DNA of 64,000 bases from a virus: positions 1,782-65,781 of the IMG/VR virus record IMGVR_UViG_3300021090_000015; one strand, 5' to 3'. Of this stretch, positions 1 through 64,000 are shown in pieces. Each line of letters begins with the position of its first letter. The first letter of the stretch is position 1. The notes under the pieces were generated by a model that was given only the letters and a program-made list of their open reading frames with translations, made no database searches and had not been told where the DNA came from. The translations under genes and the position numbers were made by a program.

Positions 1-1
1 C

Positions 2-2002
2 AAGCGCGGCACGCGGGGAGACCTGGTCATCAGGTTTACGGATGAGTCTGTTGATTACCTGAAAAACTGCCGCGTTCTGAATTTGGTCCCGGACCAGGGC
101 CACGATGACGTATGGATTGCTTTGCTGCAAACGGGCGCGACAGCCTGGCGCGCGGTGACTGCGAGCACATATGCCTGGAATCTCTCCGGGACGGGTGGGA
201 CACACACAGAGACACTGCCCGGCACAAACGACGAGACGCGGCTGAGCATCGAGTTCGAAGCGAGCGGGCTGCCAACGGTTGGATATCTTTATCAGAGACT
301 TTATCGCCTGGTTCCACCGGCGGGCGTGACCTATGGTGTGCGAGCGTGGCGTGTGGATATCGACACCGCGGCGTTGATCGCGGACAATGCCAACAAATGC
401 CAGATCAATAATGGAGCGGGCATCGGGGCGGGTGATGCGACCATCCCCTATGATACGGTGACAGGATCGATCCCCAGCAAAGGGTTGGGATATGTGGGCA
501 CGGAGCAGATCGCCTGGACGGGCAAGACCGGCACAACCAGTGGAAACCTGACGGGCTGTACACGCGGGCTGCATGGCACGACGGCGGCATCGCATGCAGA
601 CAATGCCGAGATCAAGCTGAGTCATATGCAGGCGGATTGCAATGACCTGCGCGTGTTCCTGGGAGATGTGGAAGCGCGACGCACCATTATTTCACCGAAC
701 GATGCGACGACGAAAGTTTGGATCCACGCCCTGGATTTGAAGACGGGATTCCGGTTGACGCTGGGAACAGCGATCGCCAGCTCCGGAGATATCACGACCC
801 TGCAATTTGCGATCAACGCGACGCATCAGCAGATGATCAATGTGATGCCGGATGAGGGGATCGTGTATCACGGGACGGAATGGATCGCATACCGAGGCCG
901 GAATGTGGCAGCCTGCCAGTTATTGAATCCGACCCGTGGGATCCTATCCACCACCCTGCAGGCGCATAGTGCTGCCGATTCTTTTGATTTCATCCCGACC
1001 GCGGTCAAGATCGTTTACGGAAATTCGGCGGTGGGGGATCCGGCAAGTGATGACATTTATTACGATGAGACAAAGCCATTATTTGATCTGACCAATTCGA
1101 CTAATTCACAGTGGGTATACAGCGCATCGACACTGTTCTACGATCCGCTCGAGCCGAACCGGCCGGGGGCATGGCAATCGGAGATCACGAGGCTGGGCGA
1201 TGTGAGCACGGCCTACGACGAATCGGAAGAGGTGGATGGTGGGGACCCGGCCTTGGGATGCAAGATCGCGGCGTTTTTGAAAGGCACGGCCTGGATCGCG
1301 GAGAACGCATCGATTGCCTGGAAGTTCTACAGTCCGGGTGGGATCCAGGAGATCAGCGCGACCGGGCAGACCTACCGGAATGCAAGCAGTTTTCCAGCGG
1401 TTGCAGCGCTGCAATATCTGGGCGTGATCGCGCAGACCCTGATCACAAAGGTGAAGAAAAAAAAGAAAACAAAGACCACCACGACCACCATTTATTCCAG
1501 CGCGTGGATCTCGCTTTGGAACGAGGCATCGCCTGCAGCTGTGGATACATGGACAGCGTGGACTCATAATACAGTTTCCGTGCCCAGCACGAGCACGTGG
1601 GTGCGGTTTGCTTTCATCGGCACACTGGCTGCGCTGGCGGATGCGATGGCTGCCTTCGAAGCGCTGACGGTGACCGTGGTATTTACAACAGCGAATGTTC
1701 CCAGCGGGTCCCTGTTGAGCGAGACCACCAATTACCAGCTGGATCTGCAGCTGATCAATAATACGAATGGCGATTCGTTCGAGTTGGATTTCCCGATGAA
1801 GATGGGCGTGCCATTTGTGATCGATGGTGAGGCTTTCACCGTGCAGTACGAGGGTGTGAATTCTCATGATGCGATGACGCTCAACGAGGAGAGCCGCGAT
1901 GTGTTTATTCGCCTGGATGCGGGAGGCAATGATCTGCAGGTGATCAGCGGTGACCTGGGGACGCTGGCGGCGAGTCTGAGTTACTACCGGAGACGGCTGT
2001 GA
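2..2002 (+). CDS. Phage tail-associated protein (5'-truncated by window)
   Basis: Frame is open from base 2. Thr/Gly/Ala-rich beta-type sequence; C-terminus (LDAGGNDLQV...YYRRRL) resembles siphovirus distal-tail proteins. Confidence 0.55.
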   Translation, partial: KRGTRGDLVIRFTDESVDYLKNCRVLNLVPDQGHDDVWIALLQTGATAWRAVTASTYAWNLSGTGGTHTETLPGTNDETRLSIEFEASGLPTVGYLYQRLYRLVPPAGVTYGVRAWRVDIDTAALIADNANKCQINNGAGIGAGDATIPYDTVTGSIPSKGLGYVGTEQIAWTGKTGTTSGNLTGCTRGLHGTTAASHADNAEIKLSHMQADCNDLRVFLGDVEARRTIISPNDATTKVWIHALDLKTGFRLTLGTAIASSGDITTLQFAINATHQQMINVMPDEGIVYHGTEWIAYRGRNVAACQLLNPTRGILSTTLQAHSAADSFDFIPTAVKIVYGNSAVGDPASDDIYYDETKPLFDLTNSTNSQWVYSASTLFYDPLEPNRPGAWQSEITRLGDVSTAYDESEEVDGGDPALGCKIAAFLKGTAWIAENASIAWKFYSPGGIQEISATGQTYRNASSFPAVAALQYLGVIAQTLITKVKKKKKTKTTTTTIYSSAWISLWNEASPAAVDTWTAWTHNTVSVPSTSTWVRFAFIGTLAALADAMAAFEALTVTVVFTTANVPSGSLLSETTNYQLDLQLINNTNGDSFELDFPMKMGVPFVIDGEAFTVQYEGVNSHDAMTLNEESRDVFIRLDAGGNDLQVISGDLGTLAASLSYYRRRL

Positions 2003-2104
2003 TGTTTCCTAACCACAAAGTGTCACGATCCTGCTCTCTGCCCAAAGGGAGAATGAAGAGAGCGGGACGAAGGAGCACAAAGGAAAAACCGGAAGGCAAA
2101 TGCA

Positions 2105-3130
2105 ATGAGCAGTAGAGTCGTCGTGCATGGCCTGGATAACCGGAGTGTGGGAGAGTTGCGGGGGATCGTGAACCGCGGCTGGACATTGATCGGCGATCCC
2201 AACACAAAGCCGGGCGGAGAGACGAGCATCATATTGGACAGTGTCTCTGCTTCGAAGCCCTGGATGCAACTGGGAAGGATCGTGACGATCGCTCATCCAA
2301 AGCTGCCGACGTGGGCAGGGGTGATCGATACGCCGTGGAGCGCTAGGCTGCCGGTGAAATTGGGGATATATAACATCGAGTATTTATTCAACCTTCGAAC
2401 GCCGGACGCTCCACTGATGTTGACGGGCATGACCGGTGATGTCGTGCAGACGATGATCGAGCAGATCAATGCACAGGAGGAAACCTATTTGCGGGTGGGT
2501 GTGGTGGATGACGATGCGGTGCGCCAGGAGACACTGGACGAGCGTCCCTATTGGGAGCAGCTTACAGAGTTGATGGAACGGGCGGGGATGGAGCTGCAGA
2601 TCCGTCCGGTGAAGGAGGAAGGCCGCGTATATCTGTATGTGGATGTGCTCGAGCGAGTGGGACGCGATACCGGATTTCTTTTCCACGATGGGGAGAATGC
2701 GAATATGAGCGTGCTGGATGCATCCATCGATAATGAGATCTGGAACCGCGCGGTTGGGATTGGGGATGAGAGCACGAAGACCGGCCGCAAACGCACTCCC
2801 CCACTTTATGAACCCGGATCGATCCGCGACTTCAGAATGCGGTCCAGAAATGTACAGTTCAGGGATGTGCGCGAGGATTCGACCCTGGTGAGATATACAG
2901 GCGCTTATGTGCAGACTGCGAGCAGACCGTTGCTGCGCATGAAGGTGATCATCGAGGACGTGGAGGCTGCATTCGAAAATGCGGCTGTTGGGAATACAGG
3001 TATTTTCCATGCGCACAATCTCCATTTGCCCGCAGGTCGAGTCGGGTGGAAGGGCGAGGCGCGCATGAAGGCGATTGCGTATGATGAGAAGAGCAGCACG
3101 GTGGGGATGACAGTGGAGGCAGAGTTATGA
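2105..3130 (+). CDS. Phage tail/baseplate hub-like protein
   Basis: 341 aa, position in tail module, overlaps next gene (ATGA). Confidence 0.5.
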   Translation: MSSRVVVHGLDNRSVGELRGIVNRGWTLIGDPNTKPGGETSIILDSVSASKPWMQLGRIVTIAHPKLPTWAGVIDTPWSARLPVKLGIYNIEYLFNLRTPDAPLMLTGMTGDVVQTMIEQINAQEETYLRVGVVDDDAVRQETLDERPYWEQLTELMERAGMELQIRPVKEEGRVYLYVDVLERVGRDTGFLFHDGENANMSVLDASIDNEIWNRAVGIGDESTKTGRKRTPPLYEPGSIRDFRMRSRNVQFRDVREDSTLVRYTGAYVQTASRPLLRMKVIIEDVEAAFENAAVGNTGIFHAHNLHLPAGRVGWKGEARMKAIAYDEKSSTVGMTVEAEL

Positions 3131-4419
3131 GTTTTATCGATGAGTATCTTGACAAGGCCAGACCGGAGAACCTTGCGAATGTGGTGCGCAGCCAGGCTGT
3201 GAGCGCGCGTGAGCTGGCGCGGCGGACGTTGAATGTGACGACGCTGGACCAGATCACGCCGAGGGTGGGGACCCGGATCGATACGATCGGGAATGTGGGG
3301 CTGACGAGATTGAACCGTCTTCTGCTGTTTACGGTGAATGCCACGCCACCGATCGTGTTGCCTTCGGATGCATTGACGGGTTCCAATATTTTGGAAGTGA
3401 TCCTGACCGGCCAGTTCTTCCAGAATACGGGTTCGAACCAGACGATCACCCCAAGATTTTATATCGGGAAGGCGGGATCTGAGACTCTGGTGAGCTCAGA
3501 TACGCCGTTGACGGTTGCTTCAGGAGCGGTCCGGAAAACGTTTTTTTATACACTGCGTGTGAGCGCGGCTCCGAGCGGCGGGACCAAGGTGCAGGTGGAT
3601 GAGAAATTCGATCTGGAACATGCCACGGCTGGCACGATCAACACGATCATGCGGACCACGCGAACGACAGTGATCGATATTACCGAGTTGAGCGAAGTGG
3701 ACAGTTGTTTTATCCGCATTGCGAATGGCGCCACACCGACCATGTTCCGCATTTATACGAACACGGTTTCGGTGCAGGTGCTGGACGCTGTGCAGGCGGA
3801 GGAGATCCACTGGTTCAGCCAACCGATCGGGACAGCTGGGGATGATACCTACCTTAGTTCCGGTTTTCCGACCACCAATTACAGCGCCAATGCCTGGCTC
3901 ACCATCGGGGAAGCGAACACTGCGGTCGAGGCCTTCAGAAGTTTGATCAAGTTTTCGGAGCTGGATAATTTTTTGACAGACCCGGACCTGATCGGTTTTC
4001 AGATCTCGGAAGCCTATCTTTATTTGACGATCTCCGGGGATTTTTCAAGCAATGCACGGACATACGATCTTTATCGTCTGCTGGTTGATTTCGTGGAGGC
4101 GCAGGCGACCTGGAACGTCCGCAAGACCGCCACGAATTGGGGAACCGCGGGCGGGCAATCCGGCGTGGATTACGACGCGACCGCGGTGGCGAGTTGTTCC
4201 TTTGGTGCTTCAGATGCTGTCGGGATCGTGAAGTCCTTTGGGTTCAGTGCATCCGGCATTGCTGAATTGCAGAAGATCATCGATGGCACTTATCCCAATT
4301 ATGGGTTCATCGCAATCGCACAAACAGAATCGAATGATGCCTATATCTTCGATTCGGCTGAAACGGCCACGCCAGATCTGTCTCCAATGTTGTATCTGGT
4401 GGGGACGAAACCGAATTAG
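3127..4419 (+). CDS. Tail-tip protein with C-terminal DNRLRE/CBM96-like domain
   Basis: DDTYLSSGFPTTNYS...RSLIKF...A.LYL...TWN...W...G...NYGF...F.S.E...P.L motif series. Confidence 0.65.
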   Translation: MSFIDEYLDKARPENLANVVRSQAVSARELARRTLNVTTLDQITPRVGTRIDTIGNVGLTRLNRLLLFTVNATPPIVLPSDALTGSNILEVILTGQFFQNTGSNQTITPRFYIGKAGSETLVSSDTPLTVASGAVRKTFFYTLRVSAAPSGGTKVQVDEKFDLEHATAGTINTIMRTTRTTVIDITELSEVDSCFIRIANGATPTMFRIYTNTVSVQVLDAVQAEEIHWFSQPIGTAGDDTYLSSGFPTTNYSANAWLTIGEANTAVEAFRSLIKFSELDNFLTDPDLIGFQISEAYLYLTISGDFSSNARTYDLYRLLVDFVEAQATWNVRKTATNWGTAGGQSGVDYDATAVASCSFGASDAVGIVKSFGFSASGIAELQKIIDGTYPNYGFIAIAQTESNDAYIFDSAETATPDLSPMLYLVGTKPN

Positions 4420-4447
4420 GTCAAGGATGAATTATGAAGGATGAAGG

Positions 4448-4717
4448 ATGAAGAAGAGTGCTGCTCAGTGGTCGGCTTTCAGCTTTCAGCAGTTGGCAGT
4501 CCTTGTGGTGGCAGTGGTTGTCTTTGCAGGGTTCATCGTCTTGCGTGTGTCGCAGGGTGACTGGCATGATGCTTATTATCGCGGGGTGTATGAGACCTGT
4601 GTGAGGGAGAGTGTGGTGAATGGGCAGGTGACGCAGTTCGATCTGCGCATGTGCGAGGAGTTGGAGACACGTGCACGAAAGGAAGGGTGGATGGAGGAGG
4701 AGCTGGTGAGACCGTGA
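4448..4717 (+). CDS. Small membrane protein
   Basis: 89 aa, single hydrophobic segment. Confidence 0.5.
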   Translation: MKKSAAQWSAFSFQQLAVLVVAVVVFAGFIVLRVSQGDWHDAYYRGVYETCVRESVVNGQVTQFDLRMCEELETRARKEGWMEEELVRP

Positions 4718-4888
4718 CCCCACCCCCACCCCTCCCCAAATATCCGCGAAGAGCAGCGGTCGTGAACAAGAAAAATTTGTGGGTTTTTTCGGGGTGTTGT
4801 GATATGGCTCGACTCTAATGCGTGCGTCCTGGGGCTTCCTGGTGGCACGATTTTTAGGACCATCCCCAAATGTTGTTAGAATGGGAAT

Positions 4889-5437
4889 ATGAATGGACCA
4901 GTGGACCGGCCACGGATTTTTTCACATTTGACACGGACGCGATTTTTGCACATCGAGGATGCGCTCGAGCGCGGGAAGCTGCGCTTCTTCATCGGGGAGT
5001 TCGAACGAGGGAAGGGATCGAGCGGGACTGCGTACGCGTTCCTGGATGTGGAGGATGCGCGCGTGATCCTGAGCGATCTGGCGGACGGCAAGCCGGTGGA
5101 TTTCATCGATTACAAGGGCGGCAAATCTGGAGACAAAATTATTTCCCGCGTGTTGAAGATCAAGACGAGGGAGCAGCAGGTTTGGTTACAGGTGCAGAAT
5201 GGGCAGGGAGTCATGCAGGGCGGCGTGATCAAGCCAAACGGACAGGCAGCCGCGGACATATCGATCCCGTTGACGATGTTCGAGGCGAGGACTCTGGGTC
5301 ATGCGTGTATGGCGTATTTGAGGGTATGGGAGGTGGGGAAATACATTTCACCACTAAGTGGCACAATCCCGCTCTCTGCCCAAAGGGAGAATGAAGAGAG
5401 CGGGACAAAGGAACACGAAGGAGATAGTAATCAGTGA
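4889..5437 (+). CDS. Conserved hypothetical phage protein (homolog of 39359..39850)
   Basis: FSHLTRTRFLHIEDALERGKLRFF identical in both copies. Confidence 0.75.
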   Translation: MNGPVDRPRIFSHLTRTRFLHIEDALERGKLRFFIGEFERGKGSSGTAYAFLDVEDARVILSDLADGKPVDFIDYKGGKSGDKIISRVLKIKTREQQVWLQVQNGQGVMQGGVIKPNGQAAADISIPLTMFEARTLGHACMAYLRVWEVGKYISPLSGTIPLSAQRENEESGTKEHEGDSNQ

Positions 5438-5645
5438 TCAGTGCTGCAAAGCGCATAGTCACTTAGGCTCATAATGCCAGTCCGCAGGGGATTGGCGTTT
5501 TGGGGCAGGCAGGGGCGGGACAGGGCTGGGCGGCGCGAAAATGGGAGGAGACGACACGACGAGCGCGCGGGAGTGGACTGCGCGCCAAGTGACTACACGA
5601 GATGTTATAGAACACTTATTCGACATTTAATATTATAATAATCGC

Positions 5646-5915
5646 ATGGAAATGCAACTGGAAATGGTCATGATGACAAACACAGACGAGATCCTGACGA
5701 CTGCCCAGGTCGCCAAAATGCTGGGCGTGACACCAGCCACTGTCAACAATTGGTTGAAGTCGAATCTTGGCTATTTCCCGAATGCCTATCCGTTGAGTCC
5801 CACACCGAAATCGCCATGGCGCATTCCGAAGAGCGACGTGGAGGCGTTCATCGAGCGGCGCCGAAAGGAACGCGGGTATTTTTATCTGCCCATTCCGCCC
5901 AAGGATGATAATTAA
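5646..5915 (+). CDS. Excisionase/MerR-like HTH DNA-binding protein
   Basis: ILTTAQVAKMLGVTPATVNNW...WRIPKSDV; homolog at 40897. Confidence 0.75.
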   Translation: MEMQLEMVMMTNTDEILTTAQVAKMLGVTPATVNNWLKSNLGYFPNAYPLSPTPKSPWRIPKSDVEAFIERRRKERGYFYLPIPPKDDN

Positions 5916-6046
5916 TTTGATACCCTTATTGACTTTGGGGGCTGGCTCGGTGTGCCATCCGTTGAGTGCAGGGAACGGATCTGGATTGACAGAGCGTACG
6001 TTTAGCATGTCTCAGGCGTAAGCTGCATAGCCAGTGTCGTGAAATA

Positions 6047-6086
6047 GGATGCCCAGGATCATGCGATCTTGGGCATCCGTGTTTTT
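6047..6086 (+). terminator. Intrinsic terminator hairpin
   Basis: GGATGCCCAGGATC-ATGC-GATCTTGGGCATCC followed by GTGTTTTT. Confidence 0.55.
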
Positions 6087-6234
6087 ATTTATTATTTTTG
6101 TAGTGATCGAGGGTGGCAAAAATCGCTAAGATCAATATCACGACGACGAAAACAATGCCGCCTTCAGGATGTTCGATGTATGGCATAGGTTGATCATTTC
6201 TTGTGTAGCCAGGGCGCTGTGGATGGATACAAGA

Positions 6235-7101
6235 TTATGCGAGGGCGTCGAAGAAATCTACTTCATGAACAATGACGATCTGTTTTCCCTGCTGGCGAAG
6301 TTGGATCACTTTTTCAATTTTACGACCGTAGCATGAATATGCCCAACATGGATTTCCTTGAGAACCAACCACAAGGTAGTTTAGGCGAGGTGACACATCT
6401 CGAACAACTTTCGCTCCGCGATCCAATACCATGATCTGCATCTCTTCACGGGTGGCGCGTTCTGATTCGCCGGTGAAACAGAATCGTTGATCTTCAAAAA
6501 CGATCTCAGGCGCTACTGCACAAATCCCAACCAGAGGTTTTATCTCTGCTGATGGAGAAGCGACACTTAAACTACCGGTAGTAAATCCGCCGAAAAATTC
6601 AAGTAGTGCTTTTTGTTCCTTGGGATCGATCCAATTATCTTTTAGAGCCGAAGTGATTAGGCTATCGACCTCATCATAGGGCCAGCATTTGCGAAGATGA
6701 TCATTATCGGCGATCCAGGATGAGAGCTTTTCAACTTCTTCTTCGGTGATCACGCTATCTGCAGCGATAGCGCCCAGGATGCCCTGCAAACGTTGGATGT
6801 CTGCTGTGACCTGGTTGTAATATTCCGTCGATCGCAATTTCTCGCAAAGCCAAGTGAGATCTTCATGCTCTTCATCCGATAAAACGCCATCTGCCATGGC
6901 GTCGATCAGAGGCGGGACTAGCTCGTTATATGGATGCCGATTCGCAAGGCTTTTGTTTTCGTCCACCCATTTGGCAAGCAATTCCCATTCCTGGATACTG
7001 ACGGTCCGATCCGCGGCAATGCCTTCGAGAATGCCCAGTAAGGTATTGATGGCTTTATCTAGGCAGGCTTTCGTGGTGTATTGGAAATAATCTTTGGACA
7101 T
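6235..7101 (-). CDS. BRCT-domain protein with duplicated TerB-like helical N-terminus
   Basis: C-terminal FCFTG...RGA...VS..LNYLVVG...W..S.YGRKIEK...IVHE.DF is a typical BRCT; two N-terminal L.GI..AI.AD..I...E repeats. Confidence 0.8.
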   Translation of the reverse strand: MSKDYFQYTTKACLDKAINTLLGILEGIAADRTVSIQEWELLAKWVDENKSLANRHPYNELVPPLIDAMADGVLSDEEHEDLTWLCEKLRSTEYYNQVTADIQRLQGILGAIAADSVITEEEVEKLSSWIADNDHLRKCWPYDEVDSLITSALKDNWIDPKEQKALLEFFGGFTTGSLSVASPSAEIKPLVGICAVAPEIVFEDQRFCFTGESERATREEMQIMVLDRGAKVVRDVSPRLNYLVVGSQGNPCWAYSCYGRKIEKVIQLRQQGKQIVIVHEVDFFDALA

Positions 7102-7144
7102 GGCTGCACCCTTTCTCCGGTTGATGCGTCTTATATGTTGCCTC

Positions 7145-7173
7145 TTGACAGCAGTGGATAAGGCGGATAAGAT
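7145..7173 (+). promoter_or_regulatory. Sigma70-type promoter for leaderless HTH gene
   Basis: TTGACA-17-TAAGAT with ATG 6 nt later; same layout at 43489-43518. Confidence 0.65.
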
Positions 7174-7179
7174 AAGCGC

Positions 7180-7392
7180 ATGAACAAAAAGGATCTAATG
7201 ACTGTTCCAGAATTCGCCGCTGAAATAGGCATGGCGCGCAATACGGTGACTCGATGGGTGCAGGCTGGCAAGATAAAGGGCTTCAAAAAAGATCCTTTTC
7301 AAGCCAGGACCTCACCCGTTTTTATTCCACGCAGCGAACTTGAGCGAGTGAAGAAGTTGATCGAGCAGCAAGAGAAAGAGTTTGGTTCATAG
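7180..7392 (+). CDS. Excisionase-like HTH protein
   Basis: MTVPEFAAEIGMARNTVTRWVQAGKI; points toward att; close homolog 43526..43723. Confidence 0.8.
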   Translation: MNKKDLMTVPEFAAEIGMARNTVTRWVQAGKIKGFKKDPFQARTSPVFIPRSELERVKKLIEQQEKEFGS

Positions 7393-7413
7393 CGCTGGCC
7401 ATTAAAAAGCAGA

Positions 7414-7437
7414 GCGCCTGCTCTAGCAAGCAGGCGC
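7414..7437 (-). terminator. Terminator hairpin downstream of the tRNA fragment
   Basis: GCGCCTGCT-6-AGCAGGCGC with A-tract to its left; covarying copy GCGCCCGCT/AGCGGGCGC at 44224-44248. Confidence 0.6.
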
Positions 7438-7508
7438 CCGAGCAATGGCTGGGTGTAAGGTAATCGCAGTACCTTAACAACTGAATAGTTCAGTAATTTC
7501 CCAGACAA

Positions 7509-7557
7509 AGCGGGTGATGGGACTCGAACCCACGATATCTTGCTTGGGAAGCAAGCG
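7509..7557 (-). tRNA. 3' half of tRNA-Gly(CCC) = att core at A/B junction (not a complete tRNA)
   Basis: Minus strand CG-CTTGC-TTCCCAA-GCAAG-ATATC-GTGGG-TTCGAGT-CCCAT-CACCCGC-T; no 5' acceptor strand nearby. Confidence 0.85.
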
Positions 7558-7627
7558 TTCTGGCGTTCATCCATCAACTTGAGAACAATTTATTCCCAAG
7601 TTAATCTGTGAGAATTATACCCTTCAA

Positions 7628-8476
7628 TCAGACATGCGGCGCAGGATTTTCACCCAACAAATGATCGACAATCAGGTACTTTCTGACCTGTTCAAGCCGG
7701 AGTGTGCGGGTGTAGCGCTTGATCATGTCGGAGGATTTCCAACGTCCCATTTCCATCAGGCTGCGCTCGGATGCCCCATTCAGGACACCCATGACTGCCA
7801 TGGATCGGCGCAGATCGTGGACGGATAGCGTGATGCCGATCCTCCAACCCCATTCGCGAACAATCGAATACAAGCCCTCGGGAGTCAGTCCCTGGCCGGT
7901 CCTGATGTGTGTGAACAGGAAGCCCTGCCCATCGGCGATCCTGCGGAAGGACATCCAACGTGCGATGTGAGCGGCGGTTTGTTCGCCGAAGATGGCAGCC
8001 TCCCACTGGCCGCCCTTGACGATGACTTGCAGGATACGACGCTCCAGATCCGTGTCGGCTTGTTGCAGCCTACAGATTTCCGATTCACGCAGTCCGGTAT
8101 CGAGGGCGAGTGAACAGATGGCGAGGTCGCGGGCGCCCTTGGGATCATAGGGGTCGAAGGATGCCAATAGTTTGAGAGCGATTTCGGGGGAGAGCGAACG
8201 CTGCGGTTTTCCCTGAATGCGTTTGATTTTGGCGGTGAGCGCCGGATGAGAGCGTCCATATTTCCAGGCAAGATATTTTTGTGTGGCTGCCAGTGCGAGA
8301 CACTGGCGCGCATTCCCCCACCCGCTTTGATCCAATATTTTCAATAATTCCGGAGCCGTCATGTTGACCAGATCCTGGCTCCTGGTCAACACGCGGCTCA
8401 GGATGTCCTGATACGTCCGCCTGGTAGAGGCGGCATAAGGGAAGGATGCAAGGAAGTTCGATAGATCGATTTTCAT
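7628..8476 (-). CDS. int: Phage tyrosine integrase
   Basis: TGLRESE, VKGG, HDLRR, MGRW, RYT catalytic residues; adjacent to att. Confidence 0.9.
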   Translation of the reverse strand: MKIDLSNFLASFPYAASTRRTYQDILSRVLTRSQDLVNMTAPELLKILDQSGWGNARQCLALAATQKYLAWKYGRSHPALTAKIKRIQGKPQRSLSPEIALKLLASFDPYDPKGARDLAICSLALDTGLRESEICRLQQADTDLERRILQVIVKGGQWEAAIFGEQTAAHIARWMSFRRIADGQGFLFTHIRTGQGLTPEGLYSIVREWGWRIGITLSVHDLRRSMAVMGVLNGASERSLMEMGRWKSSDMIKRYTRTLRLEQVRKYLIVDHLLGENPAPHV

Positions 8477-8581
8477 GTTTCACCTGGAATTTGGATGGGC
8501 ATAGCCAGGCTCGGTGTCCCCCGAGTCTGTGTGCATCCCGACGCGATTTGCTGAGAACAGATCATGCGGGATTTCAAAAAA

Positions 8582-8634
8582 GCAACCGCCCTGCTGGTGG
8601 AGATCAACCACGAAGACCCCAGCAGAGCAGTTGC
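8582..8634 (+). ncRNA. Candidate structured RNA, copy 1 (stem with GGAGATCAACCACGAAGACC loop)
   Basis: Long stem around a 20-nt loop identical in copies at 9104 and 45390. Confidence 0.55.
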
Positions 8635-8902
8635 AATCTGATTTTACATGATTTGCCGCTTTGCGCAAATCAGGAAAGGAGATCAGCCATAGCGATGTTT
8701 CAAACCAGCCAACAAAAAAGAATGAATGTGGGCGCGGCTGTTGTTGTTGTCGCCAGTCCCTATTATGCAATCCCAGACGGTGCACGAACAACCATCGAAG
8801 CCATAAAGCTTCATCATTTCGGCCCAGGGTTGCATTTGTATATTCTGTCCAATCTGCCCTGCAAGGCTTTTTTAGAATTTGAAATCGAAGAGGAGATCAA
8901 CC

Positions 8903-9100
8903 ATGCCATTCAAGCAGAAAAGTGACGGTTCGTACGAATCAGATCCAAAGGGGACGCTCAAACTGCCGCCCGGTGATTCGCTGACCAGGGAACGGCCGGC
9001 AGTGGAATATTCGAACAACGATCTATACAAAGGGTCGTTCCCACTCAAATCGGACGGTTCGGTCGATTGGCAGAAAATCGCCGACGAGAAGAGCAAGTGA
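8903..9100 (+). CDS. Hypothetical early protein
   Basis: RBS AGGAGATCAACC-ATG. Confidence 0.6.
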   Translation: MPFKQKSDGSYESDPKGTLKLPPGDSLTRERPAVEYSNNDLYKGSFPLKSDGSVDWQKIADEKSK

Positions 9101-9103
9101 GTT

Positions 9104-9164
9104 AATTGCCACCGCCCCACTCAAGGAGATCAACCACGAAGACCAGGGTGGAGCGGTGACAATT
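9104..9164 (+). ncRNA. Candidate structured RNA, copy 2
   Basis: AATTG-C-CACCGC-C-CCAC / GTGG-A-GCGGTG-A-CAATT stem around the same loop. Confidence 0.55.
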
Positions 9165-9196
9165 TTATTTTACGATGAAAGGAGATCAACTACAAG

Positions 9197-9415
9197 ATGG
9201 CAAACCAGTATTGGTTCCAGGTTCGATTGACGCCAATGGGAAAGCACTATGTGGAGATCATGGATGGCTTCACACTCGTTGGTGTTAGTCGAAAAACTTA
9301 TCCGAGCGGCGAAGCTGCAATCCATGACATGCAGGAAGCGCTCGAACTTCGCAGGCTGGCTGATGCGATCATCCAGGTCGATCCGCCAGCCTTTACACAT
9401 TCAGTGCAGGTATAG
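9197..9415 (+). CDS. Hypothetical early protein
   Basis: RBS AGGAGATCAAC; 72 aa. Confidence 0.55.
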   Translation: MANQYWFQVRLTPMGKHYVEIMDGFTLVGVSRKTYPSGEAAIHDMQEALELRRLADAIIQVDPPAFTHSVQV

Positions 9416-9432
9416 AAAAAGGAGAAACCACA

Positions 9433-10353
9433 ATGAGTAACAAAAACAAATTTCTTGCAATGGGCGCGTTCTATCTTCTGATCGGCGTGCTCCTGTTCTA
9501 TGCGGCAAGCCGGACCCTGCATTTTGTGCAGGGTGTGATGGCAAATTCAACCTGGGGATATCTCTTTCTCTTCGCGACCGGCGTCGGTGCAGTGATCTGG
9601 TTGTATGTGTATCTCACGTATGCCCAGGGCGCGAAGCAGCGAGGCATCTCATTTGTGATGGGATTGCTCGATCTGATTGGAGAGCTGGCGCTGGTATACG
9701 CAGACACGATCTATGTCGGTGACCAGGCCGGACTGGTGAAGATGACCAGCGATGAAATGCAATTGTTCATCGTGGTGAGTGTGGTCATGGTCGGCGTCAA
9801 CATCTTCGCCGGATATCTTTTCAAATTGTGGGACCTGAAAGCTGAGCAGGATCAACAAGCGCAGGACCTGGTTGATCATGTAACCGATGCGACGATGAAG
9901 CATTTGAACACGCCGGAAGTTAAAGCGCAGATGGTGAATGAGCTGCTACCCGTTTTGAAGGACTCGATCTCATTGCGTGTGCAGGAAGAGATCTTCTCGC
10001 GTGCAAGCGGCGGGCGCGGACTCGATGCGCGGTCGATGGGCTGGCCGGTGGATGAAAAGCCAATCGAGAAGAAAGAGCAGGAAGTGCCTTTTTTATCGAG
10101 CCTGGCACAGCGTTTTGGATTGGCGAAAAAAGATCAGGTGCCGCAGATGAATCACCAGGTGGCATGGATCGTCAGGCAGGATGGCAAACGCCATCGCATC
10201 TTCTGCATGATCTGCCAGCGCGAGGGAAAGCCGTGGTTCACCGACGAGCCATGCGAGCACGTTTTGAACGCAGATCCGGAACCGGCCACGATCGAGATGC
10301 TGGCAACTGGTTTAAGGGACGCTTTCAGGGGCTCAGAAGAAAAAAGCTCGTGA
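9433..10353 (+). CDS. Multi-pass membrane early protein (homolog 47143..48075)
   Basis: About 4 TM segments, then a soluble domain with C-x2-C motif; strongly similar to the unit C copy. Confidence 0.75.
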   Translation: MSNKNKFLAMGAFYLLIGVLLFYAASRTLHFVQGVMANSTWGYLFLFATGVGAVIWLYVYLTYAQGAKQRGISFVMGLLDLIGELALVYADTIYVGDQAGLVKMTSDEMQLFIVVSVVMVGVNIFAGYLFKLWDLKAEQDQQAQDLVDHVTDATMKHLNTPEVKAQMVNELLPVLKDSISLRVQEEIFSRASGGRGLDARSMGWPVDEKPIEKKEQEVPFLSSLAQRFGLAKKDQVPQMNHQVAWIVRQDGKRHRIFCMICQREGKPWFTDEPCEHVLNADPEPATIEMLATGLRDAFRGSEEKSS

Positions 10354-10463
10354 AGAATTGCCATGTTTGCGGCGAAAAATTCACCACCACCTTCCCCAAT
10401 AAGCTCACGTGCTGTGATGCGTGCCGGCAGAAAAAGAGCCGGATGTCACGGAACGTGCTGTGA
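10350..10463 (+). CDS. Small Cys-rich protein (homolog 48072..48185)
   Basis: GTG overlaps upstream stop; CHVC..F.TTFP.K.TC. Confidence 0.5.
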   Translation: MKNCHVCGEKFTTTFPNKLTCCDACRQKKSRMSRNVL

Positions 10464-10519
10464 CATTTACCGTTCCGCGTGGGTACACGCCCACCCGGAA
10501 AGGTAAATCAGGAGAACAA

Positions 10520-11299
10520 ATGCACAGTAGTCAATTCGAAAATCCCCTTAGTTTATTGAGGCAGTTGAAAGGTGCTCCGATCTCTGTCCTTTTGGCTTGT
10601 TACTGGGTTCGCCAAGCCGTCTCCCATCACTGGCTGGCGGAGCAGACTGGATACAGTGATTATGCAGTTACCAGGGCGCTTGCTTATTTGACAGAGCAAA
10701 ATTTCTTAGCACGTGTCACCGGTGGGTGGATGATCACGGTAGATGCCATTCAATTGCCACTAATGGCGGTGCTTCCTACTGGGGAAGATTTCGACAGTCT
10801 TGGATCGAAAATCGCGTTTTCCGCGATTTTCGATCCTGATGTTGTTGTTAATGATGAATCAGAAGAGAGTCAAAAAAATAAGTCAACATCATTAACAAAC
10901 AGAGCCAAAAATCGCGTAAAACGCGATTTTCAAAACAAGATTGTATCCGTTCAGACCATCGTGAAGGATCCGGACGAGACCAAGGCGTGCCTGGCGGCGC
11001 TGCGTGCGGCGGGGATCCATGGTCAGAAGGCTGAGAAGATCGCCCAGGACCATCACATCACGGTCGAGGATATCCATGCGCATGCGCTGGGTGTGCAAAA
11101 TGAGTTATGGGATAACCCGCAGGGCATGATGATCTATCGGCTGCTCAATCACGTACCGCCGCCCGAGATGCAGGAGAATGGTCACGTAGTGGGGTGCAGG
11201 TGCGAAGAGTGTCAGCTTTCGAGTTTGGGCAGGCGCTATAGCAACAGTAAGTTTGATCAGATTCTGCGCGGGTCAGACGATGAAAGCGAGGAAGCATGA
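10520..11299 (+). CDS. Putative replication initiator (N-terminal wHTH)
   Basis: HTH-like N-terminus, internal palindromic repeats, C-terminal ENGH..C.CE.C shared with 48684..49652. Confidence 0.6.
   Translation: MHSSQFENPLSLLRQLKGAPISVLLACYWVRQAVSHHWLAEQTGYSDYAVTRALAYLTEQNFLARVTGGWMITVDAIQLPLMAVLPTGEDFDSLGSKIAFSAIFDPDVVVNDESEESQKNKSTSLTNRAKNRVKRDFQNKIVSVQTIVKDPDETKACLAALRAAGIHGQKAEKIAQDHHITVEDIHAHALGVQNELWDNPQGMMIYRLLNHVPPPEMQENGHVVGCRCEECQLSSLGRRYSNSKFDQILRGSDDESEEA
10802..10930. repeat. Putative origin: two AAAATCGCG palindromes flanking an AT-rich inverted repeat
   Basis: GGATCGAAAATCGCG-5-CGCGATTTTCGATCC and AAAATCGCGT-3-ACGCGATTTT inside the rep-like gene. Confidence 0.55.
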
Positions 11300-11688
11300 A
11301 AAAAGTAACTCTGTTTTTGCTCGTGTTGATCGTGACGAGTCTGGCGTGTTTGACGACTGCAGAGCCGATGGCGACGTATCCTCCGGATCCGACAGAAGTG
11401 ATATCACTGCATCCGAAGATAGCGGACACTGCGACGAGTCGTCCGGTGACGGAGATGGCCGTCACGCCGGCGCCGGTTTGTGCGGTGGTGATCGCGGTCA
11501 AAGCTGTGCACCTGCGCATCGATGCGAATGAGCATGCGCAAATTTTGACCTGGCTGCTGAGTGGGGATGTGGTGCGGGTGATCAACACGTCGAATGCGGC
11601 CTGGTGGAAGATCGAACACGATGGATTGACCGGATATGTACGGTCGATGTATCTCGAGAAAGGAGATTGCGAAAATGAAAACCCGTAG
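11296..11688 (+). CDS. SH3b-domain lipoprotein (homolog 48264..48653)
   Basis: Signal peptide ending LAC; C-terminal LR...I...L..GD.V.V...WW.I...G..GYVRSMYL. Confidence 0.75.
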   Translation: MKKVTLFLLVLIVTSLACLTTAEPMATYPPDPTEVISLHPKIADTATSRPVTEMAVTPAPVCAVVIAVKAVHLRIDANEHAQILTWLLSGDVVRVINTSNAAWWKIEHDGLTGYVRSMYLEKGDCENENP

Positions 11689-11899
11689 TGTGGTGCTCAC
11701 GCGTGCTCACCGCCTGGCGAAGAGGCCGGTGGAGGATATGCTGAGCATCTTATTGAGTTTCGGATCACGCATAGACTTGCGTGTGCTGGGGGCAGGGCTG
11801 GCGATCTGCAGGACGCGAGGGGCGAAGGCGAAGGCGAGGATACTGGCGCGCAAGATCAGGCAGATGAGGCAGCAGGCCAGTAAGCATGAAAAGCGATAG
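11675..11899 (+). CDS. Basic hypothetical protein (homolog 50032..50283)
   Basis: RAHRLA..P...DLRVLGAG.AICR shared. Confidence 0.65.
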   Translation: MKTRSVVLTRAHRLAKRPVEDMLSILLSFGSRIDLRVLGAGLAICRTRGAKAKARILARKIRQMRQQASKHEKR

Positions 11900-11939
11900 G
11901 TAAAAGTTTCACGAAGAAAAAATCAGGAAAGAGGACAGC

Positions 11940-12116
11940 ATGTTTAGAAAAATATTTGACTTCAATCAAACCATCAGGAACATTTCCTTCCGGGAAATGC
12001 AGGCACGCCTTGACAGGGATCGGCGACAGTCGGATCGGTTCTTCAAAGTTTTGCTTTGGGTGGCCGTGTATGGAATGGCTGCCCTGGTCGTTGCCAGATT
12101 GCTGATGAGCAGATAA
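11940..12116 (+). CDS. Small protein with C-terminal TM helix
   Basis: 58 aa, GAGG RBS. Confidence 0.45.
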   Translation: MFRKIFDFNQTIRNISFREMQARLDRDRRQSDRFFKVLLWVAVYGMAALVVARLLMSR

Positions 12117-12179
12117 CGAAGGCTTTTACCACCAAGTGTCACCAAGGATCACGAAGGAAAAATCAAGAAAGGATTTGCG

Positions 12180-12410
12180 ATGCATGACATACCGACATTT
12201 CACTTCATACCCGAGATGGTCCATTTGCTGATGTGGTTCGATGATGTACCTGATGCGGGCGATCCGGCGTGCATTTGTTCGCTGTGCAAAAAGGTCATCG
12301 TGAAAGGGGAGATGCCGCTGCGGATATTCCGCACCAGGGATCATACCGAGATCCGCCTGCACATCTCGTGCGCGAACAAGATCATTGTGGAATTGGCGGT
12401 GAAACCATGA
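12180..12410 (+). CDS. Small Cys/His protein
   Basis: CSLC...LH..C motif. Confidence 0.5.
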   Translation: MHDIPTFHFIPEMVHLLMWFDDVPDAGDPACICSLCKKVIVKGEMPLRIFRTRDHTEIRLHISCANKIIVELAVKP

Positions 12411-12712
12411 ACATCAAATTAACAACGATCCTGCAGAGGCAATTGGATCAGGCCAGGAAGAGCGCAGGCAGGACGATCGTCACCACGCTGGGCAGGGGAT
12501 TACGCATCGAGATCAAAACTGTCCCGGGTGAAATCCATCTGACGTTGAGACGGGAAGGGAATTACCCAAGCCTGACTGAATGGGATACGGTGACGAAACA
12601 TTTTCCGTTCATCCTGGTGCGCGTCATGCCGACACTGGAACAAAGGGGGAATGATTTCACGTTGAGCGCACGCTTCAGCGACACCCCGGATCAAGGTCAA
12701 ACCGATGGTTAG
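12407..12712 (+). CDS. Hypothetical early protein
   Basis: Coupled by ATGA overlap. Confidence 0.5.
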   Translation: MNIKLTTILQRQLDQARKSAGRTIVTTLGRGLRIEIKTVPGEIHLTLRREGNYPSLTEWDTVTKHFPFILVRVMPTLEQRGNDFTLSARFSDTPDQGQTDG

Positions 12713-13205
12713 AACCAGCTTCCGGCTGCGCGTGAGCCGATTTTTTCAGGGTCACGAAAATCCGCCAGTGGTAAGACGTTTTACCACCCCAAGGAACGAT
12801 GCGATGTGTAAATTCAATCCCACGCTACCCGAATTCCGAAAATGGTCTTATTTGCCCACAGGAAGCCCCATGCTGATTATGTCCAAACTCATCCATGAAC
12901 CGAAAGACTTACATTCCAACGCACCGCGGCGGCTGGTGGCTGCCTGGCGCAGGGTGGGATGCAGTGATCGAAAGCTCGCAACTCTGCTCAAAGTGAACCA
13001 TTCTTATGTGTCTCAGTTGTTATGGCGCGGGATCGAGCCGGGGAATCCGGAGATCCGCGTGAAGTTATTTCTTCCGAGGAAGAAGCGCGTGCCGCGTGAG
13101 CCGAAGGTGGAGGAGTTCCCAGGGCAAAAGCGGATCGTCAAGATCATCCGATCGATGCACAGGGAAACGACGCGCACTTTCAAACGATGGAAGAGCGGAG
13201 GTTGA
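12705..13205 (+). CDS. XRE/Cro-like HTH protein (start may be 12870 or 12879)
   Basis: SDRKLATLLKVNHSYVSQLL; stop lies 1 nt before the intI start. Confidence 0.55.
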   Translation: MVRTSFRLRVSRFFQGHENPPVVRRFTTPRNDAMCKFNPTLPEFRKWSYLPTGSPMLIMSKLIHEPKDLHSNAPRRLVAAWRRVGCSDRKLATLLKVNHSYVSQLLWRGIEPGNPEIRVKLFLPRKKRVPREPKVEEFPGQKRIVKIIRSMHRETTRTFKRWKSGG

Positions 13206-13206
13206 T

Positions 13207-14196
13207 GTGGCTGAAAAGAAATTACTCGAGCAAATGGCTGAGAAGATTCGCGTGAAGCATTACAGTCTGAAAACAGAGACTGCTTATGTGGAATGGGCGC
13301 GCCGATATATTTTTTTCCATGGGAAGAGACATCCACGTGAGATGGGGAAAGGTGAGATCGAAGCGTATCTGAACCATCTGGCGAATGTGGGGCGGGTGAG
13401 CGCATCCACGCAAAACCAATGTTTGTATGCTTTGTTGTTTTTATACCGGGAGGTGCTGGGGATCGAGATTGCGAAAGTTGAATCCATCCGTGCGAAGGAA
13501 GGAAAGCATTTGCCGACCGTGTTGAATTATGACGACACTGCCCGCGTGTTGAACTGTGTGGACGGTGAGGTTTTCAATCTCATGGCACGATTGCTGTATG
13601 GCGCTGGAATGCGATTGAGCGAATGTCAGCAATTGCGGATCAAGGATATTGATTTTGGGATGGGAACCATCATGGTGCGCGGAGGCAAGGGGAATAAGGA
13701 CCGCACAGTTCCATTGCCAAAGACTCTGGTCAAGGCATTGATGGATCAGATGAATATTGCCCGAAGTTTTTGGAACATCGATAGACAACGCGGGATGCCC
13801 GGTGTTTTCGTGCCAAATGCACTGGACGTGAAATATCCGAATATCGGATGTGATTGGGGTTGGTTCTGGGTGTTCCCGGCACAGAATTATAGTGTCGATC
13901 CTGTAAGAAAGATTCGGCGCAGGCATCATCAGCATGAGAGCGAGTTGCAGCGTGCAATTCGCTCTGCGGCAATCAAAGCAGGAGTTGCTCAACGCGTATC
14001 CCCGCATACCTTTCGTCATTGCTTTGCAACTCATCTACTCTGGAAAGGATACGACATCCGTACTGTGCAGGATTTGATGGGGCATAATAGCATCAAGACC
14101 ACGATGGTATATTTGCATCTTCTCCACCCAGGGGGATGGAAGGGTGTGGAAAGTCCGCTGGATAATATGCCAGTGGAGAATGTTATCCATCAATAG
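13207..14196 (+). CDS. intI: Integron integrase
   Basis: N-terminal HYS..TE.AY..W.RRYI.FH..RHP...STQNQ...ALLFLY; YGAGMRLSE, GGKG.KDR, HTFRH, LMGH, TMVY; IntI-specific insertion PNAL..KYP...W.W.WVFP...RRHH; GTG start with GGAGG RBS. Confidence 0.93.
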   Translation: MAEKKLLEQMAEKIRVKHYSLKTETAYVEWARRYIFFHGKRHPREMGKGEIEAYLNHLANVGRVSASTQNQCLYALLFLYREVLGIEIAKVESIRAKEGKHLPTVLNYDDTARVLNCVDGEVFNLMARLLYGAGMRLSECQQLRIKDIDFGMGTIMVRGGKGNKDRTVPLPKTLVKALMDQMNIARSFWNIDRQRGMPGVFVPNALDVKYPNIGCDWGWFWVFPAQNYSVDPVRKIRRRHHQHESELQRAIRSAAIKAGVAQRVSPHTFRHCFATHLLWKGYDIRTVQDLMGHNSIKTTMVYLHLLHPGGWKGVESPLDNMPVENVIHQ

Positions 14197-14216
14197 ATGG
14201 ATAAGGATAGTTCGTC
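14183..14216 (+). other. Candidate attI region
   Basis: Perfect inverted repeat TTATCCATC-AATA-GATGGATAA over the intI stop, then first core G|TTCGTC at 14210. Confidence 0.35.
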
Positions 14217-14313
14217 GGACGCTGCGCTCCCCCAAAGTGCGGGGGGCTTGGTCCGACGAATGGGCGAGCGTGAAACGTTGTAGTTCGGCTCTTTGATAGA
14301 AAAGGAGATTAGC

Positions 14314-14571
14314 ATGACAGACGATGAGAAAAAACAGTATGAACTTGCAAGACTAGGTATTGCAAGATTGATGGGTGATGCCAGCGAAGTTGATAAATGG
14401 GCAGAGAAAGTGAGCCAGACCCGCGCCGCCGAACTACAACGTGCAGCCGTCCAATCCGAGCAGAAATGCCCTTTCTGCGATGGTGATGGATACTGGCAAG
14501 AAGCGAATCAAACGTTTTGGTGCGATATGTGCAACGGGACGGGCATTTCTAAACGCTCGGATGGCGGCTGA
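14314..14571 (+). CDS. Cassette 1 ORF with C-terminal CxxCxGxG zinc ribbon
   Basis: AAGGAG RBS; CPFCDGDG...CDMCNGTG lies within attC1. Confidence 0.7.
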   Translation: MTDDEKKQYELARLGIARLMGDASEVDKWAEKVSQTRAAELQRAAVQSEQKCPFCDGDGYWQEANQTFWCDMCNGTGISKRSDGG

Positions 14572-14587
14572 CGCTCGCCCATTCTAC
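14428..14587 (+). repeat. attC1
   Basis: R'' GCCGAAC; arms CAGCCGTCC..ATCCGAGC / GCTCGGAT.GGCGGCTG; R' ATTCTAC. Confidence 0.75.
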
Positions 14588-14607
14588 GACTCTTGAAAGG
14601 AAAGGTT

Positions 14608-14841
14608 ATGAGCAAAGATGAATGGTATGAAAAACTTCGAGAATGGGCGCGCGAAGATGCACGGCTTGGCAAGTTGCCCTTTGCGCTGATGACACCATTG
14701 GCTGAACACCTTGCAAATTATGAAGCCGTAGAACAAAGCGTGCACTTGACGGGGCTTCGCCGTTGTCCCGCCTGCAAAGCCTTGCTCGAAGAAACGAGCG
14801 TCTATTGTGATAACTGCGGGACTGATACGCCCCGCAAGTAA
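14608..14841 (+). CDS. Cassette 2 ORF with C-terminal zinc ribbon
   Basis: CPAC-10-CDNC inside attC2. Confidence 0.7.
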   Translation: MSKDEWYEKLREWAREDARLGKLPFALMTPLAEHLANYEAVEQSVHLTGLRRCPACKALLEETSVYCDNCGTDTPRK

Positions 14842-14856
14842 CGCAAGCCGTTAGCC
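14728..14856 (+). repeat. attC2
   Basis: GTAGAAC-AAAGCGTGCACTTGACGGGGC ... GCCCCGCAAGTAACGCAAGCC-GTTAGCC. Confidence 0.85.
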
Positions 14857-14876
14857 CGCTCTTGAAAGGAAAATTT

Positions 14877-15170
14877 ATGACGAACGAAGAAGCATACAAT
14901 AAATTACTTGCCGAGCGTCCAGTGATTGTTTCGGTAATGTTGCGGGACAAACATCGTTATCACTACCCGGAGAGTTTAGCAGATGCAATCGCCGCATCCA
15001 GCGATCCGCCTGAGTTGGTGTCCCTCATTTTGCAGAGTGCAAAGCATATCTATCAGGGCGGGCTAACAAAGCGTGTAGCGGACTTGTGCGAAAAATGTGG
15101 CTCACCGTGGGAATCGTGGGACGAAATTGCCGCCCCTGATGTTTGCTCTATATGCGGCACAAGCCGCTAA
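14877..15170 (+). CDS. Cassette 3 ORF with C-terminal zinc ribbon
   Basis: CEKC-15-CSIC inside attC3. Confidence 0.7.
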   Translation: MTNEEAYNKLLAERPVIVSVMLRDKHRYHYPESLADAIAASSDPPELVSLILQSAKHIYQGGLTKRVADLCEKCGSPWESWDEIAAPDVCSICGTSR

Positions 15171-15185
15171 CGCGCCCCGTTGGGC
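15061..15185 (+). repeat. attC3
   Basis: GGCTAAC-AAAGCGTGTAGCGGACTTGTGC ... GCACAAGCCGCTAACGCGCCCC-GTTGGGC. Confidence 0.88.
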
Positions 15186-15233
15186 AGACTCGCCCAGAAA
15201 GCAGGTAATATGTTTGTCGAAATGGAGGATGAT

Positions 15234-15584
15234 ATGAGTGATCCACTTGCTGTCTTGCTTACGTGGTCATTTCCTGTGCGCGAAAAGGTTGCCAAAGCGC
15301 TTGAGCCTTTTTGTTATTTTACGGGTTTGCCACAATCAAAAACTCCCTCTGGCGAATTGAGATTTTATAACGCGATAGATAATTCTGATTTGCGAGATAA
15401 AGTTTTCAAGCTCGCTTATGCTACTCAATATGAGTTGGGTTTGCGTAAAGATCATCGTTTGCCAGAGTCGCAAGCAGAGAGTCTTGCAAATGATATTGCC
15501 GCCCAACACCGCTTTCACCAGACGGCAGGCGGGCGCGGCTCTAAAAAATCAAAATTGGTTGTGCCTGCCGCTGGTAAAGCATAA
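15234..15584 (+). CDS. Cassette 4 hypothetical protein
   Basis: GGAGG RBS; reads through attC4. Confidence 0.6.
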   Translation: MSDPLAVLLTWSFPVREKVAKALEPFCYFTGLPQSKTPSGELRFYNAIDNSDLRDKVFKLAYATQYELGLRKDHRLPESQAESLANDIAAQHRFHQTAGGRGSKKSKLVVPAAGKA

Positions 15585-15593
15585 CCATTCGGC
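15501..15593 (+). repeat. attC4
   Basis: GCCCAAC-ACCGCTTTCACCAGACGGCAGGC ... GCCTGCCGCTGGTAAAGCATAACC-ATTCGGC. Confidence 0.8.
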
Positions 15594-15605
15594 ATACAGG
15601 AAAAG

Positions 15606-16412
15606 ATGATCACTCGTCCGATAATGCGCTACCCCGGTGGAAAATACTCTCTGGCAAAATGGGTGATATCCCATTTCCCGGCCCATGAAACCTATGTTGA
15701 ATTATACGGTGGGGCTGCCAGTGTGCTCATGCGCAAGCCGCGTTCAATCGGAGAAGTCTATAACGACTTGAACGGAGATGTGGTGAATGTGTTCCGGGTG
15801 CTGCGCAATCACGAGCAGGCTGCCCAGCTAGCGATGATGTTGGCATTGACGCCATACGCCAACGAAGAATACCGTCTGGCATATGAGCCATGTGACGATC
15901 CAATTGAGCGGGCCCGCCGGATGATATTCCGCTCATTTGCTGGCCACGGATCAGATAGCGTCACCAGGTCACATGCTGGCTTTCGTGGCCATCGAAACAA
16001 AGAGAGTGGCGTAACCGCTGCCCAGGAATGGGCGAGTTTCCCCCGAGAAATAGCAGTATTCACCGCACGTCTGCAGGGTGTTTGCATCGAGCAACGGGAA
16101 GCAATAAAGCTCGTTCCTGTTTTTGATCGCCCTGACACTCTCTATTATGCTGATCCGCCCTATCTCATATCAACCAGGTCAAGCTCCAGCGTCAAATATA
16201 GTTGCGAGATGACCGACGCAGATCATGAACAGCTGGCAGACGTACTCCATCAAGTCAAAGGTATGGTCATTGTAAGCGGCTATCCATCCGAATTGTATGA
16301 TCGTCTTTACGTTGGCTGGCGTTGCATCCCACACGCCCACCGAGCGCAGAACGCCAAGCCCTCAACGGAGTGCCTTTGGTTATCTCCGAATTTTCAAACG
16401 ACATTGTTCTGA
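15606..16412 (+). CDS. Cassette 5: Dam-like (D12 class) N6-adenine DNA methyltransferase
   Basis: MRYPGGK, YVELYGGAASV, EVYND, YADPPY motifs. Confidence 0.88.
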   Translation: MITRPIMRYPGGKYSLAKWVISHFPAHETYVELYGGAASVLMRKPRSIGEVYNDLNGDVVNVFRVLRNHEQAAQLAMMLALTPYANEEYRLAYEPCDDPIERARRMIFRSFAGHGSDSVTRSHAGFRGHRNKESGVTAAQEWASFPREIAVFTARLQGVCIEQREAIKLVPVFDRPDTLYYADPPYLISTRSSSSVKYSCEMTDADHEQLADVLHQVKGMVIVSGYPSELYDRLYVGWRCIPHAHRAQNAKPSTECLWLSPNFQTTLF

Positions 16413-16413
16413 T

Positions 16414-16468
16414 GTCGAACACAGCACGAAGCGGACGAAGTACACGCCGCTTGTGCAAATCGTTGGAA
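16414..16468 (+). repeat. attC5 (short)
   Basis: GTCGAAC-ACAGCACGAAGCGG ... CCGCTTGTGCAAATC-GTTGGAA. Confidence 0.8.
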
Positions 16469-16479
16469 GGACTCTTGCA

Positions 16480-16647
16480 ATGAATGAAAATACTTTTGAT
16501 GGAATTACTTTTCACTCAGATAGTGAGCTAATAAACTTCTTGAAGCAATCGTATTATGCTCACAAATCCACTATTCGCGTTTTGGAAGTTGACCGCGATA
16601 AATATCGGTCCTTCCAACAAAGCGTGCACCCGACAAGGGGTACATGA
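16480..16647 (+). CDS. Cassette 6 hypothetical protein
   Basis: AT-rich 55-aa ORF ending within the left arm of attC6. Confidence 0.5.
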   Translation: MNENTFDGITFHSDSELINFLKQSYYAHKSTIRVLEVDRDKYRSFQQSVHPTRGT

Positions 16648-16760
16648 CACATGTTTTGATAGACGGTGACGAAGAGCGCACCTGTTGGTATTGCTATGAC
16701 TTTGAACCGTAGGGGCATTCTAAGCAGCCCCCGATCTGCTTATCGCGCGCCCCGTTGGGC
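16612..16760 (+). repeat. attC6 (degenerate right arm)
   Basis: TTCCAAC-AAAGCGTGCACCCGAC ... CGCGCGCCCC-GTTGGGC; inner arms pair poorly. Confidence 0.55.
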
Positions 16761-16789
16761 GTATAATTCCCTTAATTTAAGGAGATGCT

Positions 16790-17026
16790 ATGATAACGAA
16801 AAAGGCAAAATTATTGGCTGAAAATTATAGAAAGTCTGGGCAATCACAAGATGATGAAATTTCTTCGTATTCCGATTTAATGGACGAATTGTATAGTAAT
16901 TGTGATCCTACCCTTGATGAATTTTCAGAGTTGATTGGTAGTAGTCCTTCTGAAGAAAAAAAATATTACGAATTTCATTTCAAAAAATCAATGTGGAAGA
17001 AGGTCATATCTGGCGGGCGCAAATAA
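16790..17026 (+). CDS. Cassette 7 hypothetical protein
   Basis: AAGGAG RBS; AT-rich; stops 2 nt before R''. Confidence 0.65.
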   Translation: MITKKAKLLAENYRKSGQSQDDEISSYSDLMDELYSNCDPTLDEFSELIGSSPSEEKKYYEFHFKKSMWKKVISGGRK

Positions 17027-17028
17027 AC

Positions 17029-17154
17029 GCCCAACACCGCTCGCACCTGACCGCCTTTGGCGTGGGTGGGCTGTGGCAATTCCCCTACTTGATCCATTTA
17101 GGCAGAAGTGCCTTCCGCTATACACGGCGGTCAGGTAAAGCAAAACCGTTGGGC
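17029..17154 (+). repeat. attC7
   Basis: GCCCAAC-ACCGCTCGCACCTGACCGCC ... GGCGGTCAGGTAAAGCAAAACC-GTTGGGC. Confidence 0.88.
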
Positions 17155-17177
17155 GCTTCGTGGCGCAAGGAGTGAGT

Positions 17178-17534
17178 ATGGCAAAAGATTACGAAATAAC
17201 AAAATTAGAAATCGCAAAACTCGACATGAAACCAGGTGACACAATCGCTATAAAAATTCTTGGTTCAAGACCATCCGATAGCGAACTCGCACATATTCAT
17301 CGAGTGATAGAGCAAGCCTTGCCAAACGTAAAGGCAATTATTTATAACGAAAATGATATTGAATTGTCAATTGTAAGCAATCAAAAAACAGTCAATCAAA
17401 TTCGTGCCGAGCATGGCTACTCACCACTTCAAAGCGGTAACGTGTATTCCAAAGCGCGCCCAACAAAGCGTGCACTGGACGCGGCTATCGCCTTGAAAAA
17501 TTGGCTGGTTCGGCTATTCACGCCGCGCCAGTAA
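17178..17534 (+). CDS. Cassette 8 hypothetical protein
   Basis: AAGGAG RBS; reads through attC8. Confidence 0.65.
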   Translation: MAKDYEITKLEIAKLDMKPGDTIAIKILGSRPSDSELAHIHRVIEQALPNVKAIIYNENDIELSIVSNQKTVNQIRAEHGYSPLQSGNVYSKARPTKRALDAAIALKNWLVRLFTPRQ

Positions 17535-17549
17535 CGCAAGCCGTTCGGC
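17458..17549 (+). repeat. attC8
   Basis: GCCCAAC-AAAGCGTGCACTGGACGCGGC ... GCCGCGCCAGTAACGCAAGCC-GTTCGGC. Confidence 0.88.
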
Positions 17550-17648
17550 GACGCTGCGCTCCCCCAAAGTGCGGGGGGCTTGGTCGCCGAACGGGGCGCG
17601 GGATGGAATCCCGTTGTCCGGCTCTTTTCGAGTAAATAGGAGTACCTC

Positions 17649-17954
17649 ATGGAATTGACTAATGAGCAAATCAAATCGCTGGCAATGTTCGCTTTAGAAA
17701 TCTTGGATGATTTCCCTGACATCGGAAATTTGGACGGTGGAGATTTGCAAGATATAGCCGAAAGGCACAAAATTCTTGTCCCGCAAATCGTCTACGCTCC
17801 GTGCCATTATGATGGCTGCGCTTGTGCCGAAATGTGTACAGATGATGAATTCACAGCGGGCGTGACTTGCTATCACATTGTTGACTGGCTAGACCGCGTC
17901 GCCGAACAACGGGATGCAATTGCATTGTCCGGGCTCCTTGAATGCGAACCGTAA
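17649..17954 (+). CDS. Cassette 9 Cys-rich hypothetical protein
   Basis: AGGAG RBS; GCCGAAC half-site at 17901. Confidence 0.55.
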   Translation: MELTNEQIKSLAMFALEILDDFPDIGNLDGGDLQDIAERHKILVPQIVYAPCHYDGCACAEMCTDDEFTAGVTCYHIVDWLDRVAEQRDAIALSGLLECEP

Positions 17955-18065
17955 ATGTCACAATGACCGTTCCCGAAGCACCAGCGCAGAAGCGAAAACG
18001 TACTGCAACGTTTTCGCCGCGGCAAAATGGTTTACGGAAAATTGCCCCAAGAGCGATAGGAACAA

Positions 18066-18302
18066 ATGGCGCGAGCAACTTATCGCGCATTGCACGATTG
18101 GCTCAAGGCTCAGTTTGTCGCCGTTGAATTTGGCTTGCTCACTTTTGAAGATGTATTCTTGTCTCATTTCGAATGGGTATTGCCAAATGGATCTGTGCAG
18201 ACTATCAGGCAATTAGTCAAGCCTCGCATTGAAACACGCGGCGAATTTATGCTTGAGGGCGGCGCGTCCAGTGTTGAGGGTGAAGTTGTTGACGAAAACT
18301 AA
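18066..18302 (+). pseudogene. C-terminal part of a conserved-type phage protein; in-frame TAG just upstream
   Basis: RALHDWLKAQ..AVE.GL.TFEDVFL.H..LP.G motif; the frame continues upstream past a TAG 9 nt before the ATG. Confidence 0.4.
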
Positions 18303-18406
18303 CTTGCCGTTGACTGTTTGCTCCGCGTTCCGGGATCGCCCAGCGACGCTGCGCTTCTGTTTTCTGATGTAACAAAAGAGTCTTCAGTGCGTCACGCCTC
18401 AATACT

Positions 18407-18730
18407 ATGTTTAAATCATACAAACGAAAATTCTTCTTATGCACGGGTCAGGCTGTGACTGTTGATCAACTCTCTCAACATCCAAACAGCCATATCATAG
18501 GTGAGTTATCGTATGTGATTGATGAAGGCCGGAAGGTGACTGCATTGGCAGTGTACGAGCTTTCTCTTTTTGTAAGCGATGTACCAGATGAATTTCCGGC
18601 AGTCCGTGTTGAGATCATCGGCGATGCCAGGCGAATCAAGTGTACTTGTTGTGATCATCGCGAACGATGGGAGATCGGTAAGACGGCTTTTATGCAATTA
18701 TTAAAGAGATCCAATTACACTGCGGAATGA
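18407..18730 (+). CDS. Putative late-gene regulator with C-x2-C (homolog 54707..55033)
   Basis: RKF.LCTG..V..D.LS..PNSHIIGEL shared; last gene before late leader. Confidence 0.55.
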   Translation: MFKSYKRKFFLCTGQAVTVDQLSQHPNSHIIGELSYVIDEGRKVTALAVYELSLFVSDVPDEFPAVRVEIIGDARRIKCTCCDHRERWEIGKTAFMQLLKRSNYTAE

Positions 18731-18734
18731 GATG

Positions 18735-18846
18735 TATAATAATCGCCGCACGGAGTACAACCAAATAACCGCAGTCCTGGCGTAGGCTGGGACACCACGG
18801 ATCGGAATGATGCGCCCGATGACTCAATTGAGTCACCGGGCGTTTT
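18735..18846 (+). promoter_or_regulatory. Late promoter, structured leader and terminator (copy 1 of 4)
   Basis: TATAAT..ACAAC..GCAGTCCTGG..GGGAC..GATGC plus hairpin/T-tract; copies at 22276, 55029, 58743. Confidence 0.65.
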
Positions 18847-18880
18847 GATTCCATCCATTATTCAAAAAGGAGAAACTGAA

Positions 18881-19312
18881 ATGCAATCGAAACTTGAAGA
18901 ACTTCTCAAGGCGCTGGGCCTGCCTGTTGGCTTGGCCGCGGTCATTGCCAGTGTTGCTGTCTTCCTCGGTCTTCCGTTGGAGCAAGCCTTTCAACTCTTT
19001 GCTCTATTGACCGGTGTTCCGTTTGTCATTGGGCTCATCATTGATCTACTCAAGCTCGTTGGTGTGGTCACACCTGGCACATCGGGGATATGGTCCGCGG
19101 GTCTCAATCTTGCTGCCATTCTTGGGCTTTCTGTCCTACTCAAGTATGTGCCTGACTTCGATGTCAATACATGGGACGCGCAGATCCTTGAATTAGCAAA
19201 GGCTGTCATCTTGATCATTACTTGGATTGCTCAAATCTTTGGCACCAAGGGAGCGCATCAATTCTATAGCCGCGGCTTGCGCATTGCACAGTTCAGCTTT
19301 GCCAAAGCCTGA
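18881..19312 (+). CDS. Holin-like membrane protein
   Basis: About 4 TM segments; positional equivalent 55149..55466. Confidence 0.5.
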   Translation: MQSKLEELLKALGLPVGLAAVIASVAVFLGLPLEQAFQLFALLTGVPFVIGLIIDLLKLVGVVTPGTSGIWSAGLNLAAILGLSVLLKYVPDFDVNTWDAQILELAKAVILIITWIAQIFGTKGAHQFYSRGLRIAQFSFAKA

Positions 19313-19363
19313 TCAATGACAGAGCGTGGATGGAGAGATCTGTCCATGCTCTGATGGTGATCC

Positions 19364-19702
19364 ATGCCATATGCGTCATTGCGGAAGTGTACCTATCCTG
19401 GGTGTAATGTCCTTGTGAAATCGGGGCGATGTGTTGCTCATCCATCCAATCATGTGGTCCGTGATCCTGATGTCAAGAAGCTATACAATTCTCCACGTTG
19501 GAAGTCCATTCGCATTATGCAGCTCACAGAGTATCCATGGTGTGCCAATTGTCTGCGTAATGGAATTCATGTCCCTGCGATTGAGGTCCATCACACTGAG
19601 CCACACAAAGGCGACCCTGAGAAGTTCTTCAATGGTCCACTTGAATCATTGTGCAAGCCTTGCCATTCATCAGAGACAGCCAAAGAAGTTGGCTGGCATT
19701 GA
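19364..19702 (+). CDS. Terminase-associated HNH endonuclease (HK97 gp74-like)
   Basis: C..PGC...GRC..H; C..C...VHH...H.G...LC..CHS. Confidence 0.85.
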   Translation: MPYASLRKCTYPGCNVLVKSGRCVAHPSNHVVRDPDVKKLYNSPRWKSIRIMQLTEYPWCANCLRNGIHVPAIEVHHTEPHKGDPEKFFNGPLESLCKPCHSSETAKEVGWH

Positions 19703-19710
19703 TCATTACA

Positions 19711-19788
19711 ACCCCCACCAAAAAAAGTTTTTCATGGAGGGCTTAGAACGGCTGTGGCAGGCTTCGCGTGAAAGAGTCCCCGATCAGC
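19711..19788. other. Candidate cos/packaging region
   Basis: Between HNH and terS; CCCCC..AAAAGTTT..TAGAACGG..GTGAAAGAGTCCCC.ATCAGC conserved with 55816-55894. Confidence 0.45.
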
Positions 19789-19882
19789 CAATATATTTTT
19801 GGTGTATGCCTGGGAATTCATTCAGCATTGAGATGGTTCAACCGGCCAGCAGGCCCGCGCATCGGGAGTCTGTGAGCGCGTA

Positions 19883-20344
19883 ATGCCAACACGAGCCGTT
19901 GCAGCGAAAACGATGAAGATCGGCAAGAAGGGCGGAGGAAAACATTGGACCCGAAAAGAGAAACAAGCGCGTGATCAAGCTGCGAAAGATTTCGAGCGCA
20001 ACGATGATGCGAAGATCAAGGCCCCGGTGTGGATTAGTAAAGAGGGATTGAAGATCTGGGATAAGAAACTTGCTGAGATCAAAGGACTCAACGCAAGCAC
20101 TGAATTATTGGACGCGCTCGATAGTGAGATACTCGCTTTGTTCTGTGATGCGGTGGCACATTACAAGAAGATCGCTTTGAAGAATCGATTGAAAATCGAT
20201 GATCACAAACTCATGCAGACGTACATGCTGCGCATCCAGGGATATTCGGAGCGGCTGGGATTTACGCCAGGTGCACGCGCCCGCCTGGTAAAGAAGCGCG
20301 CAGAGGGACCGGAAAAAGATGAGTTCGGGGAGAAGTTTGATTGA
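19883..20344 (+). CDS. terS: Terminase small subunit
   Basis: P.W....W; LGFTP.AR.RL; position before terL. Confidence 0.8.
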   Translation: MPTRAVAAKTMKIGKKGGGKHWTRKEKQARDQAAKDFERNDDAKIKAPVWISKEGLKIWDKKLAEIKGLNASTELLDALDSEILALFCDAVAHYKKIALKNRLKIDDHKLMQTYMLRIQGYSERLGFTPGARARLVKKRAEGPEKDEFGEKFD

Positions 20345-22254
20345 CGCACCCAGCTACACAATACGCGCTCGATGCAGTTGAAGGCAGGATCGTTGTTGGC
20401 CGGTGGGAGAGGCTGACGTGTCTCCGCCATTTGTATGACCTCGCTCGAGCTGGGCAGCTTCCAGGGATACTGGCGAAGCGCGTTGAGAAGGCGACGACTC
20501 GTCCATTGCCGCCGCGCGATCCGGAGTGGCCATGGATCTTCGATGAAGAGCAGGCGAGTTTTGTCGCCATCGAATGGTTCTCGCACCTGGTGCACGTGGA
20601 GGGCGAGCTTGCAGGGCAGCCGATTGAATTAATTCCGGCGCATATGTTCGAGGTCTCGTGCATCTTCGGATGGGTTTCAAAGACCGAGACGATCACACGC
20701 AGCAATGGCAGGGTGGTGGGACTGCGCAGATTCAATACGGTGTTCGATACCGAAGCGCGCAAGAATTCAAAAACAACGCGCGGCTCGGGCGTTGGCTTGT
20801 ATATGCTGGTTGGAGATATGGAGGCTGCACCCGCGGTTTATTGCACGGCAGTGGACCGCTCCCAGGCACGAGTGCTCTATAATTATTCAAAGACAATGGG
20901 GGAAAAGAGCAGGGACATCCGCAGACGATTACGCATTGGCAAGTATGAGATGAATCATCGCGCGCGCGGCGGTGAGATGAAAGCCTTTTCGGGCGAGGTC
21001 AAGAATAAGGATTCATTCAACCCGAGCTGTGCGTTCATCGATGAATACCATGCACATTCCACGAGCAAACTCTTTGACCTGATGTCCACGGCGCAGGGAC
21101 AGCGCGCCCAGCCATTGATCTATACGATCACGACCGCGGGCGATGACGTGGAGAGTTCCTGTTATCAGGAATATCAATATTGCAAATTGATCGTCGAAGG
21201 GTCGGTGAGTCTCAATCCCGATGCAACAAAAAACGAGCGTTACTTCGTGATCATTCGCGAGATGGATGATGGCGATGACGAGCATGATCCCAGGAATTGG
21301 ATCAAGTCAAATCCTTTACGGGCATCGACACCCAAGGGATTGGAGAGATTGAAGCAGCAGCATGATACGGCATTCGGCTCGCAGATCCCGGAGAAGATTC
21401 GCGCGTTCCGAGTGAAGAACCTGAATAAATGGGTGCATGGAAACGAAGCCAGCTATATGGGCGATTACATGGTGGGGGATGGGGTGAAGCCGTCGAAGTG
21501 GGACCAGCTGGCGGTGTCGCGTGAAGCGTTCCTGGAATTGACGCGCGGTCTGTTATGCGTGGTGGGTGTGGACCTGTCGAAGAAGATCGATCTCACCGCG
21601 CTGGCTTATGTCTTCGCGCTGCGGGATGGACGCGTCGCCATCTCTGCACATGGATTCATGCCTGAAGCGGGAGTCAAGCGTCATGAGCAGACGGATAAAA
21701 TCCCGTATCGACACTGGGCGAAAGGTGGATGGTTGACCATCACGGAAGGGGACGTGGTCGATTATGAATCCCTGCAATCGCAGATCGAAGCCATCAACGG
21801 GAAACTATATGCGACCGAGGAAGAACACGAATTGGCAAAGGTGAGACTGCTCGCGATCCATTACGCCGCGCTGAATGGGTGGCAGGTGCACGAGATCTGT
21901 TATGACCCATACAATGCCACACAATTCAAAAACGAGATGGATAAAAAGGGATTCACCACCATTGAGGTACGGCAGACCATGCCAAACTTGAATGAGCCAA
22001 CGAAGACATTTCGCGAGCTGGTGGCCAGCGGCAAACTGGTGCACGATGGATCGCCATTGCTGACCTGGTGCGTGGGGAATGCGCAGGAGATCGTGGACAC
22101 CAAGGAGAACATTATGATCTCGAAAAAGAAGTCGAAGGACACACGCCGCGTGGACCTGCTGGCGGCGGGGATCGATGGTTTGTTCCGGATCGAGCCGCTG
22201 CGCGAGGCAACGAGTTATTCGGATTATGTGAACTCGGATGATTTTGGACTGTAG
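20341..22254 (+). CDS. terL: Terminase large subunit
   Basis: ARKNSKT Walker A, FIDEYH Walker B, GVDLS...D, RVDLLAA nuclease. Confidence 0.93.
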   Translation: MTHPATQYALDAVEGRIVVGRWERLTCLRHLYDLARAGQLPGILAKRVEKATTRPLPPRDPEWPWIFDEEQASFVAIEWFSHLVHVEGELAGQPIELIPAHMFEVSCIFGWVSKTETITRSNGRVVGLRRFNTVFDTEARKNSKTTRGSGVGLYMLVGDMEAAPAVYCTAVDRSQARVLYNYSKTMGEKSRDIRRRLRIGKYEMNHRARGGEMKAFSGEVKNKDSFNPSCAFIDEYHAHSTSKLFDLMSTAQGQRAQPLIYTITTAGDDVESSCYQEYQYCKLIVEGSVSLNPDATKNERYFVIIREMDDGDDEHDPRNWIKSNPLRASTPKGLERLKQQHDTAFGSQIPEKIRAFRVKNLNKWVHGNEASYMGDYMVGDGVKPSKWDQLAVSREAFLELTRGLLCVVGVDLSKKIDLTALAYVFALRDGRVAISAHGFMPEAGVKRHEQTDKIPYRHWAKGGWLTITEGDVVDYESLQSQIEAINGKLYATEEEHELAKVRLLAIHYAALNGWQVHEICYDPYNATQFKNEMDKKGFTTIEVRQTMPNLNEPTKTFRELVASGKLVHDGSPLLTWCVGNAQEIVDTKENIMISKKKSKDTRRVDLLAAGIDGLFRIEPLREATSYSDYVNSDDFGL

Positions 22255-22275
22255 GGCGTTTGTCATTTAGTACAC

Positions 22276-22399
22276 TTGACAATTCCCTTTATGGGGCTAT
22301 AATCTGAAACGTTCTACAACTGATCGCACTCCTGGCGCAGGCCGGGAGACTTGTTGGAGTGATGCGCCCGACGACTCAAATGAGTCGTCGGGCGTTTTT
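22276..22399 (+). promoter_or_regulatory. Promoter, structured leader and terminator (copy 2)
   Basis: TTGACA-16-TATAAT; GCGCCCGACGACTCA-AA-TGAGTCGTCGGGCGT-TTTT. Confidence 0.75.
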
Positions 22400-22419
22400 G
22401 TTTATCCATGCTGTGAAGA

Positions 22420-22707
22420 GTGAATGAAAACAAAAATCGAGTCAGGCATATTACTGTACGGCATCCCACACCTTCACGGCGTGCCATCGTGATCGTTGTC
22501 GCCCAATTACAAGATTCAATTGGAAACTGGATGACACCCACAATCACATTCGAAGGTCCGCTTTCCCCAATTCTTGAAAGCGGACGATATGCCAGAGATG
22601 TGGCACAAGCCCTTATTGTGGCTGCTTATTTTTTCGACCGGTTCATGGTGGATGTGACCAGGGATGAGGTAGAAAGAAATGATGTGGGTGATGATGCAAA
22701 ATCGTGA
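22420..22707 (+). CDS. Hypothetical protein
   Basis: 95-aa ORF after leader. Confidence 0.45.
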   Translation: MNENKNRVRHITVRHPTPSRRAIVIVVAQLQDSIGNWMTPTITFEGPLSPILESGRYARDVAQALIVAAYFFDRFMVDVTRDEVERNDVGDDAKS

Positions 22708-23146
22708 CGACACGTTAGACGCATTCAAGCTGATGCCAATCGAAGAACAGATCGTGGCATTGTATGGCATGATGCGTTTTTTCTCGTCCCAATTGGCAAC
22801 ACATCAAAGGAGCCAGATCGAATGGCAGGATAAATTCATCTTGCGTTTCGATGATTTCATCGATGACATGAACCGGGTACGTGATGAGCGCCGCATGCAG
22901 GAATTGCGGGAAGCCGAAGCACTCCTGAGGGCGAAACAAAATGCCACCGGTGAAAAACATTCTCTTACCACGAGCCAAAGGCTGAGACTAAAAGAGTTGA
23001 CGGAGGAGTATGTTGATTGGCGAAAAATGTGGCGTGAGAAGATCCTGCCCACCATGATCACCATAATTACTGGCGGTGTAGTGGGCACAATCACAATTGC
23101 ATTGATTTGGGAATTGATCAAATATGCAGCGAGGATTGCCCCATGA
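22679..23146 (+). CDS. Coiled-coil protein with C-terminal TM helix
   Basis: Similar architecture to 54067..54696. Confidence 0.55.
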   Translation: MMWVMMQNRDDTLDAFKLMPIEEQIVALYGMMRFFSSQLATHQRSQIEWQDKFILRFDDFIDDMNRVRDERRMQELREAEALLRAKQNATGEKHSLTTSQRLRLKELTEEYVDWRKMWREKILPTMITIITGGVVGTITIALIWELIKYAARIAP

Positions 23147-23691
23147 AGAAAATTCTTCTTTCCGCGATGAAGGATAAATATGCGGGACGCCCCGCGGCTG
23201 TGCTGGGAGGTGGTCCCAGTTTGCCCACTGATCTGGTGCGGCTGCCGAAGGGGTGCATTCTGATCGCTGTGAATTATCACGGATTCTATTATTGCAAGCC
23301 GAAGTATATGGTCTACAACGATACGCCAGAGACCAACCCATTGCAGGTGAAAGCTGTGCAGGAGCATCAGGCCATCCACGTCAGCCCGGAACCGACGACC
23401 GATGTGATCTTCGATATGCCGGACGTGTGGACCGGATTTTTTAGCTCCAACACAGCGACATGGTTTGCCTTGTGGATGGGATGTGACCCTGTCATTTTGT
23501 GCGGGATGGATTGTTACCAGGGACCGGTGAAGCATTGTCCGCCATCGACCTATCATTCCCCAATGTTCGAATACCCGCTTGATTTTTATATCCGTCCCTG
23601 GGTGGAGGATTGCCGCTATTCCGTGCCACACCCCGAGCGCATACGCGCCATGAGTGGGCCGCTTGTGGATGTGTTCGGAGCATTGGCATGA
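23143..23691 (+). CDS. DUF115/MptE-like (Maf-type) protein (homolog 62999..63544)
   Basis: AAVLGGGPSL...IAVN...MG..P..L.GMD. Confidence 0.7.
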   Translation: MKKILLSAMKDKYAGRPAAVLGGGPSLPTDLVRLPKGCILIAVNYHGFYYCKPKYMVYNDTPETNPLQVKAVQEHQAIHVSPEPTTDVIFDMPDVWTGFFSSNTATWFALWMGCDPVILCGMDCYQGPVKHCPPSTYHSPMFEYPLDFYIRPWVEDCRYSVPHPERIRAMSGPLVDVFGALA

Positions 23692-23843
23692 ATAAATATC
23701 TTGACGATATTTTTTACTGGCTGGGTGCACTGTTGGTCAGTGCTGGTGCATATCTAATCTACCCGGCTTTTGCATTGATCGTATTTGGTTTTTATTGTTC
23801 CCTTTTCAGCTATCTGATCGGAAAGGCGAAGGCAAATCAATGA
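23688..23843 (+). CDS. Small pre-portal membrane protein
   Basis: 51 aa, two TM segments; homolog 62847..63002. Confidence 0.7.
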   Translation: MNKYLDDIFYWLGALLVSAGAYLIYPAFALIVFGFYCSLFSYLIGKAKANQ

Positions 23844-25084
23844 TCGTCACCGGTGCATTGACTTCTCCAAAGGCGGTGCCGCCTGCGAAGACGGAATCAG
23901 TTCCAGATCAGGGCGGGAGTCTGTATGCGGGTCGCAGCCAGACGCGCGCAAAGCAGATGATCAGCCCGGAGTTGGCGAAGCGCGTGGCGACGTATTTCCG
24001 CTGTTTGAACACGATCACCGACGATATCGCCAACATGCCGCTGCAACAATTCCAGCGCGTGAAACTCAACAACGGTCTGCGGTTGACACAGCAGATCGAT
24101 CCTAACCCGAACCTGCGCAACATTTCCTATCTAATCGAGGTCAAGCCTAACCGGTGGATGAATCCATTCATCCTCAAGAAAACATCAATCATGTGGCTAC
24201 TCTCGTGGGGCAATGCGTTGATCTGGCAGCCGCCTCCACCGGCGCCGCGCGAACTATTCATCCTGCCTGCGAATGTGACCATGCCAAAATTCGATCCCGA
24301 TGGGAACCTATGGTACGAGGTGCGTTTTCCGAACGGAGAAAAACGCTACATCCCGGAGGTCGAGGTGGTGCACGTGATGATCAACTCGACGAATGGCATC
24401 TGGGGTAGATCTGTTTTGGAATATGCGCGTGAGACCGTTGGACTGCGGATGGGGATGTCTGCGACGCAGAGCAGCGTGCAAGGGCAGGGATTGAACCCGG
24501 CGGCGTACGTCCAGGTGAATGCCATACTCGATAAACAGGGACGGGACAATTATCGTGAGGCCTACAGCGATGGCATCAGCGGCGCAGAGAATGCCGGCAA
24601 TCTGATCGTCTTTGACAACAAGGTCACGAAATTCGAACCGATCACGATGCAATTCCGGGATGCACAGTTCCTGGAAAGTTTGCAAAGCACAGATATGGAG
24701 ATCGCAAACTTTTTCAAATTTCCTGCCTACAAACTGAATTCAGGAAAGCAATCCTACCAGAGCAATGAACAGCAGGACCTGGATTATCTAAAATCCTGTC
24801 TTGATCCGCACCTGGTGCAGTGGGAGCAGGCGGCGCGTCTGCAATGGCTGAGTGAGGCGGAGCAGCAGAGTAATTATTTCAAATTCATTCGGGAGTCCAT
24901 CCTGCGCACGAATGCCAAGAGCCGTGCGGAGCTGCATGAGATCCAGATCCGCTCCGGGACAATGCAACCAAATGAATCGCGTGAGATTGAAGACCGCGAT
25001 GGATATAAGGAAGGCGGCAAGTTCTACATGACCAAGAATTATGGTCCAGTCGGTAGCGAGCCGAAACCTGCACAAGGAGAATGA
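23840..25084 (+). CDS. Portal protein (HK97 family)
   Basis: V..C.N.I..DIA.MPL, LL.WGNA, G.S.LEYARE.VG, DAQFLE, SN.EQQ, NE.R..E. Confidence 0.92.
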   Translation: MIVTGALTSPKAVPPAKTESVPDQGGSLYAGRSQTRAKQMISPELAKRVATYFRCLNTITDDIANMPLQQFQRVKLNNGLRLTQQIDPNPNLRNISYLIEVKPNRWMNPFILKKTSIMWLLSWGNALIWQPPPPAPRELFILPANVTMPKFDPDGNLWYEVRFPNGEKRYIPEVEVVHVMINSTNGIWGRSVLEYARETVGLRMGMSATQSSVQGQGLNPAAYVQVNAILDKQGRDNYREAYSDGISGAENAGNLIVFDNKVTKFEPITMQFRDAQFLESLQSTDMEIANFFKFPAYKLNSGKQSYQSNEQQDLDYLKSCLDPHLVQWEQAARLQWLSEAEQQSNYFKFIRESILRTNAKSRAELHEIQIRSGTMQPNESREIEDRDGYKEGGKFYMTKNYGPVGSEPKPAQGE

Positions 25085-25085
25085 G

Positions 25086-26171
25086 ATGACAGAGAAAAAA
25101 ATCGTGGAGCGTGAAGCATCGGGCGAGAACAGCATGGGTGCTGATTCTCGATTGGAAGAGTCCCTGGAGAGCGGAGCGTTGACGCGGTATTCATATGTTC
25201 TTCAGGCTTTCATGGAGACGCCCTGGGCGATCCTTTCGAGCAAGTTAATCGTGTTGGAGGAGATCGTGGTGCGGCATGTGTCGGGGGAGAAATTGAGCGC
25301 GGAGGAAATACAGATGCGCATGCATGGGGTGGTCCGTCCGGCAGAGCGCCGGGTGACCCCGGCGAATGCAGCCGGGGCAGGCAGCGTGGCAGTGCTGCCA
25401 CTTTTTGGAACGATCTTTCCACGGGCAAATCTGATGACGGATATGTCTGGGGCGACCAGCGCGGAACGTTTTGGGGCGCAGTTTGCGGAGCTGGTCAAGG
25501 ACCCGAAAATCGATGCGATTGTGCTGGATGTAAACAGTCCAGGCGGACAGGTGGGTGGAATTGAAGAGCTTTCAAAACAGATCTTCGATGGGCGCGGACA
25601 AAAGCCGGTCATCGCGGTGGTCAACCATCTGATGGCATCGGCGGCTTATTGGATCGGGAGCGCGGCGGATGAGATCGTTGTGAGTCCATCCAGTGAAGTG
25701 GGATCGATTGGTGTCTTCGCGGTGCACCAGGATATGAGTGCGGCGCTCGAGAAGACTGGCATAAAAGTATCGCTGATCAGCAAGGGAAAATTCAAGATGG
25801 AGGGAAATCCCTATGAACCATTGGGCGAGGAAGCGCGATCTGCCATCGATGCGAGAGTCGGCGACTATTACGAATCCTTTGTCAATGGGGTGGCGCGCAA
25901 CCGCGGCGTCAAGCCCACCATGGTAAAGAACGGATTTGGTGAGGGTCGAGTGGTCGGCGCCCAGCAGGCAATTGAACTGGGGATGGCTGACCGGATGGGA
26001 ACACTACAGGAGACCATTGATCGTTTGTTCCAGGCAAAGGGTTCGCCTGCCATAGCGCAGGCAAATTTATTAGTCAATGATCCGCGCGAGTTGGAGTCCA
26101 GCTCTTCAACGAATGCGGATTTTGAGCACGAGGCGCAGCGCCTGCGTGACTACGTTCAAATTTTCAAGTAA
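25086..26171 (+). CDS. Prohead protease, S49/SppA family
   Basis: LDVNSPGG, MASAAYWI, GSIGV, G.AD..GT. Confidence 0.88.
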   Translation: MTEKKIVEREASGENSMGADSRLEESLESGALTRYSYVLQAFMETPWAILSSKLIVLEEIVVRHVSGEKLSAEEIQMRMHGVVRPAERRVTPANAAGAGSVAVLPLFGTIFPRANLMTDMSGATSAERFGAQFAELVKDPKIDAIVLDVNSPGGQVGGIEELSKQIFDGRGQKPVIAVVNHLMASAAYWIGSAADEIVVSPSSEVGSIGVFAVHQDMSAALEKTGIKVSLISKGKFKMEGNPYEPLGEEARSAIDARVGDYYESFVNGVARNRGVKPTMVKNGFGEGRVVGAQQAIELGMADRMGTLQETIDRLFQAKGSPAIAQANLLVNDPRELESSSSTNADFEHEAQRLRDYVQIFK

Positions 26172-26181
26172 GGAGAATAAT

Positions 26182-26568
26182 ATGCCAAACCTAAAACCCT
26201 ATTACGACGCCGCGCTCGCTGCGGATGCAGAGGTGAAGCGGATCCTGGCTGAGATGGATGCTGCTTTCAACGATGGTACTCCGGAAGGTAAACAGAAGGC
26301 GCTTGATCTGCGTCCCGCGCTGGATGAGGCACAGAAGAAAGCGAAGCAATCCAATGAGTTATATACCAGCATGCGCGATGCATCGCTGGTCAATGACAAC
26401 ATGGCTGCACTCTTCACCGCGCCTCCGGATGTTGCCAATCCGTCAGAATCGCAGAACCCGGCAGGTGAAAACCAGGCCGTGACTCCGATGAAGCTCGCTA
26501 ATTACCGGACACTCTCGCCCAAGGAACGCCTGGCGTTTGCCAAGAAACATGGGCAAATTGAAGAGTAG
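26182..26568 (+). CDS. Scaffold-like helical protein
   Basis: Coiled-coil N-terminus, C-terminal LSPKERLAF motif, between protease and capsid. Confidence 0.55.
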   Translation: MPNLKPYYDAALAADAEVKRILAEMDAAFNDGTPEGKQKALDLRPALDEAQKKAKQSNELYTSMRDASLVNDNMAALFTAPPDVANPSESQNPAGENQAVTPMKLANYRTLSPKERLAFAKKHGQIEE

Positions 26569-26629
26569 CCTTCGCTGAAAACGATAGGCACAACAAAGAT
26601 CAAAGAAGATTAAAGAAGGAGAATAAACA

Positions 26630-27790
26630 ATGACTGCAAATACTTTAACCGGTCTCGTGGTGGATGCCCAGCTTGCCGCTGATCGTGTACTGCGCGAGCA
26701 AACTGGTTTTTTGGGCGCGGTCTTTATGGACCCGTCTGCGGATATGGTGGCGTTAAACCAGAACGTCACTTATCCAATCGTCCCCACGATGGCTGCCACG
26801 GCAGTGACGCCCGCGATGACCCCCACTGAACCCACCGGTCAGACCGTTGGTTATGGACAGATGGCGATGAGCAAGGTTTACAAAGTGCCATTCGTCTGGC
26901 GTGGGGAAGAACAAAAGTCGATCAGCAAGATCTACGATAACGTCAAGCAGGACCAGCTCGCCCAGGCGTTCCGAACGCTGGTCAATGCGATCGAGCTCGA
27001 CCTGTTCCTGGCTGCGAAACAAGGCGCATCACGCGCTTATGGCACTGCCGGCGCCACGCCTTTCGGCACCGTCGCCGATCTATCCGACGTGGCTCAAGTC
27101 CGTCAGATACTGGCGGAGAATGGTGCGTGGACGGATGACATGCATTTTGTGCTCAGCCTGCCCAGTGGAACCAATATCCGTAGTAAACAATCCAGCCTGT
27201 TTAAGGTCAATGAGGCGGGGTCGGATGAATTACTGCGTGAAGGAAACCTTGGACGATTGCAAGGTTTCAACTTCCACGAGTCATCCCAGATTGCGGTTCA
27301 CACCAAGGGCACGGCGGCAAACTATTTAGTTGATCTGACCGCAGGCTATGTTGCCGGATCGACAACCGTGCATATCGATACCGGCACGGGAACCGTTTTG
27401 GTTGGCGATGTATTGACCAACACCAAGACGGGCCGCGATACCAATAAATACGTCGTGAACACCGGCTTCGCCGGCGATGGCGATGGCGATATCGTGCTTG
27501 CCAAGCCTGGCAACCGGGTGGCCTGGGTGAATAACGATCCGGTCGCAGTTGGGAGTGCCTATACCGGTAACTTCGCCTTCGAGCGCAATGCCATCCATTT
27601 GCTGACCCGCCTGCCTGAGCTTCCAAAAGAAGGTGCGCTTGGTGAACACGAAGTCATCACAGATCCGTATAGTGGCATGTCCTTCCTGCTTTCTGTGTAT
27701 CCGGGATATCACCTGGTCCTGATCGAGGTATCCGTGGCGTGGGGCGTAAAGGCTGTGAAGTCCGAAGCCATTGCCACCCTGCTTGGTTAG
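26630..27790 (+). CDS. Major capsid protein (P22-coat-like with inserted beta domain)
   Basis: LVN.IE.DL, G.LG.L.GF...ES, N.AF...AI.L..R, .WGVK...E. Confidence 0.8.
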   Translation: MTANTLTGLVVDAQLAADRVLREQTGFLGAVFMDPSADMVALNQNVTYPIVPTMAATAVTPAMTPTEPTGQTVGYGQMAMSKVYKVPFVWRGEEQKSISKIYDNVKQDQLAQAFRTLVNAIELDLFLAAKQGASRAYGTAGATPFGTVADLSDVAQVRQILAENGAWTDDMHFVLSLPSGTNIRSKQSSLFKVNEAGSDELLREGNLGRLQGFNFHESSQIAVHTKGTAANYLVDLTAGYVAGSTTVHIDTGTGTVLVGDVLTNTKTGRDTNKYVVNTGFAGDGDGDIVLAKPGNRVAWVNNDPVAVGSAYTGNFAFERNAIHLLTRLPELPKEGALGEHEVITDPYSGMSFLLSVYPGYHLVLIEVSVAWGVKAVKSEAIATLLG

Positions 27791-27798
27791 GTGGTGCC

Positions 27799-28050
27799 AT
27801 GAGCACACTCACCCTGATGGAAAAAGAAGGACAGGGGCGCATGAACGTCCCGGCTGACAAGGTGGAGGCTTATAAAAAGGAGGGCTGGATCGTGATCGAC
27901 CGCCCTCCTGAGCCTGCACCCGTGTATCCCGTGAAACCGATCGTTCCCCAGGCGGATAGCCCGGCAGAAGCGGAAGATGAAGCGGACCGGACTCCGGTCG
28001 ATGTCGAGCAGGTCGTGGAGAAGATTTCAAAGCGATCTAAAAAAGGCTAG
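27799..28050 (+). CDS. Small head-associated protein
   Basis: V..Y...GW motif, low-complexity tail. Confidence 0.55.
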   Translation: MSTLTLMEKEGQGRMNVPADKVEAYKKEGWIVIDRPPEPAPVYPVKPIVPQADSPAEAEDEADRTPVDVEQVVEKISKRSKKG

Positions 28051-28056
28051 GAACGC

Positions 28057-28674
28057 ATGACGCAAGAAACTCAATTTCTGATGGTCAAAGACGGTGCCAT
28101 GCTGAACGTGCTGGCAGATGACCTGGCCACCTATCTGACCGCAGGCTGGAATATCCTGCACATGCGCTACAGTGAGGGCGGCGAGGGTCTGGATACCACC
28201 TCGCTGGTCTTGATGGTCAAGGAATCGGATGCGATCTACGTCCGCCCGGGAGCGGTGGCCAGTTATCGAGCGAATGGTTATATCGTGGCGCAGGTCATCT
28301 ATGGTTCGGACGCTGTCTCGATCCTGGCGCACAATGCGAACCTGGTTTTTCTGGACACGCCAGCCTTTGCGAGCGCGGAGGTTGGCACGGTGGCGGCGAC
28401 CACGCTGGTGATGACCTTCTCGACGGAAGTGGCATCCGCTGATTTTACGGATGGCGTGACGATCAAGAACGGTGTTACACCCCAAGCCATTGAGAGTGCG
28501 ACACTCCAAACTGATCAACGCGTGGTGTATTACGTCATCCCGGCGGTGGTAAATGGCGATACTGTGACCTGGGAATATGCACAAGCCAGTGGAAGCATTG
28601 TCAGCGCGGTGGATGGATCCCTGCTGGAAGATGTGGCCGCGCAGGAAGTCACGAACAATGTGGCAGCGGAATAA
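28057..28674 (+). CDS. Putative head decoration protein with Ig/SwmB-like domain
   Basis: Two Y...GW/GY repeats, then a beta-sandwich-like domain. Confidence 0.5.
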   Translation: MTQETQFLMVKDGAMLNVLADDLATYLTAGWNILHMRYSEGGEGLDTTSLVLMVKESDAIYVRPGAVASYRANGYIVAQVIYGSDAVSILAHNANLVFLDTPAFASAEVGTVAATTLVMTFSTEVASADFTDGVTIKNGVTPQAIESATLQTDQRVVYYVIPAVVNGDTVTWEYAQASGSIVSAVDGSLLEDVAAQEVTNNVAAE

Positions 28675-28677
28675 TCC

Positions 28678-29706
28678 ATGACCGACCCGGTGTTTGCGCA
28701 GACGTATTGTTCCCTGGCGGAGATCGACGAGGACTCTGAGCTATTTGGTTCGGAGCGCGAGGTGAAGATCTTCGAGAAGATCCAGGCAGCCAGCAATTTC
28801 CTGGAAAAGGAGATCGGCTGGTTTTTGCCGGTCGCGATGACGCGCAAGTTCAATGGTAATGGCAGACCGACGTTGTTGATCCCGCCGCTGTTGAGTCTTT
28901 CGAGCCTGGTCAATGATAGTGTCACGCTGAGCACGGTCAATTATCTACTTCAGCCGGATGGGCGGCATTATGCCAATGGTCCCTATTCAGAGATCCATGC
29001 AGCTCCGGGAGCTACGTATGGAGCTTCTTTTATCTGGTCTTCCGTCGATAACGGTGTGGAGGTGGCCGGCAAGTGGGGACTGTATGATGTACTAAAAGCC
29101 CTGGGTGCGACCCTGGGCGCACAACAGGCGGTGGACGCGCTGACGGTGCAGGTGAATAACGGCGCGCTGGTTTCACCGGGCATGGTGCTGGTGATCGGCG
29201 ATGAATCTGAATTTGTGGAGAGCACGAATTCAACACCCAGCGCGGCGGTGACGACATTAAACGGGGCACTGGATGCGGTGAGCGATACGCTCACTTTTAC
29301 AAACGGAGCGTTGATCAACATCGGCGAGACGATGCGCGTGGACCTGGAGCAAATGAAACTCCTGGACAGGAACGGCAACACCGGATATGTGCAGCGCGGA
29401 TGGAACAAGAGCCGCAAGACGAACCATCTGACCGGCGCCAACGTGGATGTGTATCGCACGTTCAACGTGACACGCGCGGTCAATGGATCGAGCGCTGCGC
29501 TGCATACCAATACATCGGCGGTCTCACGGCAGATGGTGCCCGGAGATGTAAAGCAGTTGACACTCAAGATCGCCAGCCGTATGTTGAAAGATTCTTCCAG
29601 TGGATATTCGGGCGTGATCGGCGATGGGATGGGCGGCAATGCGATGTATCTGTACGTGCTGCCGAAAGAGCTGGAAGACATCAAACGCAATTACAAGGCA
29701 TGGTGA
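28678..29706 (+). CDS. Head-tail connector-like protein with inserted beta repeats
   Basis: Y.SLAE...I.AAS...E..IG; W GKWG; P.DVK.L.L.IASR. Confidence 0.65.
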   Translation: MTDPVFAQTYCSLAEIDEDSELFGSEREVKIFEKIQAASNFLEKEIGWFLPVAMTRKFNGNGRPTLLIPPLLSLSSLVNDSVTLSTVNYLLQPDGRHYANGPYSEIHAAPGATYGASFIWSSVDNGVEVAGKWGLYDVLKALGATLGAQQAVDALTVQVNNGALVSPGMVLVIGDESEFVESTNSTPSAAVTTLNGALDAVSDTLTFTNGALINIGETMRVDLEQMKLLDRNGNTGYVQRGWNKSRKTNHLTGANVDVYRTFNVTRAVNGSSAALHTNTSAVSRQMVPGDVKQLTLKIASRMLKDSSSGYSGVIGDGMGGNAMYLYVLPKELEDIKRNYKAW

Positions 29707-29709
29707 GGT

Positions 29710-30159
29710 ATGAGCTACAAGATCGACTTTGCCGCGGCAGACGTGGATTGGCAGATACAGGCGATCACCATCTTCCCAGAGATCGCGAATCGGCATTTTT
29801 ATCCAGCCATGCACCACGCAGCCAATACGCTGATGGGTGCGATCGAGCCGAACATCCCGGAAGCCAGTGGGCTGCTTAAGAGCCGCTTTAGAAAAGCAGT
29901 GAGCGGAAAAGGATTATTTATCACGGCGAGAGTCGGGTTTCCTAACTTCGCCGGCGTGGCGTATGTAGTGCCGTTGGAATATGGTGCGCAGCCGCACGAG
30001 ATCGGTTATGTGCCTCACCTGGATGTCTCGATCCGCGTGCATCCTGGCATTGCCCCAAGGAAATTTATGGAGCGAGGCTTCGAGCAGGCGCAGAGCGAGA
30101 TCGATGTGACGATGGCCATGGCGTTGGAAGGATTGGTCAATGAGTTGGGAAAGGATTAG
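29710..30159 (+). CDS. HK97 gp10-like neck protein
   Basis: P..SG.L.S, Y...LEYG, HPG..PR.F...G. Confidence 0.75.
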   Translation: MSYKIDFAAADVDWQIQAITIFPEIANRHFYPAMHHAANTLMGAIEPNIPEASGLLKSRFRKAVSGKGLFITARVGFPNFAGVAYVVPLEYGAQPHEIGYVPHLDVSIRVHPGIAPRKFMERGFEQAQSEIDVTMAMALEGLVNELGKD

Positions 30160-30199
30160 TGATCAGTGGTCAGTGATCAATGGTCGGTAGGGAAACAAG

Positions 30200-30676
30200 A
30201 TGGCTGATGCAGTTGAGACCTGGATTGATTATCTATGCAAGGTCTTTAACATCGCAGATGGACGCGGCGGTGAAGTGCATTCCTTTGTGGTGTTCGAGAA
30301 GAACGAACTACCAGCTGTGATCACGCCGGATATGGTGCCCTGCGCGGTAAGTTATGTGACCGGTGTGCAGCCAGATTATTCCACCGGCGGACCGACGATC
30401 TTTTATTCCAACGGGCAGACGGAATTTCACCTAACCACGGATGTGAAGCCCGCGAACATCTCCTATATCATGCCATTCTTTGGACGCATAATCGCCGCGG
30501 CAGCGCAGAATATGAAATTGAGTAACAAGGTAGAGCTATTCCACTTCGTGGATGCCACTGACGCGCTGGCTTTTGTAATCTATAAGGATGCTGCCGGAAA
30601 GGACGATCACCAGGGCATCTTGGTGAAGTGGAAAGTGAAGCAGAATCTATCTGGGCAGTATACGGTGTCGGCGTAG
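30200..30676 (+). CDS. Tail terminator/completion-like protein
   Basis: Position and size. Confidence 0.5.
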   Translation: MADAVETWIDYLCKVFNIADGRGGEVHSFVVFEKNELPAVITPDMVPCAVSYVTGVQPDYSTGGPTIFYSNGQTEFHLTTDVKPANISYIMPFFGRIIAAAAQNMKLSNKVELFHFVDATDALAFVIYKDAAGKDDHQGILVKWKVKQNLSGQYTVSA

Positions 30677-30700
30677 CAACGCTTAGACTAAGGAGTCACT

Positions 30701-30943
30701 ATGAAATACAAGTTTGTCGGTGAGGGAATGGGCGTGCCAGGGCTGCCGCATGAGATATCGGACGAGGAAGCGATCGAGATGGGTGTCGTCGAACTTTTGC
30801 AGGCTGCCATCGAGAATGGTAATTACGTCGAAGAAGCCATGCCGGAGTCTATTCCGGAAAAGGAAATGAGCGAGGCTCAAACAGAACCTGCTGCTGACGT
30901 CGACGAGACGACGAAAAAGAAATGGAGTAAGCATGGGCAATGA
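30701..30943 (+). CDS. Small acidic hypothetical protein
   Basis: AAGGAG RBS. Confidence 0.55.
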   Translation: MKYKFVGEGMGVPGLPHEISDEEAIEMGVVELLQAAIENGNYVEEAMPESIPEKEMSEAQTEPAADVDETTKKKWSKHGQ

Positions 30944-31955
30944 ATTTTTCGGCAAAGTCCAATACGGCAAAGAAAGCGCGGCTGCGCATGGTACGCCGGT
31001 CACAGCGACGAAGATCCTGCTGGGTAAGGTGCCAGCGATCAACAGCGACCGCAAGCCGGTTATCCCGAATGAGGACGCCGGGCTGCGCACGCGCGGTGTG
31101 CGAGCCGTCATCCACCAATACCTGTATAGCAACACCCTGACCACGGAGCACGGATATTTTCAGGAATTGCCAGCGCTGTTTGGATGTGGGCTAAAGGGTG
31201 GTGTGACAGCCAGCGAGCAAACGCCATCCCAGGGTGATTATTTGTGGAACTTCACACCGAGCCTGCTGTTTGGTGTAAGCAATGCACCCGATTCACTGAC
31301 ACTGGAATTAGGCGATGACGCGCGCGTGCGGCAGAGCGAATATGTGATGTTCGAGCGTATTCGAATCAGCGGGCAGGTGTCGCAAGGCATGGACGCCAGC
31401 CCGGTAACGATCGAGCGGGATTTCTTCGGACGGCAATTGTCGCCGGTCAGCGCATTCACCGCTGCGTTATCCCTGCCAGCGGCAGAACCGATCAACGCGA
31501 AATTATCACGCTTTTACCTGGACAGCGCCTGGTCTGGTATCGGAGGCACAGAGAAGCTCAATATCCTGCGCAGCTTCGATGTGGAGATCCTGACGGGTCT
31601 GCACCCGAAGTTTTCAGGATCTGGAAATAAATATTTCAACACCCATGGCGAGGGTTTGATCACCTTCGCAGCGAACTTCACGTTCGAAGGGAATAGCGAT
31701 GCGGAAGCGATTGCGGATGCCCAGCAGGCAGCTACGTTCCAGGCGGTGAGGCTGAAGATCAATGGCGGGCAGATCGGGACTGGTCAGAACCATAGCCTGA
31801 CGGTTGACATGGGCGGCGTGTGGGAATCAGTGAGCCAGATGGGCGCCAAGGACCGAACCGACAATCTGCATACCGCCACGCTGATGGATCAATACGATGC
31901 CACCGGTGCGAAGCTGCTGCAGGTGGCTGTATCGACGGATTCGAACAGCTATTAG
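30933..31955 (+). CDS. Major tail (tube) protein
   Basis: Position before chaperone/TMP; beta-rich, 340 aa. Confidence 0.7.
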   Translation: MGNEFFGKVQYGKESAAAHGTPVTATKILLGKVPAINSDRKPVIPNEDAGLRTRGVRAVIHQYLYSNTLTTEHGYFQELPALFGCGLKGGVTASEQTPSQGDYLWNFTPSLLFGVSNAPDSLTLELGDDARVRQSEYVMFERIRISGQVSQGMDASPVTIERDFFGRQLSPVSAFTAALSLPAAEPINAKLSRFYLDSAWSGIGGTEKLNILRSFDVEILTGLHPKFSGSGNKYFNTHGEGLITFAANFTFEGNSDAEAIADAQQAATFQAVRLKINGGQIGTGQNHSLTVDMGGVWESVSQMGAKDRTDNLHTATLMDQYDATGAKLLQVAVSTDSNSY

Positions 31956-31964
31956 CGAGGATCA

Positions 31965-32456
31965 ATGAAGATCAACATCCCGAAGGTCGTCATTCCGGTG
32001 AGCCTGGCGGAGTATGCCCCGGAGCTGCAAGGGAAGTTCCTGCATGTATGGGTGAACCAGCCCAGGGAGAGACTGCGGGAATACGATGACCTGGTGACGG
32101 AGATGCAGGAAAGATCCATGGCGGAGGCGAGGAAAAGTGTTGAAAGTCAGACGTCGAAGGTCGTCCCGCAAGGGGATGATAAAGGTCAGGAAGGTCGAAC
32201 GTCGACGGTCATGGAAAAGGTCTTCGATCAAATACGGGCGATGCTGCGATTTAAACGCGAGCGAAAAGCGGATGGCATCGATGTGAAGCTGCTGAAGTGG
32301 TACGCAGAAATGTGGAGCCAGGGTCCGGACGATACGAAATGGACTGTTGATGAGCTGCAGGAACTGGAAGCGCAGGACCCGGCGTTCCTAAGCTGGTGTA
32401 TCGCGCGTTCGTGGAACGAGCGATTGGAGCATATGCAGCGCAAAAAAAAAGCCTGA
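31965..32456 (+). CDS. Tail assembly chaperone (gpG-like)
   Basis: Ends in the slippery run A AAA AAG. Confidence 0.7.
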   Translation: MKINIPKVVIPVSLAEYAPELQGKFLHVWVNQPRERLREYDDLVTEMQERSMAEARKSVESQTSKVVPQGDDKGQEGRTSTVMEKVFDQIRAMLRFKRERKADGIDVKLLKWYAEMWSQGPDDTKWTVDELQELEAQDPAFLSWCIARSWNERLEHMQRKKKA

Positions 32457-32719
32457 GTGATGCGCTGGAGTATGCAGCGCAGAGGGGTATGACTAATCAC
32501 GAGAAGCTCAGGGATGTGGAGCTGGCAAGATTGATCAATGTGCAGTGCGGTGCGGCATTCGTGGCGCCATGGGAGGTTGGACAGCTTGACGAGGAATGGA
32601 TCGATGTGTTCAAGGGGCTGGCAGATCTGCCCAGGATGCGCGAGAGTTACCAGGCATTCGACAGGAAGCTGTCTGAGATCCGGGCGAAACATCCGACGTA
32701 TAGGAAGTATTTGAATTAG
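32441..32719 (+). CDS. -1 frameshift extension of chaperone (gpGT-like)
   Basis: CAAAAAAAAAG run; the -1 frame stays open to 32719. Confidence 0.7.
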   Translation, partial: QKKSLSDALEYAAQRGMTNHEKLRDVELARLINVQCGAAFVAPWEVGQLDEEWIDVFKGLADLPRMRESYQAFDRKLSEIRAKHPTYRKYLN

Positions 32720-32745
32720 GTTCAGAAGTTCGAGGCACACAAGTT

Positions 32746-34434
32746 ATGGCGAAGAGCGTTCTTGATCTTATTATCAAATTATCAAAGCAAGGCAACGCGG
32801 ATAAAGAGACCGTTACAGGGCTGTACAAGCTCAAGAGCGCGATCACGGGCGCCGCGGCGGTCACCGGCACGCTGGTAGCTGCCGGGTATGCCGTTTATAA
32901 GGTTTTTGACGAGACCGTGGGTGTACTGGTGGAGTATGCGGATAAGGTGCGCAGGATCCACGATGCGACGGGGGTCTCTGTTGAGGATGCTTCGAAGCTG
33001 ATCCAGATACTGGATGATCAAAAGATCTCTTTCGAGCAATTGGAGAAAGTTGTAGCAAAGAACGGCAAGACATACGATTATTCTGCTGAGGGGCTCGCGC
33101 GGATGTCGGACGAATTCCTGGAGCTGACGGATTCCAACCAGCAGGCAGCCTATATGCAGGCGCGATTTGGCAAGGACTGGATCTCGTTTGTGCCAGTCAT
33201 GAAGCAGGGCAGCCAGGCGATCCGTGAGGCGAGCGATGCAGTCAACAAGAACCTGGTGCTAACCGAGAAAGACACGATCCAGACGCGCCTGTGGGAGATC
33301 CAGGTCGATAACGCCAAAGACACCTGGGACGGTTTCATGATGTCGATAGGAAAGGGAGCGCTGGGCGCTCTGGATGGCAGTACAGACGCGATTCACGAAA
33401 ACGCACAGGCGATCTTTGAAGCAGCGAAAGGATATTCTTATGCCGGGCGATTCGCTACGGAAGCGGACAAAGCCATATGGGAGGAAGCGCTAAAGGTTGC
33501 TGAAGCCGAATGGGTCAAAGCGAATGCGCTGGATGCCAGCACAACTGCCACAGATGCAGCCATACCGTCCGCGGAGGGATATGCCGAGGCACTGAAGGAA
33601 CAAGCGAAGGCAAATACAGACCTGCTGGGGTTGATCAGCAAGGTAGGCAGCGAGGAGAAGAGTTACCAGGAAACAGCCGCCCAACTGGCACAGGAGCGCG
33701 TGAAGATCGAGCAGGAACGAGCGGTAGCGATCTTGCAAGGCTGGTGGGAAGGTTCGGAGAAGATCAAGGAGTTCGACGCGGCGCTCGACGAAAATGCTAC
33801 GAAGGTGGAAGAGAATGCCGCCAAACATCATGAGGCGATGGGGAAGATCCAATATGACTTATTGATCACCAGGTTATCTGTGGATGGTTTGACCAACGAA
33901 GAGTATGCGATGGCAGAGCAGGCGGGACTGATGTTCGGCGTGTTTGATCAGGCTTCCGTGACGACTGCCAAAAATATGGACGATGTGACCCAGGCTGTGC
34001 AAGGAGGGCTGCTAAAACTGGAGGACATGCAGCGCGTGCTGGATATGATGAAAACTGGCTATACCATCGATGTAGCGCTGCGCATCCTTTCCAGCATGGC
34101 GAATAGCCCAGAACCGGATGTGAGCACACCAGGTGCGAAACGCAGGCACGGTGGTGCGGTGGGCTTTGCAGGCGGTGGTATTGCCACGGGTCCGGAGTCG
34201 GGACACTGGGAACTGCTGCACGGCAACGAAGCGGTGATCCCGCTGCAGAATGGCGCGGTGCCGGTGCAGATGTCTGGAAGTGGCGCATCTTCAGGCGGCG
34301 GCGATGTCTATAACGTGACCTTGAAGGTCGAGTCGGCGGTGACGGTAATGGATGAGCAGAAGACACAGAATGTGCTGCTGCCTTATATCATCACGGGCAT
34401 CCGCCAGGCGAAGGCGCAGGGGGCGATCAAATGA
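32746..34434 (+). CDS. Tape measure protein
   Basis: Ala-rich helical, C-terminal FAGGG..GP...E LLHG.EAVIPL. Confidence 0.85.
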   Translation: MAKSVLDLIIKLSKQGNADKETVTGLYKLKSAITGAAAVTGTLVAAGYAVYKVFDETVGVLVEYADKVRRIHDATGVSVEDASKLIQILDDQKISFEQLEKVVAKNGKTYDYSAEGLARMSDEFLELTDSNQQAAYMQARFGKDWISFVPVMKQGSQAIREASDAVNKNLVLTEKDTIQTRLWEIQVDNAKDTWDGFMMSIGKGALGALDGSTDAIHENAQAIFEAAKGYSYAGRFATEADKAIWEEALKVAEAEWVKANALDASTTATDAAIPSAEGYAEALKEQAKANTDLLGLISKVGSEEKSYQETAAQLAQERVKIEQERAVAILQGWWEGSEKIKEFDAALDENATKVEENAAKHHEAMGKIQYDLLITRLSVDGLTNEEYAMAEQAGLMFGVFDQASVTTAKNMDDVTQAVQGGLLKLEDMQRVLDMMKTGYTIDVALRILSSMANSPEPDVSTPGAKRRHGGAVGFAGGGIATGPESGHWELLHGNEAVIPLQNGAVPVQMSGSGASSGGGDVYNVTLKVESAVTVMDEQKTQNVLLPYIITGIRQAKAQGAIK

Positions 34435-35966
34435 CTGACCGTCGTTACGGTGTCAACAAATACGGCGATGGAAAGCTGTATGGTCCATCAGATGCACGCG
34501 AGGCGCTGGCGTGGGATGTGTCGGTGGATTGGGACGATAACGGTATTTTCGATGCGAACGAGACAGACCTGCTTACCGGCATTGGAGTCTATCGTGGCCG
34601 CACGCGGCTGCTGTCGCCGTCAGGTGAGGGGTTTGAGTCGATCCCGACCGGGAAGGCGGTGATCACGCTGAACAATGCAGATGGTCGCTTCGATGGCTGG
34701 AACACGAGCAGCCCGTTGTATCCGAACGTGAAATATGGCAAGGATCTGCGGCTGCGGGTGCGGGACCTGAACACGGACGCGCGCTATGGTCTCTTCCGCG
34801 GGACAATCGCCGATATCGTGCCGGTGGGCTATGGCGAGGATGCCAGGGTGATGATCTATGCCAGCGACGGGCTGGACCTGCTGCGGAATTACGTGGGGCG
34901 CGTGGCGATGCAGCACGACATCACACCAGACGAAGCGATCGGGATGGTGCTGGATGCGGTGCACTGGCCGGCGCGCTGGGGACGGTCGCTGGATGTGTCT
35001 GCGGAAACGATCCCATTCTGGTGGTCTTCGGGCAGCAAGCAGGCGATGAGCGAGATCGAGGACCTGGCTACATCGTTCCTGGGTTATTTTTTTGCGGACC
35101 GGGATGGGCGGGCACGCTACGTGAAACGATCGAGCGTGATAGATGCGGTGGCGAATTATGCCCAGGGGAGCCTGCTCAAGGACCTGGACAACCCTCAACC
35201 CTATACCCTGCTGCGCAACGTGACGCGCGTGAAAGTGCACCCACGTAATCAGGCCAGCACGAGCACGATCTTCGTGCTGGCGGGCACGCCGCCAGCGGTG
35301 CTGACGGGCGGCGCCAACTCGCAAAAATTCTTCGCAAACTATACCTATAACAATGGGCCGGTGCCAGCAGAAAATGTGACGATCAGCGTCTTCGAAGCCA
35401 ATACGCAATCAAACTTTCTGGGCACAGATGAGACCGCCAACTGTGTGGCGGCGCTGACTGACTTCGGCGATTCGGGATTTGTGGAGGTTACCAACAACAG
35501 CGCGGGCCTGGTGTACATCCGGTTGGAGCTGGAAGGGGACGCGATCTACGAGCCAAACGTGTCAGATGTGACATATCCATCAGATCTCTCGGGTATCTCC
35601 ATGCCGCGCGAGCTGGTGCTGGATATGTTGTGGCAGCAGGACCTGAATGTAGCGCGCGATATCGCAAACGTGCTGGGCGCGTTCTACGGTGGGCTGCACC
35701 CGATGCCCAGTGTGAAACTGGACAGCCAGCCTGCGCTGCAATTTGCGCCAGACCTGTTCGACATCGCCACGGCAGATCTCAATAGCATCGGGCTTAACGG
35801 TGTGAGCTTCCGCGTGGGCGGACTCACGCATGAGACGGACTCGCAATTCGAGAACTGCCAGCGGGTGAAGACCCGGCTGTACCTGGAGCCATATGTATCT
35901 GCGGACGATTTTATGCAATGGGATACGGCCTCGGTGTGGGACGAGAGCACGATCTTTGGGTATTGA
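34431..35966 (+). CDS. Tail-tip/baseplate hub protein
   Basis: I.V.RGR, L.N.DGRFD, G..FADRDG..R. Confidence 0.7.
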   Translation: MTDRRYGVNKYGDGKLYGPSDAREALAWDVSVDWDDNGIFDANETDLLTGIGVYRGRTRLLSPSGEGFESIPTGKAVITLNNADGRFDGWNTSSPLYPNVKYGKDLRLRVRDLNTDARYGLFRGTIADIVPVGYGEDARVMIYASDGLDLLRNYVGRVAMQHDITPDEAIGMVLDAVHWPARWGRSLDVSAETIPFWWSSGSKQAMSEIEDLATSFLGYFFADRDGRARYVKRSSVIDAVANYAQGSLLKDLDNPQPYTLLRNVTRVKVHPRNQASTSTIFVLAGTPPAVLTGGANSQKFFANYTYNNGPVPAENVTISVFEANTQSNFLGTDETANCVAALTDFGDSGFVEVTNNSAGLVYIRLELEGDAIYEPNVSDVTYPSDLSGISMPRELVLDMLWQQDLNVARDIANVLGAFYGGLHPMPSVKLDSQPALQFAPDLFDIATADLNSIGLNGVSFRVGGLTHETDSQFENCQRVKTRLYLEPYVSADDFMQWDTASVWDESTIFGY

Positions 35967-35970
35967 TGAG

Positions 35971-36011
35971 ACCCCTATCCCCAGCCCTTCCCCCGCCATA
36001 GGGGGAAGGGA
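35971..36011. repeat. REP-like hairpin
   Basis: CCCCTATCCCCAGCCCTTCCCCC..GGGGGAAGGG; related half at 4717-4738. Confidence 0.45.
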
Positions 36012-36025
36012 GAAAAGGCTGAAGG

Positions 36026-36658
36026 ATGAATTTCAAGAGCGTTGATCGGATCATTACTGCAAAAGATTATGGCGGGTCTGCGCGTGCATACATCCGCAAG
36101 CAACAGCAGAACGTGCAGCGGCGCGGGGTGGCGGTGACGATCAAAGACCTGGATAAGGAACCGGTCGGGGCGCCGGTGACGGCGCGCATCTGGCAGGGAC
36201 AATGGATCGCAGACTGCGAGTGCAATGGCGCCTCGTTCGTGGACCCGGATGAGCCGGTGTTTTTTTGTTTCAGTTGCGGAAACCGGGCGCATGGTCAGAA
36301 GCCGCGACCGGTGATCTTCCCGCCCATGATCGAGCGATTGGAGATCGAGCGCTTGTTACTCGAACGACCGGTGGATGACCTGGCAGGGCTGACCGATATG
36401 GAGCGGGCTGGGATGGCAAAGCCGCTGTTGTATGCGGAGATCGATGTGGACGATGGTCCGGATGTGGAGTCGGCGATGCGTGCGATGGCAAGCGGTCAGG
36501 AGATCAAGCCGCGCACACGGAAGATGACGGTGCCATTGACGCGCAGCTGGGAGCCAACGCAGAGCATCGCAGATCTGCATCGAGAACAGGATGCCGCGAT
36601 CGCGAAGTGGAAGAAGGATTTGAAGGAAGGAAAGGCAAAGAAGAATGTCATTCAATAA
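36026..36658 (+). CDS. Hypothetical tail-region protein with Cys motifs
   Basis: CECNG...CFSCGN. Confidence 0.55.
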   Translation: MNFKSVDRIITAKDYGGSARAYIRKQQQNVQRRGVAVTIKDLDKEPVGAPVTARIWQGQWIADCECNGASFVDPDEPVFFCFSCGNRAHGQKPRPVIFPPMIERLEIERLLLERPVDDLAGLTDMERAGMAKPLLYAEIDVDDGPDVESAMRAMASGQEIKPRTRKMTVPLTRSWEPTQSIADLHREQDAAIAKWKKDLKEGKAKKNVIQ

Positions 36659-37226
36659 TTCCTTCACTGCTGTAACCGGCGCCACCTACACGGCGGCGCA
36701 ATACAACACGCACACGCGCGACAACCTGACAGCGATCTGGGTCTATACCACGGCGGGCGATCTTACCTATGCCAGCAGCTCGACCAGCCTGGCGCGCCTG
36801 GGGATCGGTGCCATTGGGGACCAACTGCTCTCCTCGGGGAGCGCTCCGCTGTGGGTGGATGGAAGCCGATATATTCCGGTGCAGCTCAATGCGGATGTGG
36901 CTTTGGTGACTGGTGATAATGCGGGTGTGTTCTTCATCCCGCCGGGGTTAAATGGCTGGAATATCACATTCGTAGGAGCGGTGAGGGCAAGCGGCGGTAC
37001 GGGGGTACCTGCGCTGCAGCTGCGCAACATCACGGATGGTGTGGATGTGTTGAGCACCAAGGTGACGATCGACAGCGGCGAGGTCTATAGCGGAACTGCG
37101 GCAACGCCGGCGGCGATCGACACAAGCAAGGATGACGTGGCGACCGGTGACCAGTTCGCGTGGGATGTGGACGTGGCTGGCAGTTCGACGTACTGCATTG
37201 CGATGGTTGGGCTGAAAAAGACATGA
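36645..37226 (+). CDS. Minor tail protein
   Basis: TTAGDL.Y...ARLGIG motif. Confidence 0.6.
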   Translation: MSFNNSFTAVTGATYTAAQYNTHTRDNLTAIWVYTTAGDLTYASSSTSLARLGIGAIGDQLLSSGSAPLWVDGSRYIPVQLNADVALVTGDNAGVFFIPPGLNGWNITFVGAVRASGGTGVPALQLRNITDGVDVLSTKVTIDSGEVYSGTAATPAAIDTSKDDVATGDQFAWDVDVAGSSTYCIAMVGLKKT

Positions 37227-37780
37227 GCCAGCTCTACAGCATCAACGCCGGCGCGGGTGACTGTTGGGGAGATGCACATGGTAATTTTGTTACCAACGGA
37301 ACGTTCCTTTGGGTGGGCGGCACTCCGGATATTGATGGCGATCCGCGCACGTGGATCCCGTTCACGGTGCCACTACCCAGGATCACTATTGTGTCTGCGA
37401 CGCTTAAGTGGCGCGCGACGCAAACCAGGAGTGAGGGGGTGAGCGTGTCGATCTGCTGCGAGGCGGCAGACAACCCCAGCACGCCTGGGTCGAATGCGGA
37501 CATTTTTGGCAGGGTGCTAACAACAGCACGCTTGAACACCTCACTGGCAGCGTACACGACCGGGGATGAGTATTCCTACAATGTGGCTGCACCCGTGCAG
37601 GAGGTATTGAGTCGAGCGGGCTGGGTGGCTGGAAACACGCTGGCGATTTTGGTAAAAGACAATGGTACTTCGTCTGACAACCGTCGGCAGGTGGCATCGG
37701 TTGAAAACACATCGTATGCACAAGCGATCCTTGAGATTGTCATTCCGAAGTTTATTCCGCGGAATGGTGGAGTGATATAG
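37223..37780 (+). CDS. Carbohydrate-binding-like minor tail protein
   Basis: I.SA.L.W...W..GN.LAI...S.E...L.I. Confidence 0.5.
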   Translation: MSQLYSINAGAGDCWGDAHGNFVTNGTFLWVGGTPDIDGDPRTWIPFTVPLPRITIVSATLKWRATQTRSEGVSVSICCEAADNPSTPGSNADIFGRVLTTARLNTSLAAYTTGDEYSYNVAAPVQEVLSRAGWVAGNTLAILVKDNGTSSDNRRQVASVENTSYAQAILEIVIPKFIPRNGGVI

Positions 37781-39037
37781 ATGACAGATCTAACTTCGTT
37801 TTTCAAAACCGACTTACTCGACGACCACGTGGCTGACGATATCAACCGGTTGATCGCTGCCAGTTTGCGTGCGGAGTTTCGTAATGTGGAGACCATCACA
37901 GCGACAAAGGAGCTGGCTGATTCGGATTGTCAGTTCCAGAATATCACGGCGAGCGGTGCGAATAGAACGGTAGAGCTCGCTCCGGAAGCAACGACCAATC
38001 ACTTCTTTGTCATCTCGAATGTGGGTGGCTCAAATAATGTGATTGTGAAAGATGACAGTGGGGTGACCACGTTCACAACGCTCTTTCCCGATGAGTGGTG
38101 TCTGGCGATCTCGAACGGATCGGCATGGAAAACATTATTCCCCGGGCGATCTGCACGAGTATGGGCAGGAAAGACGGCTGCCCCCACAACGGGCGATGAC
38201 AGCGCAGATGGTATCGCGGTGGGCGATCGCTGGATCGATGAGACCAACGATAAAGAGTACGTGGCGCTGGATGTGACCGTTGGAGCGGCAGTATGGACCG
38301 AGACGACTGGGGCCGGCGGAGGCGCTTCAGATGGATGGATTGCCGGATCTGGAACCTGGACATATGCCAGCGCAGACAGCCCCACTTTTACGCTGACTGT
38401 GAACGCAGACCTGACCAGCGCGATCGGTGTTGGGAACAGGATCAAGCTGACCCAGACAACGGCGAAGTATTTTATCGTGACGGCGATCTCCTACTCTTCG
38501 CCAAACACAACGATCACCATCTATGGCGGGGTAGACTACACACTCGCCAATGCCGCAATCTCCAACCCGTATTATTCCTCTGCCAAGGCGCCGGTCGGTT
38601 TCCCCCTTGATCCAGAAAAGTGGCAGGTGACATTCACGGATACATCCAGCAGATCACAGGCGTCTCCGGCACAGAACACCTGGTATAACCTGGGTTCGTT
38701 ATCTGTGAGCATTCCTATTGGGGTTTGGAGAATAAAGATCACAGTTGTTCTCCAAACCAGCGATAATACAGCAGCAACCGGTGTCACTAATGTAACCTTT
38801 TCCACTGCAAATAATTCAGAGAGTAGTAATAAGCTCACGCGTGCGCATTATTTTCAGGTTACTGGTGGTACTGCCGTGCAGTTTATTTCCCATGAGATCA
38901 TCGATGGGATTATTAATATTGCAACTAAAACGACCTACTATTTCAACGCACAGACAGGATCGACTGGTGTCGATACTATCTTTTTCCGCAATGACATCGT
39001 ACCGTTGTACTTTGTCGCGGAATGCGCCTATCTATGA
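37781..39037 (+). CDS. Tail fibre/receptor-binding protein
   Basis: APT..DD..DG..VG.RW, GAAVW, G..IKLTQ. Confidence 0.65.
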   Translation: MTDLTSFFKTDLLDDHVADDINRLIAASLRAEFRNVETITATKELADSDCQFQNITASGANRTVELAPEATTNHFFVISNVGGSNNVIVKDDSGVTTFTTLFPDEWCLAISNGSAWKTLFPGRSARVWAGKTAAPTTGDDSADGIAVGDRWIDETNDKEYVALDVTVGAAVWTETTGAGGGASDGWIAGSGTWTYASADSPTFTLTVNADLTSAIGVGNRIKLTQTTAKYFIVTAISYSSPNTTITIYGGVDYTLANAAISNPYYSSAKAPVGFPLDPEKWQVTFTDTSSRSQASPAQNTWYNLGSLSVSIPIGVWRIKITVVLQTSDNTAATGVTNVTFSTANNSESSNKLTRAHYFQVTGGTAVQFISHEIIDGIINIATKTTYYFNAQTGSTGVDTIFFRNDIVPLYFVAECAYL

Positions 39038-39203
39038 TCTGCCGGAATGAGAAATGGACAAGAACAAGCAACGATCACGTGATGCATTCTGGCGCGATCT
39101 GTTGTTTATTTTTCAGATCACGCTTTGTATGACGATCGTGGTCGTGATTTTGATCTGGGTGTTTGGGGGATGAGGACTGAAAGCAGAAGGATGAAGTGGG
39201 GAC

Positions 39204-39334
39204 TCTTGTTATACCAGGCGCGGAGATCCCAAACAAGAATAGTGATCGGTGATCAGTGGAACTCTTGTTTTTCTCGAGGACGATATCTGAAACAAGATTT
39301 CTTGTTTACCAGGCTCGAGCGATCGGGAACAAGA
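39204..39334. repeat. Three tandem TCTTGT-N23-ACAAGA elements
   Basis: 39204-39238, 39263-39297, 39300-39334; further copies at 6199, 39807, 40141, 41199, 42961, 58356, 58610. Confidence 0.75.
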
Positions 39335-39358
39335 TAACCGAATTGTTAGAATAGGGAT

Positions 39359-39850
39359 ATGGATACGACAGTAGATCGAACCAGATTATTTTCCCATTTG
39401 ACCCGGACACGGTTTCTGCACATCGAGGATGCGCTTGAGCGCGGGAAGCTGCGTTTCTTCATGGGATCATTCGAACGCGGGCAAGGTTCGAACCAGACGG
39501 TGTATGCCTTTCTGGACATCGACGATGCACGTGTGATCCTGCATGATCTCGCGGACGGGAAGCCGGTGGATTACAGCTCATTCGCCGGTGGGAAGAGCGG
39601 AGGCGGGTTGATCATCTCGCGCGTCGTGAAGATCCGAACGAACGATGGTCAAGTTTGGATCCAGGTACAAAACGGGCCGGGAGTCCATCAGGGTGGTGTG
39701 ATCAAGCCGAACGGGAAGCCAGCCGCGGAGATCTCAATCCCGTTGACGGTGTTCGAAGGGCGGAAGCTCGGTCATGCGTGCCTGGCATATTTACAGGCGT
39801 GGGACGTCTTGTGCAGGCGCCCAGCTCTCCGGGAGAACAAGAATGGGTGA
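39359..39850 (+). CDS. Conserved hypothetical phage protein (homolog of 4889)
   Basis: High similarity to 4889..5437. Confidence 0.75.
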   Translation: MDTTVDRTRLFSHLTRTRFLHIEDALERGKLRFFMGSFERGQGSNQTVYAFLDIDDARVILHDLADGKPVDYSSFAGGKSGGGLIISRVVKIRTNDGQVWIQVQNGPGVHQGGVIKPNGKPAAEISIPLTVFEGRKLGHACLAYLQAWDVLCRRPALRENKNG

Positions 39851-40139
39851 ATATATTTTGGTGTCACGCAGTGAGTGGTTCAAGTTCCCGCTCGAGGTGG
39901 CGACGTGCCCGATCTGTGGCGCCGGTGTTGTGGCGATCTTCGACGAATGGGAGTCTGAGACGGGACGCGTGACTGAATGCGGCTTCCACATCGATTGCAT
40001 CGACGAGCCGGATATACATGCTGATGCGTGGGATGTCTGGTTCACTTCGCACTGGTCGATGCCCTATGTGGACTGGCTGCCGCTCGAGGTGAGACTCTAT
40101 CAGTGGTTTGATCAGCGCTATCGGCTGAGGAACCCGTAA
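39843..40139 (+). CDS. Cys/Trp-rich hypothetical protein flanked by TCTTGT/ACAAGA elements
   Basis: CPICG; ATG directly follows ACAAGA. Confidence 0.55.
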   Translation: MGEYILVSRSEWFKFPLEVATCPICGAGVVAIFDEWESETGRVTECGFHIDCIDEPDIHADAWDVWFTSHWSMPYVDWLPLEVRLYQWFDQRYRLRNP

Positions 40140-40242
40140 TTCTTGTTTTCCACGTGGATCCATGATAAAACAAGATGCACGCATTCTGTGAATGCGTGCA
40201 TCTTGTTTTAAGTGTTCATGATCATGCGAACTGGAAACAAGA

Positions 40243-40473
40243 TTATTTCGTTGGAAATTCCCATATGTAGACTATTTGATCTGGCTTCGTCTGAGAGTTG
40301 GTTATCGTGCTGACAATATGGGCATAGCGAAGCATATCGACTCTATCGATATGGTTGAAAAACTTGATGTCATTCCACATCACTTGCTCTTTGAGATCGA
40401 CGACGCGCCACACCCCATCAGGGGCATACACTGCATCAAGGATCATGGATGAGACGCGGCTCTTTTTTGCCAT
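40243..40473 (-). CDS. Hypothetical protein
   Basis: 76 aa; stop abuts ACAAGA. Confidence 0.5.
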   Translation of the reverse strand: MAKKSRVSSMILDAVYAPDGVWRVVDLKEQVMWNDIKFFNHIDRVDMLRYAHIVSTITNSQTKPDQIVYIWEFPTK

Positions 40474-40896
40474 GGGGTTATTTTACAGCCAAATCTTGTT
40501 TTTAGATTTGTGGCCAAGTGCCATTTTGAGAAAGATGGCTCTACGTGTCAAATAAGGGCATTTTTGGGAGGCAGGTCTGATAGGTCAAAACGCGTGTGGC
40601 GCGCGCTGCCTGGCTTTTCCTGTGCAGGATTCCAGGCTGGTTTACAACTGCTCCCCCATTTTTAGCCGATCTGTTCTATGAATGGTGTGAAAAGCGCATA
40701 GTCACTAAGGTTTGTTGTATTTTCCCGGACCTGGTTTGGCGTTCCGGGGCAGGCAGGGGCGGGACAGGGCTGGGCGACGCGAAAGGGGCGGAAGACGACG
40801 ACGCGAACGTGTGCGGGTGGGCGCGTGCCTACATGACTACACGCGATGGTTCTTTAAGGTTTAATTGATTTAAGGGAATTAATGTATACTAATGGA

Positions 40897-41133
40897 ATGG
40901 ACGAGGAGAAACTGTTGACCGCCCCCGAGGTTGGCAAGTTGTTGGGTGTGACTTCGGCTACCATGAACCACTGGCTGGATGCCGGTCATTTCCCCAATGC
41001 CTACCGGTTGAACCCGATGAAGCCTCATTCGCCGTGGCGCATTCCGCGTGGCGATGTGGTTGAGTTCATCGCGGAGCGACGCAAACAACGCGGGTACCAG
41101 CGTCCGGTGGATATGTCGCAGATCGATCAGTGA
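40897..41133 (+). CDS. Excisionase/MerR-like HTH protein
   Basis: LLTAPEVGKLLGVTSATMNHW...WRIP. Confidence 0.75.
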   Translation: MDEEKLLTAPEVGKLLGVTSATMNHWLDAGHFPNAYRLNPMKPHSPWRIPRGDVVEFIAERRKQRGYQRPVDMSQIDQ

Positions 41134-41238
41134 TGGTTGCATCGATGCAGACTCTACCACCGATACAAGATTCCATGTGTGTGCGCATGTTACATGTTTC
41201 TTGTTTACGGCCTGGATCCATGGAGAGACAAGATTAAA

Positions 41239-41268
41239 TAAAAAAGCCCTGCTCAGCGCAGGGCTTTT
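41239..41268. terminator. Bidirectional intrinsic terminator
   Basis: AAAAAAGCCCTGC-TCAGC-GCAGGGCTTTT between convergent genes. Confidence 0.7.
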
Positions 41269-41813
41269 GCTTCGGACTTCAAAACGCGGACGCGCTTCTG
41301 TGGATTCGGTTCACTCATATCGGGATAGGATTGCAACTTTCCACGCGCAACATATTGCGAAATCGACTTGACCGATTTTCCGGAAAGATCTGCCGCATCG
41401 CTGATAGTGATCAGCTTATCACCCTGGCTCCACACAAATGCTGCCATGACGATGGACCCGAAATCTGACTTCCAAAATTTGTCGGGGATATCGTAGGACG
41501 ATTCGCCAGGGATGCCAAAGAGTTTCTCGACCAATCCCTGCACATGCTCATATATCTCTGCGCGATCCAAGCCTTTTGTATCGCCACTTGCGACACGGAC
41601 CATGTCGGCGATGGATTCGGCGATCAACAGAGATAGATAATCGTCCTCACTGCCTGGCATGTCTTTGCTGTTGAGCTCGATGCCGAAATGGTTGCGCAGC
41701 TCCCAGACCAGGGTGTCGAAATAGTCGTGCAAAAACACCAGGACAATTTCGCGGTAGGGATCATCGATACTGACTGGCTTGCTAAGTTTCATGATGCTCA
41801 TTAGTTTCTCCAA
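41253..41813 (-). CDS. Protein with C-terminal HTH
   Basis: ITISDAADLSGKSVKSISQYVARGKL. Confidence 0.6.
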   Translation of the reverse strand: MEKLMSIMKLSKPVSIDDPYREIVLVFLHDYFDTLVWELRNHFGIELNSKDMPGSEDDYLSLLIAESIADMVRVASGDTKGLDRAEIYEHVQGLVEKLFGIPGESSYDIPDKFWKSDFGSIVMAAFVWSQGDKLITISDAADLSGKSVKSISQYVARGKLQSYPDMSEPNPQKRVRVLKSEAKALR

Positions 41814-41843
41814 GTGCCAGGCTCAGGGGGAGCCTGGGTATTT

Positions 41844-42086
41844 TTATCGACGCTTTTTCCAGCCGAGCGTGCGATAGATTTGATTGATCTTATTGCGCAC
41901 GTCCTGCAAGTCGCGCTTGTCGCGCAGGATCGTTGAGCGGTTGACTGGCTCTTCATCGCCTGCCAATAGGTTGGCGATTTTTTGATACGAGAGATCATCG
42001 AGCAATCCCAGCGTATCGAGTTCAAGCATGATCGCCAGGCGGGCCGCTTTTTCGATGATCATTTTTTGTTTTTCATCGGTTGACAT
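41844..42086 (-). CDS. Small HTH-like protein
   Basis: LSYQKIANLL...VNRSTILRD. Confidence 0.55.
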   Translation of the reverse strand: MSTDEKQKMIIEKAARLAIMLELDTLGLLDDLSYQKIANLLAGDEEPVNRSTILRDKRDLQDVRNKINQIYRTLGWKKRR

Positions 42087-42128
42087 GTTCGTTTGACCGG
42101 CGGGTTGTTCGCCCGCCGGTCTTGATGT

Positions 42129-42494
42129 TTACTCGATCTCGACAGTCACTGCATCAACAGTGTAGCCAGGCTGACCGTTGTACCATTTTTGCTCCTCGGT
42201 CAGCTTGCCGAGCTCGTACATGTTGTGATCATCGTTGACGATACGACGCCAGCGGAGTCTGACTTTCACAAACCACGCGGTGGTGTAGTATGTTCCGCCG
42301 CGATAACTGGCGAGTGTGCGATCTTCTGAGATCGCTTTGTTGACCTGCAAAATCGTGCCGGTGTGATCTGGTCGGGTCGCCTTATCGACCTGCAAAAAAC
42401 TTTGTGTCTGTGATTCGTTCCAGACCTGGCTAGCTCCAGCGTTATATCCGAAACCAACTTTCGACCGACGTGTGATTGTGATTGTTTCAGTCAT
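42129..42494 (-). CDS. Hypothetical protein
   Basis: GGAGG RBS, operon context. Confidence 0.55.
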   Translation of the reverse strand: MTETITITRRSKVGFGYNAGASQVWNESQTQSFLQVDKATRPDHTGTILQVNKAISEDRTLASYRGGTYYTTAWFVKVRLRWRRIVNDDHNMYELGKLTEEQKWYNGQPGYTVDAVTVEIE

Positions 42495-42503
42495 GGCATC
42501 CTC

Positions 42504-42713
42504 CTAGCGGATCGTGAAAGATTTAACTTCGGTTCCGAAATTATCCACGATGTAGATCTTCCAGCCGCTTCCCATTTCGCGGCGAGCGGCGGATGTGGCG
42601 GCACTGATCGATGTGAAGATTCTGCCGCCGTTCGGATGGTCCATGTCGATGCCCACGCTGGTAGATGCTCCCTGGTTGTTGCTTGCCGAGACTGTGTACG
42701 TTATTTTATCCAT
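42504..42713 (-). CDS. Hypothetical protein
   Basis: AAGGAGATCAAA RBS. Confidence 0.55.
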   Translation of the reverse strand: MDKITYTVSASNNQGASTSVGIDMDHPNGGRIFTSISAATSAARREMGSGWKIYIVDNFGTEVKSFTIR

Positions 42714-42889
42714 TTTGATCTCCTTGTTTGGGGTTATAATTTTGGCGTGTCCTTGTTTGGGGACACGTCCCTCACTGTTTACGCAGTGGGGGATTTTTTC
42801 TTACGCTCATCCCCTGTCTCTTTTCAGCCATCTGCCGTATCTCGCCGGGTCTACCGGACTACCGTGTGCTGTTTGCTTTGTATGTTTCT

Positions 42890-42917
42890 ATTATACTCAA
42901 TTCTATAGAGTTGTCAA
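42890..42917 (-). promoter_or_regulatory. Consensus promoter for the minus-strand accessory operon
   Basis: TTGACA-16-TATAAT; near-palindrome CAATTCTATAGAGTTG in the spacer. Confidence 0.75.
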
Positions 42918-43002
42918 GGGTTGAAAGATAAGAAAAAAGCTACTCAATTGAGCAGCTTGATCTTGTGCAGCCTGGGAGCTGGGTCCTGAAACAAGATGGA
43001 GT

Positions 43003-43434
43003 CTATGACGTTACTGGTGGTGGCGCGACCGGTGCAGGCTGCGCTTCTGGATCTGGAGTTTTTCGGATCGATCCAATTAATGCCAGGAATGTTCCCAGCG
43101 GGCTCAAGCAACTTAAACCAATGCCAAGCGATGTGCGTACGCTATCTGATTCAACTGCCAGTCCCATAATAGAAAGTCCTTTGAGAGCCAGGACAAGACC
43201 ACACCCCAGGGCGACAATGGCACCAAAGCCCGAGAAGGTCTTTCCGGGTTGTTCTTTCGCCAGGAGCGCGATCAACAGCAGAATGAAACCTCCTGCACCA
43301 GTGAGAATGCCATCTGTTTCAAAACCGTAGATGCTGCGGGATAATCCGAAGATTCCACTAACAGTTGCCCAGGGAGTGGCTGCACCGATCAAAATTAAAA
43401 TACTGCCGATCAATACGAGAGTCTTTGCTTTCAT
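43003..43434 (-). CDS. Membrane protein (accessory slot)
   Basis: About 4 TM segments; same AGAAAGGGTG RBS as the unit A BRCT gene. Confidence 0.65.
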   Translation of the reverse strand: MKAKTLVLIGSILILIGAATPWATVSGIFGLSRSIYGFETDGILTGAGGFILLLIALLAKEQPGKTFSGFGAIVALGCGLVLALKGLSIMGLAVESDSVRTSLGIGLSCLSPLGTFLALIGSIRKTPDPEAQPAPVAPPPVTS

Positions 43435-43525
43435 GGGTTCACCCTTTCTGTAACCTTTCAACGGTTTGAATATCTTGTATTTTGCCTCTTGACAGCAGTG
43501 CGGTAAGTTTGGTAAGATATGGCGC

Positions 43526-43723
43526 ATGAACAAAAACGATCTCATGACAGTTCCAGAATTTGCGGCAGCGATGGATGTGGACCGCAATACCGTCACCGAA
43601 TGGGTGAGACTTGGTAAAGTAAAAGGTTTCAAGAAGGATCCTTTCCAGGCCAAGACTTCACCTATATACATTCCACGCAGCGAGCTTGAGCGCGTCAAGA
43701 AGCTCATGAAAGAGAATGAGTAG
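43526..43723 (+). CDS. Excisionase-like HTH protein
   Basis: Homolog of 7180..7392; leaderless promoter 43489-43518. Confidence 0.8.
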   Translation: MNKNDLMTVPEFAAAMDVDRNTVTEWVRLGKVKGFKKDPFQAKTSPIYIPRSELERVKKLMKENE

Positions 43724-43728
43724 ATCGA

Positions 43729-44259
43729 ATGACTAAGGAAATTCCACTTACCCACGGCAAGATAGCATTGGTCGATGACGCTGATTACGAGTGGCTGCGT
43801 CAATGGAGGTGGAGTGCGTGGTCGCATAAACGTAATTGGTATGCTATACGTTATCAAGGCAAACCGCGTAAGAATATTTTTATGCATGTCGAAATCATAA
43901 AACCATCTGAATGTATGGTAATTGACCATCGGGATCGCAATGGTCTTAACAACCAAAGGTACAACTTGCGAGAATGTACGAATGTTCAAAATTTCAGAAA
44001 CAGAAGAAGGCAAATTAACAACACATCTGGCTACATTGGCGTGGACAAAAACCGTGGCAGGTGGCGTGCAAGAGTAGATTTCTATGGTAAAAAAATCCAC
44101 GTTTATTATGGATATGATTTAGAAGCCGCTGCTCGAGCATATGATGCAAAGGCATTTGAATTGTTTGGTGAATTTGCGAGTCTAAATTTTCCAAATCGTC
44201 TTGATTCTGGTTACTTAAAAAAGAGCGCCCGCTCTGATCAGCGGGCGCCCGGTCAGTGA
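43729..44259 (+). CDS. HNH-AP2 homing-type endonuclease
   Basis: IDHRDRNGLNNQR.NLR..T..QN..N; NTSGY.GV..RWRA..EAAARAYD..A..LFGEFA.LNF. Confidence 0.88.
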   Translation: MTKEIPLTHGKIALVDDADYEWLRQWRWSAWSHKRNWYAIRYQGKPRKNIFMHVEIIKPSECMVIDHRDRNGLNNQRYNLRECTNVQNFRNRRRQINNTSGYIGVDKNRGRWRARVDFYGKKIHVYYGYDLEAAARAYDAKAFELFGEFASLNFPNRLDSGYLKKSARSDQRAPGQ

Positions 44260-44321
44260 CTGGAACCAGGGCTATTTTCCGAACTGCTCTTTAACAACAG
44301 AATAGACCTAGTTACAGTATG

Positions 44322-44370
44322 AGCGGGTGATGGGACTCGAACCCACGATATCATGCTTGGGAAGCATGCG
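44322..44370 (-). tRNA. 3' half of tRNA-Gly(CCC) = att core at B/C junction
   Basis: 47/49 identical to 7509-7557; anticodon stem CATGC/GCATG. Confidence 0.85.
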
Positions 44371-44434
44371 CTTGGCAGTTCATTTTCTGCCTTGAGAACA
44401 CCATGCTCCCAAGTTAATTTTTGGGGTGAGACGA

Positions 44435-45301
44435 TTATATCTTCTCTTGGTCATCCGTAGGGTGGAATTTTTCGAGGAAGTTATCCACGACCAGAAGACC
44501 CCGAAGCTGTTCCAGTTTGAGATTGCGAGTGTAGCGTTTGATCATGGCGGGAGATTTCCAACGATACAACTCCATCATGGCTCGTTCGGATAGATTATTC
44601 AGGACGCCCATGACAGCGGTCGAGCGGCGTAGATCGTGAAAGCAAAGTGTGATGCCGATTTTGCGACCCCATTCACGGGCGATGGAATAGAGTCCTTCGG
44701 GCGTGAGCCCTTCCCCGGTTTGAACATGCGTAAATAAATAACCCTGACCATCGGCGATCTTGCGAAAGGACATCCAGCGATCAATACGCATGGCGGTCTG
44801 TTCGCCAAAGATGGCGGCTTCCCATTGACCACCCTTCACAACGACTTGCAGTTTGCGGTGCTCCAGATCTGTGTCAGCCTGTTCCAGGCGGCAGACCTCG
44901 GACTCACGCAAGCCGGTGTCGAAGACGAGCGAGCAGATCGCCAGGTCGCGAGCGCCTTTCGCTGAATAGGGGTCGAAGGATGCCAGTAGTTTGAGAGCCA
45001 TCTCGGGGTCAAGTGAGCGCTGCGGTTTTCCAATCACCCGTTTTATCTTTGCATTGCGCGCTGGATGTTTTTGCCCATAGGTCCATACCATATATCTTTT
45101 GATGGCAGCCAGGGCAAGGCACTGACGCGCGTTCCCCCACCCGCTTTGTTCCAATAATCGAATTAACTCCGCGGCTGTCAGGCTGGCGGGGTCCTGCACT
45201 TGATCGAGGATGCGATGTATCACATCCCGATAGGTGCGTTTAGACGTGCTGGCATAGGTATATGCCGACGAAAGAAATTCTTCGAGGTCGTTGGTATTCA
45301 T
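44435..45301 (-). CDS. int: Phage tyrosine integrase
   Basis: TGLRESE, VKGG, HDLRR, RW, RYT; homolog of 7628..8476. Confidence 0.9.
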   Translation of the reverse strand: MNTNDLEEFLSSAYTYASTSKRTYRDVIHRILDQVQDPASLTAAELIRLLEQSGWGNARQCLALAAIKRYMVWTYGQKHPARNAKIKRVIGKPQRSLDPEMALKLLASFDPYSAKGARDLAICSLVFDTGLRESEVCRLEQADTDLEHRKLQVVVKGGQWEAAIFGEQTAMRIDRWMSFRKIADGQGYLFTHVQTGEGLTPEGLYSIAREWGRKIGITLCFHDLRRSTAVMGVLNNLSERAMMELYRWKSPAMIKRYTRNLKLEQLRGLLVVDNFLEKFHPTDDQEKI

Positions 45302-45389
45302 TTTTCCTCACGTTTGAAAATGGCATAACCAGGCGCGGATAGCCCCCGAGCCTGTTTTGCGAACCCCGCGGCCTGCGCGGGTATCAGTA

Positions 45390-45440
45390 CAACGACTCTG
45401 CTGTAGGAGATCAACCACGAAGACCCCAGCAGAGCCGTTG
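45390..45440 (+). ncRNA. Candidate structured RNA, copy 3
   Basis: CAACG-A-CTCTGCTG / CAGCAGAG-C-CGTTG around GGAGATCAACCACGAAGACC. Confidence 0.55.
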
Positions 45441-45474
45441 CAAAAATAATTTTACTACAAGGAGACCAACCAAA

Positions 45475-45981
45475 ATGCTTACAAAAAAAGAACGATCAAA
45501 AGAAGAGTCAGACGCTCTCATTAGAGCTCTGGCTTGGAACGATGGGTTCGGCTGCTACACGCGCGCAGGGTTTGAAAAAATGATCTGGACGGAGATCGCA
45601 GAGAAGGCGCGATACATCGTGTATTTCGATGTCGATGATGTGCACGCGCTGAATGAGAAGTTCGGCAGTTATGACCCCGTGGACGCAATGATCAAGCAGG
45701 CGCTTGCCGTTGTGCGATTGACCGATTACGTGGCGGGTCAGTGGAAAAGTGGTGACGAATTCCTGGTCTGCTTGACAGAGGAAGCACAACCATCCGATTC
45801 GCTGCGTACGGAGATCGATCCGCTGGCGATGGTGAACCGGCTGGAGGATGCGTTGAAGCGGCAGGGGTTATCGGCGACGTTCGCGGTCGTGCCAGTCACA
45901 TCGCACGATCTTCGCGCAGCGATGAAGCCAGCGGTGGATATGGTGTACCAGGAGAAAAAGCAGAGGGGAGATCGGCGATGA
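45475..45981 (+). CDS. Stand-alone GGDEF-like protein (SGDEF motif)
   Basis: ND.FG..TR.GF, YFDVD...LNE..G...D, SGDEF. Confidence 0.75.
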   Translation: MLTKKERSKEESDALIRALAWNDGFGCYTRAGFEKMIWTEIAEKARYIVYFDVDDVHALNEKFGSYDPVDAMIKQALAVVRLTDYVAGQWKSGDEFLVCLTEEAQPSDSLRTEIDPLAMVNRLEDALKRQGLSATFAVVPVTSHDLRAAMKPAVDMVYQEKKQRGDRR

Positions 45982-46277
45982 AAAAACGGATCCATGTTCT
46001 CGGTGGAAGAGCCGCGGTGAATAATCCGGTGCCTGCTGAATGTCCCTATTGTCATGCGTCGATGCAGGGAAGGAGTTATCACAGTTATCTGGGGCATCTC
46101 GGACTGCACGGGTTGGCGAATAAATATTTCAAAGGCAATCTGCAGGCGGCGCAGAAACGGTTGCGGGAGAACGGGCGAGCTCGCTCCGATCCATTTCGGG
46201 GCAATGGCGCCTGGAAACCCTATCGACCCATCCTCGTGACGATGGAGATCGGCGGGGAATTGATGCAAACCCCATGA
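45978..46277 (+). CDS. Cys/His hypothetical protein
   Basis: CPYC...H.G.H. Confidence 0.55.
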   Translation: MKKRIHVLGGRAAVNNPVPAECPYCHASMQGRSYHSYLGHLGLHGLANKYFKGNLQAAQKRLRENGRARSDPFRGNGAWKPYRPILVTMEIGGELMQTP

Positions 46278-46418
46278 AAGGAGGTGATGTCTGAAAGATG
46301 ATTGATAAAAAAACCTCGCGATGTTGCAACATCGCGAGGAGTGATCGGGGCGCAAGGAGTACCACCAAGTAGACCAGCGCCCCTTTCGAAAATATTTTAC
46401 ACCAAAAAGGAGACCACC

Positions 46419-47094
46419 ATGAAAAAACATTTGATCGATCCGGATGCTGCAAAGGCGCACGGGATAGCGTTGGACGAACGGGGCTGGCCCACGACCAACA
46501 GCTTACAGGAATGGCACGCAAAAAATAACCCGCAATTTTTTACAAAGGAAGAGAAAAAAGAGAAACCTGAGTTCTCGATTCCGTTGTGGATTATCCCGTT
46601 GCTGCCAATTGTAGTCCTTGTCATCCTGATCCTGAAATAGGACAGATGAAACATCATACCAGTCTGGCTGATCGTCCGTGATGACGGTCAGCCAGAATAG
46701 GAAACCATTCCATGAATGACGACACTCCCCAAAAACAACAATTCAATGTCAGCAGCGATGATGACGGGCTCAACATCGATATCTCGTTCCCGATCCAATG
46801 GCTTTACCTGCTGATCCCTATTGCCATCATCGTCGTCGCCTATTTCGTATTCAAGTAGATCAATACAGGAGTACCACCATGAAAAACAAATTAACCATGG
46901 TTATCTTGACCATCCTGACGATCACCGGATTGGTTTTGATCATCCCCTCTGCCATACAGTGGCAGGCGTTATTGATCCAGGCGGGACTTGGTAACTCTGC
47001 CCCACTCGCATCCGGAGTCCTGCAAATGGCTGGCGGAATGATCTGCCTTGCCATTGTATGGGGCATTGTGCGACCCACACAGAACAACGTGTAA
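46419..47094 (+). CDS. Three small membrane ORFs (46419-46640, 46712-46858, 46879-47094)
   Basis: Each has an RBS and hydrophobic segment(s). Confidence 0.5.
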
Positions 47095-47142
47095 AACGAT
47101 CTTCGCTGAAGATCGATCTGATATGTAAATGGAGACCACCAA

Positions 47143-48075
47143 ATGAGTAACAAGAATAAAACAATTTCGCAATGGGCATTTTATATCCTAATCGGTGTGC
47201 TGCTGTTTTATGCAGCATCCCGCACTTTGCATTTTGTGCAAGGTGTGATGGCGAATTCGACCTGGGGATATCTATTTCTCTTCTCGACTGGCATAGGTGC
47301 ATTGATCTGGCTCTACGTGTACCTGACTTATGCCGAGGGAGCCAAACAACGCGCGATCTCGTTCGTGATGGGGCTCGTTGATCTGATCGGAGAGCTCGCC
47401 CTGGTCTATGCCGACACGATGTATGTCGGGGAGAAAGCCGGATTGGTAAAGATGAGTCCTGACGAAATGCAATTGTTCGTCATCGTCAGTGTAGCGATGG
47501 TGGGCATCAATATCTTTGCCGGGTATCTGTTCAAGCTGTGGGATCTGAGAGCTGAGCAGGAACAACATGCGCAGGACCTGGTCGACCATGTGACTGATGC
47601 CACCATGAAACATCTAAACACGCCGGAAGCAAAGCAGCAGATGGTGCAAGAACTGCTGCCCGTTTTGAAAAACTCGATCGCGGCACGCGTGCAAAGCGAG
47701 ATCTTTTCACGAGCGAGTCAAACAGCCGGGCTCGATGCACGCGCCGTGGGATGGCCCATTGCTGATCCGAAGCAGAAAAAGGAGCAAGTTGTGCCGATGG
47801 TGCAGCCGGGTTTTTTAGAACGGCTGAAGGATTTCATGCCAGGACGCGAGAAGCAGGTCAACAATTCCATGGTGTGGACCACAGACCCGCAGGGAAACCG
47901 CGTACGGATCCTGTGCATGATCTGCCAGCGCGACGGAAAGCCCTGGATGACACCCGAGCCGTGCGATCACATCCTAAACGCCAAAGAGCACAGCGGAAAT
48001 CTCAACTACATGAAGGACTCGGCGGAGGTGAAAAACATTTTGAACGATTCTCTGGGCTCCGGAGACCCATCCTGA
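47143..48075 (+). CDS. Multi-pass membrane early protein
   Basis: Homolog of 9433..10353. Confidence 0.75.
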   Translation: MSNKNKTISQWAFYILIGVLLFYAASRTLHFVQGVMANSTWGYLFLFSTGIGALIWLYVYLTYAEGAKQRAISFVMGLVDLIGELALVYADTMYVGEKAGLVKMSPDEMQLFVIVSVAMVGINIFAGYLFKLWDLRAEQEQHAQDLVDHVTDATMKHLNTPEAKQQMVQELLPVLKNSIAARVQSEIFSRASQTAGLDARAVGWPIADPKQKKEQVVPMVQPGFLERLKDFMPGREKQVNNSMVWTTDPQGNRVRILCMICQRDGKPWMTPEPCDHILNAKEHSGNLNYMKDSAEVKNILNDSLGSGDPS

Positions 48076-48263
48076 TAAAGATCTGCGCCTGTGGATGTGG
48101 AAAGAAATTCAAGACCACGTTCCCGGATAAGACCACGATCAATGATGCGCACAGAAAGAGACTTTCCAGGAAAAAAATCAATTAATGTCACGACCCGTGT
48201 CGTGACTATTCCACCCGCACGGGCATTCCTGTGCGGGTGGAAACCCAGGAAGGAAGCATTATT

Positions 48264-48653
48264 ATGAATAAAAAAACCATATCAATTTTGATATACCTGG
48301 CGTTCTTGAGCCTGGCGTGTTTACAAACTGCAATAGTGGCAAATGACCTGACGCCTGGCGCAGAATCGATATCAACGTCAACGTTTCGACCTATTTCAGG
48401 ATCTGCAACGGTCCAGAATTTACCATCCGCATCACCGACTGAACCGTTTTTTACCTGTGCACAGGTGATCGCCAGCAAAGCGCTCAACCTGCGCAAGGGC
48501 GCCAGTGAGCACACGCAGATCATCACCTGGCTGCGCAACGGTGACCAGGTGCGAGTGATCAGCGTCGATGGGGATTGGTGGATGATCGACGCGGGCGGCA
48601 CGATCGGCTATGTGCGCTCTATGTATCTAGCACAAGGCGACTGTTTGAAATAA
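48264..48653 (+). CDS. SH3b-domain lipoprotein
   Basis: LAC lipobox; LNLRKG...GDQV.V...WW.I..G..GYVRSMYL. Confidence 0.75.
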   Translation: MNKKTISILIYLAFLSLACLQTAIVANDLTPGAESISTSTFRPISGSATVQNLPSASPTEPFFTCAQVIASKALNLRKGASEHTQIITWLRNGDQVRVISVDGDWWMIDAGGTIGYVRSMYLAQGDCLK

Positions 48654-48683
48654 ACATTAGATCCACTTTTTAGGAGATCATCG

Positions 48684-49652
48684 ATGCAACATCAGTTACT
48701 CATACAATCCCTGAAAGAGAGTAGGGCACAAATTCTGCTGGCGTTTCTTTTCGCCGGTCATGCGATGGACGTGGAAGAGCTGATGACCTGGACGGGTATG
48801 GCACGCACACCCCATTATCACCATCTGGCGGCGCTTTGCGCTGCAGGGTTTCTGGCAAAGCAGACTCTCTCTCATGGTCGGCATGTCTATCTGCTTGGAT
48901 CCGAAATGCTCCCGGTTTTGCAGGCATGGGTCGCTCAGATTGGCGCAGGTACTCCGAAGTTGGAAGGTGGGGCGCTCATGATCCAGGAGTCATCTAAGAT
49001 GACATCTGGCGATGATCTTATTATTATTAACCCTCCTCAGCTCAATATAAAAGACTCTAGTGTTAATAATAATAATAAGGCGCAGGAGTCATCTAAGATG
49101 ACTCCTGCCGATTTTGCCGCCTTGCTGGAAGCGCTGGCAAAACATAAGATCGTCGGCAAAAAGAAGGACGAGCTGATTGGCTGTGAATGGGTGACGGCGG
49201 GATATGTCCATGCTTCGATTGAGTTTGCCATCGCTGAAGGTCACGGAAAATACAGCGTGGGCATCGCGATCAACCGGATGCTTGAAATGATGGAACAACC
49301 AGCGCGCGGGGAGAACGGTCACATTGAGAATTGCCAGTGTGAGCAGTGCTCCGATGATGTCGGTGTTTCCGAACCCAGCGGGGCAGGTTATTCAGGTGGG
49401 ATGTTTGCAGAATATTTCAATCAAGCACCGACATCTCTAGGCTGTGTTTGGCAGGATGATGACGAGCAGACTTTCAAGTCTGGACATCCATTTGAGGGAC
49501 AACATCGAAAGCAGCCCGCCTGCAAGAAACCACTTAAATCAGGATCACATCATTGGTGCGAAGAGCATTATCAGATCGGGGTCGAAACCTATGGGACAGG
49601 ACAGATCCCAGGTGCAGACTCCGAAGATGAAGAACAAGGAGATCAACCATGA
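48684..49652 (+). CDS. Putative replication initiator
   Basis: HTH-like N-terminus; internal palindromes; ENGH..CQCEQC. Confidence 0.6.
   Translation: MQHQLLIQSLKESRAQILLAFLFAGHAMDVEELMTWTGMARTPHYHHLAALCAAGFLAKQTLSHGRHVYLLGSEMLPVLQAWVAQIGAGTPKLEGGALMIQESSKMTSGDDLIIINPPQLNIKDSSVNNNNKAQESSKMTPADFAALLEALAKHKIVGKKKDELIGCEWVTAGYVHASIEFAIAEGHGKYSVGIAINRMLEMMEQPARGENGHIENCQCEQCSDDVGVSEPSGAGYSGGMFAEYFNQAPTSLGCVWQDDDEQTFKSGHPFEGQHRKQPACKKPLKSGSHHWCEEHYQIGVETYGTGQIPGADSEDEEQGDQP
48984..49107. repeat. Putative origin: two CAGGAGTCATCTAAGATGAC repeats flanking an AT-rich inverted repeat
   Basis: Second copy is the perfect palindrome CAGGAGTCATCT-A-AGATGACTCCTG. Confidence 0.55.
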
Positions 49653-50035
49653 GCGATATCAAAGTCAACGGCGTGACCTATCGCCAGCGGACGCGCAAAT
49701 GCGGCAACAAGAAATGCAAATGTGCGACGGGCGAGGAACATGGTCCCTATTGGTATGCATTTAGCGACGGCGGGACGGCAAAGTACATCGGTCTGGAATT
49801 GCCGAAGGAAATCACAGACCATCTGGCGAAGCTAAAAGCCAGTGGGGGAAAGATCAAGAAACTTCGCGAGCAGATATCGAAGCAGCAGGCGAATTTCTAC
49901 GAGAAATATATCGAGGCACAACGACAATTAGGCGCGCTGCGACAGCTTGAAGCCGGGGACTATGTGGGTGCGCAGGTGTTGGCGGATCTCGGGCTCAAGG
50001 ATCTTGTTTTCTTGGGTCCGCGATCGGGAAAGTGA
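49649..50035 (+). CDS. DUF6788-like zinc-binding protein
   Basis: RKCG..KCKC..G..HGPYWY. Confidence 0.65.
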   Translation: MSDIKVNGVTYRQRTRKCGNKKCKCATGEEHGPYWYAFSDGGTAKYIGLELPKEITDHLAKLKASGGKIKKLREQISKQQANFYEKYIEAQRQLGALRQLEAGDYVGAQVLADLGLKDLVFLGPRSGK

Positions 50036-50283
50036 GAAACAAGATGATCAAAAATTCAAATGTACAAAAAATCAAAGGATCAAAAGTTTTGGTGCGGGCG
50101 CACCGATTGGCAAGCCTGCCAATGGAGTCGATCAAGGGTTTGATCTTGAGCTTTTGCTCGCGCGGTGACCTACGCGTGCTTGGGGCAGGGGAAGCAATCT
50201 GCAGAGCGCGCAAGGAAACCCAGAAGGCGCGGGTGATCCACCGCAAGATCGAACGATTACGAAGGGAGTTGATAAAGCAATGA
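50032..50283 (+). CDS. Basic hypothetical protein
   Basis: Homolog of 11675..11899. Confidence 0.6.
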   Translation: MRNKMIKNSNVQKIKGSKVLVRAHRLASLPMESIKGLILSFCSRGDLRVLGAGEAICRARKETQKARVIHRKIERLRRELIKQ

Positions 50284-50792
50284 ACATGCAACTGCTTGAA
50301 AAATATCTATTTGTCGATGGCGGAGTTGTCAGTCGAAATCCGTCGACGATCGGCGGCACGATGGCATGGCGCCACATTGTGAATAGACAAGTCACAGCGC
50401 AGGGGACCGCCATCATCACGCCAGCGGACGCCGAGCTGCCAGCGATCACAAATAATCTAACGGAAATGCTGGCACTAGTGATCGGCTTCGAAGAATTACC
50501 TGGCGATTGGATCGGGACCGTATGCAGCGATAGCCAGGTGACCCTGGGACGTGCGTTCATGGGCTGGCGCTGGAAGAATGTCCCGATGTGGCTGGTTCAT
50601 CGCTTCCAGGAACAACGCGCTCGATTGGTCCATTACGAGCAGATCAAATTCATTTTATTGGATGGTCATCCCACGAAGGCGCAGCTCCTCAGTGGAGTAG
50701 GAAAGCGCGGACATCCGGTGAGCGAGCACAATGTTTGGTGCGATGAAGCGTGCGGGGAGAATGGTCAAGTTCTTGCAGGGAGGACGGCATGA
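50280..50792 (+). CDS. Ribonuclease HI-like protein
   Basis: FVDGG, TNN..E..AL..G, V.SDSQ, GH...N..CD. Confidence 0.75.
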   Translation: MNMQLLEKYLFVDGGVVSRNPSTIGGTMAWRHIVNRQVTAQGTAIITPADAELPAITNNLTEMLALVIGFEELPGDWIGTVCSDSQVTLGRAFMGWRWKNVPMWLVHRFQEQRARLVHYEQIKFILLDGHPTKAQLLSGVGKRGHPVSEHNVWCDEACGENGQVLAGRTA

Positions 50793-51716
50793 ACACTAAA
50801 AACAATTGGTTAACGACGGCGACGATCCATGATGAGCAGAGACGGGCGTTGTGGAGTGATGTTTTCCCTGGTGCGGTGGTGCCTATCAAGTCGATGCTGG
50901 CATGCAGTGTGAACGTCCCGGAGCGAGGCAAGGCGCTGGCGTATATGCTTGATCTGGATGCGATCAGTGATGAGCAACGTGAGGGATTGATCCGCGTGAT
51001 CAGTGAGCGGTTTAATTATCCAGCGGAGGAAGTGCGCCAGGAGATCGATCGCGGCGTTCCGATCCTGGCAGAGGATGTCAGCGTTGGGACGCGTGACCAG
51101 GGAATGTTCCTTTCGTTGATCGACGATGAAAATCATACGCCGTTCTGGGATCACAACGAAGATCTGAGCGATCTCCAGGAATGGGAGGATGATTGACATG
51201 GACGAGGAAAGAGTTTTCAGAGAAGCGTATCAACTACTTAACGAGATCAAGATATCGCTGGGCGGGGAAGCGATGGTGAGTCTGATTGTCCTGCCGGTGA
51301 ATGATGGCATGTTACACATCCGCTTCGACTGGCCGGATAACGTCCATGTGGAGATCCAACTGGAAGAGCGACAGGTGCGCACGATGGCGATCTGTGAAGT
51401 GACGAGCATGGCGATCCAGGGACGCCGCGCGTATTTGCAGACGTGCAGTCTTGTGCAGTGATGGTCCTTCCAGGATAACAAGAAAGAAAGGAATTTCAAA
51501 ATGAACGCAAACGCACCAATGAATCCGTATCGTGATTTTTTACGCAAGGTCTATCGCATGAGAACCGCGCAGGTTAAGTTCTCTAATTCCAAGTCGTCGA
51601 GTGATTTAAAGGCAGTAGTGGCGCTGGAAAAAGAGATCGATGAATGGTTGAAGCGCTGCGGCTTCGAAGCGTCGCAAATCAAGCAAATGCGGCTCGATAT
51701 GGAAAAACCTAATTAG
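50789..51716 (+). CDS. Three hypothetical early ORFs (50789-51196, 51189-51461, 51501-51716)
   Basis: Co-oriented, tightly packed, RBS present. Confidence 0.5.
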
Positions 51717-51727
51717 GGGAATCTAAA

Positions 51728-52213
51728 ATGTCTCAAAAAACACAAAACTCAGCCTACAGGTACCCCAGGGTATGTCAGAAAGATGTCAGGAAAACGAAAG
51801 TCGGGAGGGCTGACTCTTTGGACGCAGAGCCCCTTTTAATTAACCTGGGGCACTTGGTGGGAAGTCTCTCCACCGGCGGGAAAGTGGCAGCGTACACGCA
51901 GGTCGCGGCGCAACTCTCGGTATTGGCTGGATTAAAAAATGGACATTCATGGGGATGGCGATATGTGGCGAGTGTTCATCGAGGAACGATGCAGCCAAGT
52001 AAAAAATTTGTGCGTGTGCTGATCTTGTTATTACAGAAGATCAGTCCACGGGAAAAGCAATGGTTTTATTTTACACGTCGCCGGTCTGTGGCGGCGGTGT
52101 ATGATAAGTCTATTTTTGTGGAGATGATCACGGGTCAAATGAAGAGCCTGGGATTTAAGTCTGTGACGTTTTCGCGATACATGCAGGTGAAGAATCGAGC
52201 GGTGCATCGATGA
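51728..52213 (+). CDS. Possible HTH protein
   Basis: YTQVAAQLS...WRYVASVHRGTMQPS. Confidence 0.4.
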   Translation: MSQKTQNSAYRYPRVCQKDVRKTKVGRADSLDAEPLLINLGHLVGSLSTGGKVAAYTQVAAQLSVLAGLKNGHSWGWRYVASVHRGTMQPSKKFVRVLILLLQKISPREKQWFYFTRRRSVAAVYDKSIFVEMITGQMKSLGFKSVTFSRYMQVKNRAVHR

Positions 52214-52770
52214 CAAGAAAACCAATTTCGAGAGTGGATAGTGGCAGTACACATGGTTGGTTTGCGCGTGTGTATCGCGCGGAGTGGGTTGGACCGAGGT
52301 CGTTCGCTGATGCACAATATGGCGGGCGAGAGAAAGCGGAAGCGGCTGCCTGGAAGTGGGTCAGGATGGCAGACGAACAACTACCTATGATTCCGCCCAA
52401 GCCAGTGCTTAGAAAAGCTACCATAACGTTGCGATCGGAAAATAAATTACAGGGCGTTCTCCATTATTGGGACGTCTATCTTCCACCGTTGGATGACGAG
52501 ACAACATGGTCACAAAAGTTTTTCTTCCACATGCTGGACGAGAAAGAAAAGCAGAAGGCAAAAGCGGATAGCATTGCTGACGAGCGCAACCAAGTCCTGC
52601 AAAAGATCCATGCCGGAGAATTAGCTGTCTGGTATATGGAGCATGACAGGCTTATGGAGCAGATTTTGAGCATGTGGAACGAAGTGAAAAAGCTCTCGAC
52701 GGAAGCCACCGAGAGTCTTGTCTCTGCAAGAGATGCGCCGGCGGCACAAGAACAGGAGATCCAATCATGA
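52210..52770 (+). CDS. AP2-like DNA-binding protein
   Basis: ISRVD..THGW.ARV...RSF.D..YGG.EKA..AA. Confidence 0.55.
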   Translation: MTRKPISRVDSGSTHGWFARVYRAEWVGPRSFADAQYGGREKAEAAAWKWVRMADEQLPMIPPKPVLRKATITLRSENKLQGVLHYWDVYLPPLDDETTWSQKFFFHMLDEKEKQKAKADSIADERNQVLQKIHAGELAVWYMEHDRLMEQILSMWNEVKKLSTEATESLVSARDAPAAQEQEIQS

Positions 52771-53917
52771 CTAGAAAAGCTCTTGACGCTTTTGATCCTG
52801 CGAAACTTGGCAAGGGTCGCAGCGTATCATTCGAGGTGCGTAACCCACAGACCGGTTATGGTGAGCACCATTATTTCTATCGCGACACAGACGGGGAATT
52901 ATTCACGATGGTCGATCATCGTCGCTATGTGTGCGAGCAGGCACGCAAGAATTGGCAGAAGCTGAAACACGCGAAGCCGGAAAAGCTAAAGCAGTTGAAG
53001 TTCGATGGACACCCAGCAAAGCAAACAACCCGGTGATCTTGATCAGTTGGAGCGAGTGATAGATGCGGCTGAACGTCACTATGAAAGCTCACGCGTGCCG
53101 ATCATTGTGTATTGGGATGAAACGGTGCAGCGCTATCGTATTGAATACAAGAGTCTATATAAGCCAGCGCGCACCATCGAAGTTGTGACCATTCCAAAGT
53201 GAAGGAGAAAATATGTCAATTATTCCGATCTATGATGGCGAAGATGCGTGCCAGCGATGTCTAGGCTGGAAACGTGTTGATGATGGCGATGGGGTATCGT
53301 GGAAATATTGGGCAGAGTTACCTGCTCAATCAGCCATTGCCGTGCAAATGGGCTTAGTGAAACCTGTTGAGTGTCCGCGTTGCAAAGGTACTGGCATTGA
53401 GCCAGAAGCGGGCTGACAAAGTAGTAAGATAAGGAGAGTCAATGTATCAAATAGGTGTCCTATTCCAGAAGGTAGCGCGGTTTTTCTTTTCTCGCGTGTC
53501 TGGCGTGTGTTGGAATTGTGGTCACAGGTGCGGCATGGGAACTATTGCACGCGGTTATATGTGGTGTAATGAGTGCTTCAATCGTTATCAGTTATACATC
53601 CGTGACCAAGATTATATTTTCAGTTTAAACCATTTCGGCAAAGTACAAAGGAGAATCAAATGAATGTTCGCGCAAAGTTTTCTTGCACGTCTGTCACGAA
53701 ACAAATGGGCGGAAAATACAACTCTGAAGGAAAATATGAGTCGGGCGTAGTCTATGACTACAAATTTCAGGCTGTCACTGGCGGCACAGACGAAAACAAA
53801 AGTTTTTTCGCATCCACGCCGAGTGGTCAAATTTCTCTGTCCGCTGTTCGTGACGATCTCTTCGAGATAGGTCAAGAATATTATCTCGATTTTTCGCTCG
53901 CAGAGAAGGCGGGCTAG
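52767..53917 (+). CDS. Five small early ORFs (52767-53036, 53005-53202, 53213-53416 with CxxC..CxxCxGxG, 53442-53663, 53660-53917)
   Basis: Coupled start/stops; the last has the RAKF..EN..F..STPSG..Y.DF motif common in phage. Confidence 0.55.
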
Positions 53918-54066
53918 TACCGTTAAGAGCGAATAGACCAGAAACTGTAACCTCGACACCATTGCTTTTTATTAAGGTTCGCATGTAGAATGCAGAAGGA
54001 CAGACCCACTCCCATTAATGGGTCTGTCCCCTTTAATGACGTAAAGAGTGGGTCTGTTTGTAAACA

Positions 54067-54696
54067 ATGACCTACCAAGAACCCAAGACTACTCCTGAAA
54101 CAGAGACGCAGAAACAGCGTATCATCGATCCGCGGTTCGACGAGATCGGCGATCTAAAGAAGCGCATGGCCATCATGGAGCGCATCCAGATCGATACGTC
54201 TCAACGGTTGACTGGCTTCATTGAAGACTGGATGAGGGAGCAGCTCGATCGTAGTGAGACTCAAAATGATCAGGCGGAAACTAACATAGGGGCACTGGAA
54301 GAAGCGTTGGTGGAAATCCGAAAGAAGAGGGAGGAATTAATTCATCAGATTGCCAGGGCGACTGGACCCGATTTTTTATCATTGAAAGTCCTGGATGATA
54401 TTCTCGAAAACAGACAACTCAAAACAACCCAGGAATTGAATGCAGCAAAGAAATCGAAACGACATGCGGAGGAACACGTCAAGTCGTCGAGCCAAAAGCT
54501 GAAAGCGATCAAGATGGGTCCACAGACGGGCGTGCCGCCGTTGCCATCATCTGAGCCAGTCAAGTGGGGATCTGGCGCCTGGTTCAAGCAGGGGATTGGC
54601 ACAGACTTCATCCGTGTCATTGTTCTTATGCTCGGATTGGAGTTGATCCGCAGCGGATTAATTCCGCTCCTGCAACGAGCATTTGGTAATCCATAG
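54067..54696 (+). CDS. Coiled-coil protein with C-terminal TM helix
   Basis: Own promoter TTGCTT..TAGAAT upstream. Confidence 0.6.
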   Translation: MTYQEPKTTPETETQKQRIIDPRFDEIGDLKKRMAIMERIQIDTSQRLTGFIEDWMREQLDRSETQNDQAETNIGALEEALVEIRKKREELIHQIARATGPDFLSLKVLDDILENRQLKTTQELNAAKKSKRHAEEHVKSSSQKLKAIKMGPQTGVPPLPSSEPVKWGSGAWFKQGIGTDFIRVIVLMLGLELIRSGLIPLLQRAFGNP

Positions 54697-54706
54697 GCGG
54701 GATGAG

Positions 54707-55033
54707 ATGAGCGCAGGAAAGCTAATCCGAAAGTTTATCCTCTGCACTGGCGAGTGTGTGCAAGCTGATCATCTCTCCGATTACCCGAATAGTCATATCA
54801 TCGGAGAGCTGCGGTATCTATCGGATGACGGGCTGAAGGTGACGTCCCTGGCGCGCTGGGAAGAGTCTATTAGCACGAACGCTGCACTCCCGATTAATCC
54901 AGAGGTAGATATCGATGTCATTGGCGATGCACGTAATATCAAATGCAGATATCCACGATGCCGGAATAAGAAAAAGGATTGGAAGATTGGACGAGCTGCC
55001 CTGGTGCAGCTATCCCAGCGTTATCAGCTATAA
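54707..55033 (+). CDS. Putative late regulator (homolog 18407)
   Basis: Sequence similarity and synteny. Confidence 0.55.
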   Translation: MSAGKLIRKFILCTGECVQADHLSDYPNSHIIGELRYLSDDGLKVTSLARWEESISTNAALPINPEVDIDVIGDARNIKCRYPRCRNKKKDWKIGRAALVQLSQRYQL

Positions 55034-55128
55034 TGAATTACAACTGAATATCGTTTGCAGTCCTGGCTAAAGGCTGGGACGGTCTGTCGGTCGATGCACC
55101 CGGCGTCCTTGTGACGTCGGGTGTTTCG
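55029..55128 (+). promoter_or_regulatory. Structured late leader and terminator (copy 3)
   Basis: Same motif series as 18735. Confidence 0.65.
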
Positions 55129-55148
55129 CTATCAACAAGGAGAATACT

Positions 55149-55466
55149 ATGCTCGCTTTTTTTATCGCTCTTCCAGATGATGCCAAGATCTTGATCCTGG
55201 CATTGATTACGTCATTACTCACTGCGTTGTTTGGTTTTATATTCGTTAAATGGGGTGTCGATCTGCGAGGCTTCACGGTTGAGTTGGCTGCTGTGCTTGC
55301 CGCGATCGTTGTTACGGTGTTTGAGTTTCTTCTCAAGTTACTCGCCTTCATACCAGATGAGATCCTTACAACGATCATCCATCTGATTGTCTTGGCACTT
55401 AGTGGCTATGGTGTGGCCTGGTTCCTGTATAAGGTCCACACGCCAGGTTATCGCAGTCTGCGTTAG
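55149..55466 (+). CDS. Holin-like membrane protein
   Basis: About 3 TM segments; position. Confidence 0.5.
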   Translation: MLAFFIALPDDAKILILALITSLLTALFGFIFVKWGVDLRGFTVELAAVLAAIVVTVFEFLLKLLAFIPDEILTTIIHLIVLALSGYGVAWFLYKVHTPGYRSLR

Positions 55467-55468
55467 TC

Positions 55469-55807
55469 GTGCCATACTCGTCCCTGCGCAAGTGCACTTA
55501 TCCTGGCTGTAACGTGCTAGTCAAGAGTGGGAGATGTCCAGCACATTCGAGCAAACACATCGTCCGCGATCCTGCGATCAAGAAGCTGTACAACAGTCCG
55601 CAGTGGAGGGCGATGCGTGCTGCTCATCTCGAAGTATATCCATGGTGCGTGGATTGCTTGAGCGCGGGAGAGGAAGTCCGTGCCACTGAAGTAGATCACA
55701 TCAAGCCTCACCATGGTGATCCGACACTGTTCTTTGACGATAAGAATCTCGCGTCCCGTTGCAAGCCTCATCACTCCAGGAAAACCGCAAAGGAAGTTTG
55801 GCGATGA
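55469..55807 (+). CDS. Terminase-associated HNH endonuclease
   Basis: VDHIKPH.GD..LF.D..NL. Confidence 0.85.
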   Translation: MPYSSLRKCTYPGCNVLVKSGRCPAHSSKHIVRDPAIKKLYNSPQWRAMRAAHLEVYPWCVDCLSAGEEVRATEVDHIKPHHGDPTLFFDDKNLASRCKPHHSRKTAKEVWR

Positions 55808-55935
55808 TGAAGAACGCCCCCCGTCAACAAAAGTTTAAGTCTTTCACAGTAGAACGGATGATGGCTCGGACGTGTGAAAGAGTCCCCAATCAGCGCTGCG
55901 GGTTTTTTGGGGTTGATATGAGATTGTGACCTACG

Positions 55936-56397
55936 ATGCCGAAGAAAGTTGTATCGCCGAAGACCATGCAGGTGGGTAAAAAAGGTGGTGGAAAACACTG
56001 GACTAAAAAGGACATATCAGCGCGCGAGGAGAGTGCTAAAGCCTTCGAGCGCCAGGACAACGCGAGTATTACCCCTCCGATCTGGCTGACAAAGGATGCG
56101 CTTCCAATTTGGAATAAGAAGATCTCGGAGATTGCGGGGTTGAGTGGTGGCAAGGATATGCTCGATGCGCTGGATAGTGAGATCCTGGCGTTGTTCTGCG
56201 AAGCGGTGGCGAAATATAAGAAGGTGGCTAATAAGAGTCGACTCACTACTGATGATCATCGAATTCTGCAGACGTACATGCGGCGCATCCTGGAATATTC
56301 GGAGCGGTTGGGTTTCGCTCCATATGCGCGCACGCGTTTGATTAAGAAGCATGCAGATGAACCACTCAAGGATAAATTCGGGGAGAAGTTTGACTAA
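55936..56397 (+). CDS. terS: Terminase small subunit
   Basis: Homolog of 19883. Confidence 0.8.
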   Translation: MPKKVVSPKTMQVGKKGGGKHWTKKDISAREESAKAFERQDNASITPPIWLTKDALPIWNKKISEIAGLSGGKDMLDALDSEILALFCEAVAKYKKVANKSRLTTDDHRILQTYMRRILEYSERLGFAPYARTRLIKKHADEPLKDKFGEKFD

Positions 56398-58325
56398 TGC
56401 ATCCGGTCACACTTTACGCGATCAATTCAGTGGAGCAGACGATCGTTACCGGACGATGGGAACGACTCGCATGTCTGCGCCATTTGTATGATCTATCGCG
56501 GGCCGGGCAACTGCCGGCATTGGCGGCGAAGCGGATCGAGAAGGCAACAGGGCGACCGGTGCCGCCGCGGGATACGGAGTGGCAGTGGATATTCGATGAA
56601 GAGCAGGCGACGTTTGTTGCTATCGAATGGTTCGAACAGTTGGTGCACGTGGAGGGACAATTCGCAGGGCAGCCGATTGAGTTGATCCCTGCGCACGTGT
56701 TCGAGATCGGTTGTCTCTTTGGGTGGGTATCGAAGCATGAAAGACTAAAGCGCGCCAATGGACGCGAAACAGGTTTACGCCGATTTAACTTTGCATTCGT
56801 GACCGAGGCGCGCAAGAACTCAAAGACCACGCGCGGTGCCGGTGTTGGCAATTACATGATGGTGGGCGATATGGAAGCAGCGCCTGCGGTGTACTGCACC
56901 GCTGTGGATCGCGCCCAGGCGAGAGTCCTATATAACTATTCGGCATCGATGGCAAACAAAAGCCGCGATCTGCGCAAACGCCTGTACATTGGAAAATATG
57001 AAATGAGGCACCGCATGCGTGGCGGACAAATGCAGGCATTCTCCGGAGAGATCAAGAACAAAGACTCGTTCAACCCATCGTGTGCATTCATCGACGAGTA
57101 CCACGCGCACCCGACATCGAAGCTGTTTGACCTCATGAGCACGGCACAGGGGCAGAGATCGCAGCCGTTGATCTACACCATCACAACCGCGGGGGATGAT
57201 GTCGAGAGTCCGTGTCACCAGGAATACGAATACTGCAAACTAATCATCGAAGGATCAGTCAGCGACAAAGGGGACGCAACCAAAAACGAACGTTATTTCG
57301 TGATGATCCGTGAGATGGATGAAAAGGATGACGAGCACGATCCTCGTAACTGGATTAAATCCAACCCACTGCGGGCATCGACTCCGAAGGGATTGGAAAA
57401 ACTAAAGCAACAACACGATACCGCTTTTGGTTCGAAGATCCCCGAGAAGATCCGTTCATTTCGGATTAAAAATTTAAACATCTGGCAGCACGGCAACGAG
57501 CACAGTTATCTGGGTGATTACATGGTGGGGGAGGGTAGCCAGCAATCGCAGTGGGAACGATGCGGGGTGTCGCGTGAAATATTCCTAGAGATGACGCGTG
57601 GGTTGCTGTGTATCGTAGGGGCGGACCTTTCGAAGACAGTCGATCTCACGGCGCTGGCGTTTGTCTTTGCATTGCCGAATGACCAGATCGGGATCACGGC
57701 GCATGGGTTTATGCCGGAGGGTGCGGTCGAGCGACACCGCAAGACGGATAAGATCCCATATCGAGATTGGGCAAAAGCCGGATGGCTGACGATCACGCAG
57801 GGAAATGTGACCGATTACAAAACACTGATCGAGCAGATCGAAGCGATCAATGGAAGATTACTTGCTGATGAGTTGGCATCAGATGATGAGCAGGAAAAGA
57901 AACAAGCGATGGCTCGACTCTTGAAACATCATTATGCGGCGTTGAATGGCTGGCAGGTGCATGAGTTTTGCTATGACCCATACAATGCGACGCATCTAAA
58001 AAACGAATTAGATGACCTGGGCTACACCACCATCGAGGTACGGCAGACGATGCCAAACCTAAACGAGCCCACTAAATTATTTCGAAATGCGGTAGCCAGT
58101 GGAAAGCTCGTACATGACGGCTCGCCGCTGTTGACCTGGTGCGTGGGCAACGCGCAGGAGATCGTCGATACGAAAGAGAACATCATGATCTCGAAGAAAA
58201 ATGCCGGCGACACCAAGCGGGTGGACCTGCTGGCTGCAGGGATCGATGGGTTGTTCAGAGTCCAGCCATTGCGCGAGATGACCAGTTATCAGGAGTATGT
58301 GAATTCGGATGAGTTCGGGTTATAG
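56397..58325 (+). CDS. terL: Terminase large subunit
   Basis: ARKNSKT, FIDEYH, GADLS. Confidence 0.93.
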   Translation: MHPVTLYAINSVEQTIVTGRWERLACLRHLYDLSRAGQLPALAAKRIEKATGRPVPPRDTEWQWIFDEEQATFVAIEWFEQLVHVEGQFAGQPIELIPAHVFEIGCLFGWVSKHERLKRANGRETGLRRFNFAFVTEARKNSKTTRGAGVGNYMMVGDMEAAPAVYCTAVDRAQARVLYNYSASMANKSRDLRKRLYIGKYEMRHRMRGGQMQAFSGEIKNKDSFNPSCAFIDEYHAHPTSKLFDLMSTAQGQRSQPLIYTITTAGDDVESPCHQEYEYCKLIIEGSVSDKGDATKNERYFVMIREMDEKDDEHDPRNWIKSNPLRASTPKGLEKLKQQHDTAFGSKIPEKIRSFRIKNLNIWQHGNEHSYLGDYMVGEGSQQSQWERCGVSREIFLEMTRGLLCIVGADLSKTVDLTALAFVFALPNDQIGITAHGFMPEGAVERHRKTDKIPYRDWAKAGWLTITQGNVTDYKTLIEQIEAINGRLLADELASDDEQEKKQAMARLLKHHYAALNGWQVHEFCYDPYNATHLKNELDDLGYTTIEVRQTMPNLNEPTKLFRNAVASGKLVHDGSPLLTWCVGNAQEIVDTKENIMISKKNAGDTKRVDLLAAGIDGLFRVQPLREMTSYQEYVNSDEFGL

Positions 58326-58405
58326 CTTTTAACTATTAGCTGTTAGCGATTGGTTTCTTGTTTATGGCGGATCGAGCCTGGTGAACAAGAATTTCAAGGA
58401 GAGAT

Positions 58406-58609
58406 TTGATGACCAATGAAGAGTTTGAAAATCTGCGCGAAGGCGATATTGTGCAAAACAAAGGCAGCGGGGTAGGCTATATTATTATTTCCAAATATAG
58501 AGATATGGCTATTGCCGTCAGAACGGTTGAATTAACAAACCCAGGAGAATGGGAGATCGTTCAAAAGCGTCTCGATTTAGTGAGATCAAAGAAGTCTCTT
58601 CTGAAATAA
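58406..58609 (+). CDS. Small hypothetical protein bracketed by TCTTGT/ACAAGA elements
   Basis: AAGGAG RBS; absent at the equivalent site in unit B. Confidence 0.6.
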   Translation: MMTNEEFENLREGDIVQNKGSGVGYIIISKYRDMAIAVRTVELTNPGEWEIVQKRLDLVRSKKSLLK

Positions 58610-58742
58610 TCTTGTTTTGCAGCTCCACCAGGTGGTTGCACAAGAAATCCATCTCTTGACAGTGCAATTGATTGACCTATAATTCGCATCGACAGCGTCT
58701 TGCGTGCCCCCCTCACGCCGGACGTTGTCGGTTTAAGAACCA

Positions 58743-58872
58743 TTGACTCCCCACCCCTTACGCTTATAATCCCATTAATCGAACAACAAAGGCAGTCCTG
58801 GTTTTAGATCGGGACGCATTATGTCGGAGGATGCCGCCCGACGACTCTCTCAATGAGTCGTCGGGTTTTTTT
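58743..58872 (+). promoter_or_regulatory. Promoter, structured leader and terminator (copy 4)
   Basis: TTGACT-16-TATAAT; CCCGACGACTC..GAGTCGTCGGG-T7. Confidence 0.7.
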
Positions 58873-58891
58873 ATTTGGAGCTTTATTCAAA

Positions 58892-59817
58892 ATGGCAAAG
58901 CAGAAAAGCGATGCACTCAGGCCTGTGACATTATATGTTTCAAAAATCGAGACTAATGAGATTTCCCTGGATTACATGGAGCGACCACGAGTTACGACGA
59001 TGGACCTGGAGATGACGCTCCAGGATGCGCAAATCCTTAGCGATTTTCTGCTTGAATCTTTAAAAGCAAAACATGTGGGTGCGGTGCTGGGTGCGGTGCG
59101 TGTGCGGTTCGAAGGTAATCTTGTGCATGGTTAGTCGTGAAACGGAGAGTTGATATGGATTCAATTAAATTTCTTTTGATCGTCACTGAAGCGGTGGGAT
59201 GGTACATCAATGATGCGCCAGAATCAAAAACTCAGGGGGCTAACCGTCGTAGAGCTGTGAGGGTCGGGAAAACTGTTTACGCTTATGACATCATCTCATT
59301 CGACGGTGTGCCATATGCGTATGTAGTTCCAGAGAATCCTTCTGCTCCGGAATGGGGACGTGTCGGTGAAAGAGGCAGTGTGATCTTCGATGACGAAGGT
59401 CGCTTCCAGTCGCAAGTGAAAGAAATCAGGGCATTCGTCAGGGTAGTACCGCTTCGCAGTGCAGACAATGATGTAGCGGCTGCCATACGCTACCTGGCGG
59501 ACACGATTAAAGAAAAGAAGTAGTAAGAACTCGAAGGAGACGAGATGACTGAAACATTATCTGGACAGATCACGGTAACAACGGCCGGAACTGCAGTGCC
59601 GGGTCCGGATATTCCGGGAGCGTGCTACGTGCGTTTTTTGTCTTCCAGCACAGGAGTGGGCTTCGTTGGGAACAATGGCGCCAATGATGTGGACTCTACT
59701 AATGGATACGAGCTTTCTCCTGGGAATGGATTGCCATTTCTTGTGACAAACCTAAAGGACTATTGGTTCGATGTTTCGGTGAATGGTCAGAAGTTTTGTT
59801 GGATCAGAGCAGGCTAA
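58892..59817 (+). CDS. Three hypothetical ORFs (58892-59134, 59137-59523 possibly SH3-like, 59545-59817)
   Basis: Co-oriented after the leader. Confidence 0.5.
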
Positions 59818-59857
59818 GCCTCGATGGATAGAATAAAGTATCTGTGCGGAGGTGGCT

Positions 59858-61042
59858 ATGCCTGATATACGAGTTAGGCGTTGGTGGAAGTTGGAAGAGG
59901 AGGGAGTGAGTGATGTTGTCGCTCCGACGGTGACGATTACCTGTACTCAATCGAGTCCTAGTTCTGCCAGTCCGTTGAATTTTACGTTCACGTTGAGCGA
60001 AGCATCTATGGATTTTACGATAAACAGCATCACGGCAGGAAAGGGAACGAAATCGAACTTTGCAGGCTCTGGAGTTTCTTATACCTGCGACCTTGCGCCC
60101 GATTATTCAGGCAGTGCCACAATGGATGTGGCGGGCGGAGCTTTCCACGATGCGGCAGGCAACGGCAACACGGCTGCGACTCAATTCGTGATGGTGGTAT
60201 TTGCGGCGGCTATTTCCCCGACGATTGGGGCTACGATTGTTACAGACGGCGACATGGAATCAGGGGTAGTTACAACATTTCCCGCCGTTAATTCGCCAAC
60301 AACACGCGAAAAATCAGGGACACAGAAACATGGCGGCGCTCAATCATTGCACATTATTACTGATGCAGTAGCGGAGGGAGCACAGCAAATAGAAACGGCT
60401 CTGGCGAATACATGGCATCACATAAACGCCTGGGGGTATGTGGTGAGCGGCGATTTACGAATTAAAGGTGCTTTCGCGTTTGCAAATATTTATAAACTAT
60501 TCAGTGCCGCTTCTTGGGTAGAGTTGTTTGGTTCTGATGTCACACTAAACGCAACCAATCCGCGTATCCAGTTCGTCTCTGATTTGGTCGCAATCTCTGA
60601 ATTTTATACTGATGATGTCTATGTTAAACCTCTGACAATGGCGACGTGTTTCGCAACCCCGCGAACAGGCGGAGCACTGGATACGGTTAGCGCAAAGGTT
60701 ACTTCCATTGATTTACACAAAATCGGCGTGGTAGCAAACCTGGATTCTATCTCCGCCCCGCTAAATTACGTGCTTGCAGTGGTGGATAAATATAGCAGTC
60801 GTGCATGGTTATATCAGATCAGTAATGGTGTCTATGCCGCCAAAATAAACGCGGCGGCGATCACCTATGTAGATGACAAACTAATTGAAATCCGCCACAC
60901 AGCAGCAACCACCTATCAACTTTGGTACAACGGTGCACAGGTGGGAGCCGATCAAACTATCAACGACGCAGCGATCAACAACAACACTCTCTATGCTCAA
61001 TTCTCAACGTATGCCGGGAATACGTTTACGTCTTTTATGTGA
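59858..61042 (+). CDS. Ig-like plus carbohydrate-binding-like virion protein (part 1)
   Basis: D..APTVTIT..F..SE..F...DAAGN.N (Ig); DGDMES (CBM4/9-like). Confidence 0.6.
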   Translation: MPDIRVRRWWKLEEEGVSDVVAPTVTITCTQSSPSSASPLNFTFTLSEASMDFTINSITAGKGTKSNFAGSGVSYTCDLAPDYSGSATMDVAGGAFHDAAGNGNTAATQFVMVVFAAAISPTIGATIVTDGDMESGVVTTFPAVNSPTTREKSGTQKHGGAQSLHIITDAVAEGAQQIETALANTWHHINAWGYVVSGDLRIKGAFAFANIYKLFSAASWVELFGSDVTLNATNPRIQFVSDLVAISEFYTDDVYVKPLTMATCFATPRTGGALDTVSAKVTSIDLHKIGVVANLDSISAPLNYVLAVVDKYSSRAWLYQISNGVYAAKINAAAITYVDDKLIEIRHTAATTYQLWYNGAQVGADQTINDAAINNNTLYAQFSTYAGNTFTSFM

Positions 61043-62601
61043 GCGACGGCTCAATCAAGACCGAGACCGTCGCGCAACAGTGGAAAATGGAAGATAACGC
61101 AGCAGATGCCATCGTTTCAGGAACCATCATTGGCGAACTTGTTGGGGGCAATACCGCCGATGTACAAGCCGCGTTGGGTGGTCATGGTTCATTCCATTTG
61201 GACGGGGCGGGGCAATATGTCAAGATCAATCTTGTGCCTGACCTGATGCGGGCGGATGAGATAGCACATCTCTGGACGAAATACGCCAGCAATCCGGTAT
61301 TGAGTGATGCAGCATCAATTCAATTCGGGCAGGTGATCAGGAACCAATCAGGCGGATGGTATTTTTTCGGAGCCTATAACGGAGGCTGTACCCGCTGGTC
61401 GTCGACTGACCTTATCACATGGACTGACCCGCTGGAAGTCTTTACGGGTGGTGGTGTGGGTGCGTGGGATGAATTGATTCAGGTGGTTTGTCCATTCCGT
61501 AAACCTGATAATTCGTGGGTGATGTTATATCGTGGTGCGGAGGGTAGTGGAGGTGGCTTGCAAATGGGAATGGCAACCAGCGCCAACGGCACGACATGGA
61601 CACGCAAAGACAACGGTGGCGTAAATGATGGGTTAATAAGCATGGGCGGGAACTATGACCCGACTTGTGTGATGCTAATTGACTCGACCTATCATATCTA
61701 TGTCAACGGATTGCCGGACCACGGACATACGAACCTTTACACTACAACCGATTTCAGCACCTTCACGCCCTACGCCAGCAACCCCGTTTTCGATAATGGC
61801 TTCTGCGGAACAGTCTGGAAGCATGGCAGTTATTACTACATGCTCATTCCCAGAGACTTGGGTACGAGTGCAAGTATTTTGCATGAACATGGATTAGCCC
61901 TGTATCGTTGTAGTGACCAATACTTCGCCTATGGCGTGCGAGAGTTTCTCGGCTATGTGGTGGTCAATGACCAAACCTATGATGACCGTTATTTGGATAC
62001 TCCATCGGTGCCTGTGACAGATGTCTATCGGGATACATTTGGAGCAGAGTTTGGCGACAATCTGCACGTCATCTACTCAGGTGACTTGACGGCGATCAAG
62101 CAAAATCTAGTGTCGTCAACGTTTACAGAACTGGCAGCGCGACCGGCAATCCCTGAATCGGAAACGGAAATATACCATCACGCAAAGCGGTCATTTAGCT
62201 TCAATATGCAGCTTGATAGTTTCACCGATAACGATGTTATTTTTAGCATCGGCAGCACAGTAGGTGATAGTAATCCTGTACAGTTGGCGCACTTTGTCAG
62301 TACCACCGTTCGCTTGTTGTTGGGTGGTGGTTATCGAGTTGGCACAGGAGGACTTGCGGCAAACGTTCCGTACCATATCGTAATTGTAGATGACATTTTG
62401 ACAACCTATGTTTATCTAAATCAGGTATTGACCGCCACAATCGCTTTTGAAAATCCGTCTACTGATGCCAATTGGCTCTTTATCGGCAATGGTGAAGGCG
62501 ACCAGCCGATAGATGGTTACGTGTGGGATTTTCGAATTTATCCCGGCGCGTTGACACAGGAGCAGGTAACGAGACTGTATCAAACTGGCAGGATAGAATG
62601 A
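61039..62601 (+). CDS. LamG domain with inserted 5-bladed GH32/GH130-like beta-propeller (part 2)
   Basis: F.LDG..QYV; KY.SNPV, W.D, MLY.G, ATS.NG.TW.R, YDP; FRIY..ALT..QV..LY. Confidence 0.65.
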   Translation: MSDGSIKTETVAQQWKMEDNAADAIVSGTIIGELVGGNTADVQAALGGHGSFHLDGAGQYVKINLVPDLMRADEIAHLWTKYASNPVLSDAASIQFGQVIRNQSGGWYFFGAYNGGCTRWSSTDLITWTDPLEVFTGGGVGAWDELIQVVCPFRKPDNSWVMLYRGAEGSGGGLQMGMATSANGTTWTRKDNGGVNDGLISMGGNYDPTCVMLIDSTYHIYVNGLPDHGHTNLYTTTDFSTFTPYASNPVFDNGFCGTVWKHGSYYYMLIPRDLGTSASILHEHGLALYRCSDQYFAYGVREFLGYVVVNDQTYDDRYLDTPSVPVTDVYRDTFGAEFGDNLHVIYSGDLTAIKQNLVSSTFTELAARPAIPESETEIYHHAKRSFSFNMQLDSFTDNDVIFSIGSTVGDSNPVQLAHFVSTTVRLLLGGGYRVGTGGLAANVPYHIVIVDDILTTYVYLNQVLTATIAFENPSTDANWLFIGNGEGDQPIDGYVWDFRIYPGALTQEQVTRLYQTGRIE

Positions 62602-62709
62602 ACATTCGATTATGAACGCCGCTGATTTAATCTTCTGGTCTATTATTCTCTCTGTTTGCACTTTGTGCGGGCTGATTGCAGGACTGACGCTACTCATAAG
62701 GAGTTTGTG

Positions 62710-63002
62710 ATGCAGATCTTTCAGATCATTTTTTGGATATTGATCGGGCTGCTCTATCTGGGTGTTCACTTTCCCTATCAGGAAATCCTGATAGGTATTT
62801 GCGCGCTGGTGATTGGCATCATGCAACTGGTGGAGTTTCTTCGAAAGTGAAAAAATATTTCGACGATATCTTTTTCTGGTTGGGTGCGCTGCTGATCACC
62901 GGCGGTGCCTATTGCATTCATCCGGCTGCCGCGCTTTTCTCTGCTGGTGTTTTTTGTTTGATTTTCAGTTACTTGATCGGAAAGGCTCAGGCAAATAAGT
63001 GA
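62710..63002 (+). CDS. Two small membrane ORFs (62710-62850, 62847-63002)
   Basis: Hydrophobic; the second is a homolog of 23688. Confidence 0.6.
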
Positions 63003-63544
63003 AATTATCAGAGCTGCGTGATCGGTTTGCAGGAACGCCTGCGGCGGTGCTGGGTGGGGGACCAAGCCTGCCGGATGATTTTAAGCGCATACCGCATCAA
63101 GCCATTCTGATCGCCGTTAATTATCATGCGTTCTATTATTGCCGACCCGACTTCATGGTCTATAACGATTGTCCGGAGTCTGACCCTCTGCTGGCAATTG
63201 CAGTACAGGAGCATCGCGCGGTGCACGTCAGCCCGGAACCGACCACGGATATCGTCTTCGATGTACCTATTTGGACCGGATTCTTCTCCTCGAATACAGC
63301 CACGTGGTTTGCACTGTGGATGGGATGCGATCCGGTGATCCTGTGCGGGATGGATTGTTACCAGGGCGAGAAAAAACACTGCGTGCCATCCACCCATGAT
63401 TCGCCATCATTCCATCATCCGCTTGATTTCTATACTCGTCCCTGGGTGGAGGATTGCCGTAACTCAGTGCCGCATCCGGAGCGCATTCGCGTGGTGAGTG
63501 GTCCGTTGGTGGATCTATTTGAAAGGTATGAGGTAGCGCCATGA
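62999..63544 (+). CDS. DUF115/MptE-like protein
   Basis: Homolog of 23143..23691. Confidence 0.7.
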   Translation: MKLSELRDRFAGTPAAVLGGGPSLPDDFKRIPHQAILIAVNYHAFYYCRPDFMVYNDCPESDPLLAIAVQEHRAVHVSPEPTTDIVFDVPIWTGFFSSNTATWFALWMGCDPVILCGMDCYQGEKKHCVPSTHDSPSFHHPLDFYTRPWVEDCRNSVPHPERIRVVSGPLVDLFERYEVAP

Positions 63545-64000
63545 TCGTCACCGGTGCATTGACTTCTCCAAAAGCGGCGCCGCCTGTGAAAACGGAATCG
63601 GTTCCGGACCAGGGCGGGAGTCTATATCTGGGACGCAGCCAGACGCGGGCGCAGCAGGTGATCAGCCCGGAGTTGGCGAAGCGCGTGGCGACGTACTTCC
63701 GCTGTTTGAACACGATCACCGATGACATCGCCAATATGCCGCTGCAACAATTTCAGCGCGTGAAACTCAATAATGGTCTACGGTTGACACAGCAAATCGA
63801 TCCAGACCCAAACACGCGTAACATCTCCTACCTGATCGAGGTCAAACCAAACCGCTGGATGAGTCCATTTATTCTGAAGAAAACTTCGATCATGTGGCTG
63901 CTCTCCTGGGGCAATGCGCTGATCTGGCAGCCGCCTCCGCCAGCGTCGCGCGAGTTATTCATCCTGCCCGCCAACGTGACTACACCCAAATTCGACCCAA
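63541..64000 (+). CDS. Portal protein (partial)
   Basis: Near-identical N-terminus to 23840. Confidence 0.9.
   Translation, partial: MIVTGALTSPKAAPPVKTESVPDQGGSLYLGRSQTRAQQVISPELAKRVATYFRCLNTITDDIANMPLQQFQRVKLNNGLRLTQQIDPDPNTRNISYLIEVKPNRWMSPFILKKTSIMWLLSWGNALIWQPPPPASRELFILPANVTTPKFDP

What the first reader, a model, noticed from the sequence alone, without database searches (positions are those of the whole stretch)
39204..42996. TCTTGT-N23/24-ACAAGA element abutting accessory genes: a second cassette-like system?
Seen: ten perfect copies (6199, 39204, 39263, 39300, 39807, 40141, 41199, 42961, 58356, 58610), plus an N30 variant (40201) and a TCTTGG variant (50010). About 0.01 would be expected by chance in 64 kb. 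Nearly all are intergenic and most spacers contain CCWGG. They sit flush against genes: stop codons at 6235, 40139, 40243 and 58609, and the ATG at 39843. Genes 39843-40139 and 58406-58609 are bracketed on both sides, and the latter is absent from the same spot in unit B. Inference: recombination or insertion sites that mobilise single genes, binding sites for a phage dimeric regulator, or a host REP-like repeat.
Basis: partly seen in the sequence, partly recalled or inferred. Interest (0 to 1): 0.7.

Follow-up and report, generated by a model that had tools for sequence, protein, structure and literature searches.

The report
Phage repeats that dock a DUF6788 protein
A family of soil and sediment phages carries 10-15 copies of a 35-36 bp symmetric DNA element at the borders of its optional genes, and the evidence points to it being the docking site of a small two-headed phage protein of previously unknown function (DUF6788), not an integron site or a host repeat.

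Summary
There are 14 copies of TCTTGT-N23/24-ACAAGA in the window against 0.03 expected. Four complete or near-complete related phage genomes carry 11-15 copies each, and a fifth, incomplete record carries 9. About 20 metagenomes hold it.

The two end hexamers never vary. The interior has almost no sequence consensus but keeps its length. It is 4-6 fold enriched in short palindromes sitting at three centres 6 bp apart. The arms beyond the hexamers avoid pairing, so it is not an attC- or REP-type hairpin.

It was not above the control in 301 Anaerolineae genomes. No Y1 transposase or serine recombinase is present, and three carriers lack IntI.

The best lead is a 128-aa DUF6788 protein. An element follows within 13-193 bp of every copy of its gene (six of seven within 29 bp), including in a distant phage. 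The protein is predicted to form an antiparallel coiled-coil dimer with zinc-ribbon heads at opposite ends. Homologues elsewhere sit among TCTT-core iterons or behind 34-35 bp dyads over their own promoters.

Metagenome contigs also show gene blocks present or absent exactly at element edges. Binding, physiological role and the reason for the palindromes remain untested.

The parts
6199..6234 (.). Element copy (N24), flush with the stop of the minus-strand gene 6235-7101 (BRCT-domain protein)
39204..39238 (.). Element copy (N23), first of three upstream of the Whirly-fold gene
39263..39297 (.). Element copy (N23), joined to the next copy by 2 nt
39300..39334 (.). Element copy (N23)
39359..39850 (+). 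163-aa Whirly-fold protein gene. In every genome examined an element or array lies 5-50 bp from its end, except the window's second copy at 4889-5437. Its last 14 codons run through element 39807.
39807..39842 (.). Element copy (N24), ends at the ATG of gene 39843-40139
39843..40139 (+). 98-aa accessory gene with no family match, bracketed by elements
40141..40175 (.). Element copy (N23), 1 nt after the stop at 40139. It is followed by a perfect 11-bp-stem hairpin at 40176-40200.
40201..40242 (.). N30 variant copy, flush with the stop of minus-strand gene 40243-40473
40243..40473 (-). 76-aa accessory gene. A contig joint 40209->40492 in both sediment runs skips it.
41199..41233 (.). Element copy (N23), left border of the moron block
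41236..42960 (-). 1725-bp self-contained minus-strand transcription unit (moron). It has a consensus promoter at 42917-42890, three genes, and a terminator at 41268-41242. A minor-variant contig skips exactly this block, leaving ACAAGA-TT-TCTTGT.
42961..42996 (.). Element copy (N24), right border of the moron block
49649..50035 (+). 128-aa DUF6788 protein gene, the candidate binder of the element. Its 3' end overlaps element 50002.
50002..50044 (.). Variant copy (TCTTGT-N31-ACAAGA, or TCTTGG-N23-ACAAGA from 50010), directly at the end of the DUF6788 gene
51449..51483 (.).
52716..52751 (.).
58356..58390 (.). Element copy (N23), 30 nt after the terminase large-subunit stop
58406..58609 (+). 67-aa accessory gene bracketed by elements. 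The same gene abuts TerL with no element in L007 and L014, and has 2+2 elements in L005.
58610..58645 (.). Element copy (N24), flush with the stop at 58609, 15 nt before a TTGACA-N17-TATAAT promoter-like site

Best explanation
The element is a double-stranded DNA docking site for a dimer of the phage's 128-aa DUF6788 protein.

Proposed mechanism (inferred). Each subunit has an N-terminal zinc-ribbon-like head and a 36-residue helix. Two helices pack antiparallel, so the heads sit at opposite ends of a rod. The heads read the two invariant hexamers TCTTGT and ACAAGA. The rod acts as a ruler and fixes the 23-24 bp between them, which is why interior length is kept while interior sequence drifts.

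Location (shown). The sites are scattered at 10-15 per genome, alone or in head-to-tail arrays 2-3 nt apart. They lie only in the three zones that hold optional genes: the early accessory region, just after the terminase gene, and after the tail-fibre genes.

Likely role (inferred). They probably work as protein-bound boundary marks between gene cassettes, acting as transcriptional roadblocks or insulators. This resembles the dispersed operator-type sites of other mobile elements. Because they sit at cassette borders, gene gain and loss is seen at their edges.

Shown versus inferred. Shown: the anatomy, the distribution, the gene-to-site linkage and the predicted dimer geometry. Inferred: the binding itself and what binding does. 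Unexplained: why the interior is built of short palindromes.
For: (a) The end hexamers are invariant, while interior columns carry only 0.05-0.57 bit and interior length is fixed. This fits a ruler-type bipartite site.

(b) Across six genomes there are seven DUF6788 gene copies, each followed by an element 13-193 bp downstream (six within 29 bp). This includes phage G302, whose TerL is only 26-28% identical to the window's, and both paralogues in G305.

(c) Among terminase-anchored loci with at least 6 kb of upstream sequence, 4 of 4 element carriers have the gene. The one non-carrier lacks it.

(d) The homodimer prediction gave a score of 0.69 against a best of 3 controls of 0.02. That mark was reached by 20 of 30 proteins solved as pairs of one chain and by 1 of 23 solved as single chains. 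The runs agree in at least 90% of contacts, and partner pLDDT is 85. Contact pairs such as 94:76, 83:83 and 97:69 show an antiparallel coiled coil, which places the two heads at opposite ends.

(e) Independent lineages link the protein family to TCTT-core repeats:
- In 18 loci of a second virus group, a protein carries a DUF6788 N-domain (Pfam 28-31 bits against a cut-off of 27.2; 48% identity over 64 aa). It sits among 12-18 copies of GTCTT(A/G/C)TGTAAG within 400 bp, against 0-4 in the rest of each locus. One locus uses GTCTTGTGTAAG.
- In a 67% G+C phage, 10 of 14 CACAAG/ACAAGA/TCTTGT-type motifs lie in the 420 bp after the gene.
- In two bacterial genomes the gene's own promoter is spanned by CTTAGGTAAC-N15-GTTACCTAAG, a 35-bp dyad. 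A third genome has a 34-bp dyad of different sequence.

(f) The element is not a hairpin substrate. Arm positions 7:30 to 14:23 pair less often than chance, with z from -1.7 to -4.1.
Against: - No binding has been measured. The link rests on gene neighbourhood, co-occurrence in related and therefore non-independent phages, and a structure prediction.
- Phage units A and X of the window carry elements but have no DUF6788 gene of their own. In this tandem lysogen the protein would have to act in trans from unit B.
- The largest arrays lie next to the Whirly-fold gene, not next to the DUF6788 gene.
- A plain ruler model does not explain the strong palindrome enrichment at three fixed centres, nor the avoidance of arm pairing.
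- The half-sites of homologues are 10-12 bp long, whereas only 6 bp are fixed here.
- The head-to-head distance in the dimer could not be measured. It was only estimated from helix length.
Confidence: 0.55

Rival explanations
1. The elements are recombination or insertion sites of a gene-cassette system. In this reading, genes or morons are inserted or excised at element edges or at the ACAAGA-NN-TCTTGT junction between two elements, by an unidentified enzyme or by microhomology-driven template switching. This could hold together with protein binding.
For: - A contig in sediment run X1 joins 41235 to 42961. That removes a complete 1725-bp promoter-genes-terminator unit and leaves both flanking elements intact, 2 nt apart.
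- Joints 40209->40492 and 58304->58655 remove one gene and an element-gene-element unit respectively. Four of 9 joints touch an element.
- G303 has three elements in tandem where G305 has two elements, 1.2 kb of genes, then one element.
- The slot after TerL holds different genes and 0-7 elements in sister phages.
- Homology end points fall within 50 bp of an element 24 times out of 302, against about 9 expected.
- A Whirly-fold protein is encoded next to the arrays. In plants this fold modulates microhomology-mediated repair (PMC3245945).
Against: - No serine recombinase and no Y1 transposase were found in five carriers. Each has only the phage integrase, and IntI occurs in only one unit.
- 92% of homology break points are not at elements.
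- The same gene occurs with and without flanking elements at the same place, so elements and genes move independently.
- The joints come from short-read contigs. One run may be the window's own source sample, and what lies between the two sides of each joint is not known.
- The junction variant was not found in the viral or metagenome contig collections.
Confidence: 0.2
2. The element is a selfish miniature inverted-repeat element (MITE-like or REP-like). It spreads in intergenic DNA using a transposase supplied in trans. The DUF6788 protein would then be a stand-alone copy of that transposase's end-binding domain.
For: - It has terminal inverted repeats, occurs only in non-coding or gene-end positions, and its copy number changes quickly between sister phages.
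- Near-identical interiors occur at different places in one genome, for example ATGGCGCCAGGTCCGCC... at three sites in G303.
- The protein atlas lists a cluster of 571-aa 'transposase family' proteins in which 78% carry DUF6788 and 72% carry UPF0236.
Against: - No target-site duplication is visible.
- No transposase is present in the phages.
- No excess of copies was found in 301 candidate-host-class genomes.
- Decayed copies are almost absent although the interiors are very diverse. This speaks for selection on the ends rather than recent bursts.
- A search for longer fused relatives of the window protein found none, which is weak evidence.
Confidence: 0.1
3. The element acts in RNA, as an intercistronic hairpin for processing, stability or translational coupling.
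For: The copies lie between genes of operons, often 0-3 nt after a stop codon and 0-20 nt before a ribosome-binding site or ATG.
Against: - Predicted folds are weak, at -4 to -13 kcal/mol with a 6-9 bp closing stem and an 18-24 nt loop.
- The stem never covaries, and pairing beyond it is avoided.
- The element is strand-symmetric and occurs between convergent genes.
- No Rfam family matches.
Confidence: 0.05
4. The interiors are clusters of restriction-modification target sites, forming a natural 'polylinker', decoy or methylation sensor.
For: - 89% of 175 distinct elements hold at least one 6-bp palindrome and 55% hold two or more. Typical words are GCCGGC, TGGCCA, GGCGCC, CTCGAG, CAGCTG, CGATCG, CTGCAG, GATATC and CCWGG.
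- Slots 1 and 3 tend to carry different words.
- A C5-methyltransferase-like ORF lies next to elements in L011 and L018.
Against: - The same words are common elsewhere in the genomes. For example CGATCG occurs 30 times and TGATCA 64 times outside elements in the window.
- Words used in elements are no more and no less avoided elsewhere than palindromes never used (observed/expected 0.90 against 0.90). The most avoided words, such as AAGCTT and AGTACT, are not in the elements.
Confidence: 0.04

Closest known systems
Stoperators of cluster A mycobacteriophages (L5 gp71 repressor sites); from my own knowledge, not checked in a paper here
   Same: Both comprise a dozen or more copies of one short, strictly conserved protein-binding motif scattered through short intergenic regions of a temperate phage, in addition to a true operator.
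   Different: Stoperators are 13-bp asymmetric sites that depend on orientation and are spread over the whole genome. Here the site is a 35-36 bp bipartite dyad with a free interior. It is often in tandem arrays, occurs only in accessory-gene zones, and its candidate binder is a DUF6788 zinc-ribbon/coiled-coil protein whose binding is untested.
Autoregulatory dyads and iterons next to DUF6788 genes in other lineages
   Same: Both involve the same protein domain, a TCTT-core half-site and a dyad of about 35 bp overall. Examples are CTTAGGTAAC-N15-GTTACCTAAG over the gene's promoter, and GTCTT(N)TGTAAG iterons.
   Different: Those sites are clustered at the gene itself, over the promoter or inside the ORF, in a lambda O/ori-like layout. 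Their half-sites are 10-12 bp long. The window's sites are dispersed, fix only 6 bp per half and have palindrome-rich interiors.
REP/BIME elements of enterobacteria
   Same: Both are units of about 35 bp with dyad symmetry, found singly or in tandem arrays in intergenic parts of operons.
   Different: REPs are host-wide, near-identical imperfect hairpins with a GTAG end, and are mobilised by RAYT transposases. Here the element is restricted to a phage lineage, its arms avoid pairing, its interiors are diverse, and no RAYT is present.
Integron attC sites
   Different: The ends are not RYYYAAC/GTTRRRY. There is no bottom-strand hairpin, the length of 35-36 bp is below any attC, copies occur in tandem without genes, and the element is present in three phages without IntI.
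PeSL promoter/stem-loop cassettes of T4-type phages (from my own knowledge)
   Same: Both are short conserved intergenic repeats that flank optional genes in hyperplastic regions and mark places of gene shuffling.
   Different: PeSLs are a promoter plus a terminator hairpin of conserved sequence, and recombine by homology. Here there is no promoter, and no homology beyond 6 bp at each end.

Membership tests
Integron attC site | Inverse core RYYYAAC and core GTTRRRY at the two ends | tested here: not met
   The ends are TCTTGT and ACAAGA in all 175 distinct copies.
Integron attC site | Imperfect palindrome able to fold as a single-strand hairpin (paired R and L boxes) | tested here: not met
   Positions 7:30 to 14:23 are complementary less often than expected, with z from -1.7 to -4.1. 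Only 17:20 pairs.
Integron attC site | Occurs together with an IntI integrase | tested here: not met
   G303, G304 and G305 carry 11-15 elements and only one tyrosine recombinase each, the ~285-aa phage integrase. Unit B of the window has elements but no IntI.
REP/BIME (REPIN) elements | Dispersed in high copy number over the host chromosome | tested here: not met
   There were 0-2 matches per genome in 301 genomes of the class of the nearest bacterial relative, no more than the reversed control. The true host is unknown, so this covers only the genomes searched.
REP/BIME (REPIN) elements | Associated Y1 (RAYT) transposase | tested here: not met
   PF01797 was not found in six-frame searches of G000 and G302-G305, while the control genomes gave hits. 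A host copy could not be tested.
MITE | Terminal inverted repeats plus a target-site duplication and a parent transposase | tested here: inconclusive
   Inverted ends are present. The flanks show no direct duplication. There is no DDE, Y1 or serine enzyme in the phages. A DUF6788+UPF0236 transposase cluster exists elsewhere.
Dispersed operator-type protein-binding sites (stoperator/KorB-site kind) | A cognate sequence-specific DNA-binding protein encoded by the same element | tested here: inconclusive
   The candidate is the DUF6788 dimer. Support comes from linkage, co-occurrence, predicted two-headed geometry and homologues beside TCTT-core repeats. No binding assay is possible with these tools.
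Dispersed operator-type protein-binding sites (stoperator/KorB-site kind) | Multiple conserved copies in intergenic DNA of one mobile genome | tested here: met
   There are 9-15 copies per 22-40 kb genome and 0 in the reversed control. Positions are between genes or at gene ends.
Pfam DUF6788 (PF20586), for the candidate binder 49649-50035 | Score above the curated cut-off of 27.2 bits | tested here: met
   The window protein scores 37.6 bits. Relatives score 43.9-45.1 bits, and the second virus group scores 28.2-30.9 bits.
Whirly fold, for the neighbouring 163-aa protein 39359-39850 | Two beta4-alpha repeats superposable on solved Whirly proteins | tested here: met
   The model has pLDDT 90.1. 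Matches are StWhy2 at Z 13.7 (140 aligned, rmsd 3.7), PBF-2 at Z 12.8 and MRP1/2 at Z 12.1, with the next unrelated row at 6.1. Foldseek probability is 1.00. The Pfam Whirly model itself did not hit.

The most novel reading that the evidence does not exclude
The element, the DUF6788 two-headed protein and the neighbouring Whirly-fold single-strand binder together form a previously unknown gene-docking system of temperate phages. Arrays of elements would be rows of empty slots. Whole genes or morons would be inserted and removed precisely at the 2-3 nt junction between two elements, without any known recombinase family. The palindrome-built interiors would be part of that mechanism, for example as orientation-free pairing words. 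In sister phages this system would occupy the same genomic niche that an integron occupies in unit A of the window.
Probability: 0.15. Interest if true: 0.9.

Novelty: new variant of a known kind. Interest (0 to 1): 0.66.

Why it matters
- It would give a first function, sequence-specific DNA binding to a bipartite dyad, to DUF6788. This domain family is found in phages, archaeal-type viruses, bacteria and some transposase-like proteins.
- It describes a new kind of punctuation mark at the borders of optional phage genes. It sits in the same phage family where an integron does that job in a sister phage, which makes it possible to test how phages organise and exchange accessory genes.
- The interior design has no precedent that I know of or could find in the literature searched. 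It needs an explanation.

Tried and rejected
- **Host REP reading.** Rejected on the genomes searched.
- **'Only restriction sites in the genome', decoy or polylinker reading.** Rejected, because the same words are common elsewhere and not specially avoided.
- **Long-hairpin or cruciform reading.** Rejected.
- **CRISPR-like array reading** (15-nt junction hairpin as repeat, 24-nt 'spacers'). Dropped, because solitary complete units are the rule and orphan half-sites are not enriched.
- **Coding repeat.** Rejected, because the array period of 38-39 bp is not in frame.
- **Rfam.** Only sub-threshold chance hits.
- **Literature.** Searches for palindrome-rich or polylinker-like phage repeats, for the motif itself and for DUF6788 gave nothing relevant.
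- **Similar DNA in the deposited phage collection.** None.
- **Earlier scan notes by words or by sequence.** None on this element.
- **The E-TT-E junction variant.** Not found in viral or JGI metagenome contigs.
- **Pairs of the same two elements at different spacing in other loci.** None found.
- **Cassette genes turning up in different zones of different phages.** No clear case.
- **Longer fused relatives of the window's DUF6788 protein.** None scored.
- **Fold of DUF6788.** No informative PDB match; the best rows are generic coiled coils, and a methyl-CpG-binding-domain row at probability 0.2-0.33 is not significant. PDB sequence searches for both proteins were empty.
- **Sequencing runs.** No RNA holder listed.
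- **Host.** Not identified. The only genome hit for TerL was an Anaerolineales MAG at 52% identity, without elements.

Full report
**1. Observation**

The pattern TCTTGT-N20-32-ACAAGA occurs 14 times in the window, against 0.03 expected. Two perfect copies, at 51449 and 52716, were missed. Twelve copies have 23 or 24 bp between the hexamers.

Only one copy in the window has a single mismatch in the 12 end bases, which is no more than shuffles give. The ends are therefore essentially invariant. Copies lie between genes or over the last codons of a gene. Typically they start 0-3 nt after a stop codon and end 0-20 nt before the next ribosome-binding site or ATG.

**2. Context**

The window is most of a 67.7-kb IMG/VR virus record. 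It contains related phage units in tandem: the right end of one (X), a complete one (A) and the left two-thirds of another (B).

Unit A has an IntI-type integrase at 13096-14196. Unit B has none. Elements lie only in accessory-gene zones:
- after the tail-fibre genes (39204-42996, and 6199 in X);
- in the early region of B (50002-52716);
- just after the terminase gene of B (58356 and 58610).

**3. Distribution**

Relatives found through the terminase protein carry the same element if their TerL is about 74% identical or more. More distant relatives do not.

A scan of viral contigs for two adjacent units found carriers with 2-10 copies in the stretches fetched, all at 49-58% G+C. About 30 single chance hits fell in low-G+C contigs, and 27 of those have no palindrome in the interior (three have one). 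These serve as an internal control. A stricter scan of metagenome contigs found 43 stretches from about 20 metagenomes.

Five further records were counted in full. G302 to G305 (37.7-40.5 kb; G303-G305 estimated complete, G302 55%) hold 11-15 copies each, and the incomplete G306 (22.4 kb) holds 9. The reversed-pattern control gave none.

In 301 genomes of the class of the only bacterial TerL relative, an Anaerolineales MAG, no genome had more than two matches. That is no more than the control. The element therefore belongs to a phage lineage, not to a host-wide repeat family, as far as the genomes searched show.

**4. Anatomy**

I pooled 175 distinct copies, 154 of them 36-mers. The interior is 64% G+C and has almost no positional consensus, at 0.05-0.57 bit per column on the first 83 copies. 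It is nevertheless packed with short palindromes:

| Palindrome length | Observed | Composition-preserving shuffles |
|---|---|---|
| 6 bp | 284 | 77 +/- 8 |
| 8 bp | 130 | 20 +/- 5 |

89% of copies have at least one 6-bp palindrome. The rate is 8% of interior positions, against 1.1-2.0% elsewhere in these genomes.

Palindrome centres cluster at three places 6 bp apart: positions 12.5, 18.5 (the centre of the element) and 24.5. Complementarity of 11:14, 17:20 and 23:26 has z of 5.7-7.0.

Related copies share one part and differ in one slot by another palindrome. Examples are GCCGGC, GCCTGGC, GCTCGAGC and CACCGGTG in one slot, and GCGATCGC versus GCCCGGGC in another. Dyad symmetry itself is therefore being kept.

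By contrast, the two arms beyond the hexamers pair less often than chance, with z from -1.7 to -4.1. RNA folds are weak. The element is therefore not a folded hairpin of the attC or REP type.

In arrays, successive units are separated by 2 nt (76 cases) or 3 nt (92 cases).

**5. Readings that fail**

- *Restriction sites.* The palindromic words are ordinary restriction-type words. They are frequent elsewhere in the genomes, and are neither more nor less avoided than palindromes never used in elements. A restriction decoy or 'polylinker' reading has no support.
- *Known mobilising enzymes.* No Y1 transposase and no serine recombinase is encoded by five carriers. Each has one phage integrase.
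- *Integron sites.* G303 to G305 have elements but no IntI, so the element is not a second kind of integron site.
- *Known RNA or published repeat.* Rfam and the literature searches gave nothing.

**6. The protein link**

G302 is a distant phage, with TerL 26-28% identical, yet it has 11 elements with identical ends. The proteins it shares best with the window are a 163-aa protein (48%), a 128-aa DUF6788 protein (42%) and a 170-aa protein (55%).

*The DUF6788 gene.* In all six genomes, every copy of the gene (seven in total, including two in G305) has an element 13-193 bp after its end, six of them within 29 bp. Among terminase-anchored loci that reach far enough upstream, the four carriers have the gene and the one non-carrier does not.

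The model of the protein (pLDDT 87) has a beta-rich head with conserved C18, C23, C25 and H31, and a 36-residue helix.

The homodimer prediction scored 0.69 against a best of 3 controls of 0.02. That mark was reached by 20 of 30 proteins solved as pairs of one chain and by 1 of 23 solved as single chains. The runs agree in at least 90% of contacts, and partner pLDDT is 85. Its contacts (94:76, 83:83, 97:69) are those of an antiparallel coiled coil. The two heads therefore lie at opposite ends of a rod about 54 A long.

With the heads added, this is of the order of the 99-102 A between the centres of the two hexamers. That is my estimate, not a measurement.

**7. Independent lineages**

A search for DUF6788 relatives in viral contigs found two further groups.

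- *Second virus group (18 loci).* These have TATA-box promoters. A 188-aa protein carries a DUF6788 N-domain, at 28-31 bits against a cut-off of 27.2, and 48% identity over 64 residues. It is surrounded by 12-18 copies of GTCTT(A/G/C)TGTAAG or its complement within 400 bp, against 0-4 in the rest of each locus. One locus uses GTCTTGTGTAAG, which contains TCTTGT. The downstream copies lie inside the protein's own reading frame. The upstream ones include a 17-bp inverted pair around the promoter.
- *A 67% G+C phage.* Ten of 14 CACAAG/ACAAGA/TCTTGT-type motifs lie in the 420 bp after the gene.
- *Bacterial genomes.* In two, the gene's promoter is spanned by CTTAGGTAAC-N15-GTTACCTAAG, 35 bp in all. 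A third has a 34-bp dyad of different sequence at the same place.

The family is therefore repeatedly found beside TCTT-core, roughly 35-bp bipartite dyads. This is the pattern expected of a DNA-binding protein and its sites.

**8. Gene content at the elements**

Contigs of two freshwater-sediment DNA runs were laid on 38700-58699. One run may be the source sample, so this is not independent confirmation of the sequence. It does show variants.

- One contig, at depth 8.7 against about 90, joins 41235 to 42961. The skipped 1725 bp form a complete minus-strand unit with a consensus promoter, three genes and a terminator. The variant keeps both flanking elements intact, 2 nt apart, exactly like a normal array junction.
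- Joint 40209->40492 removes gene 40243-40473.
- Joint 58304->58655 removes the element-gene-element unit after TerL.
- Joint 39175->39289 also touches elements.

Between sister phages the slot after TerL holds different small genes and 0 to 7 elements. The same 67-aa gene occurs with 0, 1+1, 2+2 or 0+4 flanking elements. G303 has three elements in tandem where G305 has two elements, 1.2 kb of genes, then one element.

Homology end points are about 2.7 times enriched within 50 bp of elements, but 92% lie elsewhere. Elements thus mark variable borders. Whether they cause the variation is open.

**9. The neighbouring Whirly-fold protein**

The 163-aa protein encoded at 39359-39850 has a second copy at 4889-5437. 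Its model has pLDDT 90 and a Whirly fold:

| Match | Z |
|---|---|
| StWhy2 | 13.7 |
| PBF-2 | 12.8 |
| MRP1/2 | 12.1 |
| Next unrelated row | 6.1 |

In every genome, including G302, its gene ends 5-50 bp from an element or array. These are usually the largest arrays. The exception is the window's second copy at 4889-5437, whose nearest element is 864 bp away.

Whirly proteins bind single-stranded DNA and modulate microhomology-mediated repair in plant organelles (PMC3245945). This is a lead for the cassette reading or for a second partner, not a result.

**10. Verdict**

The most economical reading is that the element is the binding site of the DUF6788 dimer. The invariant hexamers would be the half-sites, and the coiled coil would be the ruler that fixes the spacer. 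The sites would then act as protein-bound boundary marks at cassette borders, in the manner of dispersed operator or stoperator sites.

I put this at about 0.55. The remaining probability is spread as follows: a true cassette-docking function, which could coexist with binding (0.2); a selfish MITE-like element (0.1); an RNA role (0.05); and a restriction/modification-linked role (0.04).

The palindrome-built, three-slot interior and the avoidance of arm pairing are real and strongly non-random. None of these readings explains them.

Noticed in passing
window 39359-39850 and 4889-5437: A 163-182 aa protein with no Pfam or PHROG match folds as a Whirly/PUR/MRP-type single-strand nucleic-acid binder (Z 13.7 to StWhy2). 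It is conserved at 48% even in the distant phage G302. The atlas lists phage clusters with 65% Pfam Whirly among its nearest neighbours.
   Followed up: partly
L160:3880-4546 (and L161-L177): A second virus group has TATA-box promoters. A 188-aa protein with a DUF6788 head has 7 tandem GTCTTATGTAAG iterons upstream. Inverted copies lie inside its own reading frame, where they encode an LHKT/LTQD/LPKT repeat linker. This layout recalls lambda O with ori inside the O gene.
   Followed up: partly
L184:1302-1336 and L185:1295-1329; L182:1449-1482: Chromosomal DUF6788 genes of Anaerolineae-class genomes have a perfect 10+15+10 bp dyad (CTTAGGTAAC...GTTACCTAAG) spanning the TTGACT/TATAAT promoter of the gene. 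One genome has a 34-bp dyad of different sequence. These look like autoregulatory operators.
   Followed up: partly
window 40176-40200: A perfect 11-bp-stem hairpin (TGCACGCATTC-TGT-GAATGCGTGCA) lies exactly between two elements and between two convergent genes. The T-rich start of the next element (TCTTGTTTT) could serve as its U-tract.
   Followed up: no
window 58655-58690; L005 about 6190-6225: A consensus TTGACA-N17-TATAAT site lies 10-15 nt after the last element of the post-terminase slot and is conserved in L005.
   Followed up: no
L011 about 12310-13110 (minus strand) and L018:198-962: A C5 cytosine methyltransferase-like ORF (FPGIDLLGRGF ... GGSPCQDFS) sits next to elements in the post-terminase slot of two relatives.
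   Followed up: no
window 6235-7101: A 288-aa protein has a BRCT domain (Pfam 28.7 bits) and matches phrog_3989 (E 3e-82), with weak similarity to NAD-dependent ligase C-termini. It lies flush against element 6199.
   Followed up: no
protein atlas: A cluster of 571-aa 'transposase family' proteins, mostly Acidobacteriota, carries DUF6788 (78% of members) together with UPF0236 (72%). The domain may therefore serve as an end-binding domain of a transposase family.
   Followed up: partly
window 59852-62601: Unit B has a 4.5-kb insertion between terminase and portal relative to unit A. It encodes a Big_12 Ig-like protein and a 559-aa Laminin_G_3 (concanavalin-like) protein.
   Followed up: no
L159:4040-4095 and window 58610-58645: The 11-bp palindrome CCACCAGGTGG lies next to the ACAAG half-site in both the 67% G+C phage and the window. 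This hints that palindromes beside the half-site are a shared feature of the system.
   Followed up: no
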